Source: an uncultured Spirochaetota bacterium (lineage in GTDB: Bacteria; Spirochaetota; Brevinematia; Brevinematales; JAOACQ01). Taken from it: a stretch of DNA of 64,000 nucleotides. This document shows positions 1 through 64,000 of this stretch, piece by piece. Made by a program: the position numbers and the translations under genes. The number at the start of each line of letters is the position of its first letter. Position 1 is the first letter of the stretch. The stretch lies in assembly GCA_963768055.1 (NCBI GenBank), contig CAVYGN010000001.1:256001-320000 (forward strand). Reading direction: 5' to 3'. The notes under the pieces are model-generated. The model searched no databases, was not told the origin of the DNA, and saw only the letters and a program-made list of their open reading frames with translations.

Positions 1-185
1 ACGGCAAACCGGTCCAGTTCTTTATTCAGCTCATCGCTGTGTTTGCGGGAATAGTTCTTTCGGTTGCAGGTACCCTGATTATCTTGATATTAATAGACAA
101 GGTCTTTAGAATCAAGCTGAGGGTATCCGGACAGGTTGAAGCGTCCGGTCTGGATATGGCCCTGCATGGAGAACAGGAAGAATAG
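1..185 (+). CDS. amtB: Ammonium transporter, C-terminal fragment (5' truncated by window edge)
   Basis: Frame 3 reads GKPVQFFIQLIAVFAGIVLSVAGTLIILILIDKVFRIKLRVSGQVEASGLDMALHGEQEE*, matching the Amt C-terminal LRV...E..GLD..LHGE motif; directly upstream of a P-II gene. Confidence 0.85.
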   Translation, partial: GKPVQFFIQLIAVFAGIVLSVAGTLIILILIDKVFRIKLRVSGQVEASGLDMALHGEQEE

Positions 186-226
186 TATTTCGTGTATGAA
201 CATATAATGGAAATAAGGAGAAGGAT

Positions 227-565
227 ATGAAAAGGATTGAGGCAATAATCAGGCCTGAGAAGATGGACGCCGTCGTTGAGAAACTCGGCGAACTTGGCTA
301 TCCGGGATTGAATTATACTGAGGTCCAGGGTCATGGGCGTCAGAAAGGCATGAAAGAGATATTCAGGGGCAGGGAATACGATATAAAATTCGTTCCTAAA
401 ATAAAAATAGAGATAGTAGTTAAGGACAGCCAGGCCGACAAAATTATCGAGGCTATCATAAAAGTCTCGCAAACCGGCCAGATCGGTGACGGGAAGATTT
501 TTGTCAGCGATGTAATCGAGGCTATCCGGGTAAGGACCGAAGAGCGGGGAGACGAAGTGCTTTAG
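227..565 (+). CDS. glnK: P-II nitrogen regulatory protein (GlnK/GlnB)
   Basis: 112 aa; MKRIEAIIRP, GRQKG, T-loop Tyr (RGREY), TGQIGDGKIFV, RVRT; adjacent to amt. Confidence 0.93.
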   Translation: MKRIEAIIRPEKMDAVVEKLGELGYPGLNYTEVQGHGRQKGMKEIFRGREYDIKFVPKIKIEIVVKDSQADKIIEAIIKVSQTGQIGDGKIFVSDVIEAIRVRTEERGDEVL

Positions 566-612
566 CCAGCCGATATCGTAATCCAAGATGAATATATAAT
601 AAGGAGACAGAA

Positions 613-1674
613 ATGCATCCGAAAGCAGCCGCGCTCGTTCAAAAATATAAGGAGATGAGCGATAGGCTCGCCGCCATGCAGCCGACCGGACAGGAATATA
701 TAAAGCTAGCGAAAGAAAGGGCGGAGCTTTCCCCCTTCGCGGAAAAATACGATGAAATATTGAAAATCGAAAAAGAAATAGCGGACAACCTGGAAATGAT
801 CTCTACCGCGGACGAAGAAGAATTTAAGAAAATGGCGAAAGACGACATTGAGAAACTGAACGGCAGGAAAAACGAACTTGAAAAAGAGATCATTAAAATG
901 CTTCTTCCAAAGGATGAAATGGAATCGAAGAACGTCATCATGGAAATCAGGGCAGGAACGGGCGGCGACGAGGCCGCCCTGTTCGCGGGCGATCTTTTCA
1001 GAATGTATACACGTTACGCCGAATTGAAGCACTGGAAATTCGAGGTGCTCGATTTTAACGATACCGGCCTCGGCGGTTTCAAGGAGATTGTATTTTCATT
1101 AAAGGGAAAAGATGTATACAGAAGGATGAAATTTGAAAGCGGAGTCCACAGGGTCCAGAGAATACCGGAAACCGAAGCCTCCGGACGAATTCATACATCG
1201 ACGGCCTCAGTGGTAGTATTGCCTGAAGCGGACGAGGTGGACGTGAGAATTGACCCGGCGGACCTCAAGATAGATACTTACAGGGCCGGAGGGGCAGGAG
1301 GGCAGTACGTCAATAAAACAGAGTCCGCGGTCAGGATCACTCATATTCCCTCGGGAATAGTAGTGGCCTGCCAGGAAGAGAGGTCCCAGCTTCAGAACAG
1401 GGCAAGCGCTCTAAGGATCCTCCGTTCGAAACTTCTTGACCTTGAGCTGCAAAAAAAGACGGACATCGACAAGGCCTTGAGAAGAAGTTCCATCCGCAGC
1501 GGAGACCGTTCCGAGAAGATCAGGACATATAATTTTCCTCAAAACAGGGTGACGGACCACCGGCTCGGCCTTACGCTTTATAAGCTTGAAATGATCATGA
1601 ACGGCGATTGCGATGAAATGATAAATGCCTGCCTTATAAATGAACAGGAGGAGATGCTGAAATTCCTGGATTAA
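613..1674 (+). CDS. prfA: Peptide chain release factor 1
   Basis: [28 protein letters not shown] (PxT of RF1), GGQ motif, [14 protein letters not shown]. Confidence 0.97.
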
Positions 1675-1678
1675 AATG

Positions 1679-1707
1679 TTGTCATTTTTTCCTGTGCAGA
1701 CTAATAT
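1679..1707 (+). promoter_or_regulatory. Putative sigma70 promoter
   Basis: TTGTCA-17bp-TAATAT upstream of the GGDEF gene. Confidence 0.45.
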
Positions 1708-1746
1708 TATTGGGCGGGTCTAATAACCTTTATCGAGGTCGAATTC

Positions 1747-4053
1747 ATGCCGGTTAAAAATAAGTATAGAATAGGTATTTTCATCGACTGGGTCTATTCG
1801 GAATACCATCAAAAGATCCTGTCCGGGATCATGGATTATTTCGACGGCCTTCCCGCCGATATCTTTTGTTTTCCGACAGGGCGTTATAAATCGAAGGACA
1901 ACTGGGAAAGAAAAAAGAATATACTTTTCGAATACGTGGATGAAAGCAATACCGACGGCCTGATCGTTTTAACCGATCCGCTTCAATGCGATGTAGGGAA
2001 GAGCAAGTTTTTACGTTTTTTGAAAAGATACGGAAAAATACCGATAGTAAGCATTTCGGTCCAGCTGGACGAGCATTACAGCGTTTTAATAGATAATAAA
2101 TCGGGGATGGAAGCGATCCTCGACCATCTGATAATAAAACACCATTTTGAAAGGATCGCTTTTATAACAGGTCCCGAAGGTTATCACGAATCTGAAGAAA
2201 GGCTGGAAACATTCCTTAATTATTTCAAAACCCATAATCTTCCCGTCGATTCGAATTTAATAATACAGGGCGGCTTTACCGGATTATCGGGCAGGCAGGC
2301 TGTTAAAACTCTCCTCGATGAGAAAAAAGTGAGCTTCGATTGCATAATGGCCGGAAATGACGAGATGGCGATCGGGGCGATCGAGGAACTGACCTCGAGG
2401 GGATTGCAGGTCCCAGGCGATTTATATGTAACCGGATTTGACGATATCAATGCAAGCGGAAGGGCCTCGCTGACCACTGTAAGGCAGCCGATTTACGAAT
2501 TGGGCAGAAAATCCTCTGAAATATTATACGGGGTTTTAACCGGGAAAAAGCCCGAAAGGCTTCACAAGCTGCCCACAACACTTGTTATAAGGGAAACATG
2601 CGGGTGCAGGCTGCAAAGGCTCCTCAATACAGCCGTATGGAAAAAGGGGCTTACCGAACCGGCAGAGGATTTTGAAGAGAATTTTACTCTTGCACGGGAA
2701 AAAATAATTAACGAGATTATATCCGGCTGGCCCGTAGAAAAATATTTTGAATTGAAATCCGAACTTTTTCCTTGGCTGGATACTTTATGCTCGGAACTTG
2801 TCGAAGCCTACCGGACTAACGAGGTTAAAAAAATAATAGACGCCTGGGGCAGGATAATTTTCCAGAGTTATTCGAAAAATATGGACCTGATATTCCTTAA
2901 TGAAATAGTTTCAGGGTTCAGAAGAATTATTTTACGCTGCCGCCTTGATTACACAAAGATTATTTTTTTCGAGGATATTTTTCACCGGATGCGGATAATG
3001 GCCGAGGAGGTTGACCATAAAGAACTTGTATACAGGGAAACACTTTCCATTCTTGAGTTCGGAAGATTCTCCTCGGTAAGCGCAACCCTGTCGGATTCCA
3101 CCGACCTGGAAGGCCTGATCCCGCTAATATATAATGTTCTGAACAGGCTGGAGATGAAAACATGTTTTTTATCGTTGTTCAGGGACCCCGAGAAGCCCCT
3201 CGAATCATCCAGGCTTATCCTGGCTTTGAGCGATAAAAAAAGGCCCGATCTTTCAAACATAAAACCCGATTTTAAAACTAAAGACCTCCTTCCGAATAAA
3301 ATTTATCCCCATGATGGACAAAACCGTTTCATTGTACAGGCCCTTAACGAGAATATAGGAACTGTTATTCTCGATCTAAAGGATTATATCGGGAATGTAA
3401 CCATATACGACGAGCTGGACCTTAAAGTCAGTTCAACGATAAGGCTTATAATGCTGATCGATAAGATTTCAAGGCAGGCTCTTTCCCTGGGAGAGGAAAT
3501 AAAGGAGAGGAAGAAGGCCGAAAAAAAAGTTAAAACCGCTATGTCGAAACTCGAGAAATACAATGAGATTCTTCATGACCTGTCGCTTAAGGACGATCTT
3601 ACAGGCCTGTATAACAGGAGAGGGTTTCTTACCCTGGGAGGGCAGCAGCTTAATTATTCCAGAAGGTTCAATAAGTGTTTTGTCCTCTTCTATTTCGACA
3701 TGGACGGGCTTAAAAAAATAAACGATACTTACGGGCATGAAGAAGGCGACTTCGCCATAAAAAAAACAGCCCTGCTCCTGCAGAAATCATTCAGGTCCAT
3801 AGATATTATAGCAAGGATAGGAGGCGATGAATTCACAGTATTTGCCGCGGATTGCTGCACAGAAGAAGCTGAAAAACTCAAAAAAAGGGTTAAAATACTT
3901 TTCCAGAACTTCAACAATCTTTCCGGTAAAGGCTACAGGCTATCGATAAGTGCGGGGATAGTACCGGTGGATGGGAGCAGCCGGCTCAAGTTTAACGAAC
4001 TGATGGCCCTCGCCGACAGGAAACTTTATGAGGATAAACATAAAGACGGATGA
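1747..4053 (+). CDS. Diguanylate cyclase with N-terminal LacI-family sugar-binding-like domain
   Basis: IDNKSG, NDEMAIG, VPGDLYVTGFDD, LTTVRQP (LacI sensor fold, no HTH); C-terminal DLTGLYNRRG, RSID I-site, intact GGDEF. Confidence 0.88.
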   Translation: MPVKNKYRIGIFIDWVYSEYHQKILSGIMDYFDGLPADIFCFPTGRYKSKDNWERKKNILFEYVDESNTDGLIVLTDPLQCDVGKSKFLRFLKRYGKIPIVSISVQLDEHYSVLIDNKSGMEAILDHLIIKHHFERIAFITGPEGYHESEERLETFLNYFKTHNLPVDSNLIIQGGFTGLSGRQAVKTLLDEKKVSFDCIMAGNDEMAIGAIEELTSRGLQVPGDLYVTGFDDINASGRASLTTVRQPIYELGRKSSEILYGVLTGKKPERLHKLPTTLVIRETCGCRLQRLLNTAVWKKGLTEPAEDFEENFTLAREKIINEIISGWPVEKYFELKSELFPWLDTLCSELVEAYRTNEVKKIIDAWGRIIFQSYSKNMDLIFLNEIVSGFRRIILRCRLDYTKIIFFEDIFHRMRIMAEEVDHKELVYRETLSILEFGRFSSVSATLSDSTDLEGLIPLIYNVLNRLEMKTCFLSLFRDPEKPLESSRLILALSDKKRPDLSNIKPDFKTKDLLPNKIYPHDGQNRFIVQALNENIGTVILDLKDYIGNVTIYDELDLKVSSTIRLIMLIDKISRQALSLGEEIKERKKAEKKVKTAMSKLEKYNEILHDLSLKDDLTGLYNRRGFLTLGGQQLNYSRRFNKCFVLFYFDMDGLKKINDTYGHEEGDFAIKKTALLLQKSFRSIDIIARIGGDEFTVFAADCCTEEAEKLKKRVKILFQNFNNLSGKGYRLSISAGIVPVDGSSRLKFNELMALADRKLYEDKHKDG

Positions 4054-4054
4054 T

Positions 4055-5017
4055 TTATAAAGACTCGACCCTTATACCCCTTTCAGAGGCCAGAACAAGC
4101 GACCTGTTCATATTTGACAGTACGAGTTTTTTTCCGCTCCTGTTGATTACAAGCGAGTCGAAAACCCCGGAAATTTCGGTTTCCCCCTCGGTATAATTCC
4201 CGTTGACGTCTCTATCCAGGATCCCTAAGAGTTTATTAAGCGTATCTATTTCACGGGGTGATGAAGTCAAGGCTACAGCGAATTTTTCCTCCATCTTTAT
4301 TACCGCTTCTTCCAGATGTACCGAATTGAGTTTGCGCATCTCGCTGGAGATAAAATCCCGCAAATCGGCCGGATCTTTCCAGCATTTTTCCAGAAGGAGA
4401 AAACGGTCATGAAGACCGGGGTCGGCAATTGAAAGAAAATCTTTAAAATAAAAAGAATTGATAGTAAATATAGATCTTAAGGCCAGGAACCCTTTGCCGG
4501 GTTCAGGAGCTCCCTGTATGAATCTTTTGATTGAAAATATCTCATTACCGCCGTTCCTGAAAATTGCATCGCCCAGCTCGATCGACATAGGATAAAGACC
4601 TTCCGGAGATGAAAAAAAAGTAAGCGAGTCGGAGCCCAGGGGGGTATTCAGAAAATCCTCGACTTTTCCGCAAAGGTCCGGTAGGGCTGACGGATCGAGA
4701 TAAGCCGGCGCGAAAAGGGATAAGGGAGCCATGGAAAAAGCGCATGAAAAGGCTGAAAAAATGAAGATTTTTGCAAAAACGCTTTCCGCAGGAATATTCA
4801 GCGTATCTGAATTGCCGCATAACTGTGAAAAAATCCTGTTTCCGCTGCTGTCTATGACAAAAAGGGGAGAGCCAGGGAAATGTTTTTTCCATGCGTCGTA
4901 ATTTTTTTCATAAAGACTCGATCCCCCCGCATCGATTAGTTCTACCGGGACAGGATCTTTATAAAAAGGGCCAAGATCGAGGGCCCCGGAAAGGAATAAA
5001 ACTATATTCATAGCCAT
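4055..5017 (-). CDS. Degenerate mannose-1-phosphate guanylyltransferase (ManC)-like protein
   Basis: C-terminal DRDVNGNYTEG...DSLVIN...LVL resembles the ManC beta-helix region; the N-terminal GGxGxR/PKQ motifs are not conserved; overlaps the miaA stop. Confidence 0.45.
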   Translation of the reverse strand: MAMNIVLFLSGALDLGPFYKDPVPVELIDAGGSSLYEKNYDAWKKHFPGSPLFVIDSSGNRIFSQLCGNSDTLNIPAESVFAKIFIFSAFSCAFSMAPLSLFAPAYLDPSALPDLCGKVEDFLNTPLGSDSLTFFSSPEGLYPMSIELGDAIFRNGGNEIFSIKRFIQGAPEPGKGFLALRSIFTINSFYFKDFLSIADPGLHDRFLLLEKCWKDPADLRDFISSEMRKLNSVHLEEAVIKMEEKFAVALTSSPREIDTLNKLLGILDRDVNGNYTEGETEISGVFDSLVINRSGKKLVLSNMNRSLVLASERGIRVESL

Positions 5018-5925
5018 CCCTCGACAGACTCGCGAATCAAGTGGAAAGCCCGGGCGTCGAACCAGTGTATATCAGAGTTTTTTTTGAACCATGTCAATTG
5101 TCTTTTTGCAAAACGCCTCGTATCTCTTTTAAGATAATATACGAATTCTTCATAAGACCAGAGGCCCGATATATAATTCGAGGCGTGCCTGTATCCGATG
5201 CTCGACAGAGCGAAAGCGTCTTTTCCGAATTCTTTTATCAAATTTCCGGTTTCTTCTATAAGGCCTTCTTCGATCATCATATCTGCTCTCTTTTCGATTT
5301 TCTCATATAAAATTTTTCTATCGCATTCCAGACCGATGATAAACCAGTCGAGTAAAAGCTTCGGGTTGGAGGCTCTAAGTTCCGACATGGGTTTTCCCGT
5401 GCTGTAATAAACCTCCAGCGCCCGAACTATCCTTCTCAGGTCGTTAGGCTCGATTTTAGAAGCGCTGTCAGGATCGTATTTCATAAGCTCGCCATGCAGG
5501 GCCGAGGGATTTTCAGCGGCCGCCCTTTCGGCGAGTTTGTTCCTGATTTCATCGCTGCGCCCCGGACCGCTGAACAGGCCGTAGTACAGGGAATTGAAAT
5601 ACATACCGGTACCTCCCGCCACGATCGGGAGGCTTCCCTTATCCAGGATTTCAGTCATCTTCTCCTCGGCCAATTTTTTATAAATTCCGGCGTTTACACG
5701 GTAGCCGGGCTCGAAAATGTCGATGAGGTGATACCTTACTCCTTGGATCTCGCCTGCCCGGGGCTTTGCAGAGCCTATGTCGAGATGTTTATAGATCTGG
5801 ACGGAATCGCAGGAAACCACTTCGCCCTTAAATAGTCTGGCCAGGGCTATGGCGGTTTCCGTCTTGCCCGAGGCTGTCGGCCCCACGACGGCGAGGACTT
5901 TATTATTTGATTTTATATTCTGCAT
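5008..5925 (-). CDS. miaA: tRNA dimethylallyltransferase
   Basis: GPTASGKT, DSVQIYKHLDIGSAKP, GGTGMY, RRIVRALEV, TRRFAKRQLTWF. Confidence 0.97.
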   Translation of the reverse strand: MQNIKSNNKVLAVVGPTASGKTETAIALARLFKGEVVSCDSVQIYKHLDIGSAKPRAGEIQGVRYHLIDIFEPGYRVNAGIYKKLAEEKMTEILDKGSLPIVAGGTGMYFNSLYYGLFSGPGRSDEIRNKLAERAAAENPSALHGELMKYDPDSASKIEPNDLRRIVRALEVYYSTGKPMSELRASNPKLLLDWFIIGLECDRKILYEKIEKRADMMIEEGLIEETGNLIKEFGKDAFALSSIGYRHASNYISGLWSYEEFVYYLKRDTRRFAKRQLTWFKKNSDIHWFDARAFHLIRESVEGWL

Positions 5926-6062
5926 ACCATTACACTCTAATAAACACCAAATATGGTTTTATCACAGGGAGACACAGAGGAGCGGAGAGACATTAATAGA
6001 GCAGGTTTATTATAGGGATGAGGTGCAGTAAAGTCAAACAGGGCAAATGGGCGTAAGAGGAT

Positions 6063-6128
6063 GATTTCTCGTCCCCTCCTACAGGGTTACACCCTACGGG
6101 GATAAACGCTCCGCTCCTCGAAATGACA
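6063..6128. repeat. REP-like palindromic element
   Basis: GATTTCTCGTC...GCTCCTCGAAATGACA frame with an inner hairpin TCCCC..AGGGT-TAC-ACCCT.ACGGGGA; 13/17 match to 39815-39831. Confidence 0.45.
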
Positions 6129-6233
6129 TTTCTAGGGTGATAAAAAGCCCTTTTGATTTTCTACCGGCTTCAAGCTCTCGAGTTGGCTCGATAAAAATTG
6201 AATTCATATGGAGGCATGTTGTTTGAGCGGTCC

Positions 6234-6262
6234 TTGACATTTTATCTTTCAAATATTAATAT
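6234..6262 (+). promoter_or_regulatory. sigma70 promoter
   Basis: TTGACA-17bp-TAATAT followed by AAGGAGG RBS of the 6289 ORF. Confidence 0.65.
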
Positions 6263-6288
6263 TATACGAGTAAATAAAGGAGGAAGGA

Positions 6289-6771
6289 ATGCAGATATCT
6301 TACATTATTTTTTTAGTAGTATTTATAGTGATTATCGGGATTTGCGCATACTCAGGCACGAGGCAGGGCTTTTTCCGGGCGCTTAACTCCTTTTTAAGGA
6401 TCGCGCTTCCTATGCTTTTATCGGGTATTATAGTCCTTATCGCTTCTCTCATCACAAAACAAAGAATGGATTTGATCTCTTACATTATCGGATTAATAGG
6501 GACTATCATATTTTATCTTGTGCTGAGAAACATAATCAAAGATCCCGAAACAATCAGGAATGCGGGGATAGCGGATTATTTCCTCGGTTTTATTGTAGGC
6601 GTGCTTCAGGGATGGCTTATAGCAGGCTTCCTTGTAGTATATATCAACTATTTTTGTACAATATTGAATTTTCATCCGAATCTAATGGAAATAGCTAAGT
6701 CGCCGTCGCTTTTCGCGGCTATAAGGACGCCGATAGATTGGATTTTATTTTTAAGTTTTATTAAATTATAA
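6289..6771 (+). CDS. CvpA-like (colicin V production family) membrane protein
   Basis: Four hydrophobic segments, G.RQGF after TM1, D..LGFIVGVLQG, S.LF near the C-terminus. Confidence 0.55.
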   Translation: MQISYIIFLVVFIVIIGICAYSGTRQGFFRALNSFLRIALPMLLSGIIVLIASLITKQRMDLISYIIGLIGTIIFYLVLRNIIKDPETIRNAGIADYFLGFIVGVLQGWLIAGFLVVYINYFCTILNFHPNLMEIAKSPSLFAAIRTPIDWILFLSFIKL

Positions 6772-6793
6772 AGGGTTTTAGTTTTTCCAAGGT

Positions 6794-6824
6794 AATGGTG
6801 ATTGCCTGCAATGGTGATTGCCTG
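6794..6824 (+). repeat. Tandem duplication AATGGTGATTGCCTG x2 (period 16)
   Basis: Exact 15-bp copies at 6794-6808 and 6810-6824, overlapping the 5' end of the putative 6S RNA. Confidence 0.85.
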
Positions 6825-7008
6825 GGGTATGCGTGTAGAATAGGATATTTTCGGGTTCTATATCCATTCTTTTGGGATTCCGATCGCTATATGGAATTGC
6901 CTCTCTTCAGCGGTATTATCATACCCGCTATAGGGAAACTGGAAGTATAGGTAAGAATCCCGACTTAAAAAAGGGACCGAAAAAGGTTTCTTACGGTACC
7001 CCGGGTTT
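6818..7008 (+). ncRNA. ssrS: Probable 6S RNA
   Basis: ~185-nt rod-like fold: CCTGGGGTA/TACCCCGGG closing stem, TTTTCGG/CCGAAAA, central bubble (TATATCCATT / GACTTAAAA), GGGATTC/GAATCCC, apical AGCGG..CCGCT; ends resemble the 6S consensus; T-run at the 3' end. Confidence 0.7.
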
Positions 7009-7028
7009 TTATATATAATGGAGGAATT

Positions 7029-7322
7029 ATGGATCACAGTTCTGTAGCGAAGATGTATATCGACGCTGTCAAGAACGACTCGATCGGTTCGTCGACTCTG
7101 ACAAAGCTTCCCGAGCTTGTTTCTTGCGGTGATTGGACCAGGGTGGAAATATTAGGCTCCGTCGACTATATTTCCGATAGGACCAAGATCGTTTATAACG
7201 GGGTCCTCGTTAAATATTCCGGCGGTCTTTACTATATGAGAAAAAAAATTACCGAGGCCCTTGGATCAGTGGATAAAAGATTCAAAAACATAAAAAAAGC
7301 TTTAAATGTGATCCAGGAATAA
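7029..7322 (+). CDS. Hypothetical protein (97 aa)
   Basis: GGAGG RBS, plausible composition; no family recognised. Confidence 0.6.
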   Translation: MDHSSVAKMYIDAVKNDSIGSSTLTKLPELVSCGDWTRVEILGSVDYISDRTKIVYNGVLVKYSGGLYYMRKKITEALGSVDKRFKNIKKALNVIQE

Positions 7323-7330
7323 AAAAGCTT

Positions 7331-8677
7331 TCAAGCGTCAAGTAAAAAAACCTGTTCCTTGAACTTTTTCCCTCTTTCTTCAAAGTTTTTAAACATATCG
7401 TAACTGGCGCAGCCGGGAGAAAGTATAACCACATCTCCCTTCGACGTATGTTCGCGAGCATATCTGACGGCGGAGGAAAGGTCCTCTGCATTGTAACTGT
7501 CGGGAAAAGACAGCTCTTTCTTTATTTTTCCGGAAGCTTCCCCGATAAGAACCAGTTTTTTTAATTTTTTATGGGCCAGCCGTCTTATTTTCTTAAAAGA
7601 AAGTCCTTTGTCCCTTCCGCCCGCGATCAGTACGATAGGGGATTCGAAAGAGAGAAGAGCCTTTTCAAGGGCGTTGACGGTAGTTGACTTTGAGTCGTTA
7701 TAATAATCAACCCCTTTAACGGTCCTTACGAATTCCAGGCGGTGTTCCAGGCCGGAAAAGCTGTCCAGGGTAGCCCTTATGGCTTCATCGCTTACGCCGC
7801 AGGACTTGGATATCAGTATCGCAGCCATTACATTTTCTATATTATGGTCCCCCTTTAGCCTTATGTCTTTCCTTTCAATAAAGGGTTTATTCTTAAGGTA
7901 AATAACAGAGTCCTTCATAAATATATCAGCTTTTTCATTATTGAAGCTGAAAGTCAGCGATCTTGATTTTAAGCCTTTTTTAAGGAAACTGAAATAATGA
8001 GAATCGAGGTTGAGGATGGATAAGTCTTCCGCGAACTGGTTTAAAAAAATATTTTTTTTTGCTTCTGCATAGGAACGGATAGTCCTGTAACGGTCAAGAT
8101 GGTCCTCGGCAATATTAAGGCAGGCGGCGATAAACGGCCTGAATGTTTTAATTGTTTCAAGTTGAAAACTCGATAATTCCAGGACGAAAATCGAGTCCTT
8201 TTCCGCTTTGTCGAAATGGTCGAACACCGGTATGCCTATATTTCCGCCCAGGAAAGCATTTTGCTCTTTTCCGATCATTTTATATACAAGCGTAGTTGTT
8301 GTAGTCTTGCCGTCAGTACCGGTTATGCCTATATACCTGTTTAGGGGAAGATATTCATAAAATAATTCGATATCCCCTATGACCTTAATTTGCCTTTTCC
8401 TTGCTTCTTTAATGAGCGGTATTGAAAGGGGAACCCCCGGGCTTGGAAGGATAAGGCTGATTTGATAATCGTCAAGGATATCAGCCGATTGCCGGCCCAG
8501 GAAATCTATTACAGGGCCTATGTTTTTAAGCTCAGATATCAGTGATTTTTTTTCAGGGTCCGATACAGTATCGGAAATAATTAACTTTAAACCCTTACGC
8601 AGAAGGGCCTTTGCCATTGAATAGGAGGTGCGCTTAGTAAACCCGATTAACAGCGAATAATCACCGGGCATGTTCAT
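7331..8677 (-). CDS. murD: UDP-N-acetylmuramoyl-L-alanine:D-glutamate ligase
   Basis: SPGVP, GITGTDGKTTTT, GGNIG, ELSSFQL, DHLDRY, HRLE, NDSKST, SPGCASYDMF; start placed at the ATGA overlap (alternative 8671). Confidence 0.95.
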   Translation of the reverse strand: MNMPGDYSLLIGFTKRTSYSMAKALLRKGLKLIISDTVSDPEKKSLISELKNIGPVIDFLGRQSADILDDYQISLILPSPGVPLSIPLIKEARKRQIKVIGDIELFYEYLPLNRYIGITGTDGKTTTTTLVYKMIGKEQNAFLGGNIGIPVFDHFDKAEKDSIFVLELSSFQLETIKTFRPFIAACLNIAEDHLDRYRTIRSYAEAKKNIFLNQFAEDLSILNLDSHYFSFLKKGLKSRSLTFSFNNEKADIFMKDSVIYLKNKPFIERKDIRLKGDHNIENVMAAILISKSCGVSDEAIRATLDSFSGLEHRLEFVRTVKGVDYYNDSKSTTVNALEKALLSFESPIVLIAGGRDKGLSFKKIRRLAHKKLKKLVLIGEASGKIKKELSFPDSYNAEDLSSAVRYAREHTSKGDVVILSPGCASYDMFKNFEERGKKFKEQVFLLDA

Positions 8678-9189
8678 TTTGATTTTTTGGAAATTATTTT
8701 CCATTTATTATCGATTTTTTTCAACAGGTAATCCGTGTAAACTATCGATTCCCCCTTCTGATCAGGGACTTTGTCTGGGACTTTGTCTATCGATTTTTTG
8801 GGATTGTCTTCAAGGTATGGTTTACTATCTATTTTCAAAGCCCATTTTACTGTAACGACCATAAGCTGATTTGTAATTTCATTGGTAAAATCCTCGATGC
8901 CGACTAATTCGTAACTTATTATTTTAGCGGACTCCCTTAGCAGCAGCTGCCTGGTTTCGACGTTAGTGACGGCCTCAATTGTCTGCAGCGTCCTTTTTTT
9001 CTCCATTAAATCTGTGACATTCAGCATTTCGGAATAATCGGAATTCATGAGCATAAGGCATGCGGAATTCACAATGGATTTGGGATCTGAATAATCGTAA
9101 GAATATTTATTCTGGTCTGCTGAAAGCATATTTTTCATGATAGATGCGCTTAAAAAAATTATTGCAATGTAGAATACCTTTTTTATCAT
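8674..9189 (-). CDS. Exported hypothetical protein
   Basis: Signal-peptide-like N-terminus, C-terminal LKKIDNKWKI; 12-bp tandem repeat (8765-8788) encodes DKVPDKVP. Confidence 0.7.
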   Translation of the reverse strand: MIKKVFYIAIIFLSASIMKNMLSADQNKYSYDYSDPKSIVNSACLMLMNSDYSEMLNVTDLMEKKRTLQTIEAVTNVETRQLLLRESAKIISYELVGIEDFTNEITNQLMVVTVKWALKIDSKPYLEDNPKKSIDKVPDKVPDQKGESIVYTDYLLKKIDNKWKIISKKSK

Positions 9190-9244
9190 TTAACGGCCTC
9201 GCCAAATATTAGTATAACATAATATCGTAAGATAGACAAAAAAC

Positions 9245-9273
9245 TTGATTTTTCGAAGAGGCGATGATAAAAT
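9245..9273 (+). promoter_or_regulatory. sigma70 promoter with extended -10
   Basis: TTGATT-17bp-TAAAAT with TG two bases upstream of the -10. Confidence 0.5.
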
Positions 9274-9302
9274 ATCTGACAATTTAAATTACGGAGCATT
9301 AA

Positions 9303-10007
9303 ATGGATAATAAGAATTTCTGGCTGTATTTAACGTCAGCCCTGATAGCAGGCATATTGATAGGCGGCGGGGTTGTTTATTTCATTAACGGCGGTACAGG
9401 CGGATCGGGGATGATCAGCATGTATCCTCCTAAATCAAGCCCGGACTGGCTTGCTAAAGTAGATGATTATGTCATTACAACGAACGATTTTGATACAGGT
9501 TTCAGGGCGCTATTGGCCCAGATCCCTGAGGATAAAAAGGCCAATCTTCCGCCCGATATGAAAAATCAATATTTTGAGAGCCTTCTCAAGGAGTACATCC
9601 TGAGCATAAAGGCGCTTAACGATGGTATTCAGAAAAAGCCCGAAAACGATGCCATGCTGAAGTCTTACATCAGGCGGTTTCTTTCAAACCTTTACCTTCA
9701 AATGAACGCGCCGGTCGACAAATCGCAGTTCATCCCTTCAAAGGCTGATATTGACAACTTTTACAGCCAGCATAAACCGGAGCTCGACAGGAGCGGTATG
9801 AAGAGCGATCAGTTGAAGCAGGTCATTGTCCAGGAACTTGAAAGACAAAAAGAACAGGCCTGGATTGAAGAATTGGTTAACAATATAAAAATTTCGATCA
9901 AGGTCGAGAAGAATAATGAGGCTCTGTTAAAGGAAGGCATATCATCGCAGCAGATGAACAAACCGCTCCTTTCCTTGCCTTTGACTCCCGGATCTTCAAA
10001 CAAATAA
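9303..10007 (+). CDS. SurA/PrsA-like membrane-anchored chaperone, apparently lacking the PPIase domain
   Basis: N-terminal TM, LAKVDDYVIT, helical body, DIDNFY, C-terminal QAWIEEL...IKV typical of PrsA/SurA framework. Confidence 0.55.
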   Translation: MDNKNFWLYLTSALIAGILIGGGVVYFINGGTGGSGMISMYPPKSSPDWLAKVDDYVITTNDFDTGFRALLAQIPEDKKANLPPDMKNQYFESLLKEYILSIKALNDGIQKKPENDAMLKSYIRRFLSNLYLQMNAPVDKSQFIPSKADIDNFYSQHKPELDRSGMKSDQLKQVIVQELERQKEQAWIEELVNNIKISIKVEKNNEALLKEGISSQQMNKPLLSLPLTPGSSNK

Positions 10008-10027
10008 AAGATTAATTTAAAGTATCA

Positions 10028-10064
10028 AAGTCCCCGTCTGTTTAAAAGGGCGGGGATTTTTTTT
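10028..10064 (+). terminator. Rho-independent terminator
   Basis: AAGTCCCCGTCT-loop-AGGGCGGGGATT stem followed by a T-run. Confidence 0.8.
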
Positions 10065-10086
10065 GATCGGTCCCGCAGGAGGCTTA

Positions 10087-11793
10087 ATGCACAAAGGTGG
10101 CGAATCCGCAGTCAACAGGCTGATAGATAAAGCTGTTCCATATGCCGCAGTCTCTCTGCTGGCGTTTCTCGCATGTATCACCCTTGCGCTTCGCGGCGGG
10201 TGGCCGTATAACCACGACGGAAATTCTGTTTTTGTCATGGGGCATGTATTCGGGGATCTGGTAACCCGTTATCATGAATTCTTCCCGGCCTGGACCGCTT
10301 ATGGAAACTATGGGCTGGGATCTCCAATGCCGTTTTTTTACCACCACCTGTATTACTACCTTATTACATTCCTCAATCTTTTTTTTAACGACATTCTCAT
10401 ATCGGTTAAATTTTCGATATTTCTGCTGCTGTCGCTTGGGGGCACGGCTGTTTATCTGACTATTTCCAAGCTTTTCCGGGACCGGTTCTACGGGATAATC
10501 GGAGCCGGGCTTTTCATCTTTTCGACCTATATCTATACTCAATGGCTTATAAGGGGCGCCTTTTCGGAATTTCTGGCGTCAATCATTTTCCTCTGGCTTC
10601 TTTATATATTATTAAGAATAAGTTTTAACTTCAGCGCGGCCAATTTTTTAACGGCAGGTTTCCTTTTTGCCCTTTTGCTTTATGCTCATTCGCTGATATT
10701 CATGTTCTCCCTGTTCGCCTTCGTAATATTTTTAATTGTAAATTTGCCTGAATGGATAAAAAACCCGGTAAAACCCCTATTTTCCTCCCTTTTCCCAATC
10801 ATTTTAGGCCTGCCTTTTGTCATGGCGTATTTCGCTGTCAGGGATTTGTTCGACCTTGATTACACAATAAGGGCTTTTCAGGTCAAAGATAATTTTATAG
10901 AAATTTACAGGTACTTTTTCGATAACCATTACAATATGGGAGAAGCATGGCAGGATTATTCTGTTGAGATCGGACGATTTTTTATACTTCCCCTTATCAT
11001 AATGATCTCCGTTATCCTGATACGGAAAAGAAGCTTACTGCCCGGAGGCCCCGGGTTCACGGACAGCCGGTTAAGAAAATATATTGTTTTTATTATTGCA
11101 GCCTTTGCTTTTTACCTGATTTTACAGTTTCCTTTCACCCTTCCCTTTTACAACGGCTTTATTTTCCTGAAATATGTCCAGTTCCCATGGCGTTTATTAT
11201 GTCTCATCACTCCGCTATCGATAATTATATTCATATATTACTCCAATGCTCTCATACCGCTTTTCACCAGGCCTGACGGAGTAAAAATAGTTAAAATCGG
11301 GCTTGCGGCAGTGCTCTTTATCCAGGTTATCTGGGTAGGCGGGAACTTCGAATTTTACAAATATAAGTCTTTTACCCGCGAGGAACTCCAGAATAATATG
11401 GCTGTTATAAACCTGAAGAATTACTGCAACAGGGACGAATACTTTCCTAAGGGATTCAAGAAGAAGGAAGTATCCTCGACCCTTGAGAACAAGGGCCTTT
11501 CCATAATATCTTCAAGCGACCCGGACCTTTTATATTCTATAAGGGAATTCGACACTATACACATTTCGCTTGCGCCCGGAGGGGGCGGCGAGCTGGTATT
11601 TAACCAGCTTAGAAGCCCTTTTATCACTTTAAAGTTTTCCTCGAATATAAACGTGTCGACGGGTGAATATCAGGAAACTGTCTTTCATCAGGTAAACGAC
11701 GGCAGGACCGCTTCTATCGATATTTCAAAAAAGGATATTTTCGGACTTGACGGATGCTTCTTTAAAAAGAGCCTCGGGGAGCCTTCAAAATGA
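10087..11793 (+). CDS. GT-C fold membrane glycosyltransferase (PTPS-related/YfhO-like family)
   Basis: HD in first loop, P.W....NYGLGSPMPFFY, RGAFSE, QFPWRLL; many TMs; start after AGGAGG RBS. Confidence 0.7.
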   Translation: MHKGGESAVNRLIDKAVPYAAVSLLAFLACITLALRGGWPYNHDGNSVFVMGHVFGDLVTRYHEFFPAWTAYGNYGLGSPMPFFYHHLYYYLITFLNLFFNDILISVKFSIFLLLSLGGTAVYLTISKLFRDRFYGIIGAGLFIFSTYIYTQWLIRGAFSEFLASIIFLWLLYILLRISFNFSAANFLTAGFLFALLLYAHSLIFMFSLFAFVIFLIVNLPEWIKNPVKPLFSSLFPIILGLPFVMAYFAVRDLFDLDYTIRAFQVKDNFIEIYRYFFDNHYNMGEAWQDYSVEIGRFFILPLIIMISVILIRKRSLLPGGPGFTDSRLRKYIVFIIAAFAFYLILQFPFTLPFYNGFIFLKYVQFPWRLLCLITPLSIIIFIYYSNALIPLFTRPDGVKIVKIGLAAVLFIQVIWVGGNFEFYKYKSFTREELQNNMAVINLKNYCNRDEYFPKGFKKKEVSSTLENKGLSIISSSDPDLLYSIREFDTIHISLAPGGGGELVFNQLRSPFITLKFSSNINVSTGEYQETVFHQVNDGRTASIDISKKDIFGLDGCFFKKSLGEPSK

Positions 11794-13277
11794 AATTAAA
11801 TCGGAACTTTGTTCTCCTTTCTTTTCTGATCATCGCGGTTATCGCGACAAGGTCCTATACGTTATTCAATAATTATATGCTCCTTGACGACCTTAACCAA
11901 TTCCTGGAAGCTAAAAAATTGTATTCCACCCTTACTCTTCCTGTAACAGGCCCTTCTCTTTCAGGCAGTTCCGCCTTGATACCCGGCGGAGGATATTACC
12001 TTCTGCTTGCTATCCCGGGCTTGTTATTTAACAAGCCGGTATTGTTTTCTTTTTACACCGGAATACTTATGCTTTCCGCTTGCGCACTGTTTCTGTTCAG
12101 CGTCCGGAAGCATTACGGGAATTCCGCAGCGCTTGTCGTCGCATCGCTCCTGCTGTTCAGCCCCAGGATGTTTACGATGGAATCGAGCTTATGGAACCCG
12201 CATTACGCCGTCATTCTCAGCCTTATTATGGCTTCCATCCTTATCGAGATTTTTTCAGGGAAAGATCATCCGATCCTCCTGTTTCTATTGCTTCCTTTAA
12301 GCGCGCTCATGTCGCAGGTGCATTTGACCGCGTTTTTTTATCTGCCGGAGATCCTTGCCGTGTATTTTTTGTTTTTTTACAGGGGAAGGAACAGGGGTTA
12401 CTTCTGGCTTGGAATTATCGGAGCGGTCCTACTGTATCTTCCATATCTCGGCAGCGAGATTTCAAACGGTTTCTCCAATACAAGGGCGGTACTTGCGGCG
12501 AAGGGAGACATGAAGATATCAATACCTATACTTACATATCTCATCCTTTTTCCGAGCCTTGATGTAATGGCAAGCGGCGTAATTCCGGTGGGAATGGCCA
12601 TCCTGATGAAAGTCCCATGGTTTTTAATAGTCTTCAGCCTTCCGGTCTATTTTTTAAGCCTTGTTTTTTCCGCATCCTCATACGTCTTTTTTGCCGGAGG
12701 ACTTTATAAAATCGTTTTCAGGAAAGATATTGTTAAATTTACAGGGGAAATCTCTCAGATCGATAGAAACCTGCTGATATTTTTTACACTTGTTGCGGTG
12801 GGGTTGTCAGCCAGTTTTTTAATATTCGGAATTCCGTCCCATCCGATCCACTATTATTATCCCATATACGCTTTTTCATTTTTCCCTGTAATGCTTCTTT
12901 TAAGGCGGCTAAGCGATTTCAGGGTCTTTAACCGTGTATTGGCTCCGGTTGCAGCCGTTATTTTCATAATCGCCGGATCCGAACTGGGCGTATATGATTT
13001 TTTTCACGGGATAAGGCCGTACAGCATGTCAAGGCAGCCCGGCTATGTGATCGCGCTCCTTAAAGACGCCGGAGGAAGAAATTTTTCGATAAAAACGGAG
13101 TATCAAACGCATTTTTATGAACTGGTCGCCACTGAACTGCTCCATGAAAAATGGAATTTTAAAGAAAACGCAGATTTAAAATATATTCTGGATAAAAAGG
13201 AAAACATGACCAACACGGGACAGGCCGTATTGCTGTACGGGGACGATAGAATGGGCTTATACAGACTGAAGGAGTAG
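11790..13277 (+). CDS. ArnT/PMT-like GT-C membrane glycosyltransferase
   Basis: DD in first loop, PVTGP..S......GGGYYLL, LFSP, WNP, Q.H; multi-TM; ATGA overlap. Confidence 0.7.
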   Translation: MKLNRNFVLLSFLIIAVIATRSYTLFNNYMLLDDLNQFLEAKKLYSTLTLPVTGPSLSGSSALIPGGGYYLLLAIPGLLFNKPVLFSFYTGILMLSACALFLFSVRKHYGNSAALVVASLLLFSPRMFTMESSLWNPHYAVILSLIMASILIEIFSGKDHPILLFLLLPLSALMSQVHLTAFFYLPEILAVYFLFFYRGRNRGYFWLGIIGAVLLYLPYLGSEISNGFSNTRAVLAAKGDMKISIPILTYLILFPSLDVMASGVIPVGMAILMKVPWFLIVFSLPVYFLSLVFSASSYVFFAGGLYKIVFRKDIVKFTGEISQIDRNLLIFFTLVAVGLSASFLIFGIPSHPIHYYYPIYAFSFFPVMLLLRRLSDFRVFNRVLAPVAAVIFIIAGSELGVYDFFHGIRPYSMSRQPGYVIALLKDAGGRNFSIKTEYQTHFYELVATELLHEKWNFKENADLKYILDKKENMTNTGQAVLLYGDDRMGLYRLKE

Positions 13278-13280
13278 GAT

Positions 13281-14678
13281 ATGGCTGATTCTGAAAATAA
13301 ATCGGCGCTTAAGAAAGGGTTAAACGCAGATAACCTTTTTCTTGTTTTTGCCGCGGCTGCCGTTGTCCTGCTGTACTTCGCTCTCCACCTTAAATTCATG
13401 AGGGAAGACGCCGACGACGCCTGGACCCTTTCTTTCTTCTACAATATTTTCGTAAGGCATATAAGCCCCGAATCGACTTTCGGGAGCGGGCTTGCCAATC
13501 CTCATGTGTTCGGAATGGCGCAGGCTTTTATTTATTCAACTGTTTTCGGTATTTTCGGCTGGACCAAGGATTGCGCCCACTGGATCTCGACGTTTTTCAT
13601 CGCGGCTTCTGCGTCCCTGTGGTATTTTGCTTTAAGAAAATTAAATTTCAGCATGAAGAGCTCGCTTTTATTCGCACTTCTGGTCCTCTGGTGCGAGCCC
13701 TTTTTCAGGGAAGCGAACATAGCCCGGCCGGAAAGCCTTACATTCTTTTTTATATCCCTGTCCTTCGTATTTTTTTTATACGGGAACCCTTTTTTTTCGG
13801 GTTTGTCCGCGATGGCCGCTTTCGAAACCCATCCTATGGGGTTATTTTCAATTTTATTTATAGCGGCTTACATTTTAAGCAAGCTAAAGCGCAATGACTT
13901 CCAGGGGAAGAGATTTTATACTGCAGGTTTATTCGGCTGCGGGATTGCCGCCGGTGTAATTTACTACCTTGCCCTCCATTTTAATTACCTGGGGGCGATC
14001 GGAGATTCTATCCATGGCGCAGTAACCGGCCAGCACCATTCCGTCCTCTATGATTATTTTTTTATTTACAACCCGAGGCATCATTTTATTGAACTTGTGT
14101 TTTTCCTGGCATGCTTCGCTGTATTTTTGATAAGGAAAAAATGGCGGGAAAATTCTTTTGCGCTTTATATGGTAATTTTCGCTTTAATAGCCAATTTTAT
14201 CAATCCAAGGGAAAATTATCATTACACTCTGTATTTTTATATCCCTTTCCTGATGGCGGCTTTTGCCTGCCTTGAAGATACAAAATGGCGAAGGGCGGCC
14301 CCGGCCCTGCTCTTCTTCATGGTTTTGACCTATTACGCTTCCGTCTATTATCATAACGGCTCTTTTGATTTCAACGCAAAGATTAAAGACCTTAAAGCCT
14401 CAATACCAAGTGACGGCCGTCCTATCCTGGGAAGCTCCGATGAGTGGTTCGCTTTTATGGACCGGGATTTTTATCCATCCACTTACACCTGCCGGATAAA
14501 CAGTAACGCTGCGGAGATTTATAATATCGAAGACAACCAGTATAAATACAACGACACTGGAGAAGCATTCGCCGCATATAAGGCGTTTCTTGAAAAGAAC
14601 TATAAAAAATCAAGGGTAACCAGCTTCAATGTGAATAACGAGAGATTCGATATTTATTTATTAAAGAAACCCGGATAA
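13281..14678 (+). CDS. GT-C fold membrane glycosyltransferase
   Basis: DDAW first loop, ARPE, HP motifs, multi-TM; in operon with two other GT-C genes. Confidence 0.65.
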   Translation: MADSENKSALKKGLNADNLFLVFAAAAVVLLYFALHLKFMREDADDAWTLSFFYNIFVRHISPESTFGSGLANPHVFGMAQAFIYSTVFGIFGWTKDCAHWISTFFIAASASLWYFALRKLNFSMKSSLLFALLVLWCEPFFREANIARPESLTFFFISLSFVFFLYGNPFFSGLSAMAAFETHPMGLFSILFIAAYILSKLKRNDFQGKRFYTAGLFGCGIAAGVIYYLALHFNYLGAIGDSIHGAVTGQHHSVLYDYFFIYNPRHHFIELVFFLACFAVFLIRKKWRENSFALYMVIFALIANFINPRENYHYTLYFYIPFLMAAFACLEDTKWRRAAPALLFFMVLTYYASVYYHNGSFDFNAKIKDLKASIPSDGRPILGSSDEWFAFMDRDFYPSTYTCRINSNAAEIYNIEDNQYKYNDTGEAFAAYKAFLEKNYKKSRVTSFNVNNERFDIYLLKKPG

Positions 14679-14693
14679 ATTAACAATATAATA

Positions 14694-14722
14694 TTGACAT
14701 ATATTCCGCCTTTTCTTATAAT
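14694..14722 (+). promoter_or_regulatory. Perfect consensus sigma70 promoter
   Basis: TTGACA-17bp-TATAAT, 24 bp upstream of the ATG at 14746. Confidence 0.8.
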
Positions 14723-14745
14723 TTATCGGAAATTCGAGGCGGAAT

Positions 14746-15768
14746 ATGGACAACGATATATTATACAGGGAGAAATGGGTCAGGGGGACCCGATTTATCC
14801 CGGAAGAAGAATATAACTTGCGAGTGTGCAGGGATATGAAAAGTGCGGGTATAACAGGTCCCGCTATCATGATAGGAAACTGCATCCTTCCGGTAAAGGC
14901 CGAGCCCGAGCATGTCTTTATCATCGGGAAACCGGGAGTGGGTAAATCCGTTCTCATTTATTCCATAGTTGAGCAGCTGATCGAGGACGGCCGGAAGGCC
15001 GTAGTTTACGATTTCAAGGGCGATTTTCTTTCCAGATTTTATAATGAAAAATGCGACCTGATCTTTAACCCGCTGGATGAACGATCCGTCAAATGGAACA
15101 TCATCGATGAGATCGCCTGCGGGGGCCCCTCCGATGTTAAAATTTCAGCAGCCGCAAAAAGTCTGTGCCATTCGCTTATTCCCGAAAGCAGTGAGGCTGG
15201 AAATGAGAAATTCTTCCGGGACGGTGCCAGGGCGGTGCTTAAAAGCCTTATAGACTATCTTATGCTCTTTTGCAGGCCTTCGAACCGCAATAACGAGGGC
15301 CTCCTGGAACTCATCAGCTCTTCGGGAGAGGGCTTGATCGATAAGGTCATGACCGTCAATCCCATAGCAGCCAATTTTATTTCCAGCCCAGGTTCCAGCC
15401 AGGCCGCGGGCGTGCTCGCGGTCTTATCGCAATTTCTTGAATCGCTCTTCTGCATGAATTACCCGGAGGGAAATTTTACCGTAAAAAGATGGCTTTGCGA
15501 CGACAGGCCGGGGATACTTTATGTTACCGGTTTCGCGGACATCCGGGACACCCTGAGGCCGGTCCTGTCGCTTTTAATCGATACGATAGCGAGGAATTTA
15601 CTATCCCTGCCCGACGCTCTCGACCGCAGGCTTTATTTTATTCTTGACGAATTTCCGACACTGCAGAGGCTTAATTCGCTTGTTGAATTATTGACGCTTT
15701 CAAGGTCCAAGGGAGGTTCCGTATGGCTTGCAACCCAGGACCTTTCCCAGGTGGAAATGTTCATGTGA
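14746..15768 (+). pseudogene. TrwB/TraD-like type IV coupling ATPase, 5' part (interrupted)
   Basis: RG motif, H..IIGKPGVGKS Walker A, YDFKGDF, FNPLDERSVKWN, FILDEF Walker B, RSKGG..LATQD; GC drops abruptly after ~15757. Confidence 0.8.
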
Positions 15769-15937
15769 AACAAAATCGGAAACTAGAAATATTGAAATTA
15801 AATGAATTATAAAAGAGATAATTTTAAGAATAGAAAAAGAAAGGCTGAAACAGAGAAATATTCAGCAAAAAAATAAAAAAAGAAAGTATGAAACCGGCCA
15901 ACTGTCCAGTGAATACACTAAACCTGATCATGTAATA

Positions 15938-17200
15938 TCATTTTCTTGGACAAGTAATATTAAAACCAAGCCAATTCATGGTTTTTAATGTTCTATCATT
16001 ACAAATTGGAATATTTTCTCTATTTACCCAACCTAACAACTCTTTATATGATGATTGATTCATATGAGAAACTTTAGGTGATTTATTTATTGCATGTACT
16101 AATCTTAAACGAAAATCATCCTTACCAAAAAGTAAAGTACTAATTTTATTTTTTACATTGTTTTCCTTATTCATTACGAAAAACTTCTCTTGCGCATTTT
16201 TAACAAACCTTTCCATATGTTCTCTAAAAGCATTAATGATAAGTAAAGTATCAAATAATTTCTCATAAGTTAATTGGGCAATTGTTTCCTTATTTTTAAA
16301 ATTTGAACTTATCTTATTAAAGTTGTTAACTTCCCAAATTTTTCTATTATAATCCGAATTAATAAATTCCCGCATAAGAGGAGGAATAATTTCTCGAACA
16401 TTTTTTATATGAAGTACCCTTGGGTCAAAATCTTTATCTTGAGAGTATTTTTTTTCTTTTACCCAACTTATAAATTGGTCAATTTCAAGTCTTAATGGGA
16501 GTTCATTTTCTTTAAATAAACGCAAATTCGTATCTTTATAAATTTCTTCAAGTATTTCGTGTTGTTTTAAAAAAGAATCATATTCTTTAGAAAAGTACTT
16601 TTCAACTTCTGGACTAAAATAGTTAGTGATTTCTGCCTTTTTAAGGCTATCAGAATATTCTTTCTGTGGGATATAATCATTTATTTCAATGTCAAATTCA
16701 TTTTCTATATTTTTTATTTTTTCATTATATTCATTTATAATTCTTATATATTCATCTAAAATTTCTGTGTTTAATGGTATCGCTTCATCCCAATATGAAT
16801 TAAAAAGATTTTTCAATTTATCAAATCTTTTATCATTTCTATCAATACTTATGTTTATTTCCTGGTTATATAATGTTCCACCTTTTGTGAGATTAGAAGA
16901 GCCAATAATTATTTTATCTTGAAATACATATAACTTAGGATGGAAATTTTTACCAGTGTAATACCTAATTTCAAGACCTGGTTTGTTTATTATTTCTCTT
17001 AAATTTATAGGATTTGTTCCTGGAGCTAATCTTATAATAAGTCTAATACGGCATTGATTTTTTAGAAGCTCATTAACTAAATCAGAAGAAGAAAAAAATG
17101 CTACAGCTATATCAACATTATAATCTTTATGATTATAAAACTCATGACGAAAGCAATCGTTCTTTGTTTTAGAATTAGTATATAATTCAAAATTTACCAT
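15938..17200 (-). CDS. Phospholipase D-family (BfiI/NgoFVII-like) nuclease
   Basis: DIAVAFF, FHPKLYVF..KIIIGSSNLT.GG..N.E; very AT-rich. Confidence 0.75.
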   Translation of the reverse strand: MVNFELYTNSKTKNDCFRHEFYNHKDYNVDIAVAFFSSSDLVNELLKNQCRIRLIIRLAPGTNPINLREIINKPGLEIRYYTGKNFHPKLYVFQDKIIIGSSNLTKGGTLYNQEINISIDRNDKRFDKLKNLFNSYWDEAIPLNTEILDEYIRIINEYNEKIKNIENEFDIEINDYIPQKEYSDSLKKAEITNYFSPEVEKYFSKEYDSFLKQHEILEEIYKDTNLRLFKENELPLRLEIDQFISWVKEKKYSQDKDFDPRVLHIKNVREIIPPLMREFINSDYNRKIWEVNNFNKISSNFKNKETIAQLTYEKLFDTLLIINAFREHMERFVKNAQEKFFVMNKENNVKNKISTLLFGKDDFRLRLVHAINKSPKVSHMNQSSYKELLGWVNRENIPICNDRTLKTMNWLGFNITCPRK

Positions 17201-17384
17201 TTGACACCTTGTTTAGGTTTATTTTTTTCATCACATCAATAGCTGTATTAATGAAAAGGACTTTTGCATCCCTATAGGGGCTGAATTTAAGGAAATCTTT
17301 CATTGCAATCCGATAATCTTTCTCAATTTTGGCAGCTTCTTTATCACCTGAATTTTTGTAAGTAAGCGAAAGGAAAATAGACAT
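17187..17384 (-). CDS. Small hypothetical protein (65 aa)
   Basis: AAGAGG RBS; overlaps the start of the PLD gene. Confidence 0.45.
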   Translation of the reverse strand: MSIFLSLTYKNSGDKEAAKIEKDYRIAMKDFLKFSPYRDAKVLFINTAIDVMKKINLNKVSNGKF

Positions 17385-17496
17385 AATGACCTCTTTTTAA
17401 TAATTTTAATTTATTTCTGCCAAAATGTAAATGGAAAGAAGATTGCAAATAATTGCTAGAAATTTTAAAATTTATTTGATATAAGGAACAAAAAAG

Positions 17497-18462
17497 ATGA
17501 GAAGGCTATATTCGGAAAGAATTGAGTTAATTCAAAAATCTCAAGAAGCCGCTTTATCAGCTGTCCAAATTTTTAATAATCCGAACACTTCATTTAAAAC
17601 AGAATCTTTTATAGTCCTTTTTATAATTGCCTGGGTTTATCTTTTACATGCTTATTATCGATTAAAAAATGTTGATTATCGTTATTATGATATTGTAAAC
17701 GGTCGAAAGAAATATAAATATTTAAATGGTGAAAAAAGATATTGGGAGCTAACAGAATGTATTACTGTAAAAGATTGCCCGCTTGATAAAAATACTGTTA
17801 ATAATCTAAAGTTTCTCATTGAACTTAGAAATAAAATTGAGCATAAAAAAGCTATCGGATTAGATTCTTTTTTATCCGCACGATATCAAGCATGCGCTTT
17901 AAATTATAACTATTATATTAAACTTTTACATGGAGAAAAATATTCTCTTGATAAAAAATTAGCTTTAAGTATACAATTTGCAGAATTAGATTATTCTCAA
18001 GCCACAATTATAAAAGATAAGGAGCAATTAATTCCTAAAAATATTCAAAGTTATATTGCAGGTTTTGATCAAAATCTCACTGATGAAGAATTTAATAGTG
18101 AAAGATTTTCATATCGACTACAGTTTAAAAAAGTAACAGCTAAAAGAAGTGGTCAGGCGGATCGGGTAATAGAATTCTTATCCCCTAATGATCCTTTAGC
18201 AAAAGAAATCCCAAGCGAAAAATGGTTAAATATAGATAGGGAAAAACCAAAATTTTCTCCTACACAGGTATGTGAAAAAATACAAAATCAAGGATTTAAA
18301 TCATTTGACATTAGGCAACATACTAAGTTTTGGCAAAATTGTGACGGAAAAAATCCGGAAAAGGGATTTGGAGTTATTGTAATTAAAACTTGGTGTTGGT
18401 ATCAGAATTGGATTGATTTTATCATAAGTGAATTAACTAAAGAAGCTGAGAATAAAATTTAA
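17497..18462 (+). CDS. DUF3644-family HEPN-like protein
   Basis: KSQEAALSAVQIFNNP..FKTESFIVL..IAW; Rx4H motif LRNKIEH; YQACALNY. Confidence 0.75.
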   Translation: MRRLYSERIELIQKSQEAALSAVQIFNNPNTSFKTESFIVLFIIAWVYLLHAYYRLKNVDYRYYDIVNGRKKYKYLNGEKRYWELTECITVKDCPLDKNTVNNLKFLIELRNKIEHKKAIGLDSFLSARYQACALNYNYYIKLLHGEKYSLDKKLALSIQFAELDYSQATIIKDKEQLIPKNIQSYIAGFDQNLTDEEFNSERFSYRLQFKKVTAKRSGQADRVIEFLSPNDPLAKEIPSEKWLNIDREKPKFSPTQVCEKIQNQGFKSFDIRQHTKFWQNCDGKNPEKGFGVIVIKTWCWYQNWIDFIISELTKEAENKI

Positions 18463-18719
18463 TTGTTTGATATTTATATATTGCTGTTTAATTATTCAGT
18501 TAGTGTATACTCTAACTAGACTAATATCTCCCCAATTATAATTCTAATTGATTTACAAAAAGAGTCTAGTTGAAGTATTTGAAATAATATTATTTAATGG
18601 TTACAGTTTACATGAAAGAAAGAGTGTTGAAAATATGTAATTGAGTCATTTTATCTTTAATTCTATAATATTTTTAAGGATGATATATAATTATGGTTAA
18701 AAATATGTATCGATTCAGA

Positions 18720-18836
18720 TGTCCGGGGCCACCCAGATTCCCCAGTAAAAAGGCAAAATAGGGCCATGAGATTCCCCAGGGTCAGGGCCACCACATTCCC
18801 CACTTTTTAGCATCCAGGGCCATGAGATTCCCCACC
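18720..18836 (+). repeat. IS21 left-end subterminal repeats
   Basis: Four GGGCCAnnAnATTCCCCA units; two related inverted copies at 21259-21308. Confidence 0.85.
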
Positions 18837-18901
18837 CACCTTTTCCTGTTCAGAATCTAAAAAATCAAACATACTCTCCGGAAAAAACCGGAGGGGAATG
18901 G

Positions 18902-20443
18902 ATGGGGTACAGATTTATGAACGAACAGGATTACTATGACATTTACAGACGATGGAAAGCCGATCAAAGCATAAGTGAAATTTCCGAACAGGAAAACAGG
19001 GATAGGAAAACAGTCCGACTAGCGATTCAAAAAATTATCGATTACGGCTTTGAAAAGGCGGGAGAAACAATAAGCCGGGAAGAATTCCATCTGAAACGCC
19101 CCTTTGTAGGGCCTCCAAAAAATGAAAATAAGGCAAGCATACTTGAACGATATAAAGATGAGCTGTACGGGCTCATAAATGACCCGAAAAACGGAATGAA
19201 ACCCAAGACAGCCTTTGAAGTTGTCTGTATAAGGCATAATCTGGACATAAGCTATACAAGTTTCAAGAGATTCTCGATAAAGAGCGGCCTTACAGCTAAA
19301 GAATTAAAGGAAACCATCCGGATTGAAACTAACCCTGGTCAGGAGATCCAGCTTGACTACGGCAGGGCCGGCACAATGGAATACCTGGGGCACAACAAGA
19401 TCGTGCAGTCTTTTATCGGAATAATGTCGAGTTCAAGGCTGCCATTTGTTCAATATGTCTATTCACAAAACCAGGAATCATTCGTTGAAAGCAATGTGGA
19501 TATGCTGGAGTTTTACGGCGGTGTGCCTGTAAGAATATCCCTGGACAATCTGAAAACCGGCATCATATCACCGGACCTTTACGATCCTAAATATAATCAG
19601 GCATATGCTGATTATGCGGAGTATTACAATACTTTTCTTGATCCTTGCAGGGTAAGGAAACCAAAGGATAAAGCCAAGATAGAGAGAATGGTCCCTGTTG
19701 CCAGAGAGCTTTTCAGAAAACTTAAAGCCCTTAATCCCGGAGCCTCGTTAAAGGAATTAAACATCAAAGCTCTGGAATGGTGCAGGTATGAATACGGGAT
19801 GAGGAACCATGGAACAACAGGTTTGAAACCAATAGAGGTATTTGAAACGATAGAGAAGCCCCTGCTTAAGAAGCTTCCTGAAGAAAGGTTTAAGACTCCC
19901 GTATGGAAAAAGGCCAAGGTACACCCGGACCAATTTGTCCAGTTCGAGAAAAAGAGGTATTCCCTGCCTCCCAGGTATCGTGGAGAGGAAGTCTTTGTCA
20001 GGAGAACCGGCAATTTAGTGAAGATCTTCTTCCAGTACAAACTTATCCGGGAATTTGTCGTACCAAGAGGACATGCAGCATATGAAAAGACTGATTTTCC
20101 GGAGAATACAAGGGAGATGCTATCCGGGGGATACCCCAAGTATTTATTAGACCAGTCGAGGAAATACGGAGAAGCCGCATACCAGTTGATCTTTCAAATC
20201 CTTGCTGTTCATGCTAATCTGAATTGCCGGAGGGCCCTGGGGTTCTTAAGTGTAATGGAAACATTCTCGAAAGAAGAATACTTTAATAAAGTCTGTGAAA
20301 GAGCAATATCGGCAAAAATAACCGATCCCAAACTATTCAAAAGCTGGATGGAAAATGAAGGAAAGGATAAATAGGACACCCTGTTTGAAATTTCAGAAGA
20401 AGGGTCTGAAATGACCAGGGACGGCAGCTATTACTTTCAATAG
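18902..20443 (+). CDS. istA: IS21 transposase IstA, with an in-frame TAG at 20372-20374 removing the last 22 aa
   Basis: ETNPGQEIQLDYG, GGVP..I..DNLKTG, P..KAKIER DDE core; frame continues after TAG to ...MTRDGSYYFQ*. Confidence 0.9.
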
Positions 20444-20461
20444 AGATAATGAGGAGGAAAT

Positions 20462-21208
20462 ATGGAACATCAGAATCAGCTTGAGGCAAACTTAAGGAGG
20501 TTAAAGCTTCCTGGGATGCTATTCAACCTTCCTATGCGGATCAGGGAGGCTCAAGAATCAAACCTGGACTATGGAGAATTTTTCTCTTTGTTAGTTCAGG
20601 ATGAATTATGCCAGAGGGATAATAACATGCTCAAAAAGAGGCTGAGAGAAGCGAAGTTCGGCCAGGAAAACACTTTCGAGGGGTTTGATTTTAATTTCAA
20701 TGAGAGCGCTATCCCTTCAAGGCTTATTCGTGAAATCGCGTCCTGCCGTTTCATGGATATGAGACAGTTTGTTGTCATCGCCGGGCCTCCCGGCATAGGT
20801 AAAACATGCATTGCAAAATCAGTCGGCCATGAGGCCTGCAGAAGAGGAAACACAGTTCTTTTCAAGAAAGCCGCGGTTCTTCTTGAAGACTTGAAAAGCG
20901 AAAAGCTTATGTTTAAGAATACTCTATTCAGAAAGTGTATTAAAACAGACCTCCTGATAATAGACGATTTCGGATTTAAAAAACTCGACAATGAAGAAAC
21001 GGAATACCTATACCGGATTGTCGATGAAAGGCTTGGAAACAGGTCCATTATTCTGACAAGCAACCGGCCTCCGGAGGACTGGCTGGCAATCTTCCCTGAT
21101 CCTGTGATTGGAGGGGCTATGCTTGACCGCCTTGTTTCAGGCTCAATTAAAATCCTGGTAAAATCCAAAGATGGAAAATCTTTCCGGAAGGAAGGGAAAA
21201 CTATTTGA
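20462..21208 (+). CDS. istB: IS21 helper ATPase IstB
   Basis: LRRLKLPGM, FDFNFN, GPPGIGKT, DLLIIDDFG, TSNRPPEDW, AMLDRL. Confidence 0.95.
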   Translation: MEHQNQLEANLRRLKLPGMLFNLPMRIREAQESNLDYGEFFSLLVQDELCQRDNNMLKKRLREAKFGQENTFEGFDFNFNESAIPSRLIREIASCRFMDMRQFVVIAGPPGIGKTCIAKSVGHEACRRGNTVLFKKAAVLLEDLKSEKLMFKNTLFRKCIKTDLLIIDDFGFKKLDNEETEYLYRIVDERLGNRSIILTSNRPPEDWLAIFPDPVIGGAMLDRLVSGSIKILVKSKDGKSFRKEGKTI

Positions 21209-21308
21209 AAGTTTTATGATTTCTCTCTAAAATCAAGAACGGTATTTTTCAGGAAAAGGTGGGGAATCTCATGCCCCTGCCACTGGGGAATCTACCCGGT
21301 CCTCGACA

Positions 21309-21534
21309 GGAAGCGGAATATTTACTGGAAACTGTGCAGGATTCCGGCACCGCACAGCAGGGAGGGGGGATATCCGACACTGACGGACTCAGCCGGAATT
21401 ACAACCGGATGCTTGTGACAAAAAACGTGGTGCTTCCTTCGAACATAATGAACATGCAGAAATTCGAGTTCATATTCAGGTCTTATCCCTATTCGTTTGT
21501 TAAATCACGCCTGAAAACAGGCTGGCCTTTATAA
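21309..21534 (+). pseudogene. TrwB/TraD-like ATPase, 3' part
   Basis: EAEYL...VVLPSNIMNMQKF resembles the T4CP C-terminal V.PSEI..L motif; in frame with the 5' part once the insert is removed. Confidence 0.6.
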
Positions 21535-21549
21535 GGCCGGGAGAAAAAG

Positions 21550-22494
21550 ATGGCAGATCATTTAAGCCTTGCTTTTACACATTTTTTTGGTCATATCGCA
21601 TCAAAATTCATGCCTTATTATCCCCTCGCTGTTCCAGGCGAAGATTTGCTTTGCAGGGCCGCACTGTCCGCCCTTTCGGTTCTCCTCCTGCTCCTGCTGC
21701 AGAATTTAGAGTCCCTCATTCGAAGGCTCATGAGGAGCACCCTCGACAGCTACCGTTATTCGGGCCTCCTTGCCTTTAAGGCGGTCTGGGACGAAATAGA
21801 GAATAAAAACGAGCGTGGGAAATTGAGGCAGTATCTGATCGCCGCCGTCGCGGCGGATTGCCTGATAAGCTTCTCTCTTTTCAGGCATTTGAGCATTGCG
21901 GGGGCTTTTATCGCTGCGCCTTTTGTCGCTCTTACGGCTTGCGCCCTCGAACTTCATCTTGTCCTTTCATGGTTCTACAACAGCAAGCCGTTTCCGGTCG
22001 CCAGGAACCTGATGATATCGAGGCCGGTATTGGCCCTGTTCGCTGTATCGGCAATCTTTTCATTGTTATCGCTCGGCTGTCTTTATTACCGCATTCTGCC
22101 GTCGCTGCCCCTTGTTAAATATCCGGCGCTTCTGGCGATAGTTTCCGGGGCCGTGTCCGGGGCCGTATTATCGCCGAGGCTGGTCCTGCCCGACAGGAGC
22201 GTCAGACTCCTGAAAAGGATCGATTTCGGCTGCGCGGCATGTTTTTACATTATTCCGGCAGCAATGTTATTGCTGATGTCAGGCAAAAACCTTTTCATGC
22301 AGATATCCGCGCCCTTAGACAATTTTCTCCATGCCTGTTTCAAGGCCCCCGGGATAATGATGCCGGTTATGTCGGTATTGCTCATAATGCTGTTCAACGC
22401 CTCAGGGAGCTATCTCGGGCACAGGCTTATAAAGGCGACCCCGCCTGTAAAGAATGAAGATGGGCAGGCCAACCCATTCAGCGGGAGGGAGTGA
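21550..22494 (+). CDS. Multi-pass membrane hypothetical protein
   Basis: About seven hydrophobic segments; 15 bp after the T4CP 3' fragment; GGAG RBS. Confidence 0.65.
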   Translation: MADHLSLAFTHFFGHIASKFMPYYPLAVPGEDLLCRAALSALSVLLLLLLQNLESLIRRLMRSTLDSYRYSGLLAFKAVWDEIENKNERGKLRQYLIAAVAADCLISFSLFRHLSIAGAFIAAPFVALTACALELHLVLSWFYNSKPFPVARNLMISRPVLALFAVSAIFSLLSLGCLYYRILPSLPLVKYPALLAIVSGAVSGAVLSPRLVLPDRSVRLLKRIDFGCAACFYIIPAAMLLLMSGKNLFMQISAPLDNFLHACFKAPGIMMPVMSVLLIMLFNASGSYLGHRLIKATPPVKNEDGQANPFSGRE

Positions 22495-22520
22495 AGGGGG
22501 CCGTTCAAACAACTTCAGGC

Positions 22521-22881
22521 TTTTATGGAGTCAATTTTTAGCTAGCCGGGATTCGAAAACTTGAACTGCATCATCTCAAAACGGCAGCAAGCGCTGATGG
22601 AATTCTTTTTTAAATTAGAAATATTTTTATTTATCTATATGAATAGATGAATACTCTGAACTGCCTGGGATAAGCGCTTACTGCCACCGTTTTTCGATGA
22701 CAGTTCTTACTTTTTCTCATAATGCGAGCAAAAATTGACTCCATAAAAAACCGCATATTGTTTTGAAGCAGCAGGAAAATGAGTACAAGCGCTTGTTATG
22801 CTGTTTTTCGCCTTGCGTCTCTCCTTCGGCCCTTCGGGCAGAGTCGCGTCTTCATAAATGCGCGAAAAAAATTTACTTCAA
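22521..22881. repeat. Cluster of a dispersed repeat family (one forward and two reverse degenerate units)
   Basis: TTTTATGGAGTCAATTTTT / AAAAATTGACTCCATAAAA inverted pair; inner arms also complementary; 22551-22585 identical to 56337-56371. Confidence 0.8.
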
Positions 22882-22987
22882 GTGACTTTAAACAATAATC
22901 AAGCATAATAAATTTGCTTTTTATGAAATTTATTGCTAAAGTTTATAAAGTGGGGGTATTTTCGGGGATTGGGCAGTTAACCAGGGG

Positions 22988-23392
22988 GTGGTTAAAGTGC
23001 CTGATAACAATGTTCCGCAATATGTAAAAAGCGGTTTTTATCCGGTTTTTGGCAGAACAGCGGGCATAGCCTGCATAATAGCCGGTTATTTTGCTATGGC
23101 CGGTCCGGTTTTAAATGTCCACATTTTAATGGCAATGATCGGCGGATCAGGCCTTTCCTTTTGGTTCTCTTTAATAGCTTTAATATTATCAATCAATGCC
23201 TCTCTTTTTTATTTTCACGATGTGAAATCACTCTATGTAATTCCGGTTTATACGACAATATTGAAAATAGGGCCCGATTATCCTTATTTGAACCAGGAAA
23301 ACGTAAGTAATGCCGGAATACTCCGGATGCCCGCCGTGTTTTTGAATAACAACGCGAGATTGACCTGCCTATTCCAGGAGGGTCCTGTATGA
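22988..23392 (+). pseudogene. Possible remnant of a sensor-kinase membrane domain
   Basis: FGRTAGIACIIAGYFAMAGPVLNVHILMAMIGG resembles first-TM segments of membrane sensor kinases, then degenerates. Confidence 0.25.
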
Positions 23393-23865
23393 GAAATTCT
23401 TTGATACCAGGCGGAACAATAGTTTTGTTTACACTGGATGGATCATTTTACGCACTCGATTTATCCACAGTGGAGCGGATAATCAGGGCCGTGGAAATAA
23501 CGCCTTTACCGAAAGCGCCTGAAATAGTTTTGGGAGTGATCAATATGCAAGGGAGGATTCTTACCGTATTGGACATTCGCAAACGCTTTCGCCTGCCGCC
23601 CCATGAAATAAGCGTTGACGACCGGTTCATCATTGCGCTTGCATCTAAGAGGCAAGTTGCATTGGTGGTTGATTCAGTGACAGGCATTCGCGAGTTGACG
23701 GAGAACCAGATAGTGAATGCCGGGAAGACGCTTCCTTTTGCGAAATACCTTAAAGGAGTTGCCAAACTGGAGGACGGCCTGGTGCTCATTCACGACCTCG
23801 GGCAATTCCTCTCACTGGGCGAAGAAAAAAAACTGAATGCAGCACTGTCCGGGGGCCGAGTATGA
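23389..23865 (+). CDS. cheW: CheW scaffold (WspB-like)
   Basis: ITPLPKAPEIVLGVINMQG.ILTVLD, VALVVDSV. Confidence 0.92.
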   Translation: MRNSLIPGGTIVLFTLDGSFYALDLSTVERIIRAVEITPLPKAPEIVLGVINMQGRILTVLDIRKRFRLPPHEISVDDRFIIALASKRQVALVVDSVTGIRELTENQIVNAGKTLPFAKYLKGVAKLEDGLVLIHDLGQFLSLGEEKKLNAALSGGRV

Positions 23866-25280
23866 ATCACACTCTTCCTGACAGACAATTGTCGCAACTG
23901 AGCGAAATGATAGCAGCTAAGACAGCGCTTCATTTCCCCAAAGAGCGCTGGAATGATCTGGAATATAAAATAATTTCCGCAGCTAAAGAATTCGGTTTTA
24001 CCGGTATGGAAGAGTTTATACAATGGCTTTTATCTTCGCCATTGACCGCTGATCAGATGGATATCCTGGTAAGCCATCTTACCATTCATGAAACCTATTT
24101 CTGGCGGGAACCACAGGTCTTTGAGGCCATTGCAACCCGGATTCTGCCGGAAATCGTCTGTTCGCGAAAGTATGAAGGCAAAAGGCTGAGAATCTGGAGC
24201 GCGGGCTGCGCCACCGGCGAGGAACCATATTCCATTGCAATAGCGCTCAGCAGGACCATACCTGTAATGGAAGATTGGAACATCACAATTCTTGCTACGG
24301 ACATCAATCCCCGGATTCTGCGCAAAGCGATGGCAGGCGTCTACAGTAAATGGTCGCTCCGGAACGCGCCGCAATGGCTTATTGAGGGTTACTTTCATCG
24401 TAAAAAGGAGGGAGTTTTTGAGATCATACCTGAAATCCGGAAAATGGTTGCGTTCGCCTACCTGAATCTGGCGGATGATGTTTATCCCGCCCCGCTGAAC
24501 AATACCAACGCTATGGACATCATCTTCTGCCGTAACGTTCTTATGTATTTTGCACCTGAGCGGGCGCGGCAAGTGGGCCAGGGCCTTTTCCGTTCCCTGG
24601 TGGATGGAGGATGGCTGATGGTCGGGGCCAGTGAACTCTCTCAGCAGATTTTTCCATCCTTCAAACCAATTAATTTTAATGGCGCTATTGTCTATCGCAA
24701 GGGAAACATGGAATCTCAAACCTCCGATGTTTTCACAACTGATGAAAGTCTTCTCAAAACAGAAACAATTCAGCCGATATTAAAGGCCAATGATGAGCTT
24801 GATCAAAAATCGCCGCACGGGAAAGAATATTCCACTGTTATTGAACAGCCCCCGCAAGCAGCCAGCCCAAGAATGGCCGGGAAAATCGCGGAAGAATCAA
24901 TCCGGTCGTTTGCCGACCGGGGCAAGCTCCCGGAAGCATTGTTTTTATGCGAAGAAGCCATTGCTTACGATAAACTCGATCCCGGGCTGTATTATCTGCG
25001 CGCGATCATCCTTCTTGAACTGAACAGGCTGGATGAGGCGGGCGTTTCCCTGAAACAGACGCTTTACCTTGATCAGAATTTTCTCCTGGCGCACTTTGCA
25101 CTGGGCAACATTGTAATGCGGCAAGGTAAAGCAACAGCTGCAAAAAAACATTTTGAGAATGTGCTGACGCTTTTAAAAGATTATAAAGCCGATGAAATCT
25201 TCCCCGAATCCGAGGGCCTGACAGCCGGCAGATTCAGGGAAATTATTCAAGCAACCATGGAAACAGGGGCATTGGCATGA
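23862..25280 (+). CDS. cheR: CheR methyltransferase with C-terminal TPR (WspC-like)
   Basis: ETYFWRE, IWSAGCATGEEPYSIA, ATDI, IFCRNVLMYF; TPR tail LYLD..F.LAHF.LG. Confidence 0.92.
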   Translation: MNHTLPDRQLSQLSEMIAAKTALHFPKERWNDLEYKIISAAKEFGFTGMEEFIQWLLSSPLTADQMDILVSHLTIHETYFWREPQVFEAIATRILPEIVCSRKYEGKRLRIWSAGCATGEEPYSIAIALSRTIPVMEDWNITILATDINPRILRKAMAGVYSKWSLRNAPQWLIEGYFHRKKEGVFEIIPEIRKMVAFAYLNLADDVYPAPLNNTNAMDIIFCRNVLMYFAPERARQVGQGLFRSLVDGGWLMVGASELSQQIFPSFKPINFNGAIVYRKGNMESQTSDVFTTDESLLKTETIQPILKANDELDQKSPHGKEYSTVIEQPPQAASPRMAGKIAEESIRSFADRGKLPEALFLCEEAIAYDKLDPGLYYLRAIILLELNRLDEAGVSLKQTLYLDQNFLLAHFALGNIVMRQGKATAAKKHFENVLTLLKDYKADEIFPESEGLTAGRFREIIQATMETGALA

Positions 25281-25813
25281 AATATGAACCGATAAACCTG
25301 AACCAGGCCGCTATACTTAAATCGCGGGCGAGCATCCTGGCGGAGGAGCCGAAGAAGGCCTCTAAGGAGGAAAGGTTCATCGAAATCGTTGAGTTCCGCC
25401 TGGCGTCAGAGACGTATGGGATCGAATCCTTGTTTATCCGTGAAATCCATCCGTTGAAAGATTATACACCCCTGCCGGGAGTACCTGCCTTTGTCCTGGG
25501 CATAACCAATGTGCGCGGACAGATACTTTCGATCGTTGATCTTAAGAAGTTTTTCAATCTGCCGGACAATGGACTGGGCGAACTCAACAAACTGATTATC
25601 CTTCACAGCGGCCGGATGGAATTCGGGGTCCTGGCCGATGCAATCATCGGTACCCGGTCATTGCCGATTGAATCGGTACAAACTCCGCCTGTAACGGTCA
25701 CTGGGATTGGGGCGGAATATTTAAAAGGGGTGACGGGAGAGGGCTTGATAGTGCTCGATGCGGGAAAGATTTTAAATGACAAGGAGAATATCGTTATAGA
25801 CTTGGTTTCTTAA
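25277..25813 (+). CDS. cheW: CheW scaffold (WspD-like)
   Basis: IL..RA..LA N-terminus, TPLPGVPAFVLGITNVRGQILSIVDL. Confidence 0.92.
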   Translation: MKYEPINLNQAAILKSRASILAEEPKKASKEERFIEIVEFRLASETYGIESLFIREIHPLKDYTPLPGVPAFVLGITNVRGQILSIVDLKKFFNLPDNGLGELNKLIILHSGRMEFGVLADAIIGTRSLPIESVQTPPVTVTGIGAEYLKGVTGEGLIVLDAGKILNDKENIVIDLVS

Positions 25814-25873
25814 ATTGAAACCTGATAAAGGTAAAGCAAATTGTCAAAATCTTAACATAAGGAGAAACATACC

Positions 25874-27487
25874 ATGAAATTGTCTGTTGGAATTAAAATC
25901 ATAGCGGGTTATATGCTGGCAGTGGTGGTAATCCTGCTGGTCATCGGGATAAGTTCGTATTCTGCACTGAACAGGCTGATTGATGCCAACAATTGGCAAA
26001 CACACACCTATAAAGTGATGAATGTATTAGAATCAATGCTTTCTTTAATAAAGGATTCAGAAACAGGACAGCGCGGCTTTGTTATTACAGGCGAAATAAG
26101 TTACCTCGAACCTTATGACAATGCAATACCAAAGGTAGATTCCTGCATTGAAGACATTAAGAAACTGACCGTGGACAACCCGGCACAGCAGCGAAGGATT
26201 TCTAGCCTGAAGGTAATTGTGGCCGAGAAGTTCAGCGAATTGCACGAGACGATTTCCTTGCGTAAGGAGAAGGGTTTTGAAAGCGCCCGGCAAGTTATCC
26301 AGATCGACAAAGGCAAGAAAGTCATGGATGAAATACGGGCTCTCATTGACGAAATGGAAAATGAAGAAAATGCGCTGTTACAGCAGCGTACTAACCAAGT
26401 GAATGCCGCCACGTTTTTTGCTAAAAACTTTATTGTCCTAAGTATACTCATAGCGATCATGTTGCTGGTGTTGTTAGGCTTTCTGATTAGCCGTAACATC
26501 GCCAAGCCCATTTTAGCAATCTCTAAAATGGCTTCTCAGGCCGCCAAAGGGGACCTGTCTGGCAACATTCCTATCGATAATCGATCAGACGAGGTCGGTG
26601 TGCTGGCGCAGTCTTTCCATCAGATGGTAGAATATCTCCATTCCACGATAACAGGCATTACCGAAGGTATAGTCCTGCTCAGTTCGTCATCCAACGAAAT
26701 ACTGGCCTCAACCACGCAGGTGGCCTCCGGGACCGCCGAAGCAGCCACGGCCATCAGCGAAACCACCGCCACAGTAGAAGAGGTACGGCAGGCATCCCAG
26801 CTTTCAGCCCAGAAGTCGAAAAACGTACTGGACAACGCCCAGCGCGTGGCCCAGGTCGCTGTCACAGGGCAGAAAGCTACGGAAGAAACGGCGGCCGGAA
26901 TGCGCCATATCAGCGTTCAAATGGAATCTATCGCCCAGACCATTGTCCGCCTGAGCGAGCAGAGCCAGTCCATCGGCGGAATCATCGCTTCTGTCACCGA
27001 CATTGCCGATCAATCAAATCTGCTGGCTGTAAATGCGGCAATCGAAGCGGCGCGCGCCGGAGAACAGGGCAAAGGCTTTGGCGTGGTGGCGCAGGAGATA
27101 AAGAGCCTTGCCGAGCAGTCCAGGCAAGCAACCATGCAGGTACGCACCATTTTGAACGATGTACAGAAAGCCACCGGCGCGGCTGTAATGGCCACGGAAC
27201 AGGGAAGCAAAGCAGTGGAGGCGGGACTTAAACAGTCCGCCCAGGCCGGGGAGGCCATCCGGCAGCTGGCGGAGAGCAGCAGTGAGGCGGCGCAAACAGC
27301 CACCCAGATTGTAGTGTCCAGCCAGCAGCAGCAAATCGGTATGGACCAGATCAAGACGGCTATGGAGAACATTAATCAGGCAGGGGTCCAGACCGCTTCA
27401 AGCATGAATCAGGCGGAAACCGCGGCCAGGAACCTGCATGAGCTGGGGCAAAAACTCAAAGGCATGGTGGACCAATTCAAGATTTAA
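25874..27487 (+). CDS. Methyl-accepting chemotaxis protein, CHASE3-HAMP-MA (WspA-like)
   Basis: [16 protein letters not shown] (CHASE3), [39 protein letters not shown]. Confidence 0.93.
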
Positions 27488-27502
27488 AAGAGGCTGAATG
27501 CT

Positions 27503-29728
27503 ATGGATAAGCAAAAAGACGAATTTTTAAAAAAACTGAGGGCGACATTCCGGATAGAGGCGGAAGAGCATATTCGCGCGATTTCCAAGGGTCTGATGGA
27601 ATTAGAAAAGACCCAGGCACCGGAAAGATGTGCACAGGTGATCGAAACCATCTTCCGGGATGCTCACAGTCTCAAGGGTGCAGCCCGTTCTGTCAGCCTG
27701 CAGACGATAGAGTCTATCTGCCAGCTCATAGAAAGTATTTTCGCCGCTTTGAAACGTCATGAGTTAGTTCTGACTTCAGCGTTATATGATACGCTCCACT
27801 CGGCAATGAATACCATCACACAACTTGTCGCAGGAGCGGAGGAAGAGGGTTCCCCGGCGGTGCAGTCGTTGATCCGGGAACTTACCCGCCAGCTTCATGA
27901 AGAACCCGTCCCCGGCGCCACATCCGTCTCGAGTGAAGGCCATACCAGGCCGCGCATGACGGCGGAGAAATCGGTCGTTATGGCTGAGACCGTAAGGATC
28001 CCAACTTCAAAGCTGGACCCTCTCCTGCTCCAGGCCGAGGAAATGATCTCGTTTAAAATCGCTTCAGGCCGGCGCATGGCCGAGTTGCGGGAGATTAGCC
28101 GTAATCTGGCTTTATGGAAAACAGAATTAGATAAATATAAAAATCGTCAATCCCCCGGACCGGAATGGAATGATCTGTCCGTCCTGTGTGAAGAACGCCT
28201 TATTGATCTTCAAAGCCGGGCGGCAGCTGCGGCCCGGTCGGCGGAACAGGACCAGCGCGCGATCCGGCTCCTTGTGGATGAACACCTGGAGGCGATAAAA
28301 AATGTTTTGATGCTGCCGGTCAGCTTATTGGTAGAGGTTTTTCCCAAGCTGGTCCGGGACCTGGCCTGCAACCAGGGCAAAGAAGTGGAAATGATCATCC
28401 AGGGCTCAGAAATTGAAATTGACAAGCGTATCCTGGAGGAACTTAAAGATCCGCTTATTCATCTTATCCGCAATTGCGTTGACCATGGCATAAAAAAGCC
28501 GTCGGAACGATCCCTTGAGAGCAAACCGCCCTGCGGTAAAATCCTGCTTAAATTCGCCGTGAATGACAGCCGCCGGATGGAGATTTCCCTGTCGGACGAC
28601 GGTACGGGAGTTGATCTGGACAAAGTCCGTGCGGCTTCAAAAAAAATGGGTCTCATACCGGCTGACTCCATAAAAAGTTCCGATCCCCGGGAGACATTAC
28701 AGCTTATTTTCCATTCCGGAATCTCCACCAGCCCTATAATCACGGACATTTCAGGCCGCGGCCTGGGTCTTGCGATTGTGCGCGAGAAAGTGGAAAAACT
28801 CGGAGGAACCGTGTCCGTGGAAAGCCAGACCGGGATTGGCACAAGCTTCCGGCTTCTCCTGCCCATGACGCTCTCGACATTCAAGGGCGTTGTGGTTCGG
28901 TCGAGCGAATATCTTTTCGTGCTGCCTGTAATGAATGTCGAACGTGTATTTAGAGTACGGGAAGATGACATCAAGACAGTCGAAAACCATGAAACAATCA
29001 TGCTTGATGGACAAATACTCCCGATGTCCCGTCTTTCCGATACATTGGAATTGCCCGGCAGAAAAAAGGGGGCCGCAGCGTTAAAAGCAATCAGTCGGCA
29101 AGAGGCAGGTTTCGTTCCCATAATTATCGTTACATCCGCTGAAAAACGCATGGCCTTTCTGGTAGATGAGATCCTGCAGGAGCAGGAAGTACTTGTGAAA
29201 GGATTGGGCGAACAGCTGAAACGCGTTCGCAACATAGCCGGCGCTACAATTCTAAGCACAGGCATGGTCGCGCCTGTGCTTAACGTCCAGGACTTGATGA
29301 AATCGGCTATTAGATCGGCAGCGATTGCCCTGAAAGAACCGGCGGCGGAGAAAACCGCGGCGATGAAGGGAAGGATCCTTGTCGCGGAAGATTCGATCAC
29401 TTCGCGCACGCTTCTTAAAAACATTCTTGAAGCCGCGGGCTATCTGGTTTCTACGGCTGTTGACGGTGCAGACGCTTTAACACAGGCGCTCAGCAATGAA
29501 TTTGATCTGGTGGTGTCTGATGTGGATATGCCGCGGCTGAACGGCTTTGAACTGACAGCCAGAATTCGTTCGGATAAGAAACTTTCCGAACTGCCCGTAG
29601 TTCTTGTGACCGCGCTCGAATCGCGCGAAGATAAGGAGCGGGGCGTCGAGTCCGGCGCCAATGCATATATTGTCAAAAGCAGTTTTGATCAAAGCAACCT
29701 GCTGGAGGTAGTCCGCAAGTTTCTTTAG
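27503..29728 (+). CDS. cheA: CheA-receiver hybrid kinase (WspE-like)
   Basis: HSLKG HPt, HLIRNCVDHG, DDGTG, SGRGLGL, CheW-like P5, C-terminal REC (SDVDMP). Confidence 0.93.
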   Translation: MDKQKDEFLKKLRATFRIEAEEHIRAISKGLMELEKTQAPERCAQVIETIFRDAHSLKGAARSVSLQTIESICQLIESIFAALKRHELVLTSALYDTLHSAMNTITQLVAGAEEEGSPAVQSLIRELTRQLHEEPVPGATSVSSEGHTRPRMTAEKSVVMAETVRIPTSKLDPLLLQAEEMISFKIASGRRMAELREISRNLALWKTELDKYKNRQSPGPEWNDLSVLCEERLIDLQSRAAAAARSAEQDQRAIRLLVDEHLEAIKNVLMLPVSLLVEVFPKLVRDLACNQGKEVEMIIQGSEIEIDKRILEELKDPLIHLIRNCVDHGIKKPSERSLESKPPCGKILLKFAVNDSRRMEISLSDDGTGVDLDKVRAASKKMGLIPADSIKSSDPRETLQLIFHSGISTSPIITDISGRGLGLAIVREKVEKLGGTVSVESQTGIGTSFRLLLPMTLSTFKGVVVRSSEYLFVLPVMNVERVFRVREDDIKTVENHETIMLDGQILPMSRLSDTLELPGRKKGAAALKAISRQEAGFVPIIIVTSAEKRMAFLVDEILQEQEVLVKGLGEQLKRVRNIAGATILSTGMVAPVLNVQDLMKSAIRSAAIALKEPAAEKTAAMKGRILVAEDSITSRTLLKNILEAAGYLVSTAVDGADALTQALSNEFDLVVSDVDMPRLNGFELTARIRSDKKLSELPVVLVTALESREDKERGVESGANAYIVKSSFDQSNLLEVVRKFL

Positions 29729-29752
29729 TAAATCGGCAAAAAGGAGAAAGGT

Positions 29753-30802
29753 GTGATAAAGGTCCTGGTGGTTGAAGATTCGGTTGTTTCCCGGGAATTT
29801 CTGACGTATATTCTCAATTCCGATACCGCGATCCGGGTTGTCGGTACGGCAAATAATGGCCTGGAAGCCCTAAAAACCCTCATGCAATACAAACCGGACA
29901 TCATTACGATGGACATCAATATGCCCGTAATGGACGGGATTGAGGCCACCAGAAGGATTATGGAAACATTTCCGACGCCTATTGTTATCGTAAGCGGAAG
30001 TTCATATGGAAAAGAGGTCGCATCCTCATTTCGCGCATTAGAAGCGGGCGCCTTAACAGTTGTCCGCCGTCCACCCGGCATTAATCATGATGGGTTTGAA
30101 ACGGCATCCAGAGAACTGATAACAACGGTAAAATTGATGTCCGAGATAAAGGTCGTCAGGCGCATCCCCAGGACCGCAAAAGCCCAATCAGCATCTCTTC
30201 CGAAAGCAGAAAAACATTTAATGGAAACAGGCGGGATCCAGGCCGTTGTCATCGGCGCGTCCACCGGCGGGCCGCCTGCGCTGCAAAAGATCCTCTCGGA
30301 TTTGCCGAAAGGTTTTGCAGTTCCGGTGTTTATCGTTCAGCATATTGCGCAAGGATTTTCAGAAGGCTTTGCAAGCTGGCTTTCCAACACGTCCGGATTC
30401 CCGGTAAGCATCGCGTCCCAGGGCGAAATCGCAGCACCGGAGCACGGTTACATCGCCCCGGATGGTTTCCACATCGGCGTGGGAAACGGCCTGCATATTG
30501 AACTCAGCGGCGGCGATCCGGAGAATGGCATGCGGCCTTCCGCCGACTATCTCTTCTGCTCTGCCTCACAGGGATTTGGCCGGAATGCTGTCGGTGTTCT
30601 CCTGACCGGTATGGGCAGAGACGGGGCTTCGGGATTGAAGACAATGAAAGAAAAGGGCGCCATCACTATAGCACAGGATGAGTCTAGTTCCATTGTGTAC
30701 GGTATGCCGGGCGAAGCGGTCAAACTCGGTGCGGTAACATACATTCTTCCGCTGGAAGACATTGCCACCATATTGACCGATCTGACAAAAAAAGTAAAAT
30801 GA
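29753..30802 (+). CDS. cheB: CheB methylesterase (WspF-like)
   Basis: REC domain plus GASTGG, VQH, LTGMGRDG, GMP. Confidence 0.95.
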   Translation: MIKVLVVEDSVVSREFLTYILNSDTAIRVVGTANNGLEALKTLMQYKPDIITMDINMPVMDGIEATRRIMETFPTPIVIVSGSSYGKEVASSFRALEAGALTVVRRPPGINHDGFETASRELITTVKLMSEIKVVRRIPRTAKAQSASLPKAEKHLMETGGIQAVVIGASTGGPPALQKILSDLPKGFAVPVFIVQHIAQGFSEGFASWLSNTSGFPVSIASQGEIAAPEHGYIAPDGFHIGVGNGLHIELSGGDPENGMRPSADYLFCSASQGFGRNAVGVLLTGMGRDGASGLKTMKEKGAITIAQDESSSIVYGMPGEAVKLGAVTYILPLEDIATILTDLTKKVK

Positions 30803-30811
30803 GAGGCCGTT

Positions 30812-33800
30812 ATGAATGTTAAAAAGAACGTCCCTAAAGAGACGGTTGAACTTCTCATCGTCGAGGACAGCCTTACCCAGGCCGAAAAATTGAAATACCT
30901 GCTGGAACAGGAACATTATAAGGTATCGGTAGCAAACAACGGCAAACAGGCCCTGCTGCTCTTTGACAAACGGAAGCCGTCATTGGTCATCAGCGACATC
31001 ATTATGCCGGATATGAACGGCTACGAAATATGCAGACAGATAAAATCGGACACGGGCAAGGATGAAATCCCGGTGATACTGCTGACTTCCCTTTCTAGTG
31101 CAGATGACGTGCTTGAAGGGCTGGCCTGCGGAGCAGATAATTTTATCACCAAGCCCTACAATGAAGATTACCTCCTTGCAAGTATCCGGCAAATCCTTGC
31201 CAACAAAAGACTGCATAAAGATGAACGCATACGTATCGGTGTGGAATTTATTTTTGCAGGGAAGAAGCGCTTCATCACCGCAGACCATCAGCAGATGCTC
31301 ACACTGCTTATTTCAACGTATGAAGCGGCAGTCCAAAAAAATAAAGAACTGGCGAAGACCCAGGAAGAAATTCGGTCGATAAACGAAAATCTGGAAGACA
31401 TGGTGGAAAAAAGAACGGCGGCGCTTACTTCTGAAAACCAATTACGAAAAAAAGCCGATGAACGCATCCGCAAGTTGAACCGCATTTATGCCACATTGAG
31501 CAATATTAACCAGGCTATTGTACGTGTCCGTGAACCGCAAGCACTATTTGAGGAAGCATGTCGAATTGCGATAGATGAGGGCGGTTTTAAAATGGCCTGG
31601 ATAGGATTGGTTGATCCGGTTACCGGAAATGCAAACCCGGCCGCAAGCGCCGGTATTACAGCCGGCTATCTGGAGAAAGTCCCTATAGTGAAGGGTAATG
31701 ATGTACATAGAATCGGTCCCATCGGACTCGTATTGAAATCCGGGGAACATTTCGTATGTAATAATATGGAAAAAGACCCGTGTATGGCGTCCTGGTGCCT
31801 GAGTCCGTCAACCCCGGACTTCCAATCATTGGCGGCATTTCCTCTGAAGGTGTCCGGCCAGATTCGCGGGGTGTTTATATTGATAGCCTTAGAACCTGAC
31901 TTTTTTGATGAAGAGGAACTCAAGCTTCTGGATGAACTGTCTTCGGACATTTCCTTTGCCATGGAGTTCGCAGTAAACGAGGCACAGCGCAAGCTGGTTG
32001 AAAGCGTGCTAAAAGAAAGCGAGGAAAAATTCCGGCGCATCTTTGAAAATATACAGGAAGTGTACTTTGAAGTATCTTACGACGGTAAGGTCATCGAGAT
32101 CAGCCCTTCCATAGAGATTTTAACGAAAGGGCAGTATCACCGCAATGATTTTATTGGAAACTTGCTGTACAAAGTATGGGCTGATGACGGTGACCGGCAG
32201 GTATTTCGTTCGGCATTACTGGAGCGCGGAAGTGTTGTGGATTATCAAGTTACCCTGAAGAACCGCGACGGTTCATTGATTTTCTGCTCTGTGTCGGCTA
32301 AGATGCGTTTTAAAACTCCCGGAAATCCGGAAACGATTATAGGCAGTATACGCGATATAACAAAACGCAAACAGGCAGAAGAAGAGATAAAGGCTTCCGA
32401 ACTTCGATACCACCGTCTTTTCGAATCGGCTAAGGAATCGGAAGAAAAATTCAGGACTATTTTTGATAACGCAAGCGACGGGATTTTCCTTATCAATCTT
32501 GATAACAATAAATTTATACTGTGCAATAATGCTTGCGCCGGAATGCTGGGCTATACGAAAGAGGAGTTTATCAATTTAAATATCGATGCTATTCATCCGG
32601 CAGAGGAATTATCTTATATCAATGAACAAATCTGGAAATTCTTCCGGGGTGAAATGGGAATTCGCAGCGATATAAGTTTTAAGAGGAAAGACGGTAGTAT
32701 TATTTTCGCCGACCTCAACCCCGCAATGATTACAATTTCCGGGGTAAGATGTTTAATTATTATATTCAGGGACATCACCGAACGCAAGCGCACTGAAAAA
32801 AAACTAATCGAGTACCGGGATCATCTGGAAGAAATTGTAAAGAAGCGTACGGCCGAACTTACAATAAGGGGAAAAGAATTAAAACAAGCCAGTGAACAAG
32901 CTGAGGCAGCAAATAAAGCAAAGACAACCTTTCTCTCCAGCATGTCCCATGAAATCCGTACCCCTCTGAATGCGATACTCGGCTTTTCACAATTGATGCT
33001 GAGAAATGAATCTTTGACAGACCAATATAAAGAATGGCTCCAGACCATCAATCGCTCGGGCGAGCACCTGTTGTACCTGATAAACGATATCCTGGAAATA
33101 TCGAGGATTGAAACCGGAAGAGCGTCGCTCAATCCGGACATTTTTAATTTAAGAGAATTACTGGATGACCTTGAAAAAATGTTCCATTCCCAGATAATTG
33201 AGAAAAATTTGTTATTGTTCATGGAAATCGCCCCTGATCTACCCCGATTTATCGAGCTGGACGGAAATAAACTGCGGCAGATATTTATCAATCTAGTAGG
33301 GAATGCAGTCAAATTTACCGATGAGGGGAAAATAACAGTCCGGGTGTTTACAAAAAAGATAAAGAACAAAAAAATGCGCCTTTTTGCAGAAGTGGAAGAT
33401 ACCGGTCCCGGCATACCACTGGAAGATATGGAAAAGATTTTTGAAAAATTCGAAAGGACAGCCATCAGCATCAGAAAAGGCGGTACCGGCCTCGGACTAT
33501 CCATCAGCCGGCAGTTCGTCCGCATGATGGGAGGGGATATTACTGTTACAAGCGGCAAAAGTAAGGGAAGTATTTTCCATCTTGAGCTGGACTGCAAGGA
33601 AAGAAAAGAAAACGTGTTGAAAGTAAAATCAGGGGAAAGGCCTATAACCGGTCTGAAGGAAAATCAGGCTACTTACAGGATATTGATCGCTGACGACGAG
33701 CCCGCGAACCGGATGCTTTTAAAGGAATTATTGAGCGAAACCGGATTCGAGGTCAATGAAGCATCCGACGGTATGGACGCGGTAAAGAAATTTAAAGAAA

Positions 33801-34288
33801 GAACGCCGGACCTCGTTTTCCTCGATATAAGAATGCCGGCGATGGACGGTTATGAAGCGATAAAAAAAATGAAATTCCTGCAAAAGAATATCCCTGTCAT
33901 CGCAGTTTCAGCTTCCGCTTTTGATGATAACAGAAAAAAAATGATGGACGCCGGTTTCGACGGGTATATAAGGAAACCGTATAAACTACAAGAAATTTAT
34001 TATGTCCTGGAATCAAAACTGGGAGTCGAGTACACTTATGAGAAAGTCTCCTCGAGCAGAGCGTATAAAGCCGGGATTATCACTGAGGAAGAACTGAAAA
34101 ACCTGCCGGAAAACCTTGCCGTTCGGATGCTTGGTGCGACGGAAAGGGTCGATCTGGACCAGCTGCTTGAATTGATAGATGAAGCCGGTAAAGAGTCTCC
34201 GGGGCTCTCCCCGAAACTCCGGGCAATGGCAAAAAGCTATAGGTATGATGAATTAAAAAAAATTCTGAAAAGCAGGGGAAAAATATGA
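30812..34288 (+). CDS. Hybrid sensor histidine kinase REC-GAF-PAS-PAS-HisKA-HATPase-REC
   Basis: SDIIMP; GAF; DITKRK/DITERK PAC ends; MSHEIRTPLN; NLVGNAVKFT; GGTGLGL; LDIRMP. Confidence 0.9.
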   Translation: MNVKKNVPKETVELLIVEDSLTQAEKLKYLLEQEHYKVSVANNGKQALLLFDKRKPSLVISDIIMPDMNGYEICRQIKSDTGKDEIPVILLTSLSSADDVLEGLACGADNFITKPYNEDYLLASIRQILANKRLHKDERIRIGVEFIFAGKKRFITADHQQMLTLLISTYEAAVQKNKELAKTQEEIRSINENLEDMVEKRTAALTSENQLRKKADERIRKLNRIYATLSNINQAIVRVREPQALFEEACRIAIDEGGFKMAWIGLVDPVTGNANPAASAGITAGYLEKVPIVKGNDVHRIGPIGLVLKSGEHFVCNNMEKDPCMASWCLSPSTPDFQSLAAFPLKVSGQIRGVFILIALEPDFFDEEELKLLDELSSDISFAMEFAVNEAQRKLVESVLKESEEKFRRIFENIQEVYFEVSYDGKVIEISPSIEILTKGQYHRNDFIGNLLYKVWADDGDRQVFRSALLERGSVVDYQVTLKNRDGSLIFCSVSAKMRFKTPGNPETIIGSIRDITKRKQAEEEIKASELRYHRLFESAKESEEKFRTIFDNASDGIFLINLDNNKFILCNNACAGMLGYTKEEFINLNIDAIHPAEELSYINEQIWKFFRGEMGIRSDISFKRKDGSIIFADLNPAMITISGVRCLIIIFRDITERKRTEKKLIEYRDHLEEIVKKRTAELTIRGKELKQASEQAEAANKAKTTFLSSMSHEIRTPLNAILGFSQLMLRNESLTDQYKEWLQTINRSGEHLLYLINDILEISRIETGRASLNPDIFNLRELLDDLEKMFHSQIIEKNLLLFMEIAPDLPRFIELDGNKLRQIFINLVGNAVKFTDEGKITVRVFTKKIKNKKMRLFAEVEDTGPGIPLEDMEKIFEKFERTAISIRKGGTGLGLSISRQFVRMMGGDITVTSGKSKGSIFHLELDCKERKENVLKVKSGERPITGLKENQATYRILIADDEPANRMLLKELLSETGFEVNEASDGMDAVKKFKERTPDLVFLDIRMPAMDGYEAIKKMKFLQKNIPVIAVSASAFDDNRKKMMDAGFDGYIRKPYKLQEIYYVLESKLGVEYTYEKVSSSRAYKAGIITEEELKNLPENLAVRMLGATERVDLDQLLELIDEAGKESPGLSPKLRAMAKSYRYDELKKILKSRGKI

Positions 34289-35379
34289 GTTCGGATATTT
34301 TAAGGAATAAAACACCTGATATTATGATTGTGGACGACGAACCGGCGAACCTGCAGATCCTGGCTGAAATCCTGAAGATGAAAGGATATAAAGTCCGCCC
34401 GGCGGCTAGCGGAAAACCGGCGCTCCAGGGCGCAGGATTAGAACCGCCGGACCTTATCCTTCTGGATATTAATATGCCGGACATGAGCGGCTACGATATG
34501 TGCACATTGCTTAAAAAGGATGCAAAATTATGCGAAATTCCCGTGATATTCATCAGCGGAATGAGCGAAACCATAGATAAGGTTAAAGCCTTTGCTGCCG
34601 GCGGAGTCGACTATGTGACAAAGCCTTTTCATTACGAGGAAGTCCAGGCCAGGGTGGAAACACACCTGAAGCTCCACTTCCTGCAGATGGAACTGGAAAA
34701 ACACAATAAAAAACTTGAAGAGCTCGTACTGTCTCAGGTAAAAGAGATCTCGGAATCGCAAATGGCGACCATTTTCGCCCTTGCTAAACTGGCCGAGTCG
34801 CGCGACGACGACACGGGCAAACATCAGGAGCGCGTACAGGCTCTCTGCGGGATACTTTGCGGTCAGATGTCGGAAAAAAAGGAATTCAAAATATGGATTG
34901 ACGAATCCTTTATCAAGGATATGATACATGCCAGCCCTCTCCATGATATAGGAAAGGTGGCCATTCCCGATAGCATCCTGCTTAAACCCGGCAGGCACAC
35001 CCAGGAAGAGTTTAAAATCATGAAAACCCATGCGACATTGGGAGCTGAGACGCTCAGACAGGTCCGGATGAAATACCCCCATAACTCATTCATCAATATG
35101 GGTGTTGAAATAGCGCATTTTCACCATGAGCGGTGGGATGGAAAGGGCTATCCCGAAGGGCTATCCGGGGAAAAAATTCCGCTCTGCGCCAGAATCATGG
35201 CTGTTGTGGATGTTTACGACGCACTCCGGTCCAGGCGCTGTTATAAAGAACCTGTTTATCATGAAGAAAGCTGCGGCATCATAGTGAAAGAAAGCGGAAT
35301 GCAGTTTGATCCCGGGATTGTAGAAGCGTTCAGTGAAATAAATGATCGTTTCGATAAAATTTCCGGCGATCTAATATAA
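34285..35379 (+). CDS. Response regulator with HD-GYP phosphodiesterase (RpfG-like)
   Basis: REC; LHDIGK, HHERWDGKGYP, DVYDALRS.RCYK. Confidence 0.92.
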   Translation: MSSDILRNKTPDIMIVDDEPANLQILAEILKMKGYKVRPAASGKPALQGAGLEPPDLILLDINMPDMSGYDMCTLLKKDAKLCEIPVIFISGMSETIDKVKAFAAGGVDYVTKPFHYEEVQARVETHLKLHFLQMELEKHNKKLEELVLSQVKEISESQMATIFALAKLAESRDDDTGKHQERVQALCGILCGQMSEKKEFKIWIDESFIKDMIHASPLHDIGKVAIPDSILLKPGRHTQEEFKIMKTHATLGAETLRQVRMKYPHNSFINMGVEIAHFHHERWDGKGYPEGLSGEKIPLCARIMAVVDVYDALRSRRCYKEPVYHEESCGIIVKESGMQFDPGIVEAFSEINDRFDKISGDLI

Positions 35380-35390
35380 AGGTTGGAATT

Positions 35391-36923
35391 ATGAATGATG
35401 AAAATAATAGATCAAAACAGCCTTCCGTGATGATTGTCGACGATACGCCGGACAACCTGAACCTGCTATCTGCCATTCTTAAGGAATGCGGGTATCATGC
35501 CCGCCCTGCGCCCGGTGGAAAGCTGGCCCTGGCGGCCATAAATTCGGACCTTCCCGACCTGATCCTTCTGGACATAGTGATGCCAGATATGGACGGATTC
35601 GAGGTCTGCCGTGTCCTTAAAAGCAACAGGAAAACAAAAGATATCCCCATAATATTTCTTACAGCCCTGGACCGCCGGGAGGATGAAGAAAAGGGTTTGA
35701 AATTAGGCGCGGTGGATTATATCACAAAGCCGTTCAATAGCGAGGTAGTAAAGGCCCGCGTCAATACGCACCTCCAGCTGAAGTACCATCAGGAAAGGCT
35801 TGAACATATTGTAAGTGAGCGCACTGCAGAACTGATAAAGACCAATAAAGACCTCCTTTTAGAAATAGACGAAAGGAGGCGTACGGAAGAGGAATTAAAA
35901 TTCAGGAATGTAATTTTAACGACACAGGAGGAAGCTTCGATCGACGGCATCCTTATCGTTGACGGAAATGGAAAAATGATATCAATGAACTCACGTTTTA
36001 TAAAGATGTGGGGCATTCCGCCTGAAGTTGTGGCATCGAAATCCGATGAAAAAGCCCTTAATTCGATTATAACCAAGCTAGCCGACCAGGAGCAATTTCT
36101 GAATAAAGTACGTTTTCTGTATGAGCATCATAACGAGACAAGCCGGGATATAATAATCCTTAACGACGGCTCATATTTTGACCGTTATTCGGCCCCGATG
36201 GTCGGCCTTAACGGGACTTATTACGGACGAGTCTGGTATTTCCGCGATATCACGGAGCATATTAAGGATGAAAAAATCAGCAAGGATTCTTTAATGGAAA
36301 AGGAAGCTCTGATCAAGGAACTCTACCACCGGACTTACAACAATATGCAGGTCATAAGTTCTATGCTGAATGCCCAGGCTTATTATTTTAAAGATGAAAA
36401 AGTAATAACCGTGTTCCATGAAATGTCGGACAGGATCAACTCTATGGCTAAGGTTCATCAGAAACTCTATCAATCGAAGGACCTGTCAAGCATAAACCTC
36501 AGGGAATATATCATTGAAATATCCGGCCTTCTGGTGCAGAGCTATTCCGGACAGGAAAATAAGATCGGCGTCAGCATGGATCTTGATGATGAGAAAGTAC
36601 TTATGGACACAGCCGTCCCTTGCGGCCTTATCATAAATGAACTGATGACGAACGCCCTAAAATACGCTTTTCCGGCCGGCAGGAAGGGCATGATAAAAAT
36701 CTCGCTCCATAGGATGGATAATGAAAATCTGGAATTGCGGGTATCCGATAATGGAATCGGAGTCAATAGGGATTTTGACGCTAAAACAAACCGGGGAATG
36801 GGCCTGAATATTATTTATGATATAGCCGAAAAACAGCTTGCCGGAAAAGTGAGCTTTGAATCTGGCGATGGATTGACCGCTGTAATCCGGTTCAATGACA
36901 AACTATATCATAAAAGAATTTAA
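35391..36923 (+). CDS. REC-PAS-HisKA_2 histidine kinase
   Basis: REC; PAS (GRVWYFRDIT); ELYHRTYNNMQVISS; NELMTNALKYAF. Confidence 0.88.
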   Translation: MNDENNRSKQPSVMIVDDTPDNLNLLSAILKECGYHARPAPGGKLALAAINSDLPDLILLDIVMPDMDGFEVCRVLKSNRKTKDIPIIFLTALDRREDEEKGLKLGAVDYITKPFNSEVVKARVNTHLQLKYHQERLEHIVSERTAELIKTNKDLLLEIDERRRTEEELKFRNVILTTQEEASIDGILIVDGNGKMISMNSRFIKMWGIPPEVVASKSDEKALNSIITKLADQEQFLNKVRFLYEHHNETSRDIIILNDGSYFDRYSAPMVGLNGTYYGRVWYFRDITEHIKDEKISKDSLMEKEALIKELYHRTYNNMQVISSMLNAQAYYFKDEKVITVFHEMSDRINSMAKVHQKLYQSKDLSSINLREYIIEISGLLVQSYSGQENKIGVSMDLDDEKVLMDTAVPCGLIINELMTNALKYAFPAGRKGMIKISLHRMDNENLELRVSDNGIGVNRDFDAKTNRGMGLNIIYDIAEKQLAGKVSFESGDGLTAVIRFNDKLYHKRI

Positions 36924-36945
36924 AAAATGTTTATGGAGACTGCGA

Positions 36946-38310
36946 ATGAACAATTTTTTTGATTTTCTGAGTAATCCAGACTCTCAGTTCGTATTTATCT
37001 TACTGCTTTTTATAATAGGAGCCGCGATTGTTTTCTTTATCATTCTAAAGATGATCAATAAAAATCTATCGATTTCTGTAATTGAAAAAGCGGTCAATGA
37101 AAAAAACTATAAGCAGGCTCTCGAATCGGCTTTCAAATATTTAAAGTCAAAATCATCCAACTATTTTATTTATTATTACATGGGCAAGGCATACGAGGGC
37201 CTTTTTCAATACCATATGGCGATCGAATCCTATGAGAAGTCGCTGGTTCAGGTTGGTAAAACATCCGCGCAGAGTAGAGGTGTTGAAATACAATTGAAAC
37301 TGGCTAATCTATTCCGCATTATTAAAAAATTCGATTCGGCCTTCGGATATTATAAAATGGTTCTGACAAAACAATCTAATAATAAGGACGCCCTCTGGAA
37401 TATAGCCGGGCTTTATTTTGAACAGAAGAAATATGTCCCGGCCAAGCAGTGCCTGGAAAAAATCACAGTCCTTCAGCCTAAATTCGGCAAGGCAAAGTTA
37501 TTACTTGCAAAAATTTATTTCCAGCTTGGCGAATATCAGAAATCTATTGTTGAGCTTAAGAAATTCTTTGCAGTGAATGATGAGGTATCCCTGACTGTTG
37601 GCAGTGAAACCTCCCTTCTGCTGGCAGATAATTATATCGCTTCAAAGCGGTACGGTGATGCTATCAAAACATTAAAGCCGCTATTGAATGATAAAAATGC
37701 TTCAGGGACTATATTATTAAAAGTAGTAACATGCCTTATCAAAGACAATAAATCCGAAGAGGCGATAGCGCTGACTGAGGACTACCTGCTCCGTATACCG
37801 GTCCTGGAAAGATGCGGAATCCTTTATACGATCGGATCAGCATACAAAGATATCGGGGAAATTTATAAAGCGATTTTAGTCTGGAAGGCTGCTTACAGCC
37901 TTAACCCGAATTATCTTGATCTGAACAATATATTTTCACGCTATAGTAAATTGGTAAACAATCCATGGCTTGAAAGCTATTTTACTTCAAACGACTTTAC
38001 TTTTGAGAAATACGTTCGCAGGAAACTTGAAATTTTCATGCAGGATAATCTGATAGAAAAACAGCAAATATTCTGGATTTTTAAAAATGGGAATAACTGC
38101 TCAGTACTATACAGGCCGCCGGAAATCATAAGCCTGCTCTCGCTGGAGAGGATTGAGGACTTCTTCAACAGTACCGGTTATTCCAATATCTCCATCGATC
38201 TTTACACCCTTTTCGGGGTGGAAGTTGACGGAAAGACAAAGAGCCTTTTTTATAAAAAAATCAAGGAAATTTCCGAGGATGGTTTTCTGCATGTTTTTAA
38301 TAAAGATTAG
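36946..38310 (+). CDS. Membrane-anchored TPR protein
   Basis: N-terminal TM, multiple TPR-like helical repeats; start after GGAG RBS. Confidence 0.75.
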   Translation: MNNFFDFLSNPDSQFVFILLLFIIGAAIVFFIILKMINKNLSISVIEKAVNEKNYKQALESAFKYLKSKSSNYFIYYYMGKAYEGLFQYHMAIESYEKSLVQVGKTSAQSRGVEIQLKLANLFRIIKKFDSAFGYYKMVLTKQSNNKDALWNIAGLYFEQKKYVPAKQCLEKITVLQPKFGKAKLLLAKIYFQLGEYQKSIVELKKFFAVNDEVSLTVGSETSLLLADNYIASKRYGDAIKTLKPLLNDKNASGTILLKVVTCLIKDNKSEEAIALTEDYLLRIPVLERCGILYTIGSAYKDIGEIYKAILVWKAAYSLNPNYLDLNNIFSRYSKLVNNPWLESYFTSNDFTFEKYVRRKLEIFMQDNLIEKQQIFWIFKNGNNCSVLYRPPEIISLLSLERIEDFFNSTGYSNISIDLYTLFGVEVDGKTKSLFYKKIKEISEDGFLHVFNKD

Positions 38311-38348
38311 ACTGTCAGTAAAAGAATGAAAAGGGGAGGAAATATTAT

Positions 38349-39038
38349 ATGCTGAAAAGGAAAATACTCATTGTGGAAGACGAGATCATGATAGCAAGAG
38401 AAATAGAACGACTGCTTGAAAACCTGGGTTACGAAACAGCTGAAATTGCCGGATCGGGAGAAGAAGTAATTGAAGAGGTTAAAAAAGGAGATGTCGATCT
38501 GATCCTTATGGATATAGTCATTAAGGGAGAGCAGGACGGCATACAGACAGCCCAGACTATACAGGAACAATTTGATATCCCGGTCATTTTTTTGACCGCA
38601 TATTTCGACGATAATACACGGGAACGGGCTAAACTAACGGAACCCTTCGGGTATATCATAAAACCTGTTCAGAAGAAGGAACTGCAGATAGCGATTGAAA
38701 TGGCATTTTATAAGCATCAGGCAAACGCTCTTATAAAAAAAGAAAAGGAATGGCTCCATACAATCATTGACAGCATCAAGGACGGCCTGATAGCAGTGGA
38801 TACCGACGACAAAATAAAGTTCATCAATATACAGGCCGCTTCACTCTGCGGATACAGCCCTGAAGAAGCGGCCGGAAAAGAACTGGGAGATATCCTGAAG
38901 ATGAAGATAAGCGACTCGAGCAATGAAGCATCGCTTATTCATAAAAACGGAGAAAAAAAAAGCATATCATATTTCCTTAAAGACACTTTTGATAAAAAAG
39001 GGGAGCGAATCGGCGCAGTAATATTTTTCAATGCTTAG
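38349..39038 (+). CDS. Response regulator REC-PAS without output domain
   Basis: ILIVEDE, LILMDI, IPVIFLTA, TEPFGYIIKP; C-terminal PAS. Confidence 0.85.
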   Translation: MLKRKILIVEDEIMIAREIERLLENLGYETAEIAGSGEEVIEEVKKGDVDLILMDIVIKGEQDGIQTAQTIQEQFDIPVIFLTAYFDDNTRERAKLTEPFGYIIKPVQKKELQIAIEMAFYKHQANALIKKEKEWLHTIIDSIKDGLIAVDTDDKIKFINIQAASLCGYSPEEAAGKELGDILKMKISDSSNEASLIHKNGEKKSISYFLKDTFDKKGERIGAVIFFNA

Positions 39039-39114
39039 TACTACCCCGCCGGTAAAGTAATGAAGAGAGGCAGCCCAACCCCTTCAGGTCATATGTCCCT
39101 TCTTATTGATTGGG

Positions 39115-39609
39115 TCACCCAATATTAAAACAATATCCCGCCTCTGTATATTTTTTATTCCCAAGTATTATTTCTTTATATTTTTTTTCGATTCCGCCAT
39201 GTTTTTTATAAAAGTTATTAAATTTTGTCGTACTTAATGTCCATACGATTAATTTTTTTCGGTTATTCTTTTTAAAGTAAGAAACCATTTTATTAAATAA
39301 CTTTGAACCTATTCCTTTATTCTGGCAATCAGGATCGACATAAAATTCGATTATTTCCGAATCATATTCCGACAGCCTCAGTTTGCCGGAAATAAAACCT
39401 GCTATTTTATTATTTTGTTCATAAACGAATGCTTTAATTAAATTAAAATTGATTTCTTTAGTAAGATTTTTTGTATATTTATTTTCATTATATTTTAATT
39501 CCATCAAAATGTCAGGATAATTTTTACTGGTAAATACTTCTTTTTTCCAAACTTTAGTAATTATTGAAGTCATTGAATTAATATCGTCTGCAGCAGCTTC
39601 TCTGATCAT
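39115..39609 (-). CDS. GNAT acetyltransferase
   Basis: MIREA...D, YVDPDCQNKGIGSKL, FYKKHGG; AT-rich. Confidence 0.85.
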   Translation of the reverse strand: MIREAAADDINSMTSIITKVWKKEVFTSKNYPDILMELKYNENKYTKNLTKEINFNLIKAFVYEQNNKIAGFISGKLRLSEYDSEIIEFYVDPDCQNKGIGSKLFNKMVSYFKKNNRKKLIVWTLSTTKFNNFYKKHGGIEKKYKEIILGNKKYTEAGYCFNIG

Positions 39610-39908
39610 ATTCTATTACTCCGGATTTACGGAACTAAACAGACACGCTAAATTTTAAAAACATTTAACATATATAATACTGATCCTTATTTCCCGGTAA
39701 GTCAAGATGAAAATTATTATATTTTTGTCATGATGTTCATTAAAGCTGACAAATCATTTGTTTATTATGAAACAAGTTTTTTAAAAATTTATGACTTAAG
39801 GGCGCCTCTAAAATACCCTGCGGGCACAAGCCCTTCGGATAGGAATCCACTAACGGGGACAGGGCGCCCCATAGGCAAATTTATAGAATTAAGCAATAAA
39901 TTATTTAT

Positions 39909-41912
39909 TTAAGGTAAAATTCTTGAGTTATTAATACTGCCCTTAATACACTCTTTCGGCTCGCTGAAATAAAACCCCTGGGAATAATCAATACCCAGTT
40001 CCAGGCATTTTTCATACACTTCTTTGGAATGGACGAATTCCGCTATGGTCAAAATACCGAGTTCTTTCGCGGCGTTGACTATCATTTTCGCAATAATGTA
40101 ACTTTCTCGATCTTTATCGATGTTCTTTATTATGGAAGCGTCGATCTTGATATAATCGACTTTCAGTTTGATGATATATTCAAAATTCGAATAACCGGCG
40201 CCGAAATCATCTATGGCGAACTTGCACCCCAAAGCTTTAACTTCACTGATAAAATCGGTCATAACTTTAAAATTGAAAATGCCCTCCGATTCAGTTATCT
40301 CAAAGACCGTGCGGCGGGCAATGCCGGCATTTCGGTAGAGCATATGTTTAATGAGACGGTTCGTATCCTGGTTTAGGATATCTTTTACCGTAAGATTGAT
40401 CGAAAACTCGTCGGCGGTATCTTTAAAAATTCTGAAAGCCTTTTTGATTACGATGCTCGTTATCTGGCTATAAAGCCTGATTTTCTGAGCTATAACGAGA
40501 AAATTATACGGACCGATCACTTCCCCATCGGTATCAATCATTCTGACAAGGCATTCATAATTACTGACTTTTCCGTTTTTATTATTGACAATCGGCTGGT
40601 AGTAGACTGTAATACGGTCATCTTTTAATGCTTTCTTCAATTTGTCTGCCCACAGGATATTTTTCTCATATTCCTTATTGATCTCCATTGATTCCTCATA
40701 AACAAGGAAGGATTTTTTAATTTTTTTAGCCTCTTTGAGCACCATATCGGCGTTATTGATAATTTTGCTCTTCAGGGAATTAGCTGAAGAGTATTTATCC
40801 AGGCAGCTATAATCGGCAACACCGATCGTAACGCGGATATTGATTTCATGATTTTCAAATATAAAAACATTGTCATTAATCAGTTCAAACAGGTATTGAA
40901 CAATATAGTCAACCGATTTTCTGCTGGAATAGGTCGAGTCCAGCGGCAAATCCATTAATATGGCAAATTCATCCCCATGCATTTTATAGATATGATAATC
41001 ATAGCCGAAAGACAGCTTATTCAATCGGGCGGACATTTCCAGCAGGATATAATCCCCCGCTTCGTTCCCAAAAAAATCATTGATCTCTTTAAAAGAATCT
41101 ATATTGATCAGGAGTATCAGGGGATTTTTCATATTCTCAATATCCAAGATAAGTTTTTCACGGTTAGGCTGTCCGGTCAGTGAGTCGGTATAAAGCCTTC
41201 GGGAAAGCGACTCTTTTAAATCAACAAATTTATTGATCAGTGAGCCGTTCATGGATAAAATGAGTATCAGAAAAGCATATTCCATAGTATAAATGAAAAC
41301 ATATATTTTATTTGAAACCATGACATCGTTCATAATAAAGAAGAAAAAAACAACCAATGCGCCGATTATCGGCCTTGTATATTTGTTATAATCCGATTTA
41401 TTTGTTTTTATCAGGGCATAGAGAAATAGAAAATAACATAAAATCTGAAATGCATATTCGATAATATAAATTATGCCGGGAGTCGCTTCATAGTATGTGA
41501 ATTTGCGGTTAAATATTGAAAAATGCTTTATGGCCGTGTTGTTTATTGAAAATGTCAGGTCGTTCTGGACAAAAATGCCTAATAAGAATAAAACCAGGTT
41601 TATTATTATAAAACAAATAAGAAATGGTTTATATTTTTTTCCCAATAAATAATAAATAAACAAACCCAGGGCGATGCTGATGAAATTCGTAATGGAAAGC
41701 TGAAGCCTTTGCCAGATAATTCCCTGCTCAAGGGAATTTGAATTATAGAGACCGGAACAGAATATATCGTATATACAGACAGTTACTGACAAAAAAGCGA
41801 ACGCAAAATATTCCATTTCTTTCCGTTGCTTCAGGTAGAGGAAAAAATGGTATATTGCGGTATAGAAGCAGACCGCAGCCATTAAGAGAGGCGGTATAGA
41901 TAATATAGACAT
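39909..41912 (-). CDS. Membrane sensor GGDEF(degenerate)-EAL phosphodiesterase
   Basis: About 7 TMs; HGDEF; YQPIV, ECLVR, SINL, FEITE, IDDFGAGYSN, IKID, SQGFYF. Confidence 0.88.
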   Translation of the reverse strand: MSILSIPPLLMAAVCFYTAIYHFFLYLKQRKEMEYFAFAFLSVTVCIYDIFCSGLYNSNSLEQGIIWQRLQLSITNFISIALGLFIYYLLGKKYKPFLICFIIINLVLFLLGIFVQNDLTFSINNTAIKHFSIFNRKFTYYEATPGIIYIIEYAFQILCYFLFLYALIKTNKSDYNKYTRPIIGALVVFFFFIMNDVMVSNKIYVFIYTMEYAFLILILSMNGSLINKFVDLKESLSRRLYTDSLTGQPNREKLILDIENMKNPLILLINIDSFKEINDFFGNEAGDYILLEMSARLNKLSFGYDYHIYKMHGDEFAILMDLPLDSTYSSRKSVDYIVQYLFELINDNVFIFENHEINIRVTIGVADYSCLDKYSSANSLKSKIINNADMVLKEAKKIKKSFLVYEESMEINKEYEKNILWADKLKKALKDDRITVYYQPIVNNKNGKVSNYECLVRMIDTDGEVIGPYNFLVIAQKIRLYSQITSIVIKKAFRIFKDTADEFSINLTVKDILNQDTNRLIKHMLYRNAGIARRTVFEITESEGIFNFKVMTDFISEVKALGCKFAIDDFGAGYSNFEYIIKLKVDYIKIDASIIKNIDKDRESYIIAKMIVNAAKELGILTIAEFVHSKEVYEKCLELGIDYSQGFYFSEPKECIKGSINNSRILP

Positions 41913-42213
41913 ATACTCTATTATAAATAATATTTATAAAATATCAATACTTCAGTCAATTAATTGTTGTTGAAAAATAATTATTCATTGGCCTTTTTTG
42001 TGGTACCGTCTATCTTTTCAATTTTATCCGGTGCAGTATTATCCCCGAGGACTCCGGGATGGATGTTCAGAACTTATTTCACCCTTCATTACATGCACGT
42101 TTTTTTGAATAAAATCCATATCCATGCCATAATATGGACTGATAGGATTTATTAATCTTTCCTTTCCGAATTATTCCAATCAATATATTTTCTTATCAGC
42201 CGGGAGATTATGA

Positions 42214-44034
42214 ATGTTAAAGAATAAATTCCGAAATATAGCCATTATTGCACATGTGGACCATGGTAAAACCACGCTGGTCGACGCAATGCTCCGGCAG
42301 AGCGGTGTTTTCAACGGCCATCAGGAACTTCAAGAACGTGTAATGGATTCCATGGACCTGGAAAAAGAACGGGGCATCACTATCGCTGCAAAGAATACAG
42401 CCGTTTATTACAATGGGATCAAGATTAATATTATAGATACTCCCGGGCATGCCGATTTCGGCGGTGAAGTTGAAAGAAGCTTGAATATGGTTGAAGGGGT
42501 GCTTTTGCTGGTTGACGCCAGCGAAGGCCCTCTTCCCCAGACCAGGTTTGTACTCAGGAAAGCCCTGGCGAAAAAGCTTCTTGTAATTCTGGTAATAAAT
42601 AAGATCGACAGGAAAGATGCCCGGATAGAAGAGGTTGTAAGCGAAGTTTATGACCTTTTTATCGACCTGGGCGCAGATCACGATCAAATAGAGTTTCCGA
42701 TCCTTTATACTGTAGCGACTGATGGAGTTGCGTATAAAAATATTGGCGACGATTCAAAAGATCTAAAACCACTGTTTGAAACTATTATCGGATACATACC
42801 GGCACCGGAAAGCGGCATCCGGGAACCCCAATTCCTTATAACCAATCTGGATTATGATTTTTATGTCGGGCAGGTCGCCCTGGGAAGGATGTTCAACGGA
42901 AAACTGGAACTGGCAAAAACTTACGCCCTCTCCAGCGGCGATAAATTAACAAAGAACATAAGGTTCTCCAACCTTTTTACCTACCACGGATTGACAAAAA
43001 AACAGGTGAATGAAGTTGAAGCCGGTGATATTGTCGCCGTATCCGGCGTGGAAAATGTCAGCATCGGCGATACAATTACATCGGAAGATAATCCGATGCC
43101 GCTTCCCGGAATCCGTGTCGATGAGCCGACGGTATCCATGATCTTCTATGTCAATTCGAGCCCTATCGCCGGAAGGGAAGGCAAGTACCTTACTACCCGG
43201 AATATTAAAGCGAGACTTGAAATTGAGTCATTACGGAATGTTTCCATCCGTGTTGAAATAACCGACCGTGCCGATGCTTTCAAGGTATCCGGCAGGGGAG
43301 AACTGCAATTGGGGATCCTTATCGAAACAATGCGCCGGGAGGGATATGAACTGATGGTCTCCAAACCTACTATAATTACAAAAACAATTAATGGACAGAT
43401 ACAGGAACCGTTTGAAAGGGTCTTTTTCGATATCCCGGAAGAGTACATAGGGGTGGTGTCGGAAAAAATGGCCCAGAAGAAAGGAAAAATGGAAAACATG
43501 AAGCACAGCGGCTCCGGCAGAGTGATCATAGAATGCGTCTGCCCGACCCGCGGGCTCATCGGCCTTCGGAGCCAGTTTTTAACCGATACCCGCGGCCTGG
43601 GCATAATAAACTCGATATTTGAAGGTTACAGGGATTGGGCCGGAACGATCCGGCACAGGATTAACGGTGTACTGGTCGCCGACAGGGCCGGCAAATCAAA
43701 TTCTTATGCACACCTGGCCATGGAAGACCGCGGAGAGCTTTTCCTGAATGTCGGAACAGAAGTTTACGAGGGCATGATCGTCGGAGAGAATAACCGGGAT
43801 CATGATCTGGATGTCAATATTACAAAAGAAAAAAAACTCACCAATATGCGAAGTTCAACGTCGGATCAGACAGTCGTTCTGAAAACCCCCAGGCTGCTGT
43901 CTCTTGACGAGGCGATCGAGTTCATCGCCGAGGATGAACTGGTCGAAGTTACGCCGGGCAGTTTCCGGATGCGTAAAATGGAAATGGATCAGAACAAAAG
44001 GGCCATTCTCAATAAAACGCATAATCTGAAATAG
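42214..44034 (+). CDS. typA: Translational GTPase TypA/BipA
   Basis: RNIAIIAHVDHGKTTLVD, DTPGHADFGGEVER, NKID, GRGELQL, KKLTNMRS, DELVEVTP. Confidence 0.97.
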   Translation: MLKNKFRNIAIIAHVDHGKTTLVDAMLRQSGVFNGHQELQERVMDSMDLEKERGITIAAKNTAVYYNGIKINIIDTPGHADFGGEVERSLNMVEGVLLLVDASEGPLPQTRFVLRKALAKKLLVILVINKIDRKDARIEEVVSEVYDLFIDLGADHDQIEFPILYTVATDGVAYKNIGDDSKDLKPLFETIIGYIPAPESGIREPQFLITNLDYDFYVGQVALGRMFNGKLELAKTYALSSGDKLTKNIRFSNLFTYHGLTKKQVNEVEAGDIVAVSGVENVSIGDTITSEDNPMPLPGIRVDEPTVSMIFYVNSSPIAGREGKYLTTRNIKARLEIESLRNVSIRVEITDRADAFKVSGRGELQLGILIETMRREGYELMVSKPTIITKTINGQIQEPFERVFFDIPEEYIGVVSEKMAQKKGKMENMKHSGSGRVIIECVCPTRGLIGLRSQFLTDTRGLGIINSIFEGYRDWAGTIRHRINGVLVADRAGKSNSYAHLAMEDRGELFLNVGTEVYEGMIVGENNRDHDLDVNITKEKKLTNMRSSTSDQTVVLKTPRLLSLDEAIEFIAEDELVEVTPGSFRMRKMEMDQNKRAILNKTHNLK

Positions 44035-44367
44035 TTAACCCTGCCAGTTTCATAGCTGTTTAAAACGCAATATTGATAATTATCATTGAAAAATCAATAA
44101 TAAAATTTAAGTTTGACTATTCGTTATATTATAGTTATATATAGTTGTAATTATTAATTTTCTTTTTGTATCAAGGGTACACTCTAATTGTAAAAATGCC
44201 TTCATGTATGAAAGACGACACCGCATAGCAGAATATGTAATCGTAAAAATCAAAGCTAAAATAACCTCTGTTTTTAAATACAAAAAAAGTTTAAGTGCTT
44301 TATAATAAGTGAGAGTTGGAGTAATGACCGGAGGGAGATGGATGAATCCCTAAAAAAAGGATTTAAA

Positions 44368-45585
44368 ATGAACATTTTGGTTTTTAATTGCGGGAGTTCA
44401 TCTGTATCTTACAAAGTTTTTAAGGTTACAGATTTAGATAAATTTGATGTTATCATCGCCGGTAAAGCTCATAGAGTAGGGGTAACAGGCAGCGAACCTT
44501 CATTTATTGAGCATGAGTATAAAGAAATAATTCATAAAGATGTTTTACCAATAACCAGTTACGGGCAGGCCGCAAAGCTGATATTAAAATTCATTAAAGA
44601 AAATAATGTAGTAATTGATTGTATAGGCAATAGATTTGTTCACGGCGGGACTTATTTCAATAAATCAGTTTTCGTTAATGAGGAGAACTTGAAAAAACTT
44701 AAATTGTGTCTCCCGCTGGCGCCTCTTCATAATCCGATAGCCTTAAGGGTTATTTTTGAATCAAGGAAAGTTTTTACTAATATAAGTCAATATGTGGTTT
44801 TTGATTCTGCATTTCATTCAACTATTCCTGATTACGCCTATACTTACGCTTTGCCGAAACGTATAGTGGAAAAATACAATTATCGGAAATATGGTTTTCA
44901 CGGGCTTTCATATTCATACGTTATTAAAACTGTTTCTGATTTTTTAGAAATACCGTCTGAAAAACTGAAAATCGTAGCATGTCACCTCGGAACAGGCGGC
45001 TCAAGCGTTGCGGCTATTAAAAATGGTTATTCTGTTGACACTTCTATGGGTTTTTCTCCTTTATCAGGTCTTGTAATGAGTACAAGAAGCGGGGATATTG
45101 ACCCTATGATTATGATATATATGATGGTATTTTATGGATATAGGAATGACGATCTGTTGAATTTTCTCAATAAAAAAAGCGGTCTGCTTGGCGTTTCCGG
45201 ATTTTCAAGCGATATAAGAGATATTATAAGCAGGATTTCCGTAGAAAAACAGGCGGGACTGGCTTTCAAAATGTATATACAACGCTTAAAAAAATATATT
45301 GGAAGTTATATTATTGCTGCATTAGGAGGGATTGATGTTTTAATTTTTACGGATGATATAGGCGTTAAGAATCCGCTTGTCAGGGAAAAAGTATGTGAAG
45401 ACATGGAATGGTGCGGGATTGTACTGGACAAAGAAAAAAATAAAAAATACGGAATGAAAAAGCCGGAGCTTTTGAATTCAATGGACTCAAAAGCCCGTAT
45501 TATTGCTGTTCCGACAGATGAGGAAGTTGTGATAGCCTGGGAAGGATTAAAATTGTTAAAGGAAGAAAAAAATGCTGCTCTTTGA
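44368..45585 (+). CDS. ackA: Acetate kinase family protein, Entamoeba-like loop signatures
   Basis: NCGSSS, RFVHGG, APLHN, FDSAFH, YGFHG, TRSGDIDP, TDEE; atypical CHLGTGGSS and FTDDIG; start after AAGGA RBS. Confidence 0.88.
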   Translation: MNILVFNCGSSSVSYKVFKVTDLDKFDVIIAGKAHRVGVTGSEPSFIEHEYKEIIHKDVLPITSYGQAAKLILKFIKENNVVIDCIGNRFVHGGTYFNKSVFVNEENLKKLKLCLPLAPLHNPIALRVIFESRKVFTNISQYVVFDSAFHSTIPDYAYTYALPKRIVEKYNYRKYGFHGLSYSYVIKTVSDFLEIPSEKLKIVACHLGTGGSSVAAIKNGYSVDTSMGFSPLSGLVMSTRSGDIDPMIMIYMMVFYGYRNDDLLNFLNKKSGLLGVSGFSSDIRDIISRISVEKQAGLAFKMYIQRLKKYIGSYIIAALGGIDVLIFTDDIGVKNPLVREKVCEDMEWCGIVLDKEKNKKYGMKKPELLNSMDSKARIIAVPTDEEVVIAWEGLKLLKEEKNAAL

Positions 45586-46618
45586 ACCTGAAGCTCCTTA
45601 TTTGAATTGGTTTTTGATAAATAAAGGAAAAATTGAAGAGGGCAAATTCATTTTTGATAGAAAATGCATGGACGCAGTGAGTGAGAAACTTGGCGGAATT
45701 GAAGATGTGAAAAAAATAGGGTATATTTTATATCATGGAGGTGAAGAAATTAAATCACCGGTAAGTCGTTTAACGGATAATAATATTATTGATTTTGAGA
45801 AGTGTGTTAAATACAACCCCGAACTTAATGATATAACCTTCAAGACTGCGAAATACTGGATGAAAAGAATTCCCGGTGCTGAGCATTTTTTGTTTTGCGA
45901 CACTGCATTCTTTTTAAAACTTCCGCAAGAGTCCAGTTCTTATGCCATTCCATATGAGCTTAGCAGGATAGGTGTAAAAAGATATGGAGGATATGGCTTA
46001 CTCCACCGGTGGGTTTACAAAAAAACCGAACATTTGAATAAAAATGGTATTCATAGATTGATAAGTGTTTATTTAGGAAATAATACTAACTTAGCCGCCA
46101 TAAGTAATAATAGGCCACTGGATACAAGCATGGGTTTTACCCGAATAGAGGGGATAATGTCATCGGGAGGGTGCGGTGATATTGATCCTACGATTATATT
46201 TAATCTTAATTCCGCAGGTTTGGAATTTAAAGAAATTAACAAGCTGCTCAGCCGGGAAAGCGGGTTTTCAGCTTTTCCAGGCAAAAATAACGATTTTTTT
46301 AATGTTATAAATAGAATTAATAAGAGGACTTCAGCGGATGTAAAAGAAGTTTTCTGCTATAGTATAGTAAAATACATCGGGGCTTTTATTGCCGAGCTCG
46401 GGGGTGTTGATTCAATAGTTTTTTCAAGTGAAAATCTGCGGGCTGCCGGCAGTTTTATTATGGAAATAATAAACAAACTTCAATTTTTAGGGGTTAAATG
46501 TAAATTAAAAGAAGAAGGGGATAAGGATTTTTTAAAAATATCAGAAACACGCTCGAAAATTAAAGTATATTGTTTTAATTACAAAAAGTGGAATATTCTT
46601 GATCAAAAATATATTTAA
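45572..46618 (+). CDS. Acetate kinase-like paralog, predicted catalytically inactive
   Basis: HGG, DTAF, YAIP, DTSMGFT..EG, GDIDP, KYIG..AELGGVD retained; NxGSSS, both catalytic Arg, FHG His and TNEE lost. Confidence 0.8.
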   Translation: MLLFEPEAPYLNWFLINKGKIEEGKFIFDRKCMDAVSEKLGGIEDVKKIGYILYHGGEEIKSPVSRLTDNNIIDFEKCVKYNPELNDITFKTAKYWMKRIPGAEHFLFCDTAFFLKLPQESSSYAIPYELSRIGVKRYGGYGLLHRWVYKKTEHLNKNGIHRLISVYLGNNTNLAAISNNRPLDTSMGFTRIEGIMSSGGCGDIDPTIIFNLNSAGLEFKEINKLLSRESGFSAFPGKNNDFFNVINRINKRTSADVKEVFCYSIVKYIGAFIAELGGVDSIVFSSENLRAAGSFIMEIINKLQFLGVKCKLKEEGDKDFLKISETRSKIKVYCFNYKKWNILDQKYI

Positions 46619-46629
46619 GGAGTGAAGGA

Positions 46630-47421
46630 ATGATTAAAGAAAAAGCATTTTTAGAAGATGTGGGAATGAGAGACCTTCCATTTCCAATGAAGGTAATCTC
46701 GAAATTTAACGCGGATGGACAGCCTACTATCGCGAATATTTCCATTAATGCGCGCATTATGCGGGATTTTGAACCGGAATGGATAGATAAGTTTATAAGG
46801 ATTCTGCATTCTCATAGGGAAAAAATAGGAACCAGCACACTAACCACGAATATTTTAGATTATCTTAAAGAATTGAATGCGTCAATGGTTGTTATTGATT
46901 TTAGTTATCCATTTTTTATTGAAAAAACAACCCCTGTATCAAAAGAAAAATGCCTTGTCAGATACATGTGCTCTTACAGCGTAAAAGCTTATCTCACTAT
47001 GGATAAACCTGATATACTTTTTAAAATATCGGTTCCGGCCCTTACTACATATCCACTTTCAAATGAAGAACTGAAAGGGGGTTTATTCGCACAATTAAGC
47101 ATTGTAAATATTGAGATTGAGCCTAAAAAACAGATCTTTCCGGAGGATATTGTAGATATTGTCGATAGGCATGCAATAGCCCCGGTTTATTCTTTTCTGA
47201 CAAAAGAAGACCAGAATTTCATCATTAACAAATTACATACCGAGAAAAAAACAAGTGTTATTCTGACCGATGAAATAAAGGATGAATTTGCACATAATAG
47301 TGAAGTTGAATGGTATAAAGTCAGCTGTACGAATTATGGAATGATGCATTCATACCTCACTTTAATCAGTACTGAAAAAAGTATGTGGATTCCATTCAGC
47401 GGTATCGAAGAAGAGATTTAA
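46630..47421 (+). CDS. FolE2 (GTP cyclohydrolase IB)-like T-fold protein, active-site motifs lost
   Basis: VG...L.FP, Q.TIA, YPFFIEK.TPVS, ED, VYS.L scaffold; HMSR, CPCS, AHxQR, KRxDE, FVED and ESIH are all substituted. Confidence 0.75.
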   Translation: MIKEKAFLEDVGMRDLPFPMKVISKFNADGQPTIANISINARIMRDFEPEWIDKFIRILHSHREKIGTSTLTTNILDYLKELNASMVVIDFSYPFFIEKTTPVSKEKCLVRYMCSYSVKAYLTMDKPDILFKISVPALTTYPLSNEELKGGLFAQLSIVNIEIEPKKQIFPEDIVDIVDRHAIAPVYSFLTKEDQNFIINKLHTEKKTSVILTDEIKDEFAHNSEVEWYKVSCTNYGMMHSYLTLISTEKSMWIPFSGIEEEI

Positions 47422-47443
47422 TTTTTAAATTCGCGGACAATAA

Positions 47444-47740
47444 TTAGGCTGTGGGATTAGACATTTCCAATACAAAAGCGAACATATAGTCGAGCTTTTC
47501 CTGGGGAACATCCTTGTAATGGATCTCTATTTTTTCACCGTCAACCCGTGATACGGTGGCCGATAAATTTTCATTGCCCACTTTTATATTGATCAAATCC
47601 CCGATGGCAAGACAGCCTTTAACCAGCATCTCGATGCCGGTCGAGGTTATATTTGTGATTAAACAGGGGCATCTGATGCCGTTCCATTCATAAAAAGAAC
47701 TTATTTCATGAATTTTTTTATCGAAATTTCTTTTTTCCAT
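47444..47740 (-). CDS. Stand-alone PilZ-like domain protein
   Basis: MEKRNFDK (RxxxK), NITSTG, beta-rich; start after GAGGG RBS. Confidence 0.6.
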   Translation of the reverse strand: MEKRNFDKKIHEISSFYEWNGIRCPCLITNITSTGIEMLVKGCLAIGDLINIKVGNENLSATVSRVDGEKIEIHYKDVPQEKLDYMFAFVLEMSNPTA

Positions 47741-47792
47741 TAATTCCCTCCAAATTTGATGTGAATAATACTGACCTGTTTTGAGCGGCAAG

Positions 47793-48161
47793 TCAAGATT
47801 TCCTGCCCTTCCAGTAACTATCTTCTACGCGCAAGTGCTCTATAAGCGCCTTGAGGGGCCAATGGATATTCTCGTTTGTCGGAGTGCAGAATATCGGACG
47901 CTTTACTTTTGCAACAGAAACAGCCTGCAGGGCTTTTTGAATATCTTCGTCCGAGAAAGCGAGGAACATCATAATGGGGGTCCCGTTTTCCTCGAAATTC
48001 GAACATTCGGCCAGTTCAAGCACCTCCTGGAGGGTCTTTTCCTCCATTCCGGAAGCACTCAGCAGGACGATGTCCCTGTTCAGGCAGTCCTCGACAGCCT
48101 TGCGAAGGCTCATGGCGTCAGCTTCGCTGTATCCGTAAAGAAGGATGCCGGTTTTATCCAT
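47793..48161 (-). CDS. DUF3783-like protein
   Basis: ILLYGY, MMFLAFS...I, PIFCTPTNENIHWPLK.LIEHL..E; GGAGG RBS. Confidence 0.7.
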   Translation of the reverse strand: MDKTGILLYGYSEADAMSLRKAVEDCLNRDIVLLSASGMEEKTLQEVLELAECSNFEENGTPIMMFLAFSDEDIQKALQAVSVAKVKRPIFCTPTNENIHWPLKALIEHLRVEDSYWKGRKS

Positions 48162-48345
48162 GTAGAAGCCTCCGGGGGTTCTTATCCCCTAGCCACGCGA
48201 ATAAACTTTCCATATTATTATGAGATAATTTCACAGATATTTCAAAAATTATTTCCTCATAGGGATTATCTGTGCCATCAGAAATCAGCAGGTGGTTCGA
48301 GGGCCCCATCAGTAGTAGATGAAAATTTAACCTTTGCATTGAACC

Positions 48346-48374
48346 TTGTCAAAACGGCATATCTATTATAAAAT
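48346..48374 (+). promoter_or_regulatory. Putative sigma70 promoter of the glycosylation cluster
   Basis: TTGTCA-17bp-TAAAAT. Confidence 0.45.
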
Positions 48375-48440
48375 ATTCCTTAGGTTTTAATGATTGTATT
48401 ATAAATACAGTTGAAGCCGATATAAGGATGAAAGAAAAAA

Positions 48441-49400
48441 ATGATTAACAACTTTAAACTTTCAGTCATCGTTCCCGTTTACAATGAAGAAAAAAATATT
48501 CCCCCATTGCTTGAAAGACTGAATAAAGTCATATCCGAAATCGGATGTGAATATGAAATAATATTCTGCATGGACCCCTGCAGGGATAAAACCGAAGAAT
48601 TAATACTGAATTACAGGAAAAAAGACGCCAATATTAAATTGATAAAAATGTCGCGCCGTTTCGGCCAGCCTGCCTGCACGCTGGCGGGGATCCATTACTG
48701 CACGGGCGTTATCTGCGTTGTGATTGACGCCGATCTCCAGGACCCGCCGGAATTGATTAAAGAAATGATTGCAAAATGGAAGGAAGGCTACCATGTTGTC
48801 TATGCCCAGCGGAAGAGCAGGAAGGGTGAAACCATTATAAAAAAACTCGTGGCCTTTCTAGGCTATAAAATCATCAACAGGATATCCGATGTGAGTATTC
48901 CGAGAAATACCGGAGATTTTCGGCTTATAAGCAGGGAAGTAATAGATAATTTAAAGGTATTAAAAGAAAACGACGCCTTTTTAAGAGGGCTGGTCGGTTA
49001 TATAGGGTTCAACCAGATAGGTATTTTATATGAAAGGGATTCAAGGCTGAACGGTAAAGGTAAATATAACAGGTTTTTCGGTTCTCTTAAAATCGGTTTG
49101 AACGGCGTTCTAAGTTTTTCCAAGTATCCGCTGGATTTGATATCGATTTCAGGTTTAATAGTCGCTTTATTCAGTTTTTTATTGGGAATTGCATATATCA
49201 TATTCAGCCTGCTGCATATTAAGATTCCCTGGGGAAATCCCACTCTTGTTATTTTAATTTCCTTTTACAGCGGAATCCAGCTGTTAAGCCTTGGAATCAT
49301 CGGCCAATACCTCGCGAGAATGTTCGACGAGGTCAAAAGGAGACCGATTTTTATTGTCCAGGAAGCGCATGGGTTTGAAATTATCTGGGAAAAAGAGTAG
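48441..49400 (+). CDS. GtrB-like polyprenyl-phosphate glycosyltransferase (GT2)
   Basis: SVIVPVYNEE, SRRFG, DADLQDPPE, GDFRLISR, two C-terminal TMs, KRRP. Confidence 0.9.
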   Translation: MINNFKLSVIVPVYNEEKNIPPLLERLNKVISEIGCEYEIIFCMDPCRDKTEELILNYRKKDANIKLIKMSRRFGQPACTLAGIHYCTGVICVVIDADLQDPPELIKEMIAKWKEGYHVVYAQRKSRKGETIIKKLVAFLGYKIINRISDVSIPRNTGDFRLISREVIDNLKVLKENDAFLRGLVGYIGFNQIGILYERDSRLNGKGKYNRFFGSLKIGLNGVLSFSKYPLDLISISGLIVALFSFLLGIAYIIFSLLHIKIPWGNPTLVILISFYSGIQLLSLGIIGQYLARMFDEVKRRPIFIVQEAHGFEIIWEKE

Positions 49401-49412
49401 TTTGTATAAATT

Positions 49413-49877
49413 ATGTGGAATAGCATTATTACACTTTTTCAAAATATAATATCCGATAAAATAGAAATTTATAAAAAAATTAAATTCCTGTTCATAGGCG
49501 GGACCACCGCCCTGGTGAATTTTTCTCTTATCTATCTGACCAACGGAATTTTAAAACTTAATCATAATTTATCGATTTCAATTTCTTTTTTCTCTGCGAT
49601 GATTTATCATTTCATGATGAACAAAATGTTTGTTTTCCAGGAAAAAAAATTATCGAGGCTCAAGTACCAGATCATTCAATACCTGATTTTATCATTTATA
49701 AATTATTTGATCAATCTGGGGGTCGTAAACTTATTACTCCTGTTCAAGATCAATATTTACATCGGGGTTGCGGCCGCGACAATAATAACAATGCTGTTGA
49801 CATATTTTATCATGAATAGATTGATTTTTAACAAAAAAGCCGCCGGCTTTATAAATTTATCCAGGAAAACGGAGTAA
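49413..49877 (+). CDS. GtrA-family flippase-like protein
   Basis: KFLFIGG...VN, F.MNK.FVF, four TMs. Confidence 0.85.
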   Translation: MWNSIITLFQNIISDKIEIYKKIKFLFIGGTTALVNFSLIYLTNGILKLNHNLSISISFFSAMIYHFMMNKMFVFQEKKLSRLKYQIIQYLILSFINYLINLGVVNLLLLFKINIYIGVAAATIITMLLTYFIMNRLIFNKKAAGFINLSRKTE

Positions 49878-49881
49878 TAAA

Positions 49882-50835
49882 TTGAAGTATTTTGTTACCG
49901 GCGGCGCCGGATTTATCGGGAGCAATATAACCGACAGGCTCCTTGACACTAATAATTCAGTAACCGTTTATGATAATTTTTCCACCGGATTTGAAGAGTT
50001 TTTAAACAGTGCGAAAAGATCTCCCGGCCTTAAAATAGTCGGGGGAGACTTGTTAGACCCGGAAACGCTTGCAGCCGCAATGCGGGACTGCGACTTCGTA
50101 ATACATTTTGCGGCAAATGCCGATGTAAGGTTCGGGATGGAACACCCGCAAAAAGATTTAAATCAGAATATCATCGCGACTTATAATGTTCTTGAAGCAA
50201 TGCGGAAAAATAATATTAAAAAAATCGCTTTTTCATCGACAGGCTCGATTTATGGAGAATCAAAAATTATTCCCACCCCTGAGGATGCGCCCTTTCCGGT
50301 TCAGACCTCCCTTTACGGAGCCTCAAAATTGGCCGGCGAAGGCTTGATCCAGGCTTATTGCGAGGGTTTCGGGTTTCAAGGGTGGATTTTCAGGTTTGTA
50401 TCAATCCTGGGGGAACGGTACACGCATGGGCATATTTTTGATTTTTATAAAATGCTCCTTGAAAATCCCGATAAACTCAGGGTTTTAGGGAACGGACATC
50501 AGAAGAAGTCTTATTTATACATCCAGGACTGCATCGACGCGATTTTTTTCGCCCTGGAAAAGTCGGACGATGAAGTAAATATTTTCAATCTCGGTACAAA
50601 CGAATACTGCGAAGTAAACGATTCGATCGGCTGGATTTCCGGCAATCTTGGCCTGAAGCCGGCACTGGATTATACCGGCGGAGAGCGCGGCTGGATAGGG
50701 GATAATCCTTTTATATTTTTAGACTGCTCGAAAATAAATAAACTTGGCTGGAAGCCCGGATTATCTATTAAAAGCGCGGTTATAAAGACTCTTGAATATT
50801 TAAAGGAAAACAAATGGATTATGGAAAGGAGATAA
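49882..50835 (+). CDS. NAD-dependent NDP-sugar epimerase/dehydratase
   Basis: TGGAGFIGS, HFAA, SST, YGASK; TTG start. Confidence 0.9.
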   Translation: MKYFVTGGAGFIGSNITDRLLDTNNSVTVYDNFSTGFEEFLNSAKRSPGLKIVGGDLLDPETLAAAMRDCDFVIHFAANADVRFGMEHPQKDLNQNIIATYNVLEAMRKNNIKKIAFSSTGSIYGESKIIPTPEDAPFPVQTSLYGASKLAGEGLIQAYCEGFGFQGWIFRFVSILGERYTHGHIFDFYKMLLENPDKLRVLGNGHQKKSYLYIQDCIDAIFFALEKSDDEVNIFNLGTNEYCEVNDSIGWISGNLGLKPALDYTGGERGWIGDNPFIFLDCSKINKLGWKPGLSIKSAVIKTLEYLKENKWIMERR

Positions 50836-50839
50836 ATAA

Positions 50840-51673
50840 TTGAAATCTGTAATTGTTTTCGGCGGAAGCCTGGGAATCGGCAAAAAGATAGCTTTTCATT
50901 TTTTAGAAAATAAATATAATGCTACAGTGTTTGCAAGGGCAAAAAGCAACCTGGAATTATTCCGCAGAGAAGCTGAAGATAAAGGGATGCATGCTAACAT
51001 TCAACAGGGAGATGTCGGAAATATCGATGATGTGAAAAATGCTTTTAAAGAACATAAAAAGAATTATGGCTCATTCCCTTCTTATGTGATAAATACCGCG
51101 GGGATCCAGGGGGCGCTGGGGCCGGCCTGGTCGCTGTCGCAGGCGGATTTTGAAAATGTAATTAAAGTAAATCTAACCGGAAGTTTTAATGTTTCAAAAA
51201 CGGCGATCGAGAATTTAATCGGGGAAAAGAAATCCGGGTCGATCATACTTTTTTCAGGCGGAGGATCATGCTACGCGCGTCCGAATTTTTCTTCATACGG
51301 GGTTTCAAAAACCGGGGTGATCAGACTTGTTGAAACAATAGCGGAAGAGCTGAAACAAAACGGCCTTAAAGGTATAATAATTAATGCAGTCTCGCCCGGC
51401 GCTGTAAGAACCAGGATGACGGAAGAAGTATTAAACTCGAAAGAAAGAGCCGGGGATAAAGCCTTCGGAGAAGCAAAAAAAACTATGGAAAACGGCGGGA
51501 CCCGTCTGAAAGACGTGATCGAACTGGTCGATTTTTTATGCAATAATGATTTAAACAAGGGTTTAAGCGGCAGATTGATACATTTCAGGGACGATTATAA
51601 AAAATTCGCAGAAATTCAAAAAGATAAAATCCATGATGATGCCGGGAAGCTCCGGAGAGTAAAATTGATATAA
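50840..51673 (+). CDS. SDR family oxidoreductase
   Basis: GGSLGIG, NTAG, YGVSK, NAVSPG. Confidence 0.88.
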   Translation: MKSVIVFGGSLGIGKKIAFHFLENKYNATVFARAKSNLELFRREAEDKGMHANIQQGDVGNIDDVKNAFKEHKKNYGSFPSYVINTAGIQGALGPAWSLSQADFENVIKVNLTGSFNVSKTAIENLIGEKKSGSIILFSGGGSCYARPNFSSYGVSKTGVIRLVETIAEELKQNGLKGIIINAVSPGAVRTRMTEEVLNSKERAGDKAFGEAKKTMENGGTRLKDVIELVDFLCNNDLNKGLSGRLIHFRDDYKKFAEIQKDKIHDDAGKLRRVKLI

Positions 51674-51683
51674 AGAGGTACCG

Positions 51684-52658
51684 ATGAATGTCGCTATAAT
51701 CGGCTGCGGACTGATCGGGGAAAAGAGGGCGAGATCGCTCTGCGGCCATAAATTGGTGATCGTATCCGATAAAGACGGGAAAAGAGCCGATATTGTCAGC
51801 CGGATAAATAATCAGAACGCTATTGTCGCCAGGCATTGGGAAGAAGCGGCCGCTCATCCGGAGGTTGATATTGTCATTGTTTCAACAACGAACGATTCTT
51901 TAACGAGGATCGGATCATACGCCCTGGGCCATGATAAGCATGTTTTGATAGAAAAACCCGGGGCAAGGAATTCCGCAGAAATAGAACCCTTTTATAGGCA
52001 AAGCCTCAGTGTAAAAAAGAGGGTAAAAGTAGGTTTCAATTTACGGTATCATCCGGCGCTTTCAAAGGCTAAAAACATAATCGATTCGGGGGGGATCGGC
52101 GGATTGATGTTTATTCGAGGGCGGTACGGCCATGGCGGCAGGGCCGGGTATGATAAAGAATGGAGGGCAAACCCGGAAATTTCCGGGGGTGGAGAACTGA
52201 TCGACCAGGGCATTCACCTGATCGATTTATCCCGCTGGTTTATGGGGGATTTTGATATTATCGAAGGTTTCGCGTCTACATTTTTCTGGGATATGAAAGC
52301 GGACGATAACGGTTTTATTTCTTTAAGGAATGGGTCGGGCAGGGCTTCTTGGCTGCAGGTAAGCTGTACGGAATGGAAAAATATGTTTTGTCTTGAAATT
52401 TATGGGAAATATGGAAAACTCCAGATCGACGGACTTGGAGGAAGCTACGGGATTGAAACGCTCAAATTTTATAAAATGCTTCCGGAAATGGGGCCGCCTG
52501 AAACGACTATATGGGAATATCCGCAGGAAGACAGGTCCTGGGCGCTGGAGTTAAATGATTTTGTCGAAGCGATAGAAAAAAAAAGGGCTGTAAACGGCGA
52601 TTTAAACGATGCGTACCAGGCTCTGAAAATTGTCGATAAAATCTATGGGAGAATTTAA
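51684..52658 (+). CDS. Gfo/Idh/MocA oxidoreductase
   Basis: IIGCGLIG, HVLIEKP, GFNLRY, GGGELIDQGIH. Confidence 0.9.
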   Translation: MNVAIIGCGLIGEKRARSLCGHKLVIVSDKDGKRADIVSRINNQNAIVARHWEEAAAHPEVDIVIVSTTNDSLTRIGSYALGHDKHVLIEKPGARNSAEIEPFYRQSLSVKKRVKVGFNLRYHPALSKAKNIIDSGGIGGLMFIRGRYGHGGRAGYDKEWRANPEISGGGELIDQGIHLIDLSRWFMGDFDIIEGFASTFFWDMKADDNGFISLRNGSGRASWLQVSCTEWKNMFCLEIYGKYGKLQIDGLGGSYGIETLKFYKMLPEMGPPETTIWEYPQEDRSWALELNDFVEAIEKKRAVNGDLNDAYQALKIVDKIYGRI

Positions 52659-53642
52659 ATGATAATTACCAGAAGTCCGCTGAGAATAACATTAGGAGGC
52701 GGAGGAACAGATCTCGCTTCTTATTATAATGAATTCGGCGGGTTTGTGATCGCTGCCGCGATCGATAAGTATATTTATATAACCCTGCATAAAACTTTTC
52801 AGCCCGGATATATAATAAAATACTCCCTGATGGAAAAAGTCATGGAAATTTCGGATATACAACATCCGATAATCAGGGAATCGCTGAAATTATTAGACTT
52901 GAAAGATAATTATATAGAACTTACAAGTATGGCGGATATTCCTTCCGGTACAGGCCTTGGCTCATCGAGCAGTTTCACGAGCGCTCTATTGAAAGCCCTT
53001 CATGTCTATAAAAGGGATTTTATTCATCCGAAAGAACTTGCCGAAGAGGCCTGCGATATTGAAATTAATAAACTCGGAGAACCGATAGGAAAGCAGGACC
53101 AGTACATTTCAACGTACGGAGGTTTAACCTGCTTCGACTTTAACCGGGATGGAAGTGTAGGGTCATATCCTTTAAGGATCGATAAAGAGACATTATATGA
53201 CCTGGAGGATAATCTGCTGCTGTTTTTTACAGGTTTTTCCAGAAGCGCTTCTTCGATATTAAAGGAACAAAACGATAAAAGTATTGAAAAAAATATCGAT
53301 ATGATAGAAAACCTTCATTTTGTAAAAGACCTGGGATTAAAAAGCAAGGAGGCTTTAGAAAAGGGCGATTTAACTAACTTCGGAGAATTGATGAATATTC
53401 ATTGGGAACATAAGAAAAAAAGATCGGGTTCTATTTCGAACCCGAAGATAAATGAATGGTACGACCTTGCCTTAAAGAACGGGGCTGCAGGAGGCAAACT
53501 TATCGGCGCCGGCGGAGGAGGTTTTCTGATGTTTTATGCCAAAGATAAGATCAAGTTAAGACATGCATTAATGAACGAAGGCCTTGAAGAAATCCGCTTC
53601 AGATTCGATTACGAGGGAACAAAGGTTGTTACGGAATCATGA
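52659..53642 (+). CDS. hddA: D-glycero-alpha-D-manno-heptose 7-phosphate kinase (GHMP)
   Basis: PLRITLGGGGTD, PSGTGLGSSS, GKQDQY, GKLIGAGGGGF. Confidence 0.85.
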   Translation: MIITRSPLRITLGGGGTDLASYYNEFGGFVIAAAIDKYIYITLHKTFQPGYIIKYSLMEKVMEISDIQHPIIRESLKLLDLKDNYIELTSMADIPSGTGLGSSSSFTSALLKALHVYKRDFIHPKELAEEACDIEINKLGEPIGKQDQYISTYGGLTCFDFNRDGSVGSYPLRIDKETLYDLEDNLLLFFTGFSRSASSILKEQNDKSIEKNIDMIENLHFVKDLGLKSKEALEKGDLTNFGELMNIHWEHKKKRSGSISNPKINEWYDLALKNGAAGGKLIGAGGGGFLMFYAKDKIKLRHALMNEGLEEIRFRFDYEGTKVVTES

Positions 53643-54361
53643 TAAATGATATCGCCGTTTTAGCAGGCGGCCTTGCGACCCGCCTTTATCCTGTAACACA
53701 AAAGATGCCTAAATCGATGATAGATATTAACGGGAAGCCTTTTGTGCATCATCAGCTGGAATTATTAAAGAAAAACGGTCTGGAGCATGTAGTATTGTGC
53801 ATCGGATATATGGGCGGGATGATACAGGATTACGTTAAGGACGGGAGGCGATTCGGTTTAAAGGTCACATATTCTTTTGACGGGGATAACCTCCTTGGAA
53901 CAGGCGGGGCGATAAAAAAAGCCCTTCCGGAACTGCACGAAGTCTTTTTTGTGATGTACGGAGATTCTTATTTACCGGCAGGCTTTCTACCCGTATCGGA
54001 TTATTTTTTGAGGCATAATAAAAAAGCGCTGATGACGATTATAAAAAACGATAATAAATGGGACAAAAGCAACGTTGTTTTCAATAACGGGGCAATTACC
54101 GGGTATAATAAGAAGGTTACGGTACCTGAAATGAAATATATTGATTACGGACTGGGCATTTTCAGGAGAGCATGTTTTGACGGGATTAAAGAAAATGAAA
54201 TTGCGGACCTTGCAGATGTTTATAAGGGCCTGGCGTCTGAAAACGAACTTATAGGATACGAGGTTGAAGAAAGGTTTTACGAAATAGGATCGTTTAAGGG
54301 CATAGAAGAAACAAAAAAGCATTTAAGCAGCTTAAACACCGAGCTTGAAATTAAAGCATGA
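53639..54361 (+). CDS. Heptose-1-phosphate nucleotidyltransferase (HddC-like)
   Basis: LAGGLATRL.P, PKSM, LLGTGGA, YGDSY, EIG. Confidence 0.8.
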   Translation: MINDIAVLAGGLATRLYPVTQKMPKSMIDINGKPFVHHQLELLKKNGLEHVVLCIGYMGGMIQDYVKDGRRFGLKVTYSFDGDNLLGTGGAIKKALPELHEVFFVMYGDSYLPAGFLPVSDYFLRHNKKALMTIIKNDNKWDKSNVVFNNGAITGYNKKVTVPEMKYIDYGLGIFRRACFDGIKENEIADLADVYKGLASENELIGYEVEERFYEIGSFKGIEETKKHLSSLNTELEIKA

Positions 54362-54383
54362 ATTTAAAATTACGGAGACCGGA

Positions 54384-54989
54384 ATGGATATTAAAGCATA
54401 CATTGAAACATTCTTGATGAATGTAATTAAAATCGCTGAAAAAATCGATAAAAGCTCCATAGAAAAGGCGGTTAATGTTCTTCTTGAAATAAAAAAGAAA
54501 CAGGGAAGGCTTTTTATACTCGGGGTGGGGGGGAGCGCCGGAAACGCCGGCCATGCCGTTAATGATTTCAGAAAACTGGCCGGCCTGGAATCTTATGCTC
54601 CGACCGATAATGTTTCCGAACTGACCGCGCGTATAAACGACGACGGCTGGGATACTGTTTTTGTAAATTGGCTGAAGGGAAGCCGGCTCAATTCTAACGA
54701 CGGAATTCTTGTTATTTCAGTGGGCGGCGGGAGCGAGGAAAAAAATATAAGCGTAAATATAGTTAAAGCCTTGAAATATGCCAAAGAGGCCGGTTCAAAG
54801 GTGATAGGACTTGTAGGCAGGGACGGCGGTTTTACGGCTAAGGCGGCGGATGCGTCTGTTTTAATCCCGGTTGCGGATGAGTGCATGGTTACGCCTTTGA
54901 CGGAGTCGTATCATGCCGTCGTATGGCACATGCTGGTTTCCCACCCCGCATTAAAGGACAATGACGCGAAATGGGAGTCGACAAAGTAA
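54384..54989 (+). CDS. gmhA: Phosphoheptose isomerase (SIS domain, GmhA-like)
   Basis: GVGGSAGNAGH, TARINDDG, SVGG.S..NI..AL, G.DGG, TES.H; start after GGAG. Confidence 0.75.
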   Translation: MDIKAYIETFLMNVIKIAEKIDKSSIEKAVNVLLEIKKKQGRLFILGVGGSAGNAGHAVNDFRKLAGLESYAPTDNVSELTARINDDGWDTVFVNWLKGSRLNSNDGILVISVGGGSEEKNISVNIVKALKYAKEAGSKVIGLVGRDGGFTAKAADASVLIPVADECMVTPLTESYHAVVWHMLVSHPALKDNDAKWESTK

Positions 54990-55568
54990 ATGATTAAAGC
55001 TATTTTTCTTGACAGGGACGGGGTAATAAACAAGCCGGTATTGAACCTTTCTAACGGCGAATTTGAGCCGCCGCACAGGGTAAAGGATTTAAATTTGTAT
55101 CCATGGGCCCTGGAAAGTTTAAAATTAGCCCTTGAAAACGGTTTTTCTCTTTTTTTGGTCTCCAACCAGCCGGATTATGCGAAAGGAAAATGCAGCCTTG
55201 AAGATTTGACGGAAGTCCATAACAGGCTGGATGAAATACTTAAGCAAAACGGAATAAACTTTAAGGAATATTACTATTGCTACCACCATCCTGCAGGAAT
55301 AACGGCAGGATATAAGGGGCAATGCGGCTGCAGGAAACCCGAGCCCTATTTTTTGAAAAAGGCCGAAAAGTCATATGGAATCGATATGAGTTTATCCTGG
55401 ATGATAGGCGACAGGGAAACGGATATTATCTGCGGAAAAAATGCGGGCGTGCGCACGATCCTCGTCAGTAGCGAAGAACAGACTCTTTCTTCCGGCAGCG
55501 TCAGCGATTTTACCGCGGATAATCTCCTGGATGCGGTAAGGCTGATTATCGATAAAAAGAAATTATAG
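54990..55568 (+). CDS. gmhB: Heptose bisphosphate phosphatase (HAD IIIA)
   Basis: FLDRDGVIN, VSNQ, CYHHP...CGCRKP, MIGDRETD. Confidence 0.88.
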   Translation: MIKAIFLDRDGVINKPVLNLSNGEFEPPHRVKDLNLYPWALESLKLALENGFSLFLVSNQPDYAKGKCSLEDLTEVHNRLDEILKQNGINFKEYYYCYHHPAGITAGYKGQCGCRKPEPYFLKKAEKSYGIDMSLSWMIGDRETDIICGKNAGVRTILVSSEEQTLSSGSVSDFTADNLLDAVRLIIDKKKL

Positions 55569-55578
55569 GAATGAGATT

Positions 55579-56286
55579 ATGTTAAATTTAAAGATTAAAA
55601 TCTTCTCGGACGGAGCGAAGATCGACGATATGCTGAAAGCCTATAAAGAAGGGTCGGTAAGCGGCTTTACAACAAACCCGACGCTTATGAAGCAGGCCGG
55701 GGTCTTTGATTACGAGGCTTTCGCCAGGGAAGCGTTATCTGAGATAAAAGACCTGCCGATTTCCTTCGAGGTTTTCTCCGACGACTTCGAATCCATGGAA
55801 ATGGAGGCGAAAAAGATCGCCGGCTGGGGAAAAAATGTTTACGTCAAGATACCTATAACCAATACGAAGGGCGAATCCTCGATACAGTTGATTAAAAAGT
55901 TGAATGACGAGGGGTTATCTTTAAATATTACGGCAGTTATGCCTATAGAACAGGTTGAAGCCGTTGCAAAAGCGGTAAATCCCGGGGTTAAGAATATTGT
56001 TTCAATATTTGCCGGTAGAATAGCCGATACGGGCCGCGATCCGGTGCTTATCATGAAGAAGGCGGTTGAAATATGCAGAAAAAACCCTAACCTGGAAGTG
56101 TTATGGGCCAGCCCCAGGGAGCTTTTAAACATATTCCAGGCGGAAGAAGCAGGCTGCCATATTATCACGGTATTGCCGGATGTTTTGAAAAAGCTCGCGC
56201 TTGTCGGCAAGGATCTTAATGAATATTCGCTCGATACAGTGAAAATGTTTTATAACGACGCGAAGAGCGCAGGGTATAAGATTTAA
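55579..56286 (+). CDS. tal: Transaldolase (short type)
   Basis: GFTTNPTL, ISFEV, VYVKIP, NITA, SIFAGR, LWAS.RE. Confidence 0.88.
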   Translation: MLNLKIKIFSDGAKIDDMLKAYKEGSVSGFTTNPTLMKQAGVFDYEAFAREALSEIKDLPISFEVFSDDFESMEMEAKKIAGWGKNVYVKIPITNTKGESSIQLIKKLNDEGLSLNITAVMPIEQVEAVAKAVNPGVKNIVSIFAGRIADTGRDPVLIMKKAVEICRKNPNLEVLWASPRELLNIFQAEEAGCHIITVLPDVLKKLALVGKDLNEYSLDTVKMFYNDAKSAGYKI

Positions 56287-56336
56287 ACTCAATCATCATA
56301 CTAATCTTTGTACGAAGACAATTTTTTATCTCGCGT

Positions 56337-56371
56337 ATTCGAAAACTTGAACTGCATCATCTCAAAACGGC
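56337..56371 (+). repeat. Copy of the dispersed repeat also at 22551-22585
   Basis: ATTCGAAAACTTGAACTGCATCATCTCAAAACGGC identical at both sites; flanks weakly similar. Confidence 0.9.
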
Positions 56372-56426
56372 GGCAGCGTTTGATTCAATACTTTTAAACT
56401 TTTATAAGCTATTTAGTAGAAATTAT

Positions 56427-57269
56427 CTATTTTAATAATTCCGAAAGAATTTCTGAATTTATTAATAATTCATTATTCATTATTTCTTCAAAAGAACCGT
56501 TTTTTTTAATTATATTAAGAATTGTATACATTGATTTTAATGATGAAGAAATTAAAATCGAAGGAAGGCTTACCCTTTCAACCCCGTATTCAATACAGTC
56601 GTTTATACTGAATTCAGTAATATTATACGGCATCCCTGCCGCAATACTGATACGTCCCTTGATTTCCTTTTTAAGAAGCCTGATTTCATCTTTCGTTCTT
56701 ATATTAGTAACAAAACAAATATCTGAACCTGATTCCAGATATTTATTTCCCCTGTCAATGGCTATTTTTAGCGCCTCATTCCTGTTTTCAGTGGATTTTA
56801 AAGCGTCAGTCCTCGCATTTAGAATGAAATCAGGAATATTTAATTCTTTTTTAATTTCAATTATTTTATTGATTTTATCGGTCATTGTATTTATAGATAC
56901 AATTTTTTCAATTTTATCAGTGTTCCATAAATTTTGATCCTCAATATTAATTCCGGAAATACCGGTGTTAATAAATTTAATTAAGTTATTTTTGAAAAAC
57001 TCGTTACTTCCATATCCGTCTTCACCGTCCGCCATTACAGGTATATTAACGGCATTTACAATTTCCCGGGTGATTGAAATGTTTTCATCAATTGATATAA
57101 GATCCTCATGCTTATATTTTTTTGAAACCGAGAAACTATAACCGGAACATTGAACCGCTTTAAACCCCGCAAGTTCTATCAGCCTGGCAGAAATACCATT
57201 ATAGGCATCCGGTACTATCAGTGTTTCCTTATTTGATAACAGATTTTTGAGCATTTTGTATTTATTCAT
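56427..57269 (-). CDS. Isocitrate lyase/PEP mutase family protein
   Basis: PDAY..ISARL, GFKA, PVMADGEDGYG, INIEDQ, NARTD; AT-rich. Confidence 0.85.
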   Translation of the reverse strand: MNKYKMLKNLLSNKETLIVPDAYNGISARLIELAGFKAVQCSGYSFSVSKKYKHEDLISIDENISITREIVNAVNIPVMADGEDGYGSNEFFKNNLIKFINTGISGINIEDQNLWNTDKIEKIVSINTMTDKINKIIEIKKELNIPDFILNARTDALKSTENRNEALKIAIDRGNKYLESGSDICFVTNIRTKDEIRLLKKEIKGRISIAAGMPYNITEFSINDCIEYGVERVSLPSILISSSLKSMYTILNIIKKNGSFEEIMNNELLINSEILSELLK

Positions 57270-57526
57270 TATCTGTCTCCCAAAAATATAATTTTATATC
57301 TAAATCGGAATTTCCCATTTAGCATCCTGGAACTCCAAAATTATGGTTCAAAGTCCTTGATTTTTTTATTTTAATTAGCTAATTTTCCATTGTCAATGAT
57401 TTATGATTCATTAAGCCATTGGTATTCATAGTTCTTCTTCAATATCAATAATTTTCTTAAGACCAATAACAGTTACCTCTTCGCTTATTCATTTCACTTT
57501 GAAATCACCGGTTCCGCCGCTTTTAC

Positions 57527-57555
57527 TTGAGAATTTTCATATTTTGCCATATAAT
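57527..57555 (+). promoter_or_regulatory. sigma70 promoter of the glutamate synthase cluster
   Basis: TTGAGA-17bp-TATAAT; AGGAG RBS follows. Confidence 0.7.
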
Positions 57556-57581
57556 ATCGAACCTTTTTTCAGGAGAAAACA

Positions 57582-58409
57582 ATGAATTCCATAGATGCGG
57601 CTAAATTGCATTATAAAGTCCTGAACACGATGATATTCGACTCGATAAACGGCGGCGAAAACCATATCGAGGTCAGGAATGTCATGGGCCACAGGTATAT
57701 CGGGGACGGACTTCGAGGAAACGGCATTAAAATAGACATTTACGGAACGGCCGGAAACGACCTGGCCGCTTTCATGAACGGCCCGGTCATCAATGTGTAC
57801 GGAAACGCCCAGGACGGCATCGGAAATACTATGAATTCAGGCAGGATATTCGTTCATGGGGACGCCGGGGACGTCCTTTTTTACGGCATGAGGGGCGGCG
57901 AGGTATATATCAAGGGCAATGTGGGCTACCGCGTAGGGATACACATGAAGGAGTACATGAATTTCATACCCAAGGTCGTGATCGGCGGCTGCGCCGGCGA
58001 CTTTTTCGGGGAATATATGGCCGGGGGGAATCTTGTCATTCTCGGCCTCAATGCGGGGAAGGCCCCGGTCCTCGGAAATTATGCGGCTACCGGAATGCAT
58101 GGCGGCCGGATTTATATCCGGGGGAAGGTCGATCCCTCCAGGACAGGAAAGGAGACAAAGTCGTTCGATATCGATGAGGAAGATTTGAAAATATTAAAGC
58201 CTCTTATCGGGGAATTTTGCTCCGCTTTCGGGTATGACAGCGGGAAGATCCTGAAAGACAGGTTTACAAAACTCATTCCCGTGAGCAAGAGGCCGTACGG
58301 AAAGCACTATGTGCCAAGCTGGCACACGATCACCGACAGGAAATCGATAGTGCCCGGCTCTTTTGAAGATAACGGTTATCCCGCCGTCAGGAATGTAAGG
58401 GACAGATAA
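57582..58409 (+). CDS. Glutamate synthase GXGXG beta-helix subunit (GltB3-like)
   Basis: Repeated G-rich motifs GNAQDG.GNTM..G, GDFFGEYMAGG, GMHGG.IYIRG. Confidence 0.88.
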   Translation: MNSIDAAKLHYKVLNTMIFDSINGGENHIEVRNVMGHRYIGDGLRGNGIKIDIYGTAGNDLAAFMNGPVINVYGNAQDGIGNTMNSGRIFVHGDAGDVLFYGMRGGEVYIKGNVGYRVGIHMKEYMNFIPKVVIGGCAGDFFGEYMAGGNLVILGLNAGKAPVLGNYAATGMHGGRIYIRGKVDPSRTGKETKSFDIDEEDLKILKPLIGEFCSAFGYDSGKILKDRFTKLIPVSKRPYGKHYVPSWHTITDRKSIVPGSFEDNGYPAVRNVRDR

Positions 58410-58425
58410 ATTTCAGGAGGAAACG

Positions 58426-59904
58426 ATGCTCTATCAGCCTAATGTTTCCAATTATTACGATTTTAAGGTTGTAAGAGATCAGGATAGATGCCTTAAATGC
58501 CAGGGTTGCGTGACTCAATGCTCGTATGATGCGAATTTCTGGGATAAAGACAGGCAGAAAATAGACTCGATACACAGCAAGTGCGTAGGCTGCCACCGCT
58601 GCGAGGCGTACTGCCCGACCGACGCAATTTCTATTCAGCGAAATCCGTCGGAATTCAGGGAAAACGGATACTGGTCGAAAGGGGACATAAAGAACATATA
58701 CCTGAACGCCGAATCGGGGGCTATAGTGGTAACCGGAATGGGCAACGATCTTGCCACCCAGCCCGTGTATTTCGACAGGATACTCTTCGACGCCTGCCAG
58801 GTAACGAATCCTTCCATCGATCCCCTGAGGGAACCGATGGAACTCACAACACATCTTGGCAATAAATCGGGAAAGCTGCTAAGGCTTGAAGTGCCTATTA
58901 TATTCGGGCCCATGTCTTACGGTTCGATCAATTTAAACGTACAGAAAGCGCTTGCAGCGTCCGCCAGGCGACATGGGACGTTATGGAGCACCGGAGAGGG
59001 AGGTCTTCACAGGGACCTTTACGAGTACGGCCCTAACACGATCGTTCAGGTCGCTTCGGGAAGGTTCGGGGTCCATGAAGAATACCTGAAAGCAGGCGCT
59101 TCGATAGAGATAAAGATCGGCCAGGGGGCTAAACCCGGGATAGGCGGCCATCTTCCCGGAGAAAAGGTAGTCGAGGACGTTTCAAAAACAAGGATGATCC
59201 CGCTGGGCAGCGACGCTATATCGCCGGCGCCCCATCATGATATATATTCGATCGAAGACCTGAGGCAGCTTATATACGCTTTAAAGGAAGCGACGCGTTA
59301 TGAAAAACCGGTAGGTGTCAAGGTTTCCGCAGTTCATAATATCGCGGCCATAGCTTCGGGCATCGCCCGTGCAGGGGCCGATATAATCGTAATAGACGGA
59401 TACCGCGGCGGTACGGGGGCGACCCCCCTTATCGTCCGGGACCATACCGGCATTCCTATCGAACTTGCAATCGCGGTTGTCGACGAGAGATTGAGGCAGG
59501 AGGGCATCAGGGAGAACGTGGGCCTTATAGCCGCAGGCGGCATCAGGAGCGCGGCCGATTCGCTGAAAGCAATCGGGCTGGGAGCAGACGCGGTTTACAT
59601 ATCCACCGCGGCTTTGATCGCCGTGGGCTGCACCCTCTGCCAGCAGTGCCATACAGGGCGCTGCGCCTGGGGGATTACCACTAACGATTCATGCCTTTCG
59701 AAAAGGCAGAACCCTGAAATTGCCGCGGAGCTGATCTCAAACCTCTTAAGGGCATGGGAGATCGAAATGAAAGAAGTCCTCGGCAGCATGGGTTTGAACG
59801 CTATAGAAAGCCTCAGGGGCAACAAGGAAAGGCTCCGCGCCGTCGGGATGACCGAAAGCGAAATGCAGGTCCTCGGCGTCAAACAGGCCGGACTGGGAAT
59901 GTAG
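58426..59904 (+). CDS. Archaeal-type glutamate synthase FMN subunit with N-terminal 2x[4Fe-4S] (GltB2-like)
   Basis: Two CxxCxxC motifs, MSYGS, TGEGG, QVASGRFG, KIGQGAKPGIGGHLPGEKV, SPAPHHDIYSIEDL, CxxCxxCH.G.C. Confidence 0.92.
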   Translation: MLYQPNVSNYYDFKVVRDQDRCLKCQGCVTQCSYDANFWDKDRQKIDSIHSKCVGCHRCEAYCPTDAISIQRNPSEFRENGYWSKGDIKNIYLNAESGAIVVTGMGNDLATQPVYFDRILFDACQVTNPSIDPLREPMELTTHLGNKSGKLLRLEVPIIFGPMSYGSINLNVQKALAASARRHGTLWSTGEGGLHRDLYEYGPNTIVQVASGRFGVHEEYLKAGASIEIKIGQGAKPGIGGHLPGEKVVEDVSKTRMIPLGSDAISPAPHHDIYSIEDLRQLIYALKEATRYEKPVGVKVSAVHNIAAIASGIARAGADIIVIDGYRGGTGATPLIVRDHTGIPIELAIAVVDERLRQEGIRENVGLIAAGGIRSAADSLKAIGLGADAVYISTAALIAVGCTLCQQCHTGRCAWGITTNDSCLSKRQNPEIAAELISNLLRAWEIEMKEVLGSMGLNAIESLRGNKERLRAVGMTESEMQVLGVKQAGLGM

Positions 59905-59912
59905 GAGGAACA

Positions 59913-60443
59913 GTGAAAAGAGTTTATCCGATAGAGGACTATTGCGTCGCCTGCCATCTGTGCGAAGTTGCCTGCATAGTCGAACATTCGAAATCAAGGA
60001 ATTTATTTTACGCTTTTTCTGAAAAACCCAAGGTAAATTCTAAAATAGAAGTAGAAATGGAAGGACCGCTCTCGTTTTCAGCTAACTGCAGGATTTGCGA
60101 GCATGCCGAATGCGTCGAGGCATGTCCGGTCGCCGCGATGTGGCGGGACGATTCGACCGGGCTTGTCAGGGTCGAGGACAAACGCTGTATCGGATGCTGG
60201 ATGTGCGTAATGGCCTGCCCTCAGGGTTCCATTACTACCCGCGAGGACCGGGAGGAAAATCTCCGCATTGCCGATAAATGCGACCTCTGCGCCGGGAGGG
60301 ACAGCGGGCCGGCATGCGTAGAAGCCTGCCCGAACGACGCACTCGTTTTCGAGGACAGGGATGAGATGGCGAAGGACAGGCGGACTCTCAAGGGGTCCAT
60401 GCATGCCTTTATCGAAGGCGACGATATGGCGATCCAGGAATAA
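59913..60443 (+). CDS. 4Fe-4S multicluster electron-transfer protein (CooF/HydN-like)
   Basis: GTG start after AGGAGG; four Cys clusters (CVACHLCEVAC, CRICEHAECVEACP, CIGCWMCVMACP, KCDLC...PACVEACP). Confidence 0.88.
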   Translation: MKRVYPIEDYCVACHLCEVACIVEHSKSRNLFYAFSEKPKVNSKIEVEMEGPLSFSANCRICEHAECVEACPVAAMWRDDSTGLVRVEDKRCIGCWMCVMACPQGSITTREDREENLRIADKCDLCAGRDSGPACVEACPNDALVFEDRDEMAKDRRTLKGSMHAFIEGDDMAIQE

Positions 60444-60458
60444 CGGAGGAGTGCGGCA

Positions 60459-61751
60459 ATGAAAACGAAGTATCTCAGCATAGGCTATTCCGCCGGCGCC
60501 ATAGGCATGATCGAAGCGATAAGGCAATACGATAAAAAATCAAAAATTCTCGCCCTCACGAAAGAGAATTTCACGGCCTATGGAAGGCCCGCAATCGTCG
60601 ATTACGCTATGGGAAAGATCGGCGATGACGGCATAGCATATAAAGGTAAAGATTACTCTGAATACAGGGGGGTCGAAGCGATGCTCGGCAGGGAGGCCCT
60701 TAAGATAAATCCCGGCCTTCATACCGTCGAAATTTCCGGGGGAAAGACCGTAGAATATGAAAAACTGCTTTTGAATATGGGCGGAAAGCCTATAAGCCCG
60801 CCGATCCCCGGAAAGAACCTGCCCGGAGTCATGTATTTTTTCAGTATTGACGACGCCAGGAAAATGAGGAAAATGGTCATCGAAGAAAGGGCAAAAAGGG
60901 CGGTAGTTATCGGCGGAGGCCTGATCGGCCTGAAAGCCACCGAAGCCCTTTCCCATTTAGGAGTAAAGGTATCTATAGTCGAGCTTGCGCCGGTTATACT
61001 TTCAAGGGGACTCGACCCCGTGGGCTCGGACCTGATGACAAAAAAGCTCTGTGAATTCGGGGTCGATATTTACACTAAAGACGAGGTTGTCGAGATAACC
61101 GGGGATAAAAAAGTCAGGAAAGTAAGACTTAAAAGCGGCCTGACTATAGATACCGACCTGGTCTTTATATCTATAGGAGTAACTCCCGATACCCTCCTGG
61201 CCGAGAATTGCGGAGTCAAGGCCTCGAAGGGGATCGAAGTCGACAGGAAAATGAAAACCAATATAGAGGACATATATTCTGCGGGGGATGCCGCAAAGGG
61301 TTATAATTTTGTGTCGAAGGAGAACATGGTAATAGCGATCTGGCCGGTCGCCAGAAAAATGGGCTATTTCGCGGGCTTGAATATGATGGGGATCGATTGC
61401 GAATATGACGGTTCGATACCGATGAATTCCCTTTATTTCGACGATCTTTATACGATCTCTTTCGGCGAAACAAACCCCCCTTCGGGCTCTTCGTCCTATG
61501 AAATCCTGGAGAGATTTTACGATAAAAAGACTTACAGGAAAATTTTCATAAAGGACGGCCTTATCGCCGGGGCGGTATTCGTCGGCGATATTTCAAGGTC
61601 CGGAATCGTTAAGGGCCTTATTTATGAAAAGATCCCGGTTGCTCCATTCAAGGATAAATTGCTTAAAAAAGATTTCTCCTTTATAAACACGCCGAAAAAG
61701 TACAGGGAACTTATATATACCTTTCCATTCAAGGACCTTGAAGCTAAATAA
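60459..61751 (+). CDS. NAD(P)H:FAD oxidoreductase (NirB/rubredoxin reductase-like)
   Basis: VIGGGLIG, T....IYSAGD, C-terminal YRKIF...G.VFVGD. Confidence 0.85.
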   Translation: MKTKYLSIGYSAGAIGMIEAIRQYDKKSKILALTKENFTAYGRPAIVDYAMGKIGDDGIAYKGKDYSEYRGVEAMLGREALKINPGLHTVEISGGKTVEYEKLLLNMGGKPISPPIPGKNLPGVMYFFSIDDARKMRKMVIEERAKRAVVIGGGLIGLKATEALSHLGVKVSIVELAPVILSRGLDPVGSDLMTKKLCEFGVDIYTKDEVVEITGDKKVRKVRLKSGLTIDTDLVFISIGVTPDTLLAENCGVKASKGIEVDRKMKTNIEDIYSAGDAAKGYNFVSKENMVIAIWPVARKMGYFAGLNMMGIDCEYDGSIPMNSLYFDDLYTISFGETNPPSGSSSYEILERFYDKKTYRKIFIKDGLIAGAVFVGDISRSGIVKGLIYEKIPVAPFKDKLLKKDFSFINTPKKYRELIYTFPFKDLEAK

Positions 61752-61773
61752 GGCTTTAGGGCGGAAGCACCCA

Positions 61774-62292
61774 TTATTTAGTACAGGTCTTATCCAGGAA
61801 ATTGTTGAGCGAATCGGCAAGGTCCTGCAGTTCGTCACGTTTTCTCAAACGGAAGCGCAGGGTGCATAGATCTATCTTGCCTGTCGAGGCTTCTTCGAGA
61901 GTCCTCTTTATCCTGTATACAGGGCCGGCCATCTTGTGTGAAATGAACAGGCCGAAAACTATGATTATTACGACGTATATGGCGCTCATCCCTACAAGCG
62001 GTTTCCAGTACAGCTCGAATAGATTCAACTGTTTGCCCATGTCAAAATACTTGTTGAGGACTTCCGCGTCCCTGGTCTTATCCGCTGTCGATTCCGTGTC
62101 GATCTGTTTTAATTTATCGGGGTTCATCGTATACTGGACATACAGGCCTTTATTATATCTGTAATAATTGACTACTCCCAGGGCGACAAGAAAGATGCCA
62201 AGGCTGATAATGATAAGAACAGAAAACCTATAAATAAACCTTATCTGGAAAGGCTTGTCGATAAAATATCGCCACCTGAACTTCTTATTCAC
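61774..62292 (-). CDS. Small two-TM HAMP-like protein
   Basis: R..YFIDKPFQ, TM, SHKMAGPVYR, LRKRDELQDLA..LN. Confidence 0.7.
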   Translation of the reverse strand: MNKKFRWRYFIDKPFQIRFIYRFSVLIIISLGIFLVALGVVNYYRYNKGLYVQYTMNPDKLKQIDTESTADKTRDAEVLNKYFDMGKQLNLFELYWKPLVGMSAIYVVIIIVFGLFISHKMAGPVYRIKRTLEEASTGKIDLCTLRFRLRKRDELQDLADSLNNFLDKTCTK

Positions 62293-62469
62293 AGTAGCCT
62301 CCTTATAATTTTACTTATCATTTATGATCGGCATCGGCATTGCAATAGTTTAAAAAAAGGGACTTCCTGCGATAAGCGATTAAAATTTTATGCTGACACA
62401 TATGTTCACCTTTTTGAAATATCGGAAGTATATTATATAGTGTCATAAAGTTAAGTCCGGAGGGCAGAT

Positions 62470-63399
62470 TTGAGCATATATTCCTTACTCTCGACCGTTG
62501 CGTTTACAATCTATATCGAATTGTCCCTGTTCGTACTCTTCAGAAGCCCTAAATCTCGTCTAAACCTTTTAGCAGTAGGCTCTTTTACCTTGCTTGCCGT
62601 TTTTTCATTATTCCAAATATTTAGATATTCCGCCGCGGACATGGAAGCCGCGCTTTATTGCCACAGGTTCAGTATAATTTTTTTATATTTGACGGTACCG
62701 GTATTGGTTCATTACCTGATGCTGCTGACCCATGTAAAAAGGTCCACATTCCGGATACCATTAGTAATGGCATTGTATCTGCCATGGATTTTATTATGCC
62801 TTAAAAACATTTTCATAGGAGGAATAGTTAAAGGCTTCGAAAAAATTGACGGGACCTGGTTCGAGATCATTAAACCTCTCAATTTCTGGGATATTGCTTA
62901 CCTATCGTTATATTGTTTGTATTTCCTCGGTTCAATATTGTTGTTGATAAAATTGAAGATAGAGGCGAAAATTTTAAAAGAAAAAAAGATGGCCAGGACA
63001 ATGCTGACAGGTTTTATATTAAGTTTCAGCCTTGTTACGCTGATTCAATTTATCCAGCCGTTTATTTTCAAAAGGGTGCTGATACCGGGGATGCCGCATA
63101 TTTCTTTCCTGTTTTTCAGCGTATCGATCTGGTATTCCATCGTCAGGTACGGATTTATGGGAAAGACCCCCGCTTTTATCGAATCCAACCCGCTTTACCG
63201 GAAATTGTCCCAGCGGGAGAGAATGATATTGGCTCCGCTTTGCGAGGGCCTGACGTACAGGGAAATCGGCAGGATCCTTAATATATCGGAGGGCACTATA
63301 AAAAAGCATGTTGAAAACATTTACAGGAAAACCGGGATTAAAAGGAAAGTCGAACTTATAAGCGAGATGTACAGCAGGGAGCCGCGGGCATTTAAATAA
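62470..63399 (+). CDS. 7TM sensor fused to a LuxR-type HTH regulator
   Basis: About seven TMs ending SIVRYG; LSQRE..I...GLTYREIG..LNISEGTIKKHVENIYRK. Confidence 0.85.
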   Translation: MSIYSLLSTVAFTIYIELSLFVLFRSPKSRLNLLAVGSFTLLAVFSLFQIFRYSAADMEAALYCHRFSIIFLYLTVPVLVHYLMLLTHVKRSTFRIPLVMALYLPWILLCLKNIFIGGIVKGFEKIDGTWFEIIKPLNFWDIAYLSLYCLYFLGSILLLIKLKIEAKILKEKKMARTMLTGFILSFSLVTLIQFIQPFIFKRVLIPGMPHISFLFFSVSIWYSIVRYGFMGKTPAFIESNPLYRKLSQRERMILAPLCEGLTYREIGRILNISEGTIKKHVENIYRKTGIKRKVELISEMYSREPRAFK

Positions 63400-63437
63400 A
63401 GTCCTTCCCTTTCCGATAAGTATAGGAAGGGGATGGA

Positions 63438-64000
63438 ATGCAAAAAAAAATTTTAGCCCTTTTCATGCTTTTGATCGCGGCAGGCTGTGCGCAGGGGCCT
63501 AAAAACACGGTAATGACTCATGAATTCGGGCCGTATTTCCTTCCTGCGAATGAATGCCTCAATGCAATTTCGATCAATTATTTCACCGAACGGGAGCTGC
63601 CGACTTCAGTTTTCTTCTCCATGGTGGGCGATATAGACTGGCTTCGCTGCGATTCCAGGCTTGCCTCGTACCACCGAATGGTCTTCAGCGGCCTTGAGGA
63701 GAGCGCCGTTTACCAGTTCAGGGTCAACAGCCTGTCGGCCTCATTCTCGGAAAGGTCATATATAAAAACGCCTCCATACGGTAGTAATTACAAGTTCGAT
63801 TTTGCCGTTGTAAGCATAAATTCGCCCCTCGAGCTTGACAAAAGCCCGTATTTCCTTATCCTTTTATCCAAAAAGCCCTCGGTAGGGGAAGATGAATTCT
63901 CACAATATTATTCAAAAAATAAAAAAATATTATCTTCCACTATCCTGGTCCCGTTATTCGATATAAATATCGGGGGTGAAACGTATTCCCTTTCCAGGGG
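63438..64000 (+). CDS. Lipoprotein with purple-acid-phosphatase-like FN3 N-domain (3' truncated)
   Basis: Own translation: MQKKILALFMLLIAAGC lipobox; GPY, H...FSGL.....YQFRV, KTPP; open to the window end. Confidence 0.6.
   Translation, partial: MQKKILALFMLLIAAGCAQGPKNTVMTHEFGPYFLPANECLNAISINYFTERELPTSVFFSMVGDIDWLRCDSRLASYHRMVFSGLEESAVYQFRVNSLSASFSERSYIKTPPYGSNYKFDFAVVSINSPLELDKSPYFLILLSKKPSVGEDEFSQYYSKNKKILSSTILVPLFDINIGGETYSLSR

Follow-up and report, generated by a model that had tools for sequence, protein, structure and literature searches.

A putative Entamoeba-type acetate kinase with two co-conserved downstream genes in an uncultured Spirochaetota bacterium

The window, i.e. the whole 64,000-nucleotide stretch of DNA that was analysed, contained an open reading frame on the forward strand (44368..45585) whose 405-aa translation (P0001) was assigned to the acetate kinases (ACKs). 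It was preceded by an AT-rich leader and followed by two further genes, the first of which overlapped the ack stop by 14 nt. The features of the locus, with the evidence for each, were:

44035..44367, + strand: AT-rich intergenic leader, from typA/bipA to ack (sequence, Rfam, comparison with the related loci L001 and L002)
44368..45585, + strand: acetate kinase P0001 of the extended-PHOSPHATE2-loop (Entamoeba-type) branch, 405 aa (profiles, PDB sequence search, tree)
44386..44403, + strand: PHOSPHATE1 core N7-C-G-S10-S11-S12, intact (alignment; residue list from PMC4390882)
44980..45006, + strand: PHOSPHATE2 loop CHLGTGGSS, residues 205-213 (alignment)
45076..45096, + strand: LOOP3 MSTRSGD (alignment; PMC4390882)
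45346..45363, + strand: ADENOSINE loop FTDDIG, residues 327-332 (alignment)
45572..46618, + strand: ACK paralogue P0002 without the catalytic residues, 348 aa (profiles, alignment)
46630..47421, + strand: FolE2-like T-fold protein P0003, 263 aa (profiles, PDB alignment)

An alternative in-frame ATG at 44338, upstream of the ack start given here, would yield a protein of 415 aa. The start at 44368 was preferred because a length of 405 aa was found in 12 of the 15 closest homologues, the same start was used in L001 and L002, and an AGGA motif lay 6 nt upstream. P0001 matched the Pfam family Acetate_kinase (PF00871; residues 3-390, E=1.2e-112, 377 bits for a cut-off of 22) and the ackA model TIGR00016 (389 bits; cut-off 293). 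It scored below the cut-offs of all NCBIfam equivalogs for AckA, TdcD and related kinases (270-307 bits vs 486-693) and so fell outside every curated ATP-type equivalog. The 333-nt leader 5' of ack showed no conservation relative to L001 or L002, the Rfam scan of 43900..47900 gave no match below E=0.5 and none near a gathering score, and shuffled sequence contained promoter-like and terminator-like sites at least as often.

P0001 possessed the residues N7, G9, S10-12, R89, H121, D146, F177, H178, R240 and E385, some of them in the intact PHOSPHATE1 core, that were invariant when 67 extended-loop rows, the Entamoeba ACK among them, were aligned; the Arg/His/Asp/Glu set among them presumably has the catalytic roles assigned in the literature on Methanosarcina thermophila ACK. 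The PHOSPHATE2 loop exceeded that of ATP-type ACKs by one residue, with the Asn replaced by Thr/Gly, and in LOOP3 the catalytic Arg240 was retained, with Ser238 where M. thermophila ACK has Gly239. The ADENOSINE loop carried Asp329-Asp330 in place of Gly/Ala-Gly, followed by Ile331, the ATP-type residue, and Lys334 sat where ATP-type ACKs carry Asn. Ser occupied the position of Lys14 of ordinary ACKs and Lys was found at position 16, as in Entamoeba. CHLGTGGSS and FTDDIG, reported by the first-pass annotation in an acetate kinase with intact motifs, were thus both recovered. In the AlphaFold model of P0001, LOOP3 residues 237-242 were unreliable (pLDDT below 50).

The top PDB sequence match of P0001 was 4H0O (366 bits; others 321 for Thermotoga, 319, and 279 for Methanosarcina), which the legend of Fig. 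1 in PMC5517563 identifies as the ACK of Entamoeba histolytica (EhACK; Pi/PPi-dependent, EC 2.7.2.12). A homologue with 47% identity to P0001, P0128, was taken to be an Entamoeba-genus ACK because it scored 834 bits against 4h0o. EhACK and P0001 shared an identical ACHLGTGGSS PHOSPHATE2 loop with the extra Gly (Gly203) and Thr201 for Asn, Asp322, Ser in place of Gly239, Thr/Ser14 combined with Lys16, two inserted residues following the first beta-hairpin, and a Phe next to Val93. They differed in the ADENOSINE loop (FTDQMG vs FTDDIG, i.e. Gln323-Met324 of EhACK replaced by Asp-Ile) and at Glu327, which is a Lys in P0001. The Entamoeba strings that the annotation had quoted (CHLGTGGSS and FTDQMG) were present in chain 4h0o_A in the HMMER alignment, and P0001 and 4h0o both fitted the shared segments it had listed (V.VTG.E..FIEH, QAAKLI..F.KEN and GFHGLSY.YVI). 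The ATP/ADP users M. thermophila ACK (PDB 1G99/1TUY) and AckA/TdcD/PduW, with 37-43% identity to P0001, have the same fold (TM 0.83-0.87) and the same catalytic and acetate-pocket residues, but lack the extra loop residue and, unlike P0001, carry Lys14, Asn211, Gly239, Gly/Ala330, Gly331, Glu334 and Asn335.

In a FastTree phylogeny of 166 rows, the 55 extended-loop tips formed a clade free of other tips (support 0.91), and in an IQ-TREE phylogeny (LG+G4, 64 rows) the 27 extended-loop rows constituted one side of a branch (99/84, recovered in 99% of bootstrap trees). The Entamoeba ACK was nested in a 25-row clade of the latter tree (100/97), and ordinary AckA fell outside the extended-loop group. 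The representatives P0130, P0140 and P0225 grouped with the Entamoeba ACK. The kinship with the Entamoeba enzyme proposed at the outset was borne out by the closest solved relative, the identity to the Entamoeba-genus ACK and this nested position, and the clustering with ordinary AckA that had been named as evidence against it was not seen. Since the extended-loop sequences lay on one side of the branch, with Entamoeba nested among them and ordinary AckA outside, P0001 is, as judged from sequence, an Entamoeba-type ACK.

The MAFFT alignment of 244 full-length homologues comprised 133 extended-loop and 111 ordinary sequences, the former being mostly the query's own best matches, and the resulting counts are not independent. 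The motifs G-T/S-G-G and FTD occurred together in 133 of the 244 sequences and the uninserted G-x-G together with FT[G/A/S] in 111, with no mixed combination (0/244), and this linkage of the PHOSPHATE2 and ADENOSINE motifs is not due to chance. The inserted PHOSPHATE2 column was filled in 133/133 extended-loop sequences and empty in 111/111 ordinary ones. Asp was present at the Asp329 position (Asp322 of EhACK) in all 133 vs 0/111, and the Asp330 position (Gly331 of M. thermophila ACK) held Asp in 126/133 extended-loop and Gly in 107/111 ordinary sequences. Lys14 was found in 105/111 ordinary sequences, whereas 112/133 extended-loop sequences had Thr or Ser there and 118/133 had Lys16. Overall, 26 columns distinguished the 133 from the 111 sequences, and Entamoeba matched the extended-loop state in 20 of them; among the 26 were the inserted Thr and the replacements of Asn by Gly, Gly239 by Ser238, Gly/Ala by Asp329 and Gly by Asp330. 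The extended-loop branch appears to be large and distributed across many anaerobic phyla, a breadth that appears to be new.

With its catalytic and acetate-pocket residues intact, P0001 is predicted to be catalytically competent. Like EhACK, it would convert acetyl phosphate and Pi into acetate and PPi, Pi rather than ADP being the probable acceptor because the ATP-phosphate-contacting positions Asn211, Gly239, Gly331 and Lys14 (M. thermophila numbering) are all replaced and the PHOSPHATE2 loop has an additional residue. In M. thermophila ACK, Gly331 touches the alpha- and beta-phosphates, and the single replacements Asn211Thr, Gly239Ser and Gly331Gln each caused a 44- to 200-fold loss of ATP-dependent activity, as reported in PMC4390882. 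According to PMC5517563, Pi/PPi are the sole phosphoryl partners of EhACK, and deletion of Gly203 in its Q323G-M324I variant abolished activity. A Gly-to-Asp swap is also held to exclude ATP in PPi-dependent phosphofructokinase (PMC5931981), where Asp replaces a conserved Gly of the ATP-using homologue; the likeness is an analogy only, fold and family being unrelated.

These data also bear on whether P0001 is an ordinary ATP/ADP-dependent ACK whose nucleotide loops have drifted, the Entamoeba enzyme having switched substrate separately after the branch arose. Counting against PPi use, Gln323-Met324 and Glu327 of EhACK are not common to P0001, where Asp330-Ile331 and Lys334 take their places, Ile331 is of the ATP type, and Asp282 and Arg284, equivalents of the partner Asp283 and of the adenine-stacking Arg285, are retained. 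The last two also correspond to Asp272-Arg274 of EhACK, whose salt bridge points into the pocket there, and are present in EhACK and ATP-type ACKs alike. Gln323-Met324 are thought to occlude the adenosine pocket, or block ATP, in EhACK, but mutagenesis indicated that these residues and Glu327 are not sufficient determinants, and neither ACK type was ever converted into the other by reciprocal mutagenesis (PMC5517563); the phosphoryl partner can therefore be predicted only poorly from sequence, and its determinants within the family are described there as unsettled. The structure model fitted ATP-type ACKs and 4h0o equally (TM 0.83-0.87 in the fold search), a comparison in which the two types are not separable. 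Drift alone accords poorly with the branch-wide replacement of Gly331 by Asp, the accompanying replacements of Lys14, Asn211 and Gly239, the cost of single changes at Asn211, Gly239 and Gly331 in the M. thermophila enzyme (PMC4390882), and the requirement of EhACK for its extra loop residue (PMC5517563), and an ordinary ATP/ADP-dependent enzyme was considered quite improbable.

Concerning the two genes directly downstream, which the first-pass annotation had overlooked, P0002 scored 162 bits against TIGR00016, below the cut-off of 293. Throughout its family the NxGSSS loop and the equivalents of Arg91, His123, His180, Arg241 and Glu384 were replaced, only the Asp148 equivalent being retained, and two cysteines particular to the family, C109 and C201, were nearly invariant. 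P0003 matched the Pfam family GCHY-1 over its full length (E=3.6e-21), scored 62 bits against the NCBIfam FolE2 equivalog (cut-off 215), and had PDB matches to FolE2 (2R5R, 3D2O, 8G6C) of 56-76 bits. By GCHY-1 it was thus a relative of GTP cyclohydrolase IB (FolE2), but the CPCS and GAHNQRS of the three solved FolE2 chains were YPLS and GLFAQLS in P0003, which therefore lacked the Cys/His motifs that hold the metal ligands in FolE2. A distinct set of residues was invariant in the P0003 subfamily, C108 and C114 among them, and an Atlas search with P0003 returned generic FolE2 clusters only.

A contig scan with a single protein returned three related loci, one of them from candidate division BRC1 (59% identity). 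The gene order ack, ACK paralogue, FolE2-like gene was shared by the window and 3/3 of these loci, the genes overlapping or lying a short distance apart, while the flanks differed. The bacterial gene thus has two conserved operon partners, and neither the paralogue nor the FolE2-like gene is mentioned in the main text of PMC5517563. No paper connecting FolE2 to acetate kinase emerged from a literature search on the two, and this conserved cluster of ack, a dead ACK paralogue and a degenerate FolE2-like gene appears to be new. P0001 may act together with the two co-conserved, putatively co-transcribed downstream proteins, and the PPi made would feed PPi-based anaerobic metabolism. As a whole, a competent Entamoeba-type ACK with Pi as acceptor, working with the two downstream proteins, is the best explanation, and the balance of probability tilts slightly in its favour. 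EhACK is functional alone as a recombinant enzyme, so the conserved partners may point to a different physiological role here. A predicted complex of P0001 (1-397), P0002 (1-345) and P0003 (1-258) gave ipSAE values of 0.01 and 0.00, with P0003 only as scored partner, which counts neither in favour of binding nor against it.

The four published acetate-pocket residues (Val93, Leu122, Phe179 and Pro232; PMC5517563) had V91, L120, F177 and P231 as their equivalents in P0001. Phe90 was considered as a replacement of the pocket Val93 and rejected, as it aligned with Val92 once Arg91, His123 and His180 were in register. This Phe was present in 122/133 extended-loop sequences, adjoining the pocket residue Val93. 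Together with the lack of pta linkage in 4/4 loci, such a Phe in place of Val beside the pocket would suit a carboxylate other than acetate (e.g. formate or propionate), in a pathway set by the three-gene cluster; this is very unlikely given that all four pocket positions are kept and that PMC5517563 treats EhACK, which has the same Phe, as an acetate kinase. None of pta, xfp, PPi-PFK, PPDK and H+-PPase was detected by Pfam within the window, as distinct from the whole genome, which speaks against the PPi-forming reading.

The position of Glu327 of EhACK was basic in 94 of the 133 extended-loop sequences (His 42, Arg 32, Lys 20) vs Asn in 82/111 ordinary ones, and the Glu that precedes it in 100/111 ordinary ACKs was hydrophobic in the extended-loop branch. 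These replacements and the conserved link to a T-fold protein, a fold that typically binds purines or pterins, are consistent with an acyl-phosphate phosphotransferase whose partner would be of a third kind, other than an adenine nucleotide or Pi/PPi, at a new site that Asp-Asp and the basic residue 334 would define. Such a partner might be polyphosphate, or else the FolE2-derived protein might present a guanine nucleotide or a pterin-like compound, and the possibility of another partner was raised for Asp-Asp enzymes in PMC5517563. The Cys and His motifs known from FolE2 structures are, however, absent from the FolE2-like protein, and the sole characterised member of the branch uses Pi/PPi, leaving a third partner unlikely. 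Returning to the PPi-forming reading, its most extended form holds that the three proteins make up one machine, in which the PPi-forming ACK and the dead paralogue would be a single-active-site heterodimer with the T-fold protein as third subunit or ligand sensor, that this machine is the ancestral bacterial context of the orphan Entamoeba ACK, and that it provides a widespread, so far unrecognised means of PPi-level energy conservation in anaerobes (e.g. Omnitrophota, Phycisphaerae, Kiritimatiellia, Elusimicrobia, BRC1 and Brevinematales); that all of this holds jointly is doubtful.

The idea of a bacterial PPi-dependent ACK is not new. In 2017, Dang and Ingram-Smith (PMC5517563) described bacterial ACKs with an extended loop and Asp-Asp as possible PPi-dependent enzymes, naming putative examples from Anaerolineaceae (Ornatilinea, Longilinea, Flexilinea, Leptolinea) and digester metagenomes, and left undecided whether the Asp-Asp enzymes use ATP, PPi or neither. 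P0001 agrees with their description in its extended PHOSPHATE2 with a second Gly (GTGG), its conserved ADENOSINE Asp and its Asp at Gln323 (FTDD). It differs from the Anaerolineaceae ACKs, which were compared through that published description, in belonging to another phylum, its nearest named relatives being Brevinematales MAGs. No bacterial PPi-ACK with an assayed activity turned up in the literature searches, and the one published match on pyrophosphate-dependent acetate kinase reports that the activity was not detected in Desulfobulbus.

PPi-dependent acetate kinase is still described in PMC5931981 as known solely from E. histolytica, the PPi-vs-ATP determinants in the ACK family are presented as unsolved in PMC5517563, and debate continues over where the acetyl phosphate comes from and what the Entamoeba enzyme does (PMC9983610). 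The bacterial branch offers a natural comparative series at the disputed positions (Asp/Gln at 323, Ile/Met at 324 and His/Arg/Lys/Glu at 327, EhACK numbering), and its conserved association with a dead paralogue and a degenerate FolE2-like protein provides a concrete and inexpensive starting point for experiments. If PPi is indeed made, metabolic models of many uncultured anaerobes, which read this gene as an ATP-yielding AckA, would mis-state their energy yield.

The ORF at 44368..45585 on the forward strand encoded a 405-aa protein on translation (P0001, the acetate kinase (ACK) of the window). Initiation at another in-frame ATG (44338) would lengthen the protein by 10 residues; the start at 44368 was preferred because 12 of the 15 closest homologues also had 405 aa, the ORFs of two related loci (L001 and L002) began at the equivalent ATG, and an AGGA motif was located 6 nt upstream. 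Pfam Acetate_kinase covered the protein end to end (E = 1.2e-112) and the TIGR00016 (ackA) cut-off was passed (389 vs. 293 bits), but scores against the NCBIfam equivalog models of ATP-type AckA and TdcD all stayed below the cut-offs (270-307 vs. 486-693 bits). Catalytic and acetate-pocket residues were intact. A first-pass annotation had singled out two loops as signatures of the PPi-dependent Entamoeba histolytica enzyme (EhACK); the ORF proved real and contained both, CHLGTGGSS at residues 205-213 and FTDDIG at residues 327-332. The Entamoeba strings it had given were also correct, the EhACK chain 4h0o_A reading ACHLGTGGSS and FTDQMG in the alignment to P0001, and the three further segments it had quoted were matched by both proteins. 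The structure 4h0o is named E. histolytica acetate kinase in the Fig. 1 legend of PMC5517563 and in the fold search.

Homologues comprised the best 120 matches in a 90%-identity protein collection and, from clusters at 50% identity, the 150 top-scoring representatives. The alignment, limited to sequences of 360-480 aa, had 244 rows (P0001, 118 of 119 top hits and 125 of 150 representatives), with P0018 (359 aa) dropped; P0004 is the window's own protein. An inserted PHOSPHATE2 residue (G-T/S-G-G) occurred with FTD in 133 rows (the extended-loop branch), and 111 rows (ordinary ACKs) had no inserted residue and, after FT, a Gly, Ala or Ser. As mixed states were found in 0 of 244 rows, the two loops were strictly coupled. 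The extended type accounted for every one of the 118 full-length top hits and for 14 of the 125 representatives. Named relatives were MAGs of Brevinematales (85% identity), Elusimicrobia, Omnitrophota, Phycisphaerae, Sedimentisphaerales, Kiritimatiellae, Bacteroidota and BRC1, which makes a Brevinematales (Spirochaetota) origin of the window probable. L002 (contig CAWEFA010000143.1) is titled "uncultured Bacteroidetes bacterium", and its ACK, 83% identical to P0001, grouped with Brevinematales MAG sequences; this bin label may be wrong.

A column counted as separating if its top residue reached 80% or more among the 133 branch rows and no more than 10% among the 111 others. There were 26 such columns, 20 of them common to Entamoeba.

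Signature positions of the extended-loop branch, with E. histolytica (Eh) or Methanosarcina thermophila (Mt) numbering
P0001 38-39: two-residue insertion (Gly-Val) in the branch, absent in ordinary ACKs; Eh N34-V35
P0001 90: Phe in the branch, Val in ordinary ACKs; adjoins pocket residue Val93
P0001 209: inserted Thr in the branch, column empty in ordinary ACKs; Eh T201
P0001 210: Gly in the branch, Asn in 76/111 ordinary ACKs; Eh G202
P0001 238: Ser in the branch, Gly in 90/111 ordinary ACKs; Mt Gly239
P0001 329: Asp in the branch, Gly/Ala in 110/111 ordinary ACKs; Eh D322
P0001 330: Asp in the branch, Gly in 107/111 ordinary ACKs; Mt Gly331, Eh Q323

In PHOSPHATE1, ordinary rows mostly had Lys14 (105 of 111); branch rows had Thr or Ser at this position in 112 of 133 cases, and Lys16 in 118 of 133. 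At the Eh Glu327 position, branch rows mostly had His (42), Arg (32) or Lys (20 of 133; Lys334 in P0001) and ordinary rows Asn (82/111); the preceding residue was Glu in 100 of 111 ordinary rows and aliphatic (Val, Leu or Ile) in branch rows. Since P0001's own best hits dominate the branch sample, all these counts lack phylogenetic independence.

The proposed kinship with the Entamoeba enzyme was supported by both sequence matches and phylogeny. Among solved structures, P0001 matched 4h0o best (366 bits), followed by the Thermotoga (321), Porphyromonas (319) and Methanosarcina (279) enzymes. The representative P0128 (392 aa; 834 bits vs. 4h0o, same numbering) served as the Entamoeba-genus ACK and was 47% identical to P0001. 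A FastTree phylogeny (LG+gamma) covered 166 rows, namely P0001, one in three of the top hits and the full set of 125 representatives; its 55 extended-loop tips formed one clade with no other tip within (support 0.91). An unrooted IQ-TREE phylogeny (LG+G4, 1000 ultrafast bootstraps and SH-aLRT) was computed on 64 rows: 27 of the extended type (P0001, its 14 representatives and 12 top hits picked by hand), 28 ordinary ones (one in four of the 111) and nine paralogues of P0002, the second gene of the cluster described below; the other 106 extended-loop and 83 ordinary rows were left out. The extended-loop rows, P0001 and Entamoeba among them, occupied one side of a branch, apart from ordinary ACKs (99/84; 99% of bootstrap trees). 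Entamoeba fell within a 25-row clade (100/97) and, with weaker support (81/82), in a 19-row group with P0001's subclade, a picture consistent with the published view, in the available part of PMC8136499, that Archamoebae obtained ACK by lateral transfer.

The ack gene was the first of a three-gene cluster, followed by two small convergent genes:
45572..46618 (+), P0002, catalytically degenerate ACK paralogue, 348 aa; Pfam Acetate_kinase, 6.7e-50
46630..47421 (+), P0003, FolE2-like T-fold protein, 263 aa; Pfam GCHY-1/FolE2 over the whole length, 3.6e-21
47444..47791 (-), 115-aa protein with no Pfam match, directly after the cluster
47793..48161 (-), DUF3783 protein, directly after the cluster

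P0002, whose start overlapped the ack stop by 14 nt, was 28% identical to P0001 and missed the TIGR00016 cut-off (162 vs. 293 bits). Its confident AlphaFold model (pLDDT 86.8) showed the ACK fold in full (TM 0.80-0.87, query-normalised), with the three N-terminal strands kept and the following sub-domain (~35 residues) missing. The PHOSPHATE2 loop remained of the short type. Among 120 members of its family, replacements affected the NxGSSS loop and the counterparts of Arg91, His123, His180, Arg241 and Glu384; the Asp148 counterpart was retained, and new nearly invariant residues were present (E84, N86, H105, C109, H145 and C201). The family is large (1775 matches at E<=1e-3), is annotated by NCBI as hypothetical proteins, and formed its own clade (100/100; nine paralogues in the unrooted IQ-TREE phylogeny) outside both ACK groups.

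P0003 remained far from the FolE2 equivalog cut-off (62 vs. 215 bits) and had lost the Cys and His motifs, with YPLS and GLFAQLS where three solved FolE2 chains have CPCS and GAHNQRS. Its family was the most conserved of the three (60-86% identity, across phyla, in the 119 other matches listed), with a mean column identity of 69% and invariant C108 and C114 in a 57-row alignment.

The same three genes, overlapping or no more than 16 nt apart and with the FolE2-like gene after the ACK pair, were found in this order in all four loci examined (the window, L001, L002 and L003), each with different flanking genes. ACK identity to P0001 was 83-85% in L001 and L002; in L003 (candidate division BRC1), identities were 59% for the ACK, 33% for the paralogue and 58% for the T-fold protein. 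As an indirect gauge of linkage, the lengths of the longest source sequences were compared across the three top-hit lists, an equal length not proving the same sequence. Among the matches listed, 32 of 119 ACK matches shared an exact length with a paralogue match, 18 of 119 with a T-fold match, and nine (eight distinct lengths) with both; only one length was duplicated inside the ACK list. No pta, xfp or PPi-using enzyme was detected in the window by Pfam, and a literature search for a link between FolE2 and acetate kinase found no paper. A putative hetero-oligomer involving the two partners is our working idea.

Elsewhere in the window, 14746..21208 encoded a TrwB/TraG-type coupling-protein fragment, a PLD-like nuclease, a DUF3644 protein, a Mu-type transposase C-terminal domain and an IstB-like ATPase, probably a mobile-element patch, with GC down to 0.26 at 16-18 kb. 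A complete chemotaxis cluster (23389..30802; CheW, CheR-TPR, CheW, CHASE3 MCP, CheA-CheY, CheB) was followed by a hybrid histidine kinase, an HD-GYP-like response regulator and more regulators to 39 kb. A sugar-nucleotide/glycan cluster (48441..57269) encoded GT2, GtrA, epimerase, SDR, GFO/IDH/MocA, GHMP kinase, nucleotidyltransferase, SIS and HAD proteins, then a transaldolase; on the opposite strand, a PEP-mutase family gene (56427..57269) hints at phosphonate modification. Split glutamate-synthase-like genes (57582..61751) encoded a GXGXG domain, a Glu_synthase domain with ferredoxin motifs, a 4Fe-4S protein and a pyridine-nucleotide-disulphide oxidoreductase with a rubredoxin-reductase C-terminal domain.

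Concerning the phosphoryl partner, EhACK uses Pi/PPi only, with a strong preference for acetyl-P + Pi -> acetate + PPi, and deletion of its extra residue Gly203 in a Q323G-M324I variant abolished activity (PMC5517563, available part). Gly331 of M. thermophila ACK makes contact with the alpha- and beta-phosphates of ATP, and Asn211Thr, Gly239Ser and Gly331Gln each lower the activity of this enzyme 44- to 200-fold (PMC4390882, available part). P0001 has equivalents of all three changes, a longer loop and a displaced PHOSPHATE1 lysine. Because of these features, EhACK enzymology and the analogous Gly-to-Asp change considered to keep ATP out of PPi-phosphofructokinase (PMC5931981, available part), we lean slightly, from sequence, towards Pi/PPi as a plausible phosphoryl pair of P0001. 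However, the proposed occluding residues Gln323-Met324 of EhACK are Asp-Ile in P0001, its Glu327 is Lys, and, according to the available part of PMC5517563, neither ACK type has ever been switched by mutagenesis. For ACKs with Asp at 323, the same source leaves two options, PPi-dependent or neither ATP- nor PPi-dependent.

A 2017 paper (PMC5517563, available part) had already described four ACKs from Anaerolineaceae, together with sequences from digester metagenomes, in which the PHOSPHATE2 loop is extended, Asp occupies the Q323 position and the adjacent Asp is conserved. P0001 fits this description and, since it has the same loop and Asp features, represents a further example of the kind flagged there. 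Literature searches found no assay of a bacterial extended-loop ACK. Two aspects merit follow-up: how large the extended-loop branch is, and the conserved cluster in which ack has two degenerate partners.

Follow-up and report, generated by a model that had tools for sequence, protein, structure and literature searches.

What unites an acetate kinase, a relative of it that lacks the catalytic residues and a FolE2-like protein in one compact group of genes, and what might the three products do together? The question is raised by a locus of an uncultured Spirochaetota bacterium, lying in the window, that is, the whole stretch of 64,000 nucleotides analysed here. The three genes, designated g1, g2 and g3, and the features around them are as follows.

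44035..44367, plus strand: AT-rich intergenic region 5' of g1, presumed promoter region (sequence reading)
44353..47425, plus strand: extent of the cassette common to the closest relatives (tblastx)
44368..45585, plus strand: g1, 405 aa, Entamoeba-like (EhACK-like) acetate kinase, complete
45572..46618, plus strand: g2, 348 aa, candidate pseudokinase of AckA fold
46630..47421, plus strand: g3, 263 aa, FolE2-like protein of bimodular T-fold that lacks the metal site of FolE2

A first-pass annotation had described an AT-rich, tightly packed operon, and the layout agrees with that description: the three ORFs are co-directional, g1 and g2 overlap by 14 nt, g2 and g3 are separated by 11 nt, and the GC content is 0.32-0.36 over positions 44001-47000 compared with 0.43-0.49 in the adjacent typA gene. 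The same annotation held the ORFs to be full-length and free of frameshifts. The ORF list of the window indeed contains no frameshift, but g2 is about 50 residues shorter than AckA, the loss falling in domain I. An alternative ATG of g1 at 44338, immediately 3' of the GGAGGGAG stretch, would give a protein of 415 aa. Upstream of g1, hexamers resembling a promoter (44073-44101) match 10 of 12 positions; the promoter scan of the region 5' of g1 yielded 16 hexamer matches where 15.4 were expected, which is chance level, and the terminator scan also remained at chance level. The search for a riboswitch or another RNA upstream of g1 returned no Rfam family better than E 0.6, and none of the PADLOC anti-phage defence profiles matched g1, g2, g3 or the two downstream ORFs (0 families).

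Conservation and apparent mobility of the triplet

The proposal that the three genes encode an undescribed complex implied that their neighbourhood is conserved and that g2 and g3 do not evolve neutrally, and both expectations were borne out. Genes resembling g1 and g2 adjoin g3 in 39 of the 80 g3 loci listed, and the records of these triplets carry at least ten phylum labels (Spirochaetota, Omnitrophota, Planctomycetota, Auribacterota, Sumerlaeota, Myxococcota, Elusimicrobiota, Acidobacteriota, Bacteroidota and Pseudomonadota). The gene order is g1-g2-g3 in 34 of the 39 and g3-g1-g2 in three, while a contig end cuts the other two. The distance across the g1/g2 junction is -23 to +2 nt in 25/25 loci, 14 of which show a 4-nt overlap, and across the g2/g3 junction it is -34 to +16 nt in 24/25; these junctions indicate translational coupling. 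A TTG start codon is frequent in g1. The three genes have mutually correlated distance matrices (Mantel r 0.81-0.86, p 0.001). Mean pairwise identity amounts to 59% for g1, 42% for g2 and 64% for g3, the g3 proteins being 53-94% identical across the phylum labels, at least ten in number. Since dN/dS in 13 pairs was 0.05-0.16 for g1, 0.10-0.28 for g2 and 0.03-0.14 for g3, none of the three genes is decaying, and neutral evolution of g2 and g3 can be dismissed. A quick tree of g3 had a weak backbone, and no order of gains or losses was drawn from it.

Comparison of window positions 38000-56000 with three related loci (L001, L002 and L011) by tblastx revealed similarity only within 44353-47425, with no flanking gene in common. 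The flanks are not shared even where the relatives are 83-85% identical, and hence the triplet behaves as a mobile cassette. AT-richness was also considered as a sign of recent transfer and was set aside as weak, because the mean GC content of the cassette is lower than that of its flanks by only 2.3 points (25 loci); the non-syntenic flanks are the better argument. When 1058 ORFs were clustered all against all, no further gene proved to be a conserved companion of the cassette; a pair of ABC/FtsX genes (clusters 18 and 19) was found nearby in 4 loci only.

g3 also occurs elsewhere. In locus L022, pta is followed by an ordinary ackA and then by g3, which overlaps ackA by 4 nt, and in Geobacteraceae ackA, pta and an aldehyde-dehydrogenase-like gene lie directly upstream of g3. 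There are thus three distinct settings in which g3 is associated with acetate kinases, namely the cassette, L022 and the Geobacteraceae. A further 21 of the 80 listed loci carry g3 by itself, at least 2.4 kb of sequence being available on each side; the genes next to it vary from locus to locus (CBS, GNAT, TauE, GH20-like and M20, three loci each). The view that g3 is confined to the triplet had consequently to be abandoned: as it accompanies an ordinary ATP-type AckA and also stands alone, it cannot be regarded just as a subunit of a g1/g2 kinase pair, nor does it depend strictly on adjacent g1 and g2.

One natural fusion joins g2 and g3 at full length. In this protein, P0121 (623 aa, on two contigs, sources ncbi, jgi and lgn), the g2 part (346 residues aligned, 42% identity) is connected by some 13 linker residues to a g3 part with 64% identity. 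It is the only full-length g2-g3 fusion cluster found, and a stop codon lost in assembly may account for it. A search with g2 returned no further g2-g3 fusions, only ordinary AckA-PduL-cNMP fusions; P0121 itself was not recovered, and the search is consequently weak evidence. A second candidate for a Rosetta-stone fusion, P0122 (483 aa), in which the N-terminal 300 residues of g1 run straight into the C-terminal 180 of g3, was rejected as a deletion or chimera. Complex prediction for g1 (residues 1-395) and g2 (1-343) with g3 (1-262) as partner, using alignments of 26 rows each, gave no verdict on binding in either direction (score 0.00 in two runs, controls not folded). Taken together, the conserved gene order, the junctions, the Mantel correlation, the non-syntenic flanks and the P0121 fusion argue for a shared function of g1, g2 and g3, which probably form a complex.

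The three proteins

g1 matched PF00871 with 376.9 bits (cut-off 22) over profile positions 2-391 of 392, and TIGR00016 with 389.3 bits, above the cut-off of 293.4. Its best solved relative is the acetate kinase of Entamoeba histolytica, EhACK (PDB 4h0o, E 1.5e-108), with which it has all catalytic residues in common. Asn7, Arg89, Asp146, His178, Arg240 and Glu385 are kept in 29/29 orthologs; we take the catalytic set of AckA to be Asn7, Arg91, Asp148, His180, Arg241 and Glu384 in Methanosarcina numbering. Val91, Phe177 and Pro231 of g1 align with what, going by the Methanosarcina enzyme, are presumably the acetate-pocket positions.

According to the accessible part of the source (Dang and Ingram-Smith 2017, PMC5517563), the ADENOSINE motif of ATP-dependent acetate kinases contains a conserved Gly-Ile/Val (Gly331-Ile332 of MtACK); in bacteria, relatives of the PPi-dependent Entamoeba enzyme are marked by an extended PHOSPHATE2 loop together with Asp-Asp in the ADENOSINE motif. 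In place of the Gly-Ile/Val and the short PHOSPHATE2 loop of the ATP-dependent enzymes, g1 carries the motif FTDDIG (28/29 orthologs) and the extended loop GTGGSS (29/29). The second Gly of this loop, and an Asp before position 323 where ATP enzymes have Ala or Gly, are both EhACK-like and both present in 29/29 orthologs. The ordinary AckAs of L022, L064 and L046 show FT[GA]G[IV]GE and HLGN-G.S. The Gln323-Met324 of EhACK, which occludes the adenosine pocket, is absent from g1, which has Asp-Ile at this position. Going by the accessible part of the same paper, Anaerolineae sequences have Asp at the Gln323 position, and Asp-Ile in all, as does g1; such bacterial enzymes are perhaps neither ATP- nor PPi-dependent, the authors leaving the donor open; and partner genes of EhACK or of the Anaerolineae sequences are not mentioned there (PMC5517563), whereas the g1 genes described here are always accompanied by g2 and g3. 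Judged by its sequence, g1 belongs to the Entamoeba-like clade as a complete acetate kinase, and PPi dependence is putative in every bacterial member of that clade. It is, to our knowledge, the only clade with a known PPi/Pi-dependent acetate kinase (EhACK), and the earlier idea of an atypical, PPi-linked kinase fits the membership of g1.

g2 scored 170 bits against PF00871, only over profile positions 80-380, and 162.1 bits against TIGR00016, below the cut-off of 293.4. In spite of the shortened domain I, its predicted fold is still AckA-like (AF2 model with pLDDT 80.9 and pTM 0.82; Foldseek TM 0.78-0.84 to acetate kinases). With the ordinary acetate/propionate kinases AckA, TdcD and PduW (PF00871) it shares this fold and the short PHOSPHATE2 loop; however, those enzymes are homodimeric and ATP-dependent, whereas in g2 the catalytic elements are gone. 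Across 29 orthologs Asn7 is replaced by D/E and the GSSS (PHOSPHATE1) loop is missing, Arg91 is hydrophobic (R in 0/29), His180 is Y/F/Q/N, Arg241 is G/S/A (R in 1/29), Glu384 is K in 19/29 and the ADENOSINE motif is unconserved. The losses that had been read from the single sequence, of the NxGSSS loop, both Arg, the His and the Glu on an AckA scaffold, are thus seen throughout the family. Asp148 is kept in 28/29 orthologs, GDIDP is also retained, and Y51, L53, E84, H145 and C201 are invariant residues specific to the family. g2 is accordingly an AckA-fold paralog that lacks both Arg, the His and the Glu of the catalytic set, a predicted pseudokinase. The label of kinase paralog is right as to the fold and misleading if taken to mean a recent duplicate: g2 scores 143 bits against the Thermotoga and Porphyromonas AckAs and only 97 bits against EhACK and, on these scores, is no recent copy of g1. 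No active/inactive AckA pair turned up in our literature search.

g3 scored 76.3 bits against PF02649 (cut-off 25), and only 62 against the NCBIfam FolE2 equivalog NF010200 (cut-off 215), 22.9 against GTP cyclohydrolase IV (cut-off 468) and 16.3 against MptA (cut-off 220). Its AF2 model (pLDDT 86.4, pTM 0.83) matches the FolE2 structures 2r5r, 8g8v, 8tcc and 3d2o in Foldseek with TM 0.81-0.84 at 19-22% identity, and a search of the ESM Atlas returned FolE2-named clusters only. FolE2 is a homotetramer with its sites at subunit interfaces, and T-fold proteins are typically purine or pterin binders. In B. pseudomallei numbering, the metal ligands of FolE2 are Cys154, His166 and Glu208, next to which Cys156 and the proposed active-site base Glu250 are named in the accessible part of the source (PMC11573665). 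In the alignment these become Tyr141 (Cys154), Leu143 (Cys156), Phe153 (His166), Gln195 (Glu208) and Gly237 (Glu250) of g3, while His253 is retained as His240. Phe153, Gln195 and Gly237 are invariant in the g3 family and Tyr141 is at least 90% conserved. The KGTHMSRF motif of canonical FolE2, assumed here to be part of the GTP site, reads FEPEWIDKF in g3.

Compared with FolE2 (3d2o, 8g6c, 2r5r) and archaeal MptA (PF02649), g3 thus shares the bimodular T-fold, with Asp194, Glu172 and His240 common to the canonical members, but is only 19-27% identical and has lost the metal ligands, the second Cys, the Glu base and KGTHMSRF. The genomic context differs as well, being folate or queuosine genes or zinc homeostasis for FolE2/MptA and acetate kinase for g3. 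The earlier observation of a FolE2 scaffold without its active site therefore holds, given the T-fold match and the replacement of all three metal ligands. Its designation as a dead FolE2 is apt for the metal site but undersells g3, which is the most constrained gene of the three and a distinct family, with 60 invariant columns among 34 members. The invariant residues include H60, H62, R63, E98, K99, C108, C114, Q155, D194, Q195, H203 and H240. The family yielded 706 database matches and was found in the genomes of 203 species. Automatic annotation names it GTP cyclohydrolase FolE2/MptA, wrongly.

Possible functions of the cassette

We favour, at a little less than an even chance, a heteromeric non-ATP acetate-kinase system, carried as one mobile unit and working around acetyl phosphate, with g3 as an AckA-associated partner. 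g1, with its altered adenosine pocket motif, would be the catalytic subunit using Pi/PPi or another non-ATP donor/acceptor, and may catalyse acetyl phosphate + Pi <-> acetate + PPi. The inactive paralog g2 would stand in for the second protomer of the AckA dimer in its usual form, so that an active/inactive heterodimer results. g3, derived from FolE2 and presumably no longer able to bind the catalytic metal or to hydrolyse GTP, might dock on AckA-fold proteins, its target being g2 within the cassette and an ordinary AckA where lineages have no g1 and g2, and as a regulatory or ligand-binding partner could tune acetyl-phosphate turnover. Counting against a heteromeric enzyme, the Entamoeba kinase functions, as far as we know, without partners like g2 and g3. 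It is doubtful, though worth stating, whether one may go as far as to regard g3 as a new, extremely conserved T-fold family that was ancestrally an acetate-kinase partner, and g1, g2 and g3 as the first heteromeric acetate kinase, built of PPi-forming catalytic, pseudokinase and T-fold subunits.

The three genes could instead be held together by metabolite flow, as steps of a pathway rather than parts of a complex. In that case g3 would be an active enzyme whose novel T-fold chemistry produces or uses up a small carboxylate, an aldehyde or an acyl phosphate; g1 would add a phosphoryl group to this compound or remove one; and the part played by g2 would be non-catalytic, in binding or regulation. 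That g3 is the most constrained of the genes and holds invariant residues absent from canonical FolE2 (H60, H62, R63, E98, K99, C108, C114) is in keeping with this, as are its occurrence alone in 21 loci, its place beside an aldehyde-dehydrogenase-like gene, pta and ackA in Geobacteraceae and, according to the accessible part of one source, the proposal that the homologous Entamoeba kinase works with an aldehyde-to-acetyl-phosphate step (PMC9983610). However, all three metal ligands and the E250 base are replaced, so no catalytic centre can be named in g3; the data suggest no substrate; and a fusion of complete g2 and g3, like the overlap of stop and start codons, is seen more typically with subunits. 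We consider such a pathway rather unlikely, but an alternative to be reckoned with. The invariant polar residues of g3 just named are as compatible with a new catalytic site as with a binding surface.

Another departure concerns the chemistry of the kinase pair, which might work with something other than acetate and Pi/PPi as substrate or phosphoryl donor, such as a different short acid, a non-ATP nucleotide or polyphosphate, g3 supplying or presenting it. The purine and pterin binding typical of T-fold proteins and the FolE2 structures among the Foldseek neighbours of g3 would suit such a role, but the assumed GTP-site motif KGTHMSRF has given way to FEPEWIDKF, and g1 keeps the presumed acetate-pocket residues Val91, Phe177 and Pro231. 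Also in its favour are the Asp-Ile of g1 at Entamoeba Gln323-Met324 and the remark, in the accessible part of PMC5517563, that enzymes of this type may depend on neither ATP nor PPi. We judge this reading improbable. Least credible, and very improbable indeed, is that g2 and g3 are functionless decaying remnants or hitch-hikers whose adjacency is accidental. Both do lack the catalytic residues of their parent families; but dN/dS is far below 1 in 13/13 pairs, the ORFs are intact in at least 25 genomes, g3 remains 53-94% identical across phyla with the gene order kept in 39 of the 80 listed loci, and each family has invariant residues of its own.

Significance of the cassette

Acetate kinase and acetyl phosphate are central to fermentative energy conservation and to acetyl-phosphate signalling, and acetate kinase appears, in the literature known to us, as a stand-alone homodimer. 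Our full-text literature search found no description of the cassette or of an acetate-kinase system of this kind; recurring across many phyla of anaerobic bacteria, the cassette looks undescribed as such a system. It would give a context to a family that is automatically annotated as FolE2/MptA; where g3 has been counted as FolE2, the folate or queuosine capacity of uncultured phyla is possibly over-called in metabolic reconstructions. With the cassette, the question of the donor of bacterial EhACK-like enzymes, raised in 2017, would become testable. If the heteromeric reading is true, g2 and g3 would be the first accessory subunits for acetate kinase, the bacterial origin and setting of the unusual Entamoeba enzyme would be identified, and many anaerobic phyla would have a new layer of control or energy conservation at the acetyl-phosphate node.

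Organization and conservation of the cassette

The cassette consists of three co-directional open reading frames, taken from an ORF listing:

44368-45585, + strand: g1, acetate kinase (alternative ATG at 44338)
45572-46618, + strand: g2, AckA-fold pseudokinase
46630-47421, + strand: g3, FolE2-like T-fold protein

The 14-nt overlap of g1 and g2 and the 11-nt gap between g2 and g3, both claimed in the first-pass annotation, match this listing. The GC content of the cassette stretch is 32-36%, compared with 43-49% for the adjoining typA. The alternative g1 ATG (44338-44367) lies 10 codons 5' of the MNILVF start, immediately after GGAGGGAG; orthologs favour the start at 44368. Two ORFs are convergent with the cassette, and neither recurs beside it in other loci:

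47444-47791, - strand: 115-aa ORF, weak ProQ_C match only
47793-48161, - strand: 122-aa ORF, DUF3783

Elsewhere in the window the following features were noted:

14746-21208: mobile-DNA remnants
14746-15768: TrwB/TraD-type coupling protein fragment
15938-17200, - strand: PLD-like protein, in an island of 25-27% GC
17497-18462: DUF3644 protein, in the same island
18902-20374 and 20462-21208: IS21-type pair, a transposase with a Mu-transposase C-terminal domain, then IstB
22988-39038, + strand: long chemotaxis/signalling cluster (two CheW, CheR-TPR, CHASE3 MCP, CheA-CheY, CheB, a 1158-aa hybrid histidine kinase, an HD-GYP-type response regulator and more regulators)
56427-57269, - strand: PEP-mutase-family protein
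57582-59904, + strand: split glutamate-synthase-like pair (GXGXG domain protein and Glu_synthase protein with a 4Fe-4S domain)

Scanning with g3 gave hits in the genomes of 203 species; the gene context was sorted for all of the 80 loci that the scan supplied.

Table. Context of g3 in the 80 loci
g1-like and g2-like genes adjoining: 39/80 (34 g1-g2-g3, 3 g3-g1-g2, 2 cut at a contig end)
Ordinary acetate kinase nearby: 8/80
No AckA-like gene, at least 2.4 kb on each side: 21/80
No AckA-like gene, one flank below 2.4 kb: 12/80

The triplet is thus conserved, g1-like and g2-like genes standing beside g3 in 39 of the 80 loci, and these carry at least 10 different phylum labels. Junctions were measured in the 25 cassettes whose gene calls were clean. 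Between g1 and g2 a 4-nt overlap was found in 14, and no junction lay outside -23 to +2 nt; between g2 and g3, 24 of the 25 fell in the range -34 to +16 nt. The dN/dS ratios (Nei-Gojobori, 13 pairs) were 0.05-0.16 for g1, 0.10-0.28 for g2 and 0.03-0.14 for g3; they are rough, dS often being >1, and the two least saturated pairs agree. Hence the two genes that the first-pass annotation regarded as dead, g2 and g3, evolve non-neutrally. Pairs of sequences are on average 59% identical for g1, 42% for g2 and 64% for g3, which makes g3 the most constrained of the three, and the distance matrices of g1, g2 and g3 correlate (r 0.81-0.86, Mantel p 0.001). The closest relatives (83-85% identity) have nothing in common with the window outside 44353-47425, indicating that the triplet moves as a self-contained cassette.

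An Entamoeba-like acetate kinase and its pseudokinase neighbour

Full-length acetate-kinase matches above the TIGR00016 cut-off were obtained for g1 (Pfam, NCBIfam). Among proteins of solved structure its best relative is EhACK, the acetate kinase of Entamoeba histolytica (PDB 4h0o, E 1.5e-108), which passages of PMC5517563 describe as the sole acetate kinase known with Pi/PPi in place of ADP/ATP. According to the same passages, a handful of bacterial sequences share two features with EhACK: a PHOSPHATE2 loop that is extended and contains a second Gly, and an Asp in the ADENOSINE motif, beside which they carry another Asp at the Gln323 position; the authors there left the donor of these enzymes (PPi, ATP, other) undecided (PMC5517563). 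This bacterial signature is present in g1 and 29/29 orthologs, as are all catalytic residues, with GTGGSS (PHOSPHATE2) in 29/29 orthologs and FTDDIG (ADENOSINE) in 28/29.

Orthologs of g1 start with TTG in 16 of the 25 cassettes and with GTG in one (cassette loci listed for the g1 start codon: L006, L009, L010, L012, L013, L015, L016, L017, L021, L023, L030, L032, L048, L060, L072, L077). A good GGAGG-type site often precedes the TTG, and in L009 the TTG start is forced, because an in-frame stop lies immediately before it. In contrast, ATG is used by g2 in 25/25 cassettes and by g3 in 24/25, a difference that may have a role in subunit ratios. ATG is the g1 start in the window, as in the two relatives closest to it.

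The acetate-kinase match of g2 is partial (profile positions 80-380) and under the TIGR00016 cut-off (Pfam, NCBIfam). The protein lacks the PHOSPHATE1 loop, the FHG His, the TNEE Glu and the ADENOSINE motif. Across 29 orthologs the catalytic Arg is retained in none at one site and in one at the other. Together these losses bear out the earlier claim that the loop, both catalytic Arg, the His and the Glu had been lost. Asp148 and GDIDP are retained, and the g2 family also has invariant residues of its own. Structure prediction assigns g2 clearly to the acetate-kinase fold (pLDDT 80.9; TM 0.78-0.84 against solved acetate kinases). Its score is higher with ordinary AckAs (143 bits) than with EhACK (97 bits), and its PHOSPHATE2 loop is of the short form; g2 is therefore no recent copy of g1.

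A search for longer g3 relatives revealed P0121, a protein of 623 aa found on two contigs and in three sources, which consists of a full-length g2 (42% identity, 346 residues), a connecting stretch of about 13 residues and a full-length g3 (64%). A second protein, P0122 (483 aa), combines the first ~300 residues of a g1 ortholog with the last ~180 of a g3 ortholog and lacks g2; it appears to be a deletion derivative or assembly chimera of the cassette and was given no weight as fusion evidence. Searching for further fusions with g2 as query yielded nothing relevant.

The FolE2-like protein within and outside the cassette

Matches of g3 to FolE2 are weak (Pfam 76 bits; NCBIfam FolE2 equivalog 62 bits, against 215 required), and its predicted fold is a FolE2-type bimodular T-fold (pLDDT 86.4; TM 0.81-0.84; identity 19-22%). 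In FolE2, passages of PMC11573665 give Cys154, His166 and Glu208 as metal ligands, name Cys156 and His253 as conserved and propose Glu250 as the base. The three ligands are replaced in g3 by Tyr141, Phe153 and Gln195, and the positions of Cys156, His253 and Glu250 hold Leu143, His240 and Gly237, respectively. The motif KGTHMSRF, found in canonical FolE2 members, is absent as well; g3 is therefore no GTP cyclohydrolase. A FolE2 scaffold without its active site, as initially described, agrees with these results. Of 706 relatives found by search, none of the best 120 falls below 60% identity, and clustering at 50% reduced the whole family to one full-length representative. A few remoter relatives (30-38% identical) likewise lack the FolE2 site. 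Among 34 family members, 60 columns are invariant.

The family is not limited to the three-gene cassette, but occurs also near ordinary ackA or without any AckA-like gene. In L022, a locus labelled Pirellulales, pta is followed by an ordinary ATP-type ackA and then g3, with a 4-nt ackA/g3 overlap. In seven Geobacteraceae loci (L043, L062, L064, L069, L070, L074, L080; ~3000-16000 in each), g3 immediately follows an aldehyde-dehydrogenase-like gene; pta and ordinary ackA stand just upstream, and a hydrogenase operon of the Ech type, together with hypA and hypB, lies downstream. The gene order there is a NiFe-hydrogenase-like gene, ordinary ackA, pta (opposite strand), the 451-aa aldehyde-dehydrogenase-like gene and g3, followed by six genes for an Ech/complex-I-like membrane hydrogenase and by hypA/hypB. 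In a locus labelled delta proteobacterium (L054), g3 again lies between this aldehyde-dehydrogenase-like gene and the hydrogenase genes, the former upstream and the latter downstream, but the 16.8-kb stretch examined contains no AckA-like gene. Neighbours in the remaining g3 loci are diverse, with no shared theme. In two cassette loci an additional ackA, of the ordinary ATP type, is located ~5 kb from the cassette:

L046, 13500-14726, - strand: ordinary ATP-type ackA
L049, 14352-15581, - strand: ordinary ATP-type ackA

These genomes thus hold both kinds of acetate kinase, and the cassette adds to, rather than replaces, the housekeeping enzyme. A link of g3 to acetate kinases, with or without g1 and g2, is therefore seen in three independent contexts.

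A possible heteromeric acetate-kinase system

Alongside the observed families, residue patterns, conservation and selection and one g2-g3 fusion, our leading, still tentative reading is a heteromeric acetate-kinase system with a catalytic non-ATP g1, g2 as second protomer and g3 as docked partner. Here g1 would interconvert acetyl phosphate and acetate without ATP, Pi/PPi being its likeliest partner, and g2 would stand in for the second protomer of the usual AckA dimer. The third protein may dock on the AckA fold, that of g2 in the cassette and of ordinary AckA elsewhere, and would then serve as a regulatory or ligand-binding partner.

The main rival, which we consider rather unlikely, makes g3 an enzyme of acetyl-phosphate or aldehyde metabolism whose T-fold would carry out a new chemistry, the genes being linked via metabolite flow; the invariant His, Arg and Cys residues of g3 and its occurrence alone are consistent with it. 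A variant with another acid or another donor seems improbable, and neutral decay is, for practical purposes, excluded by the data.

A full-text literature search, covering few subscription journals, turned up no account of an acetate kinase that has a pseudokinase or a FolE2-like protein as partner, and none of FolE2 paralogs that form a family without the metal site. What comes nearest in print is a remark of 2017 on EhACK-like sequences from bacteria, made in passages that mention no neighbour genes (PMC5517563). Within the literature searched, we rate the cassette as a set of known folds in an undescribed combination, which is widespread and strongly selected.
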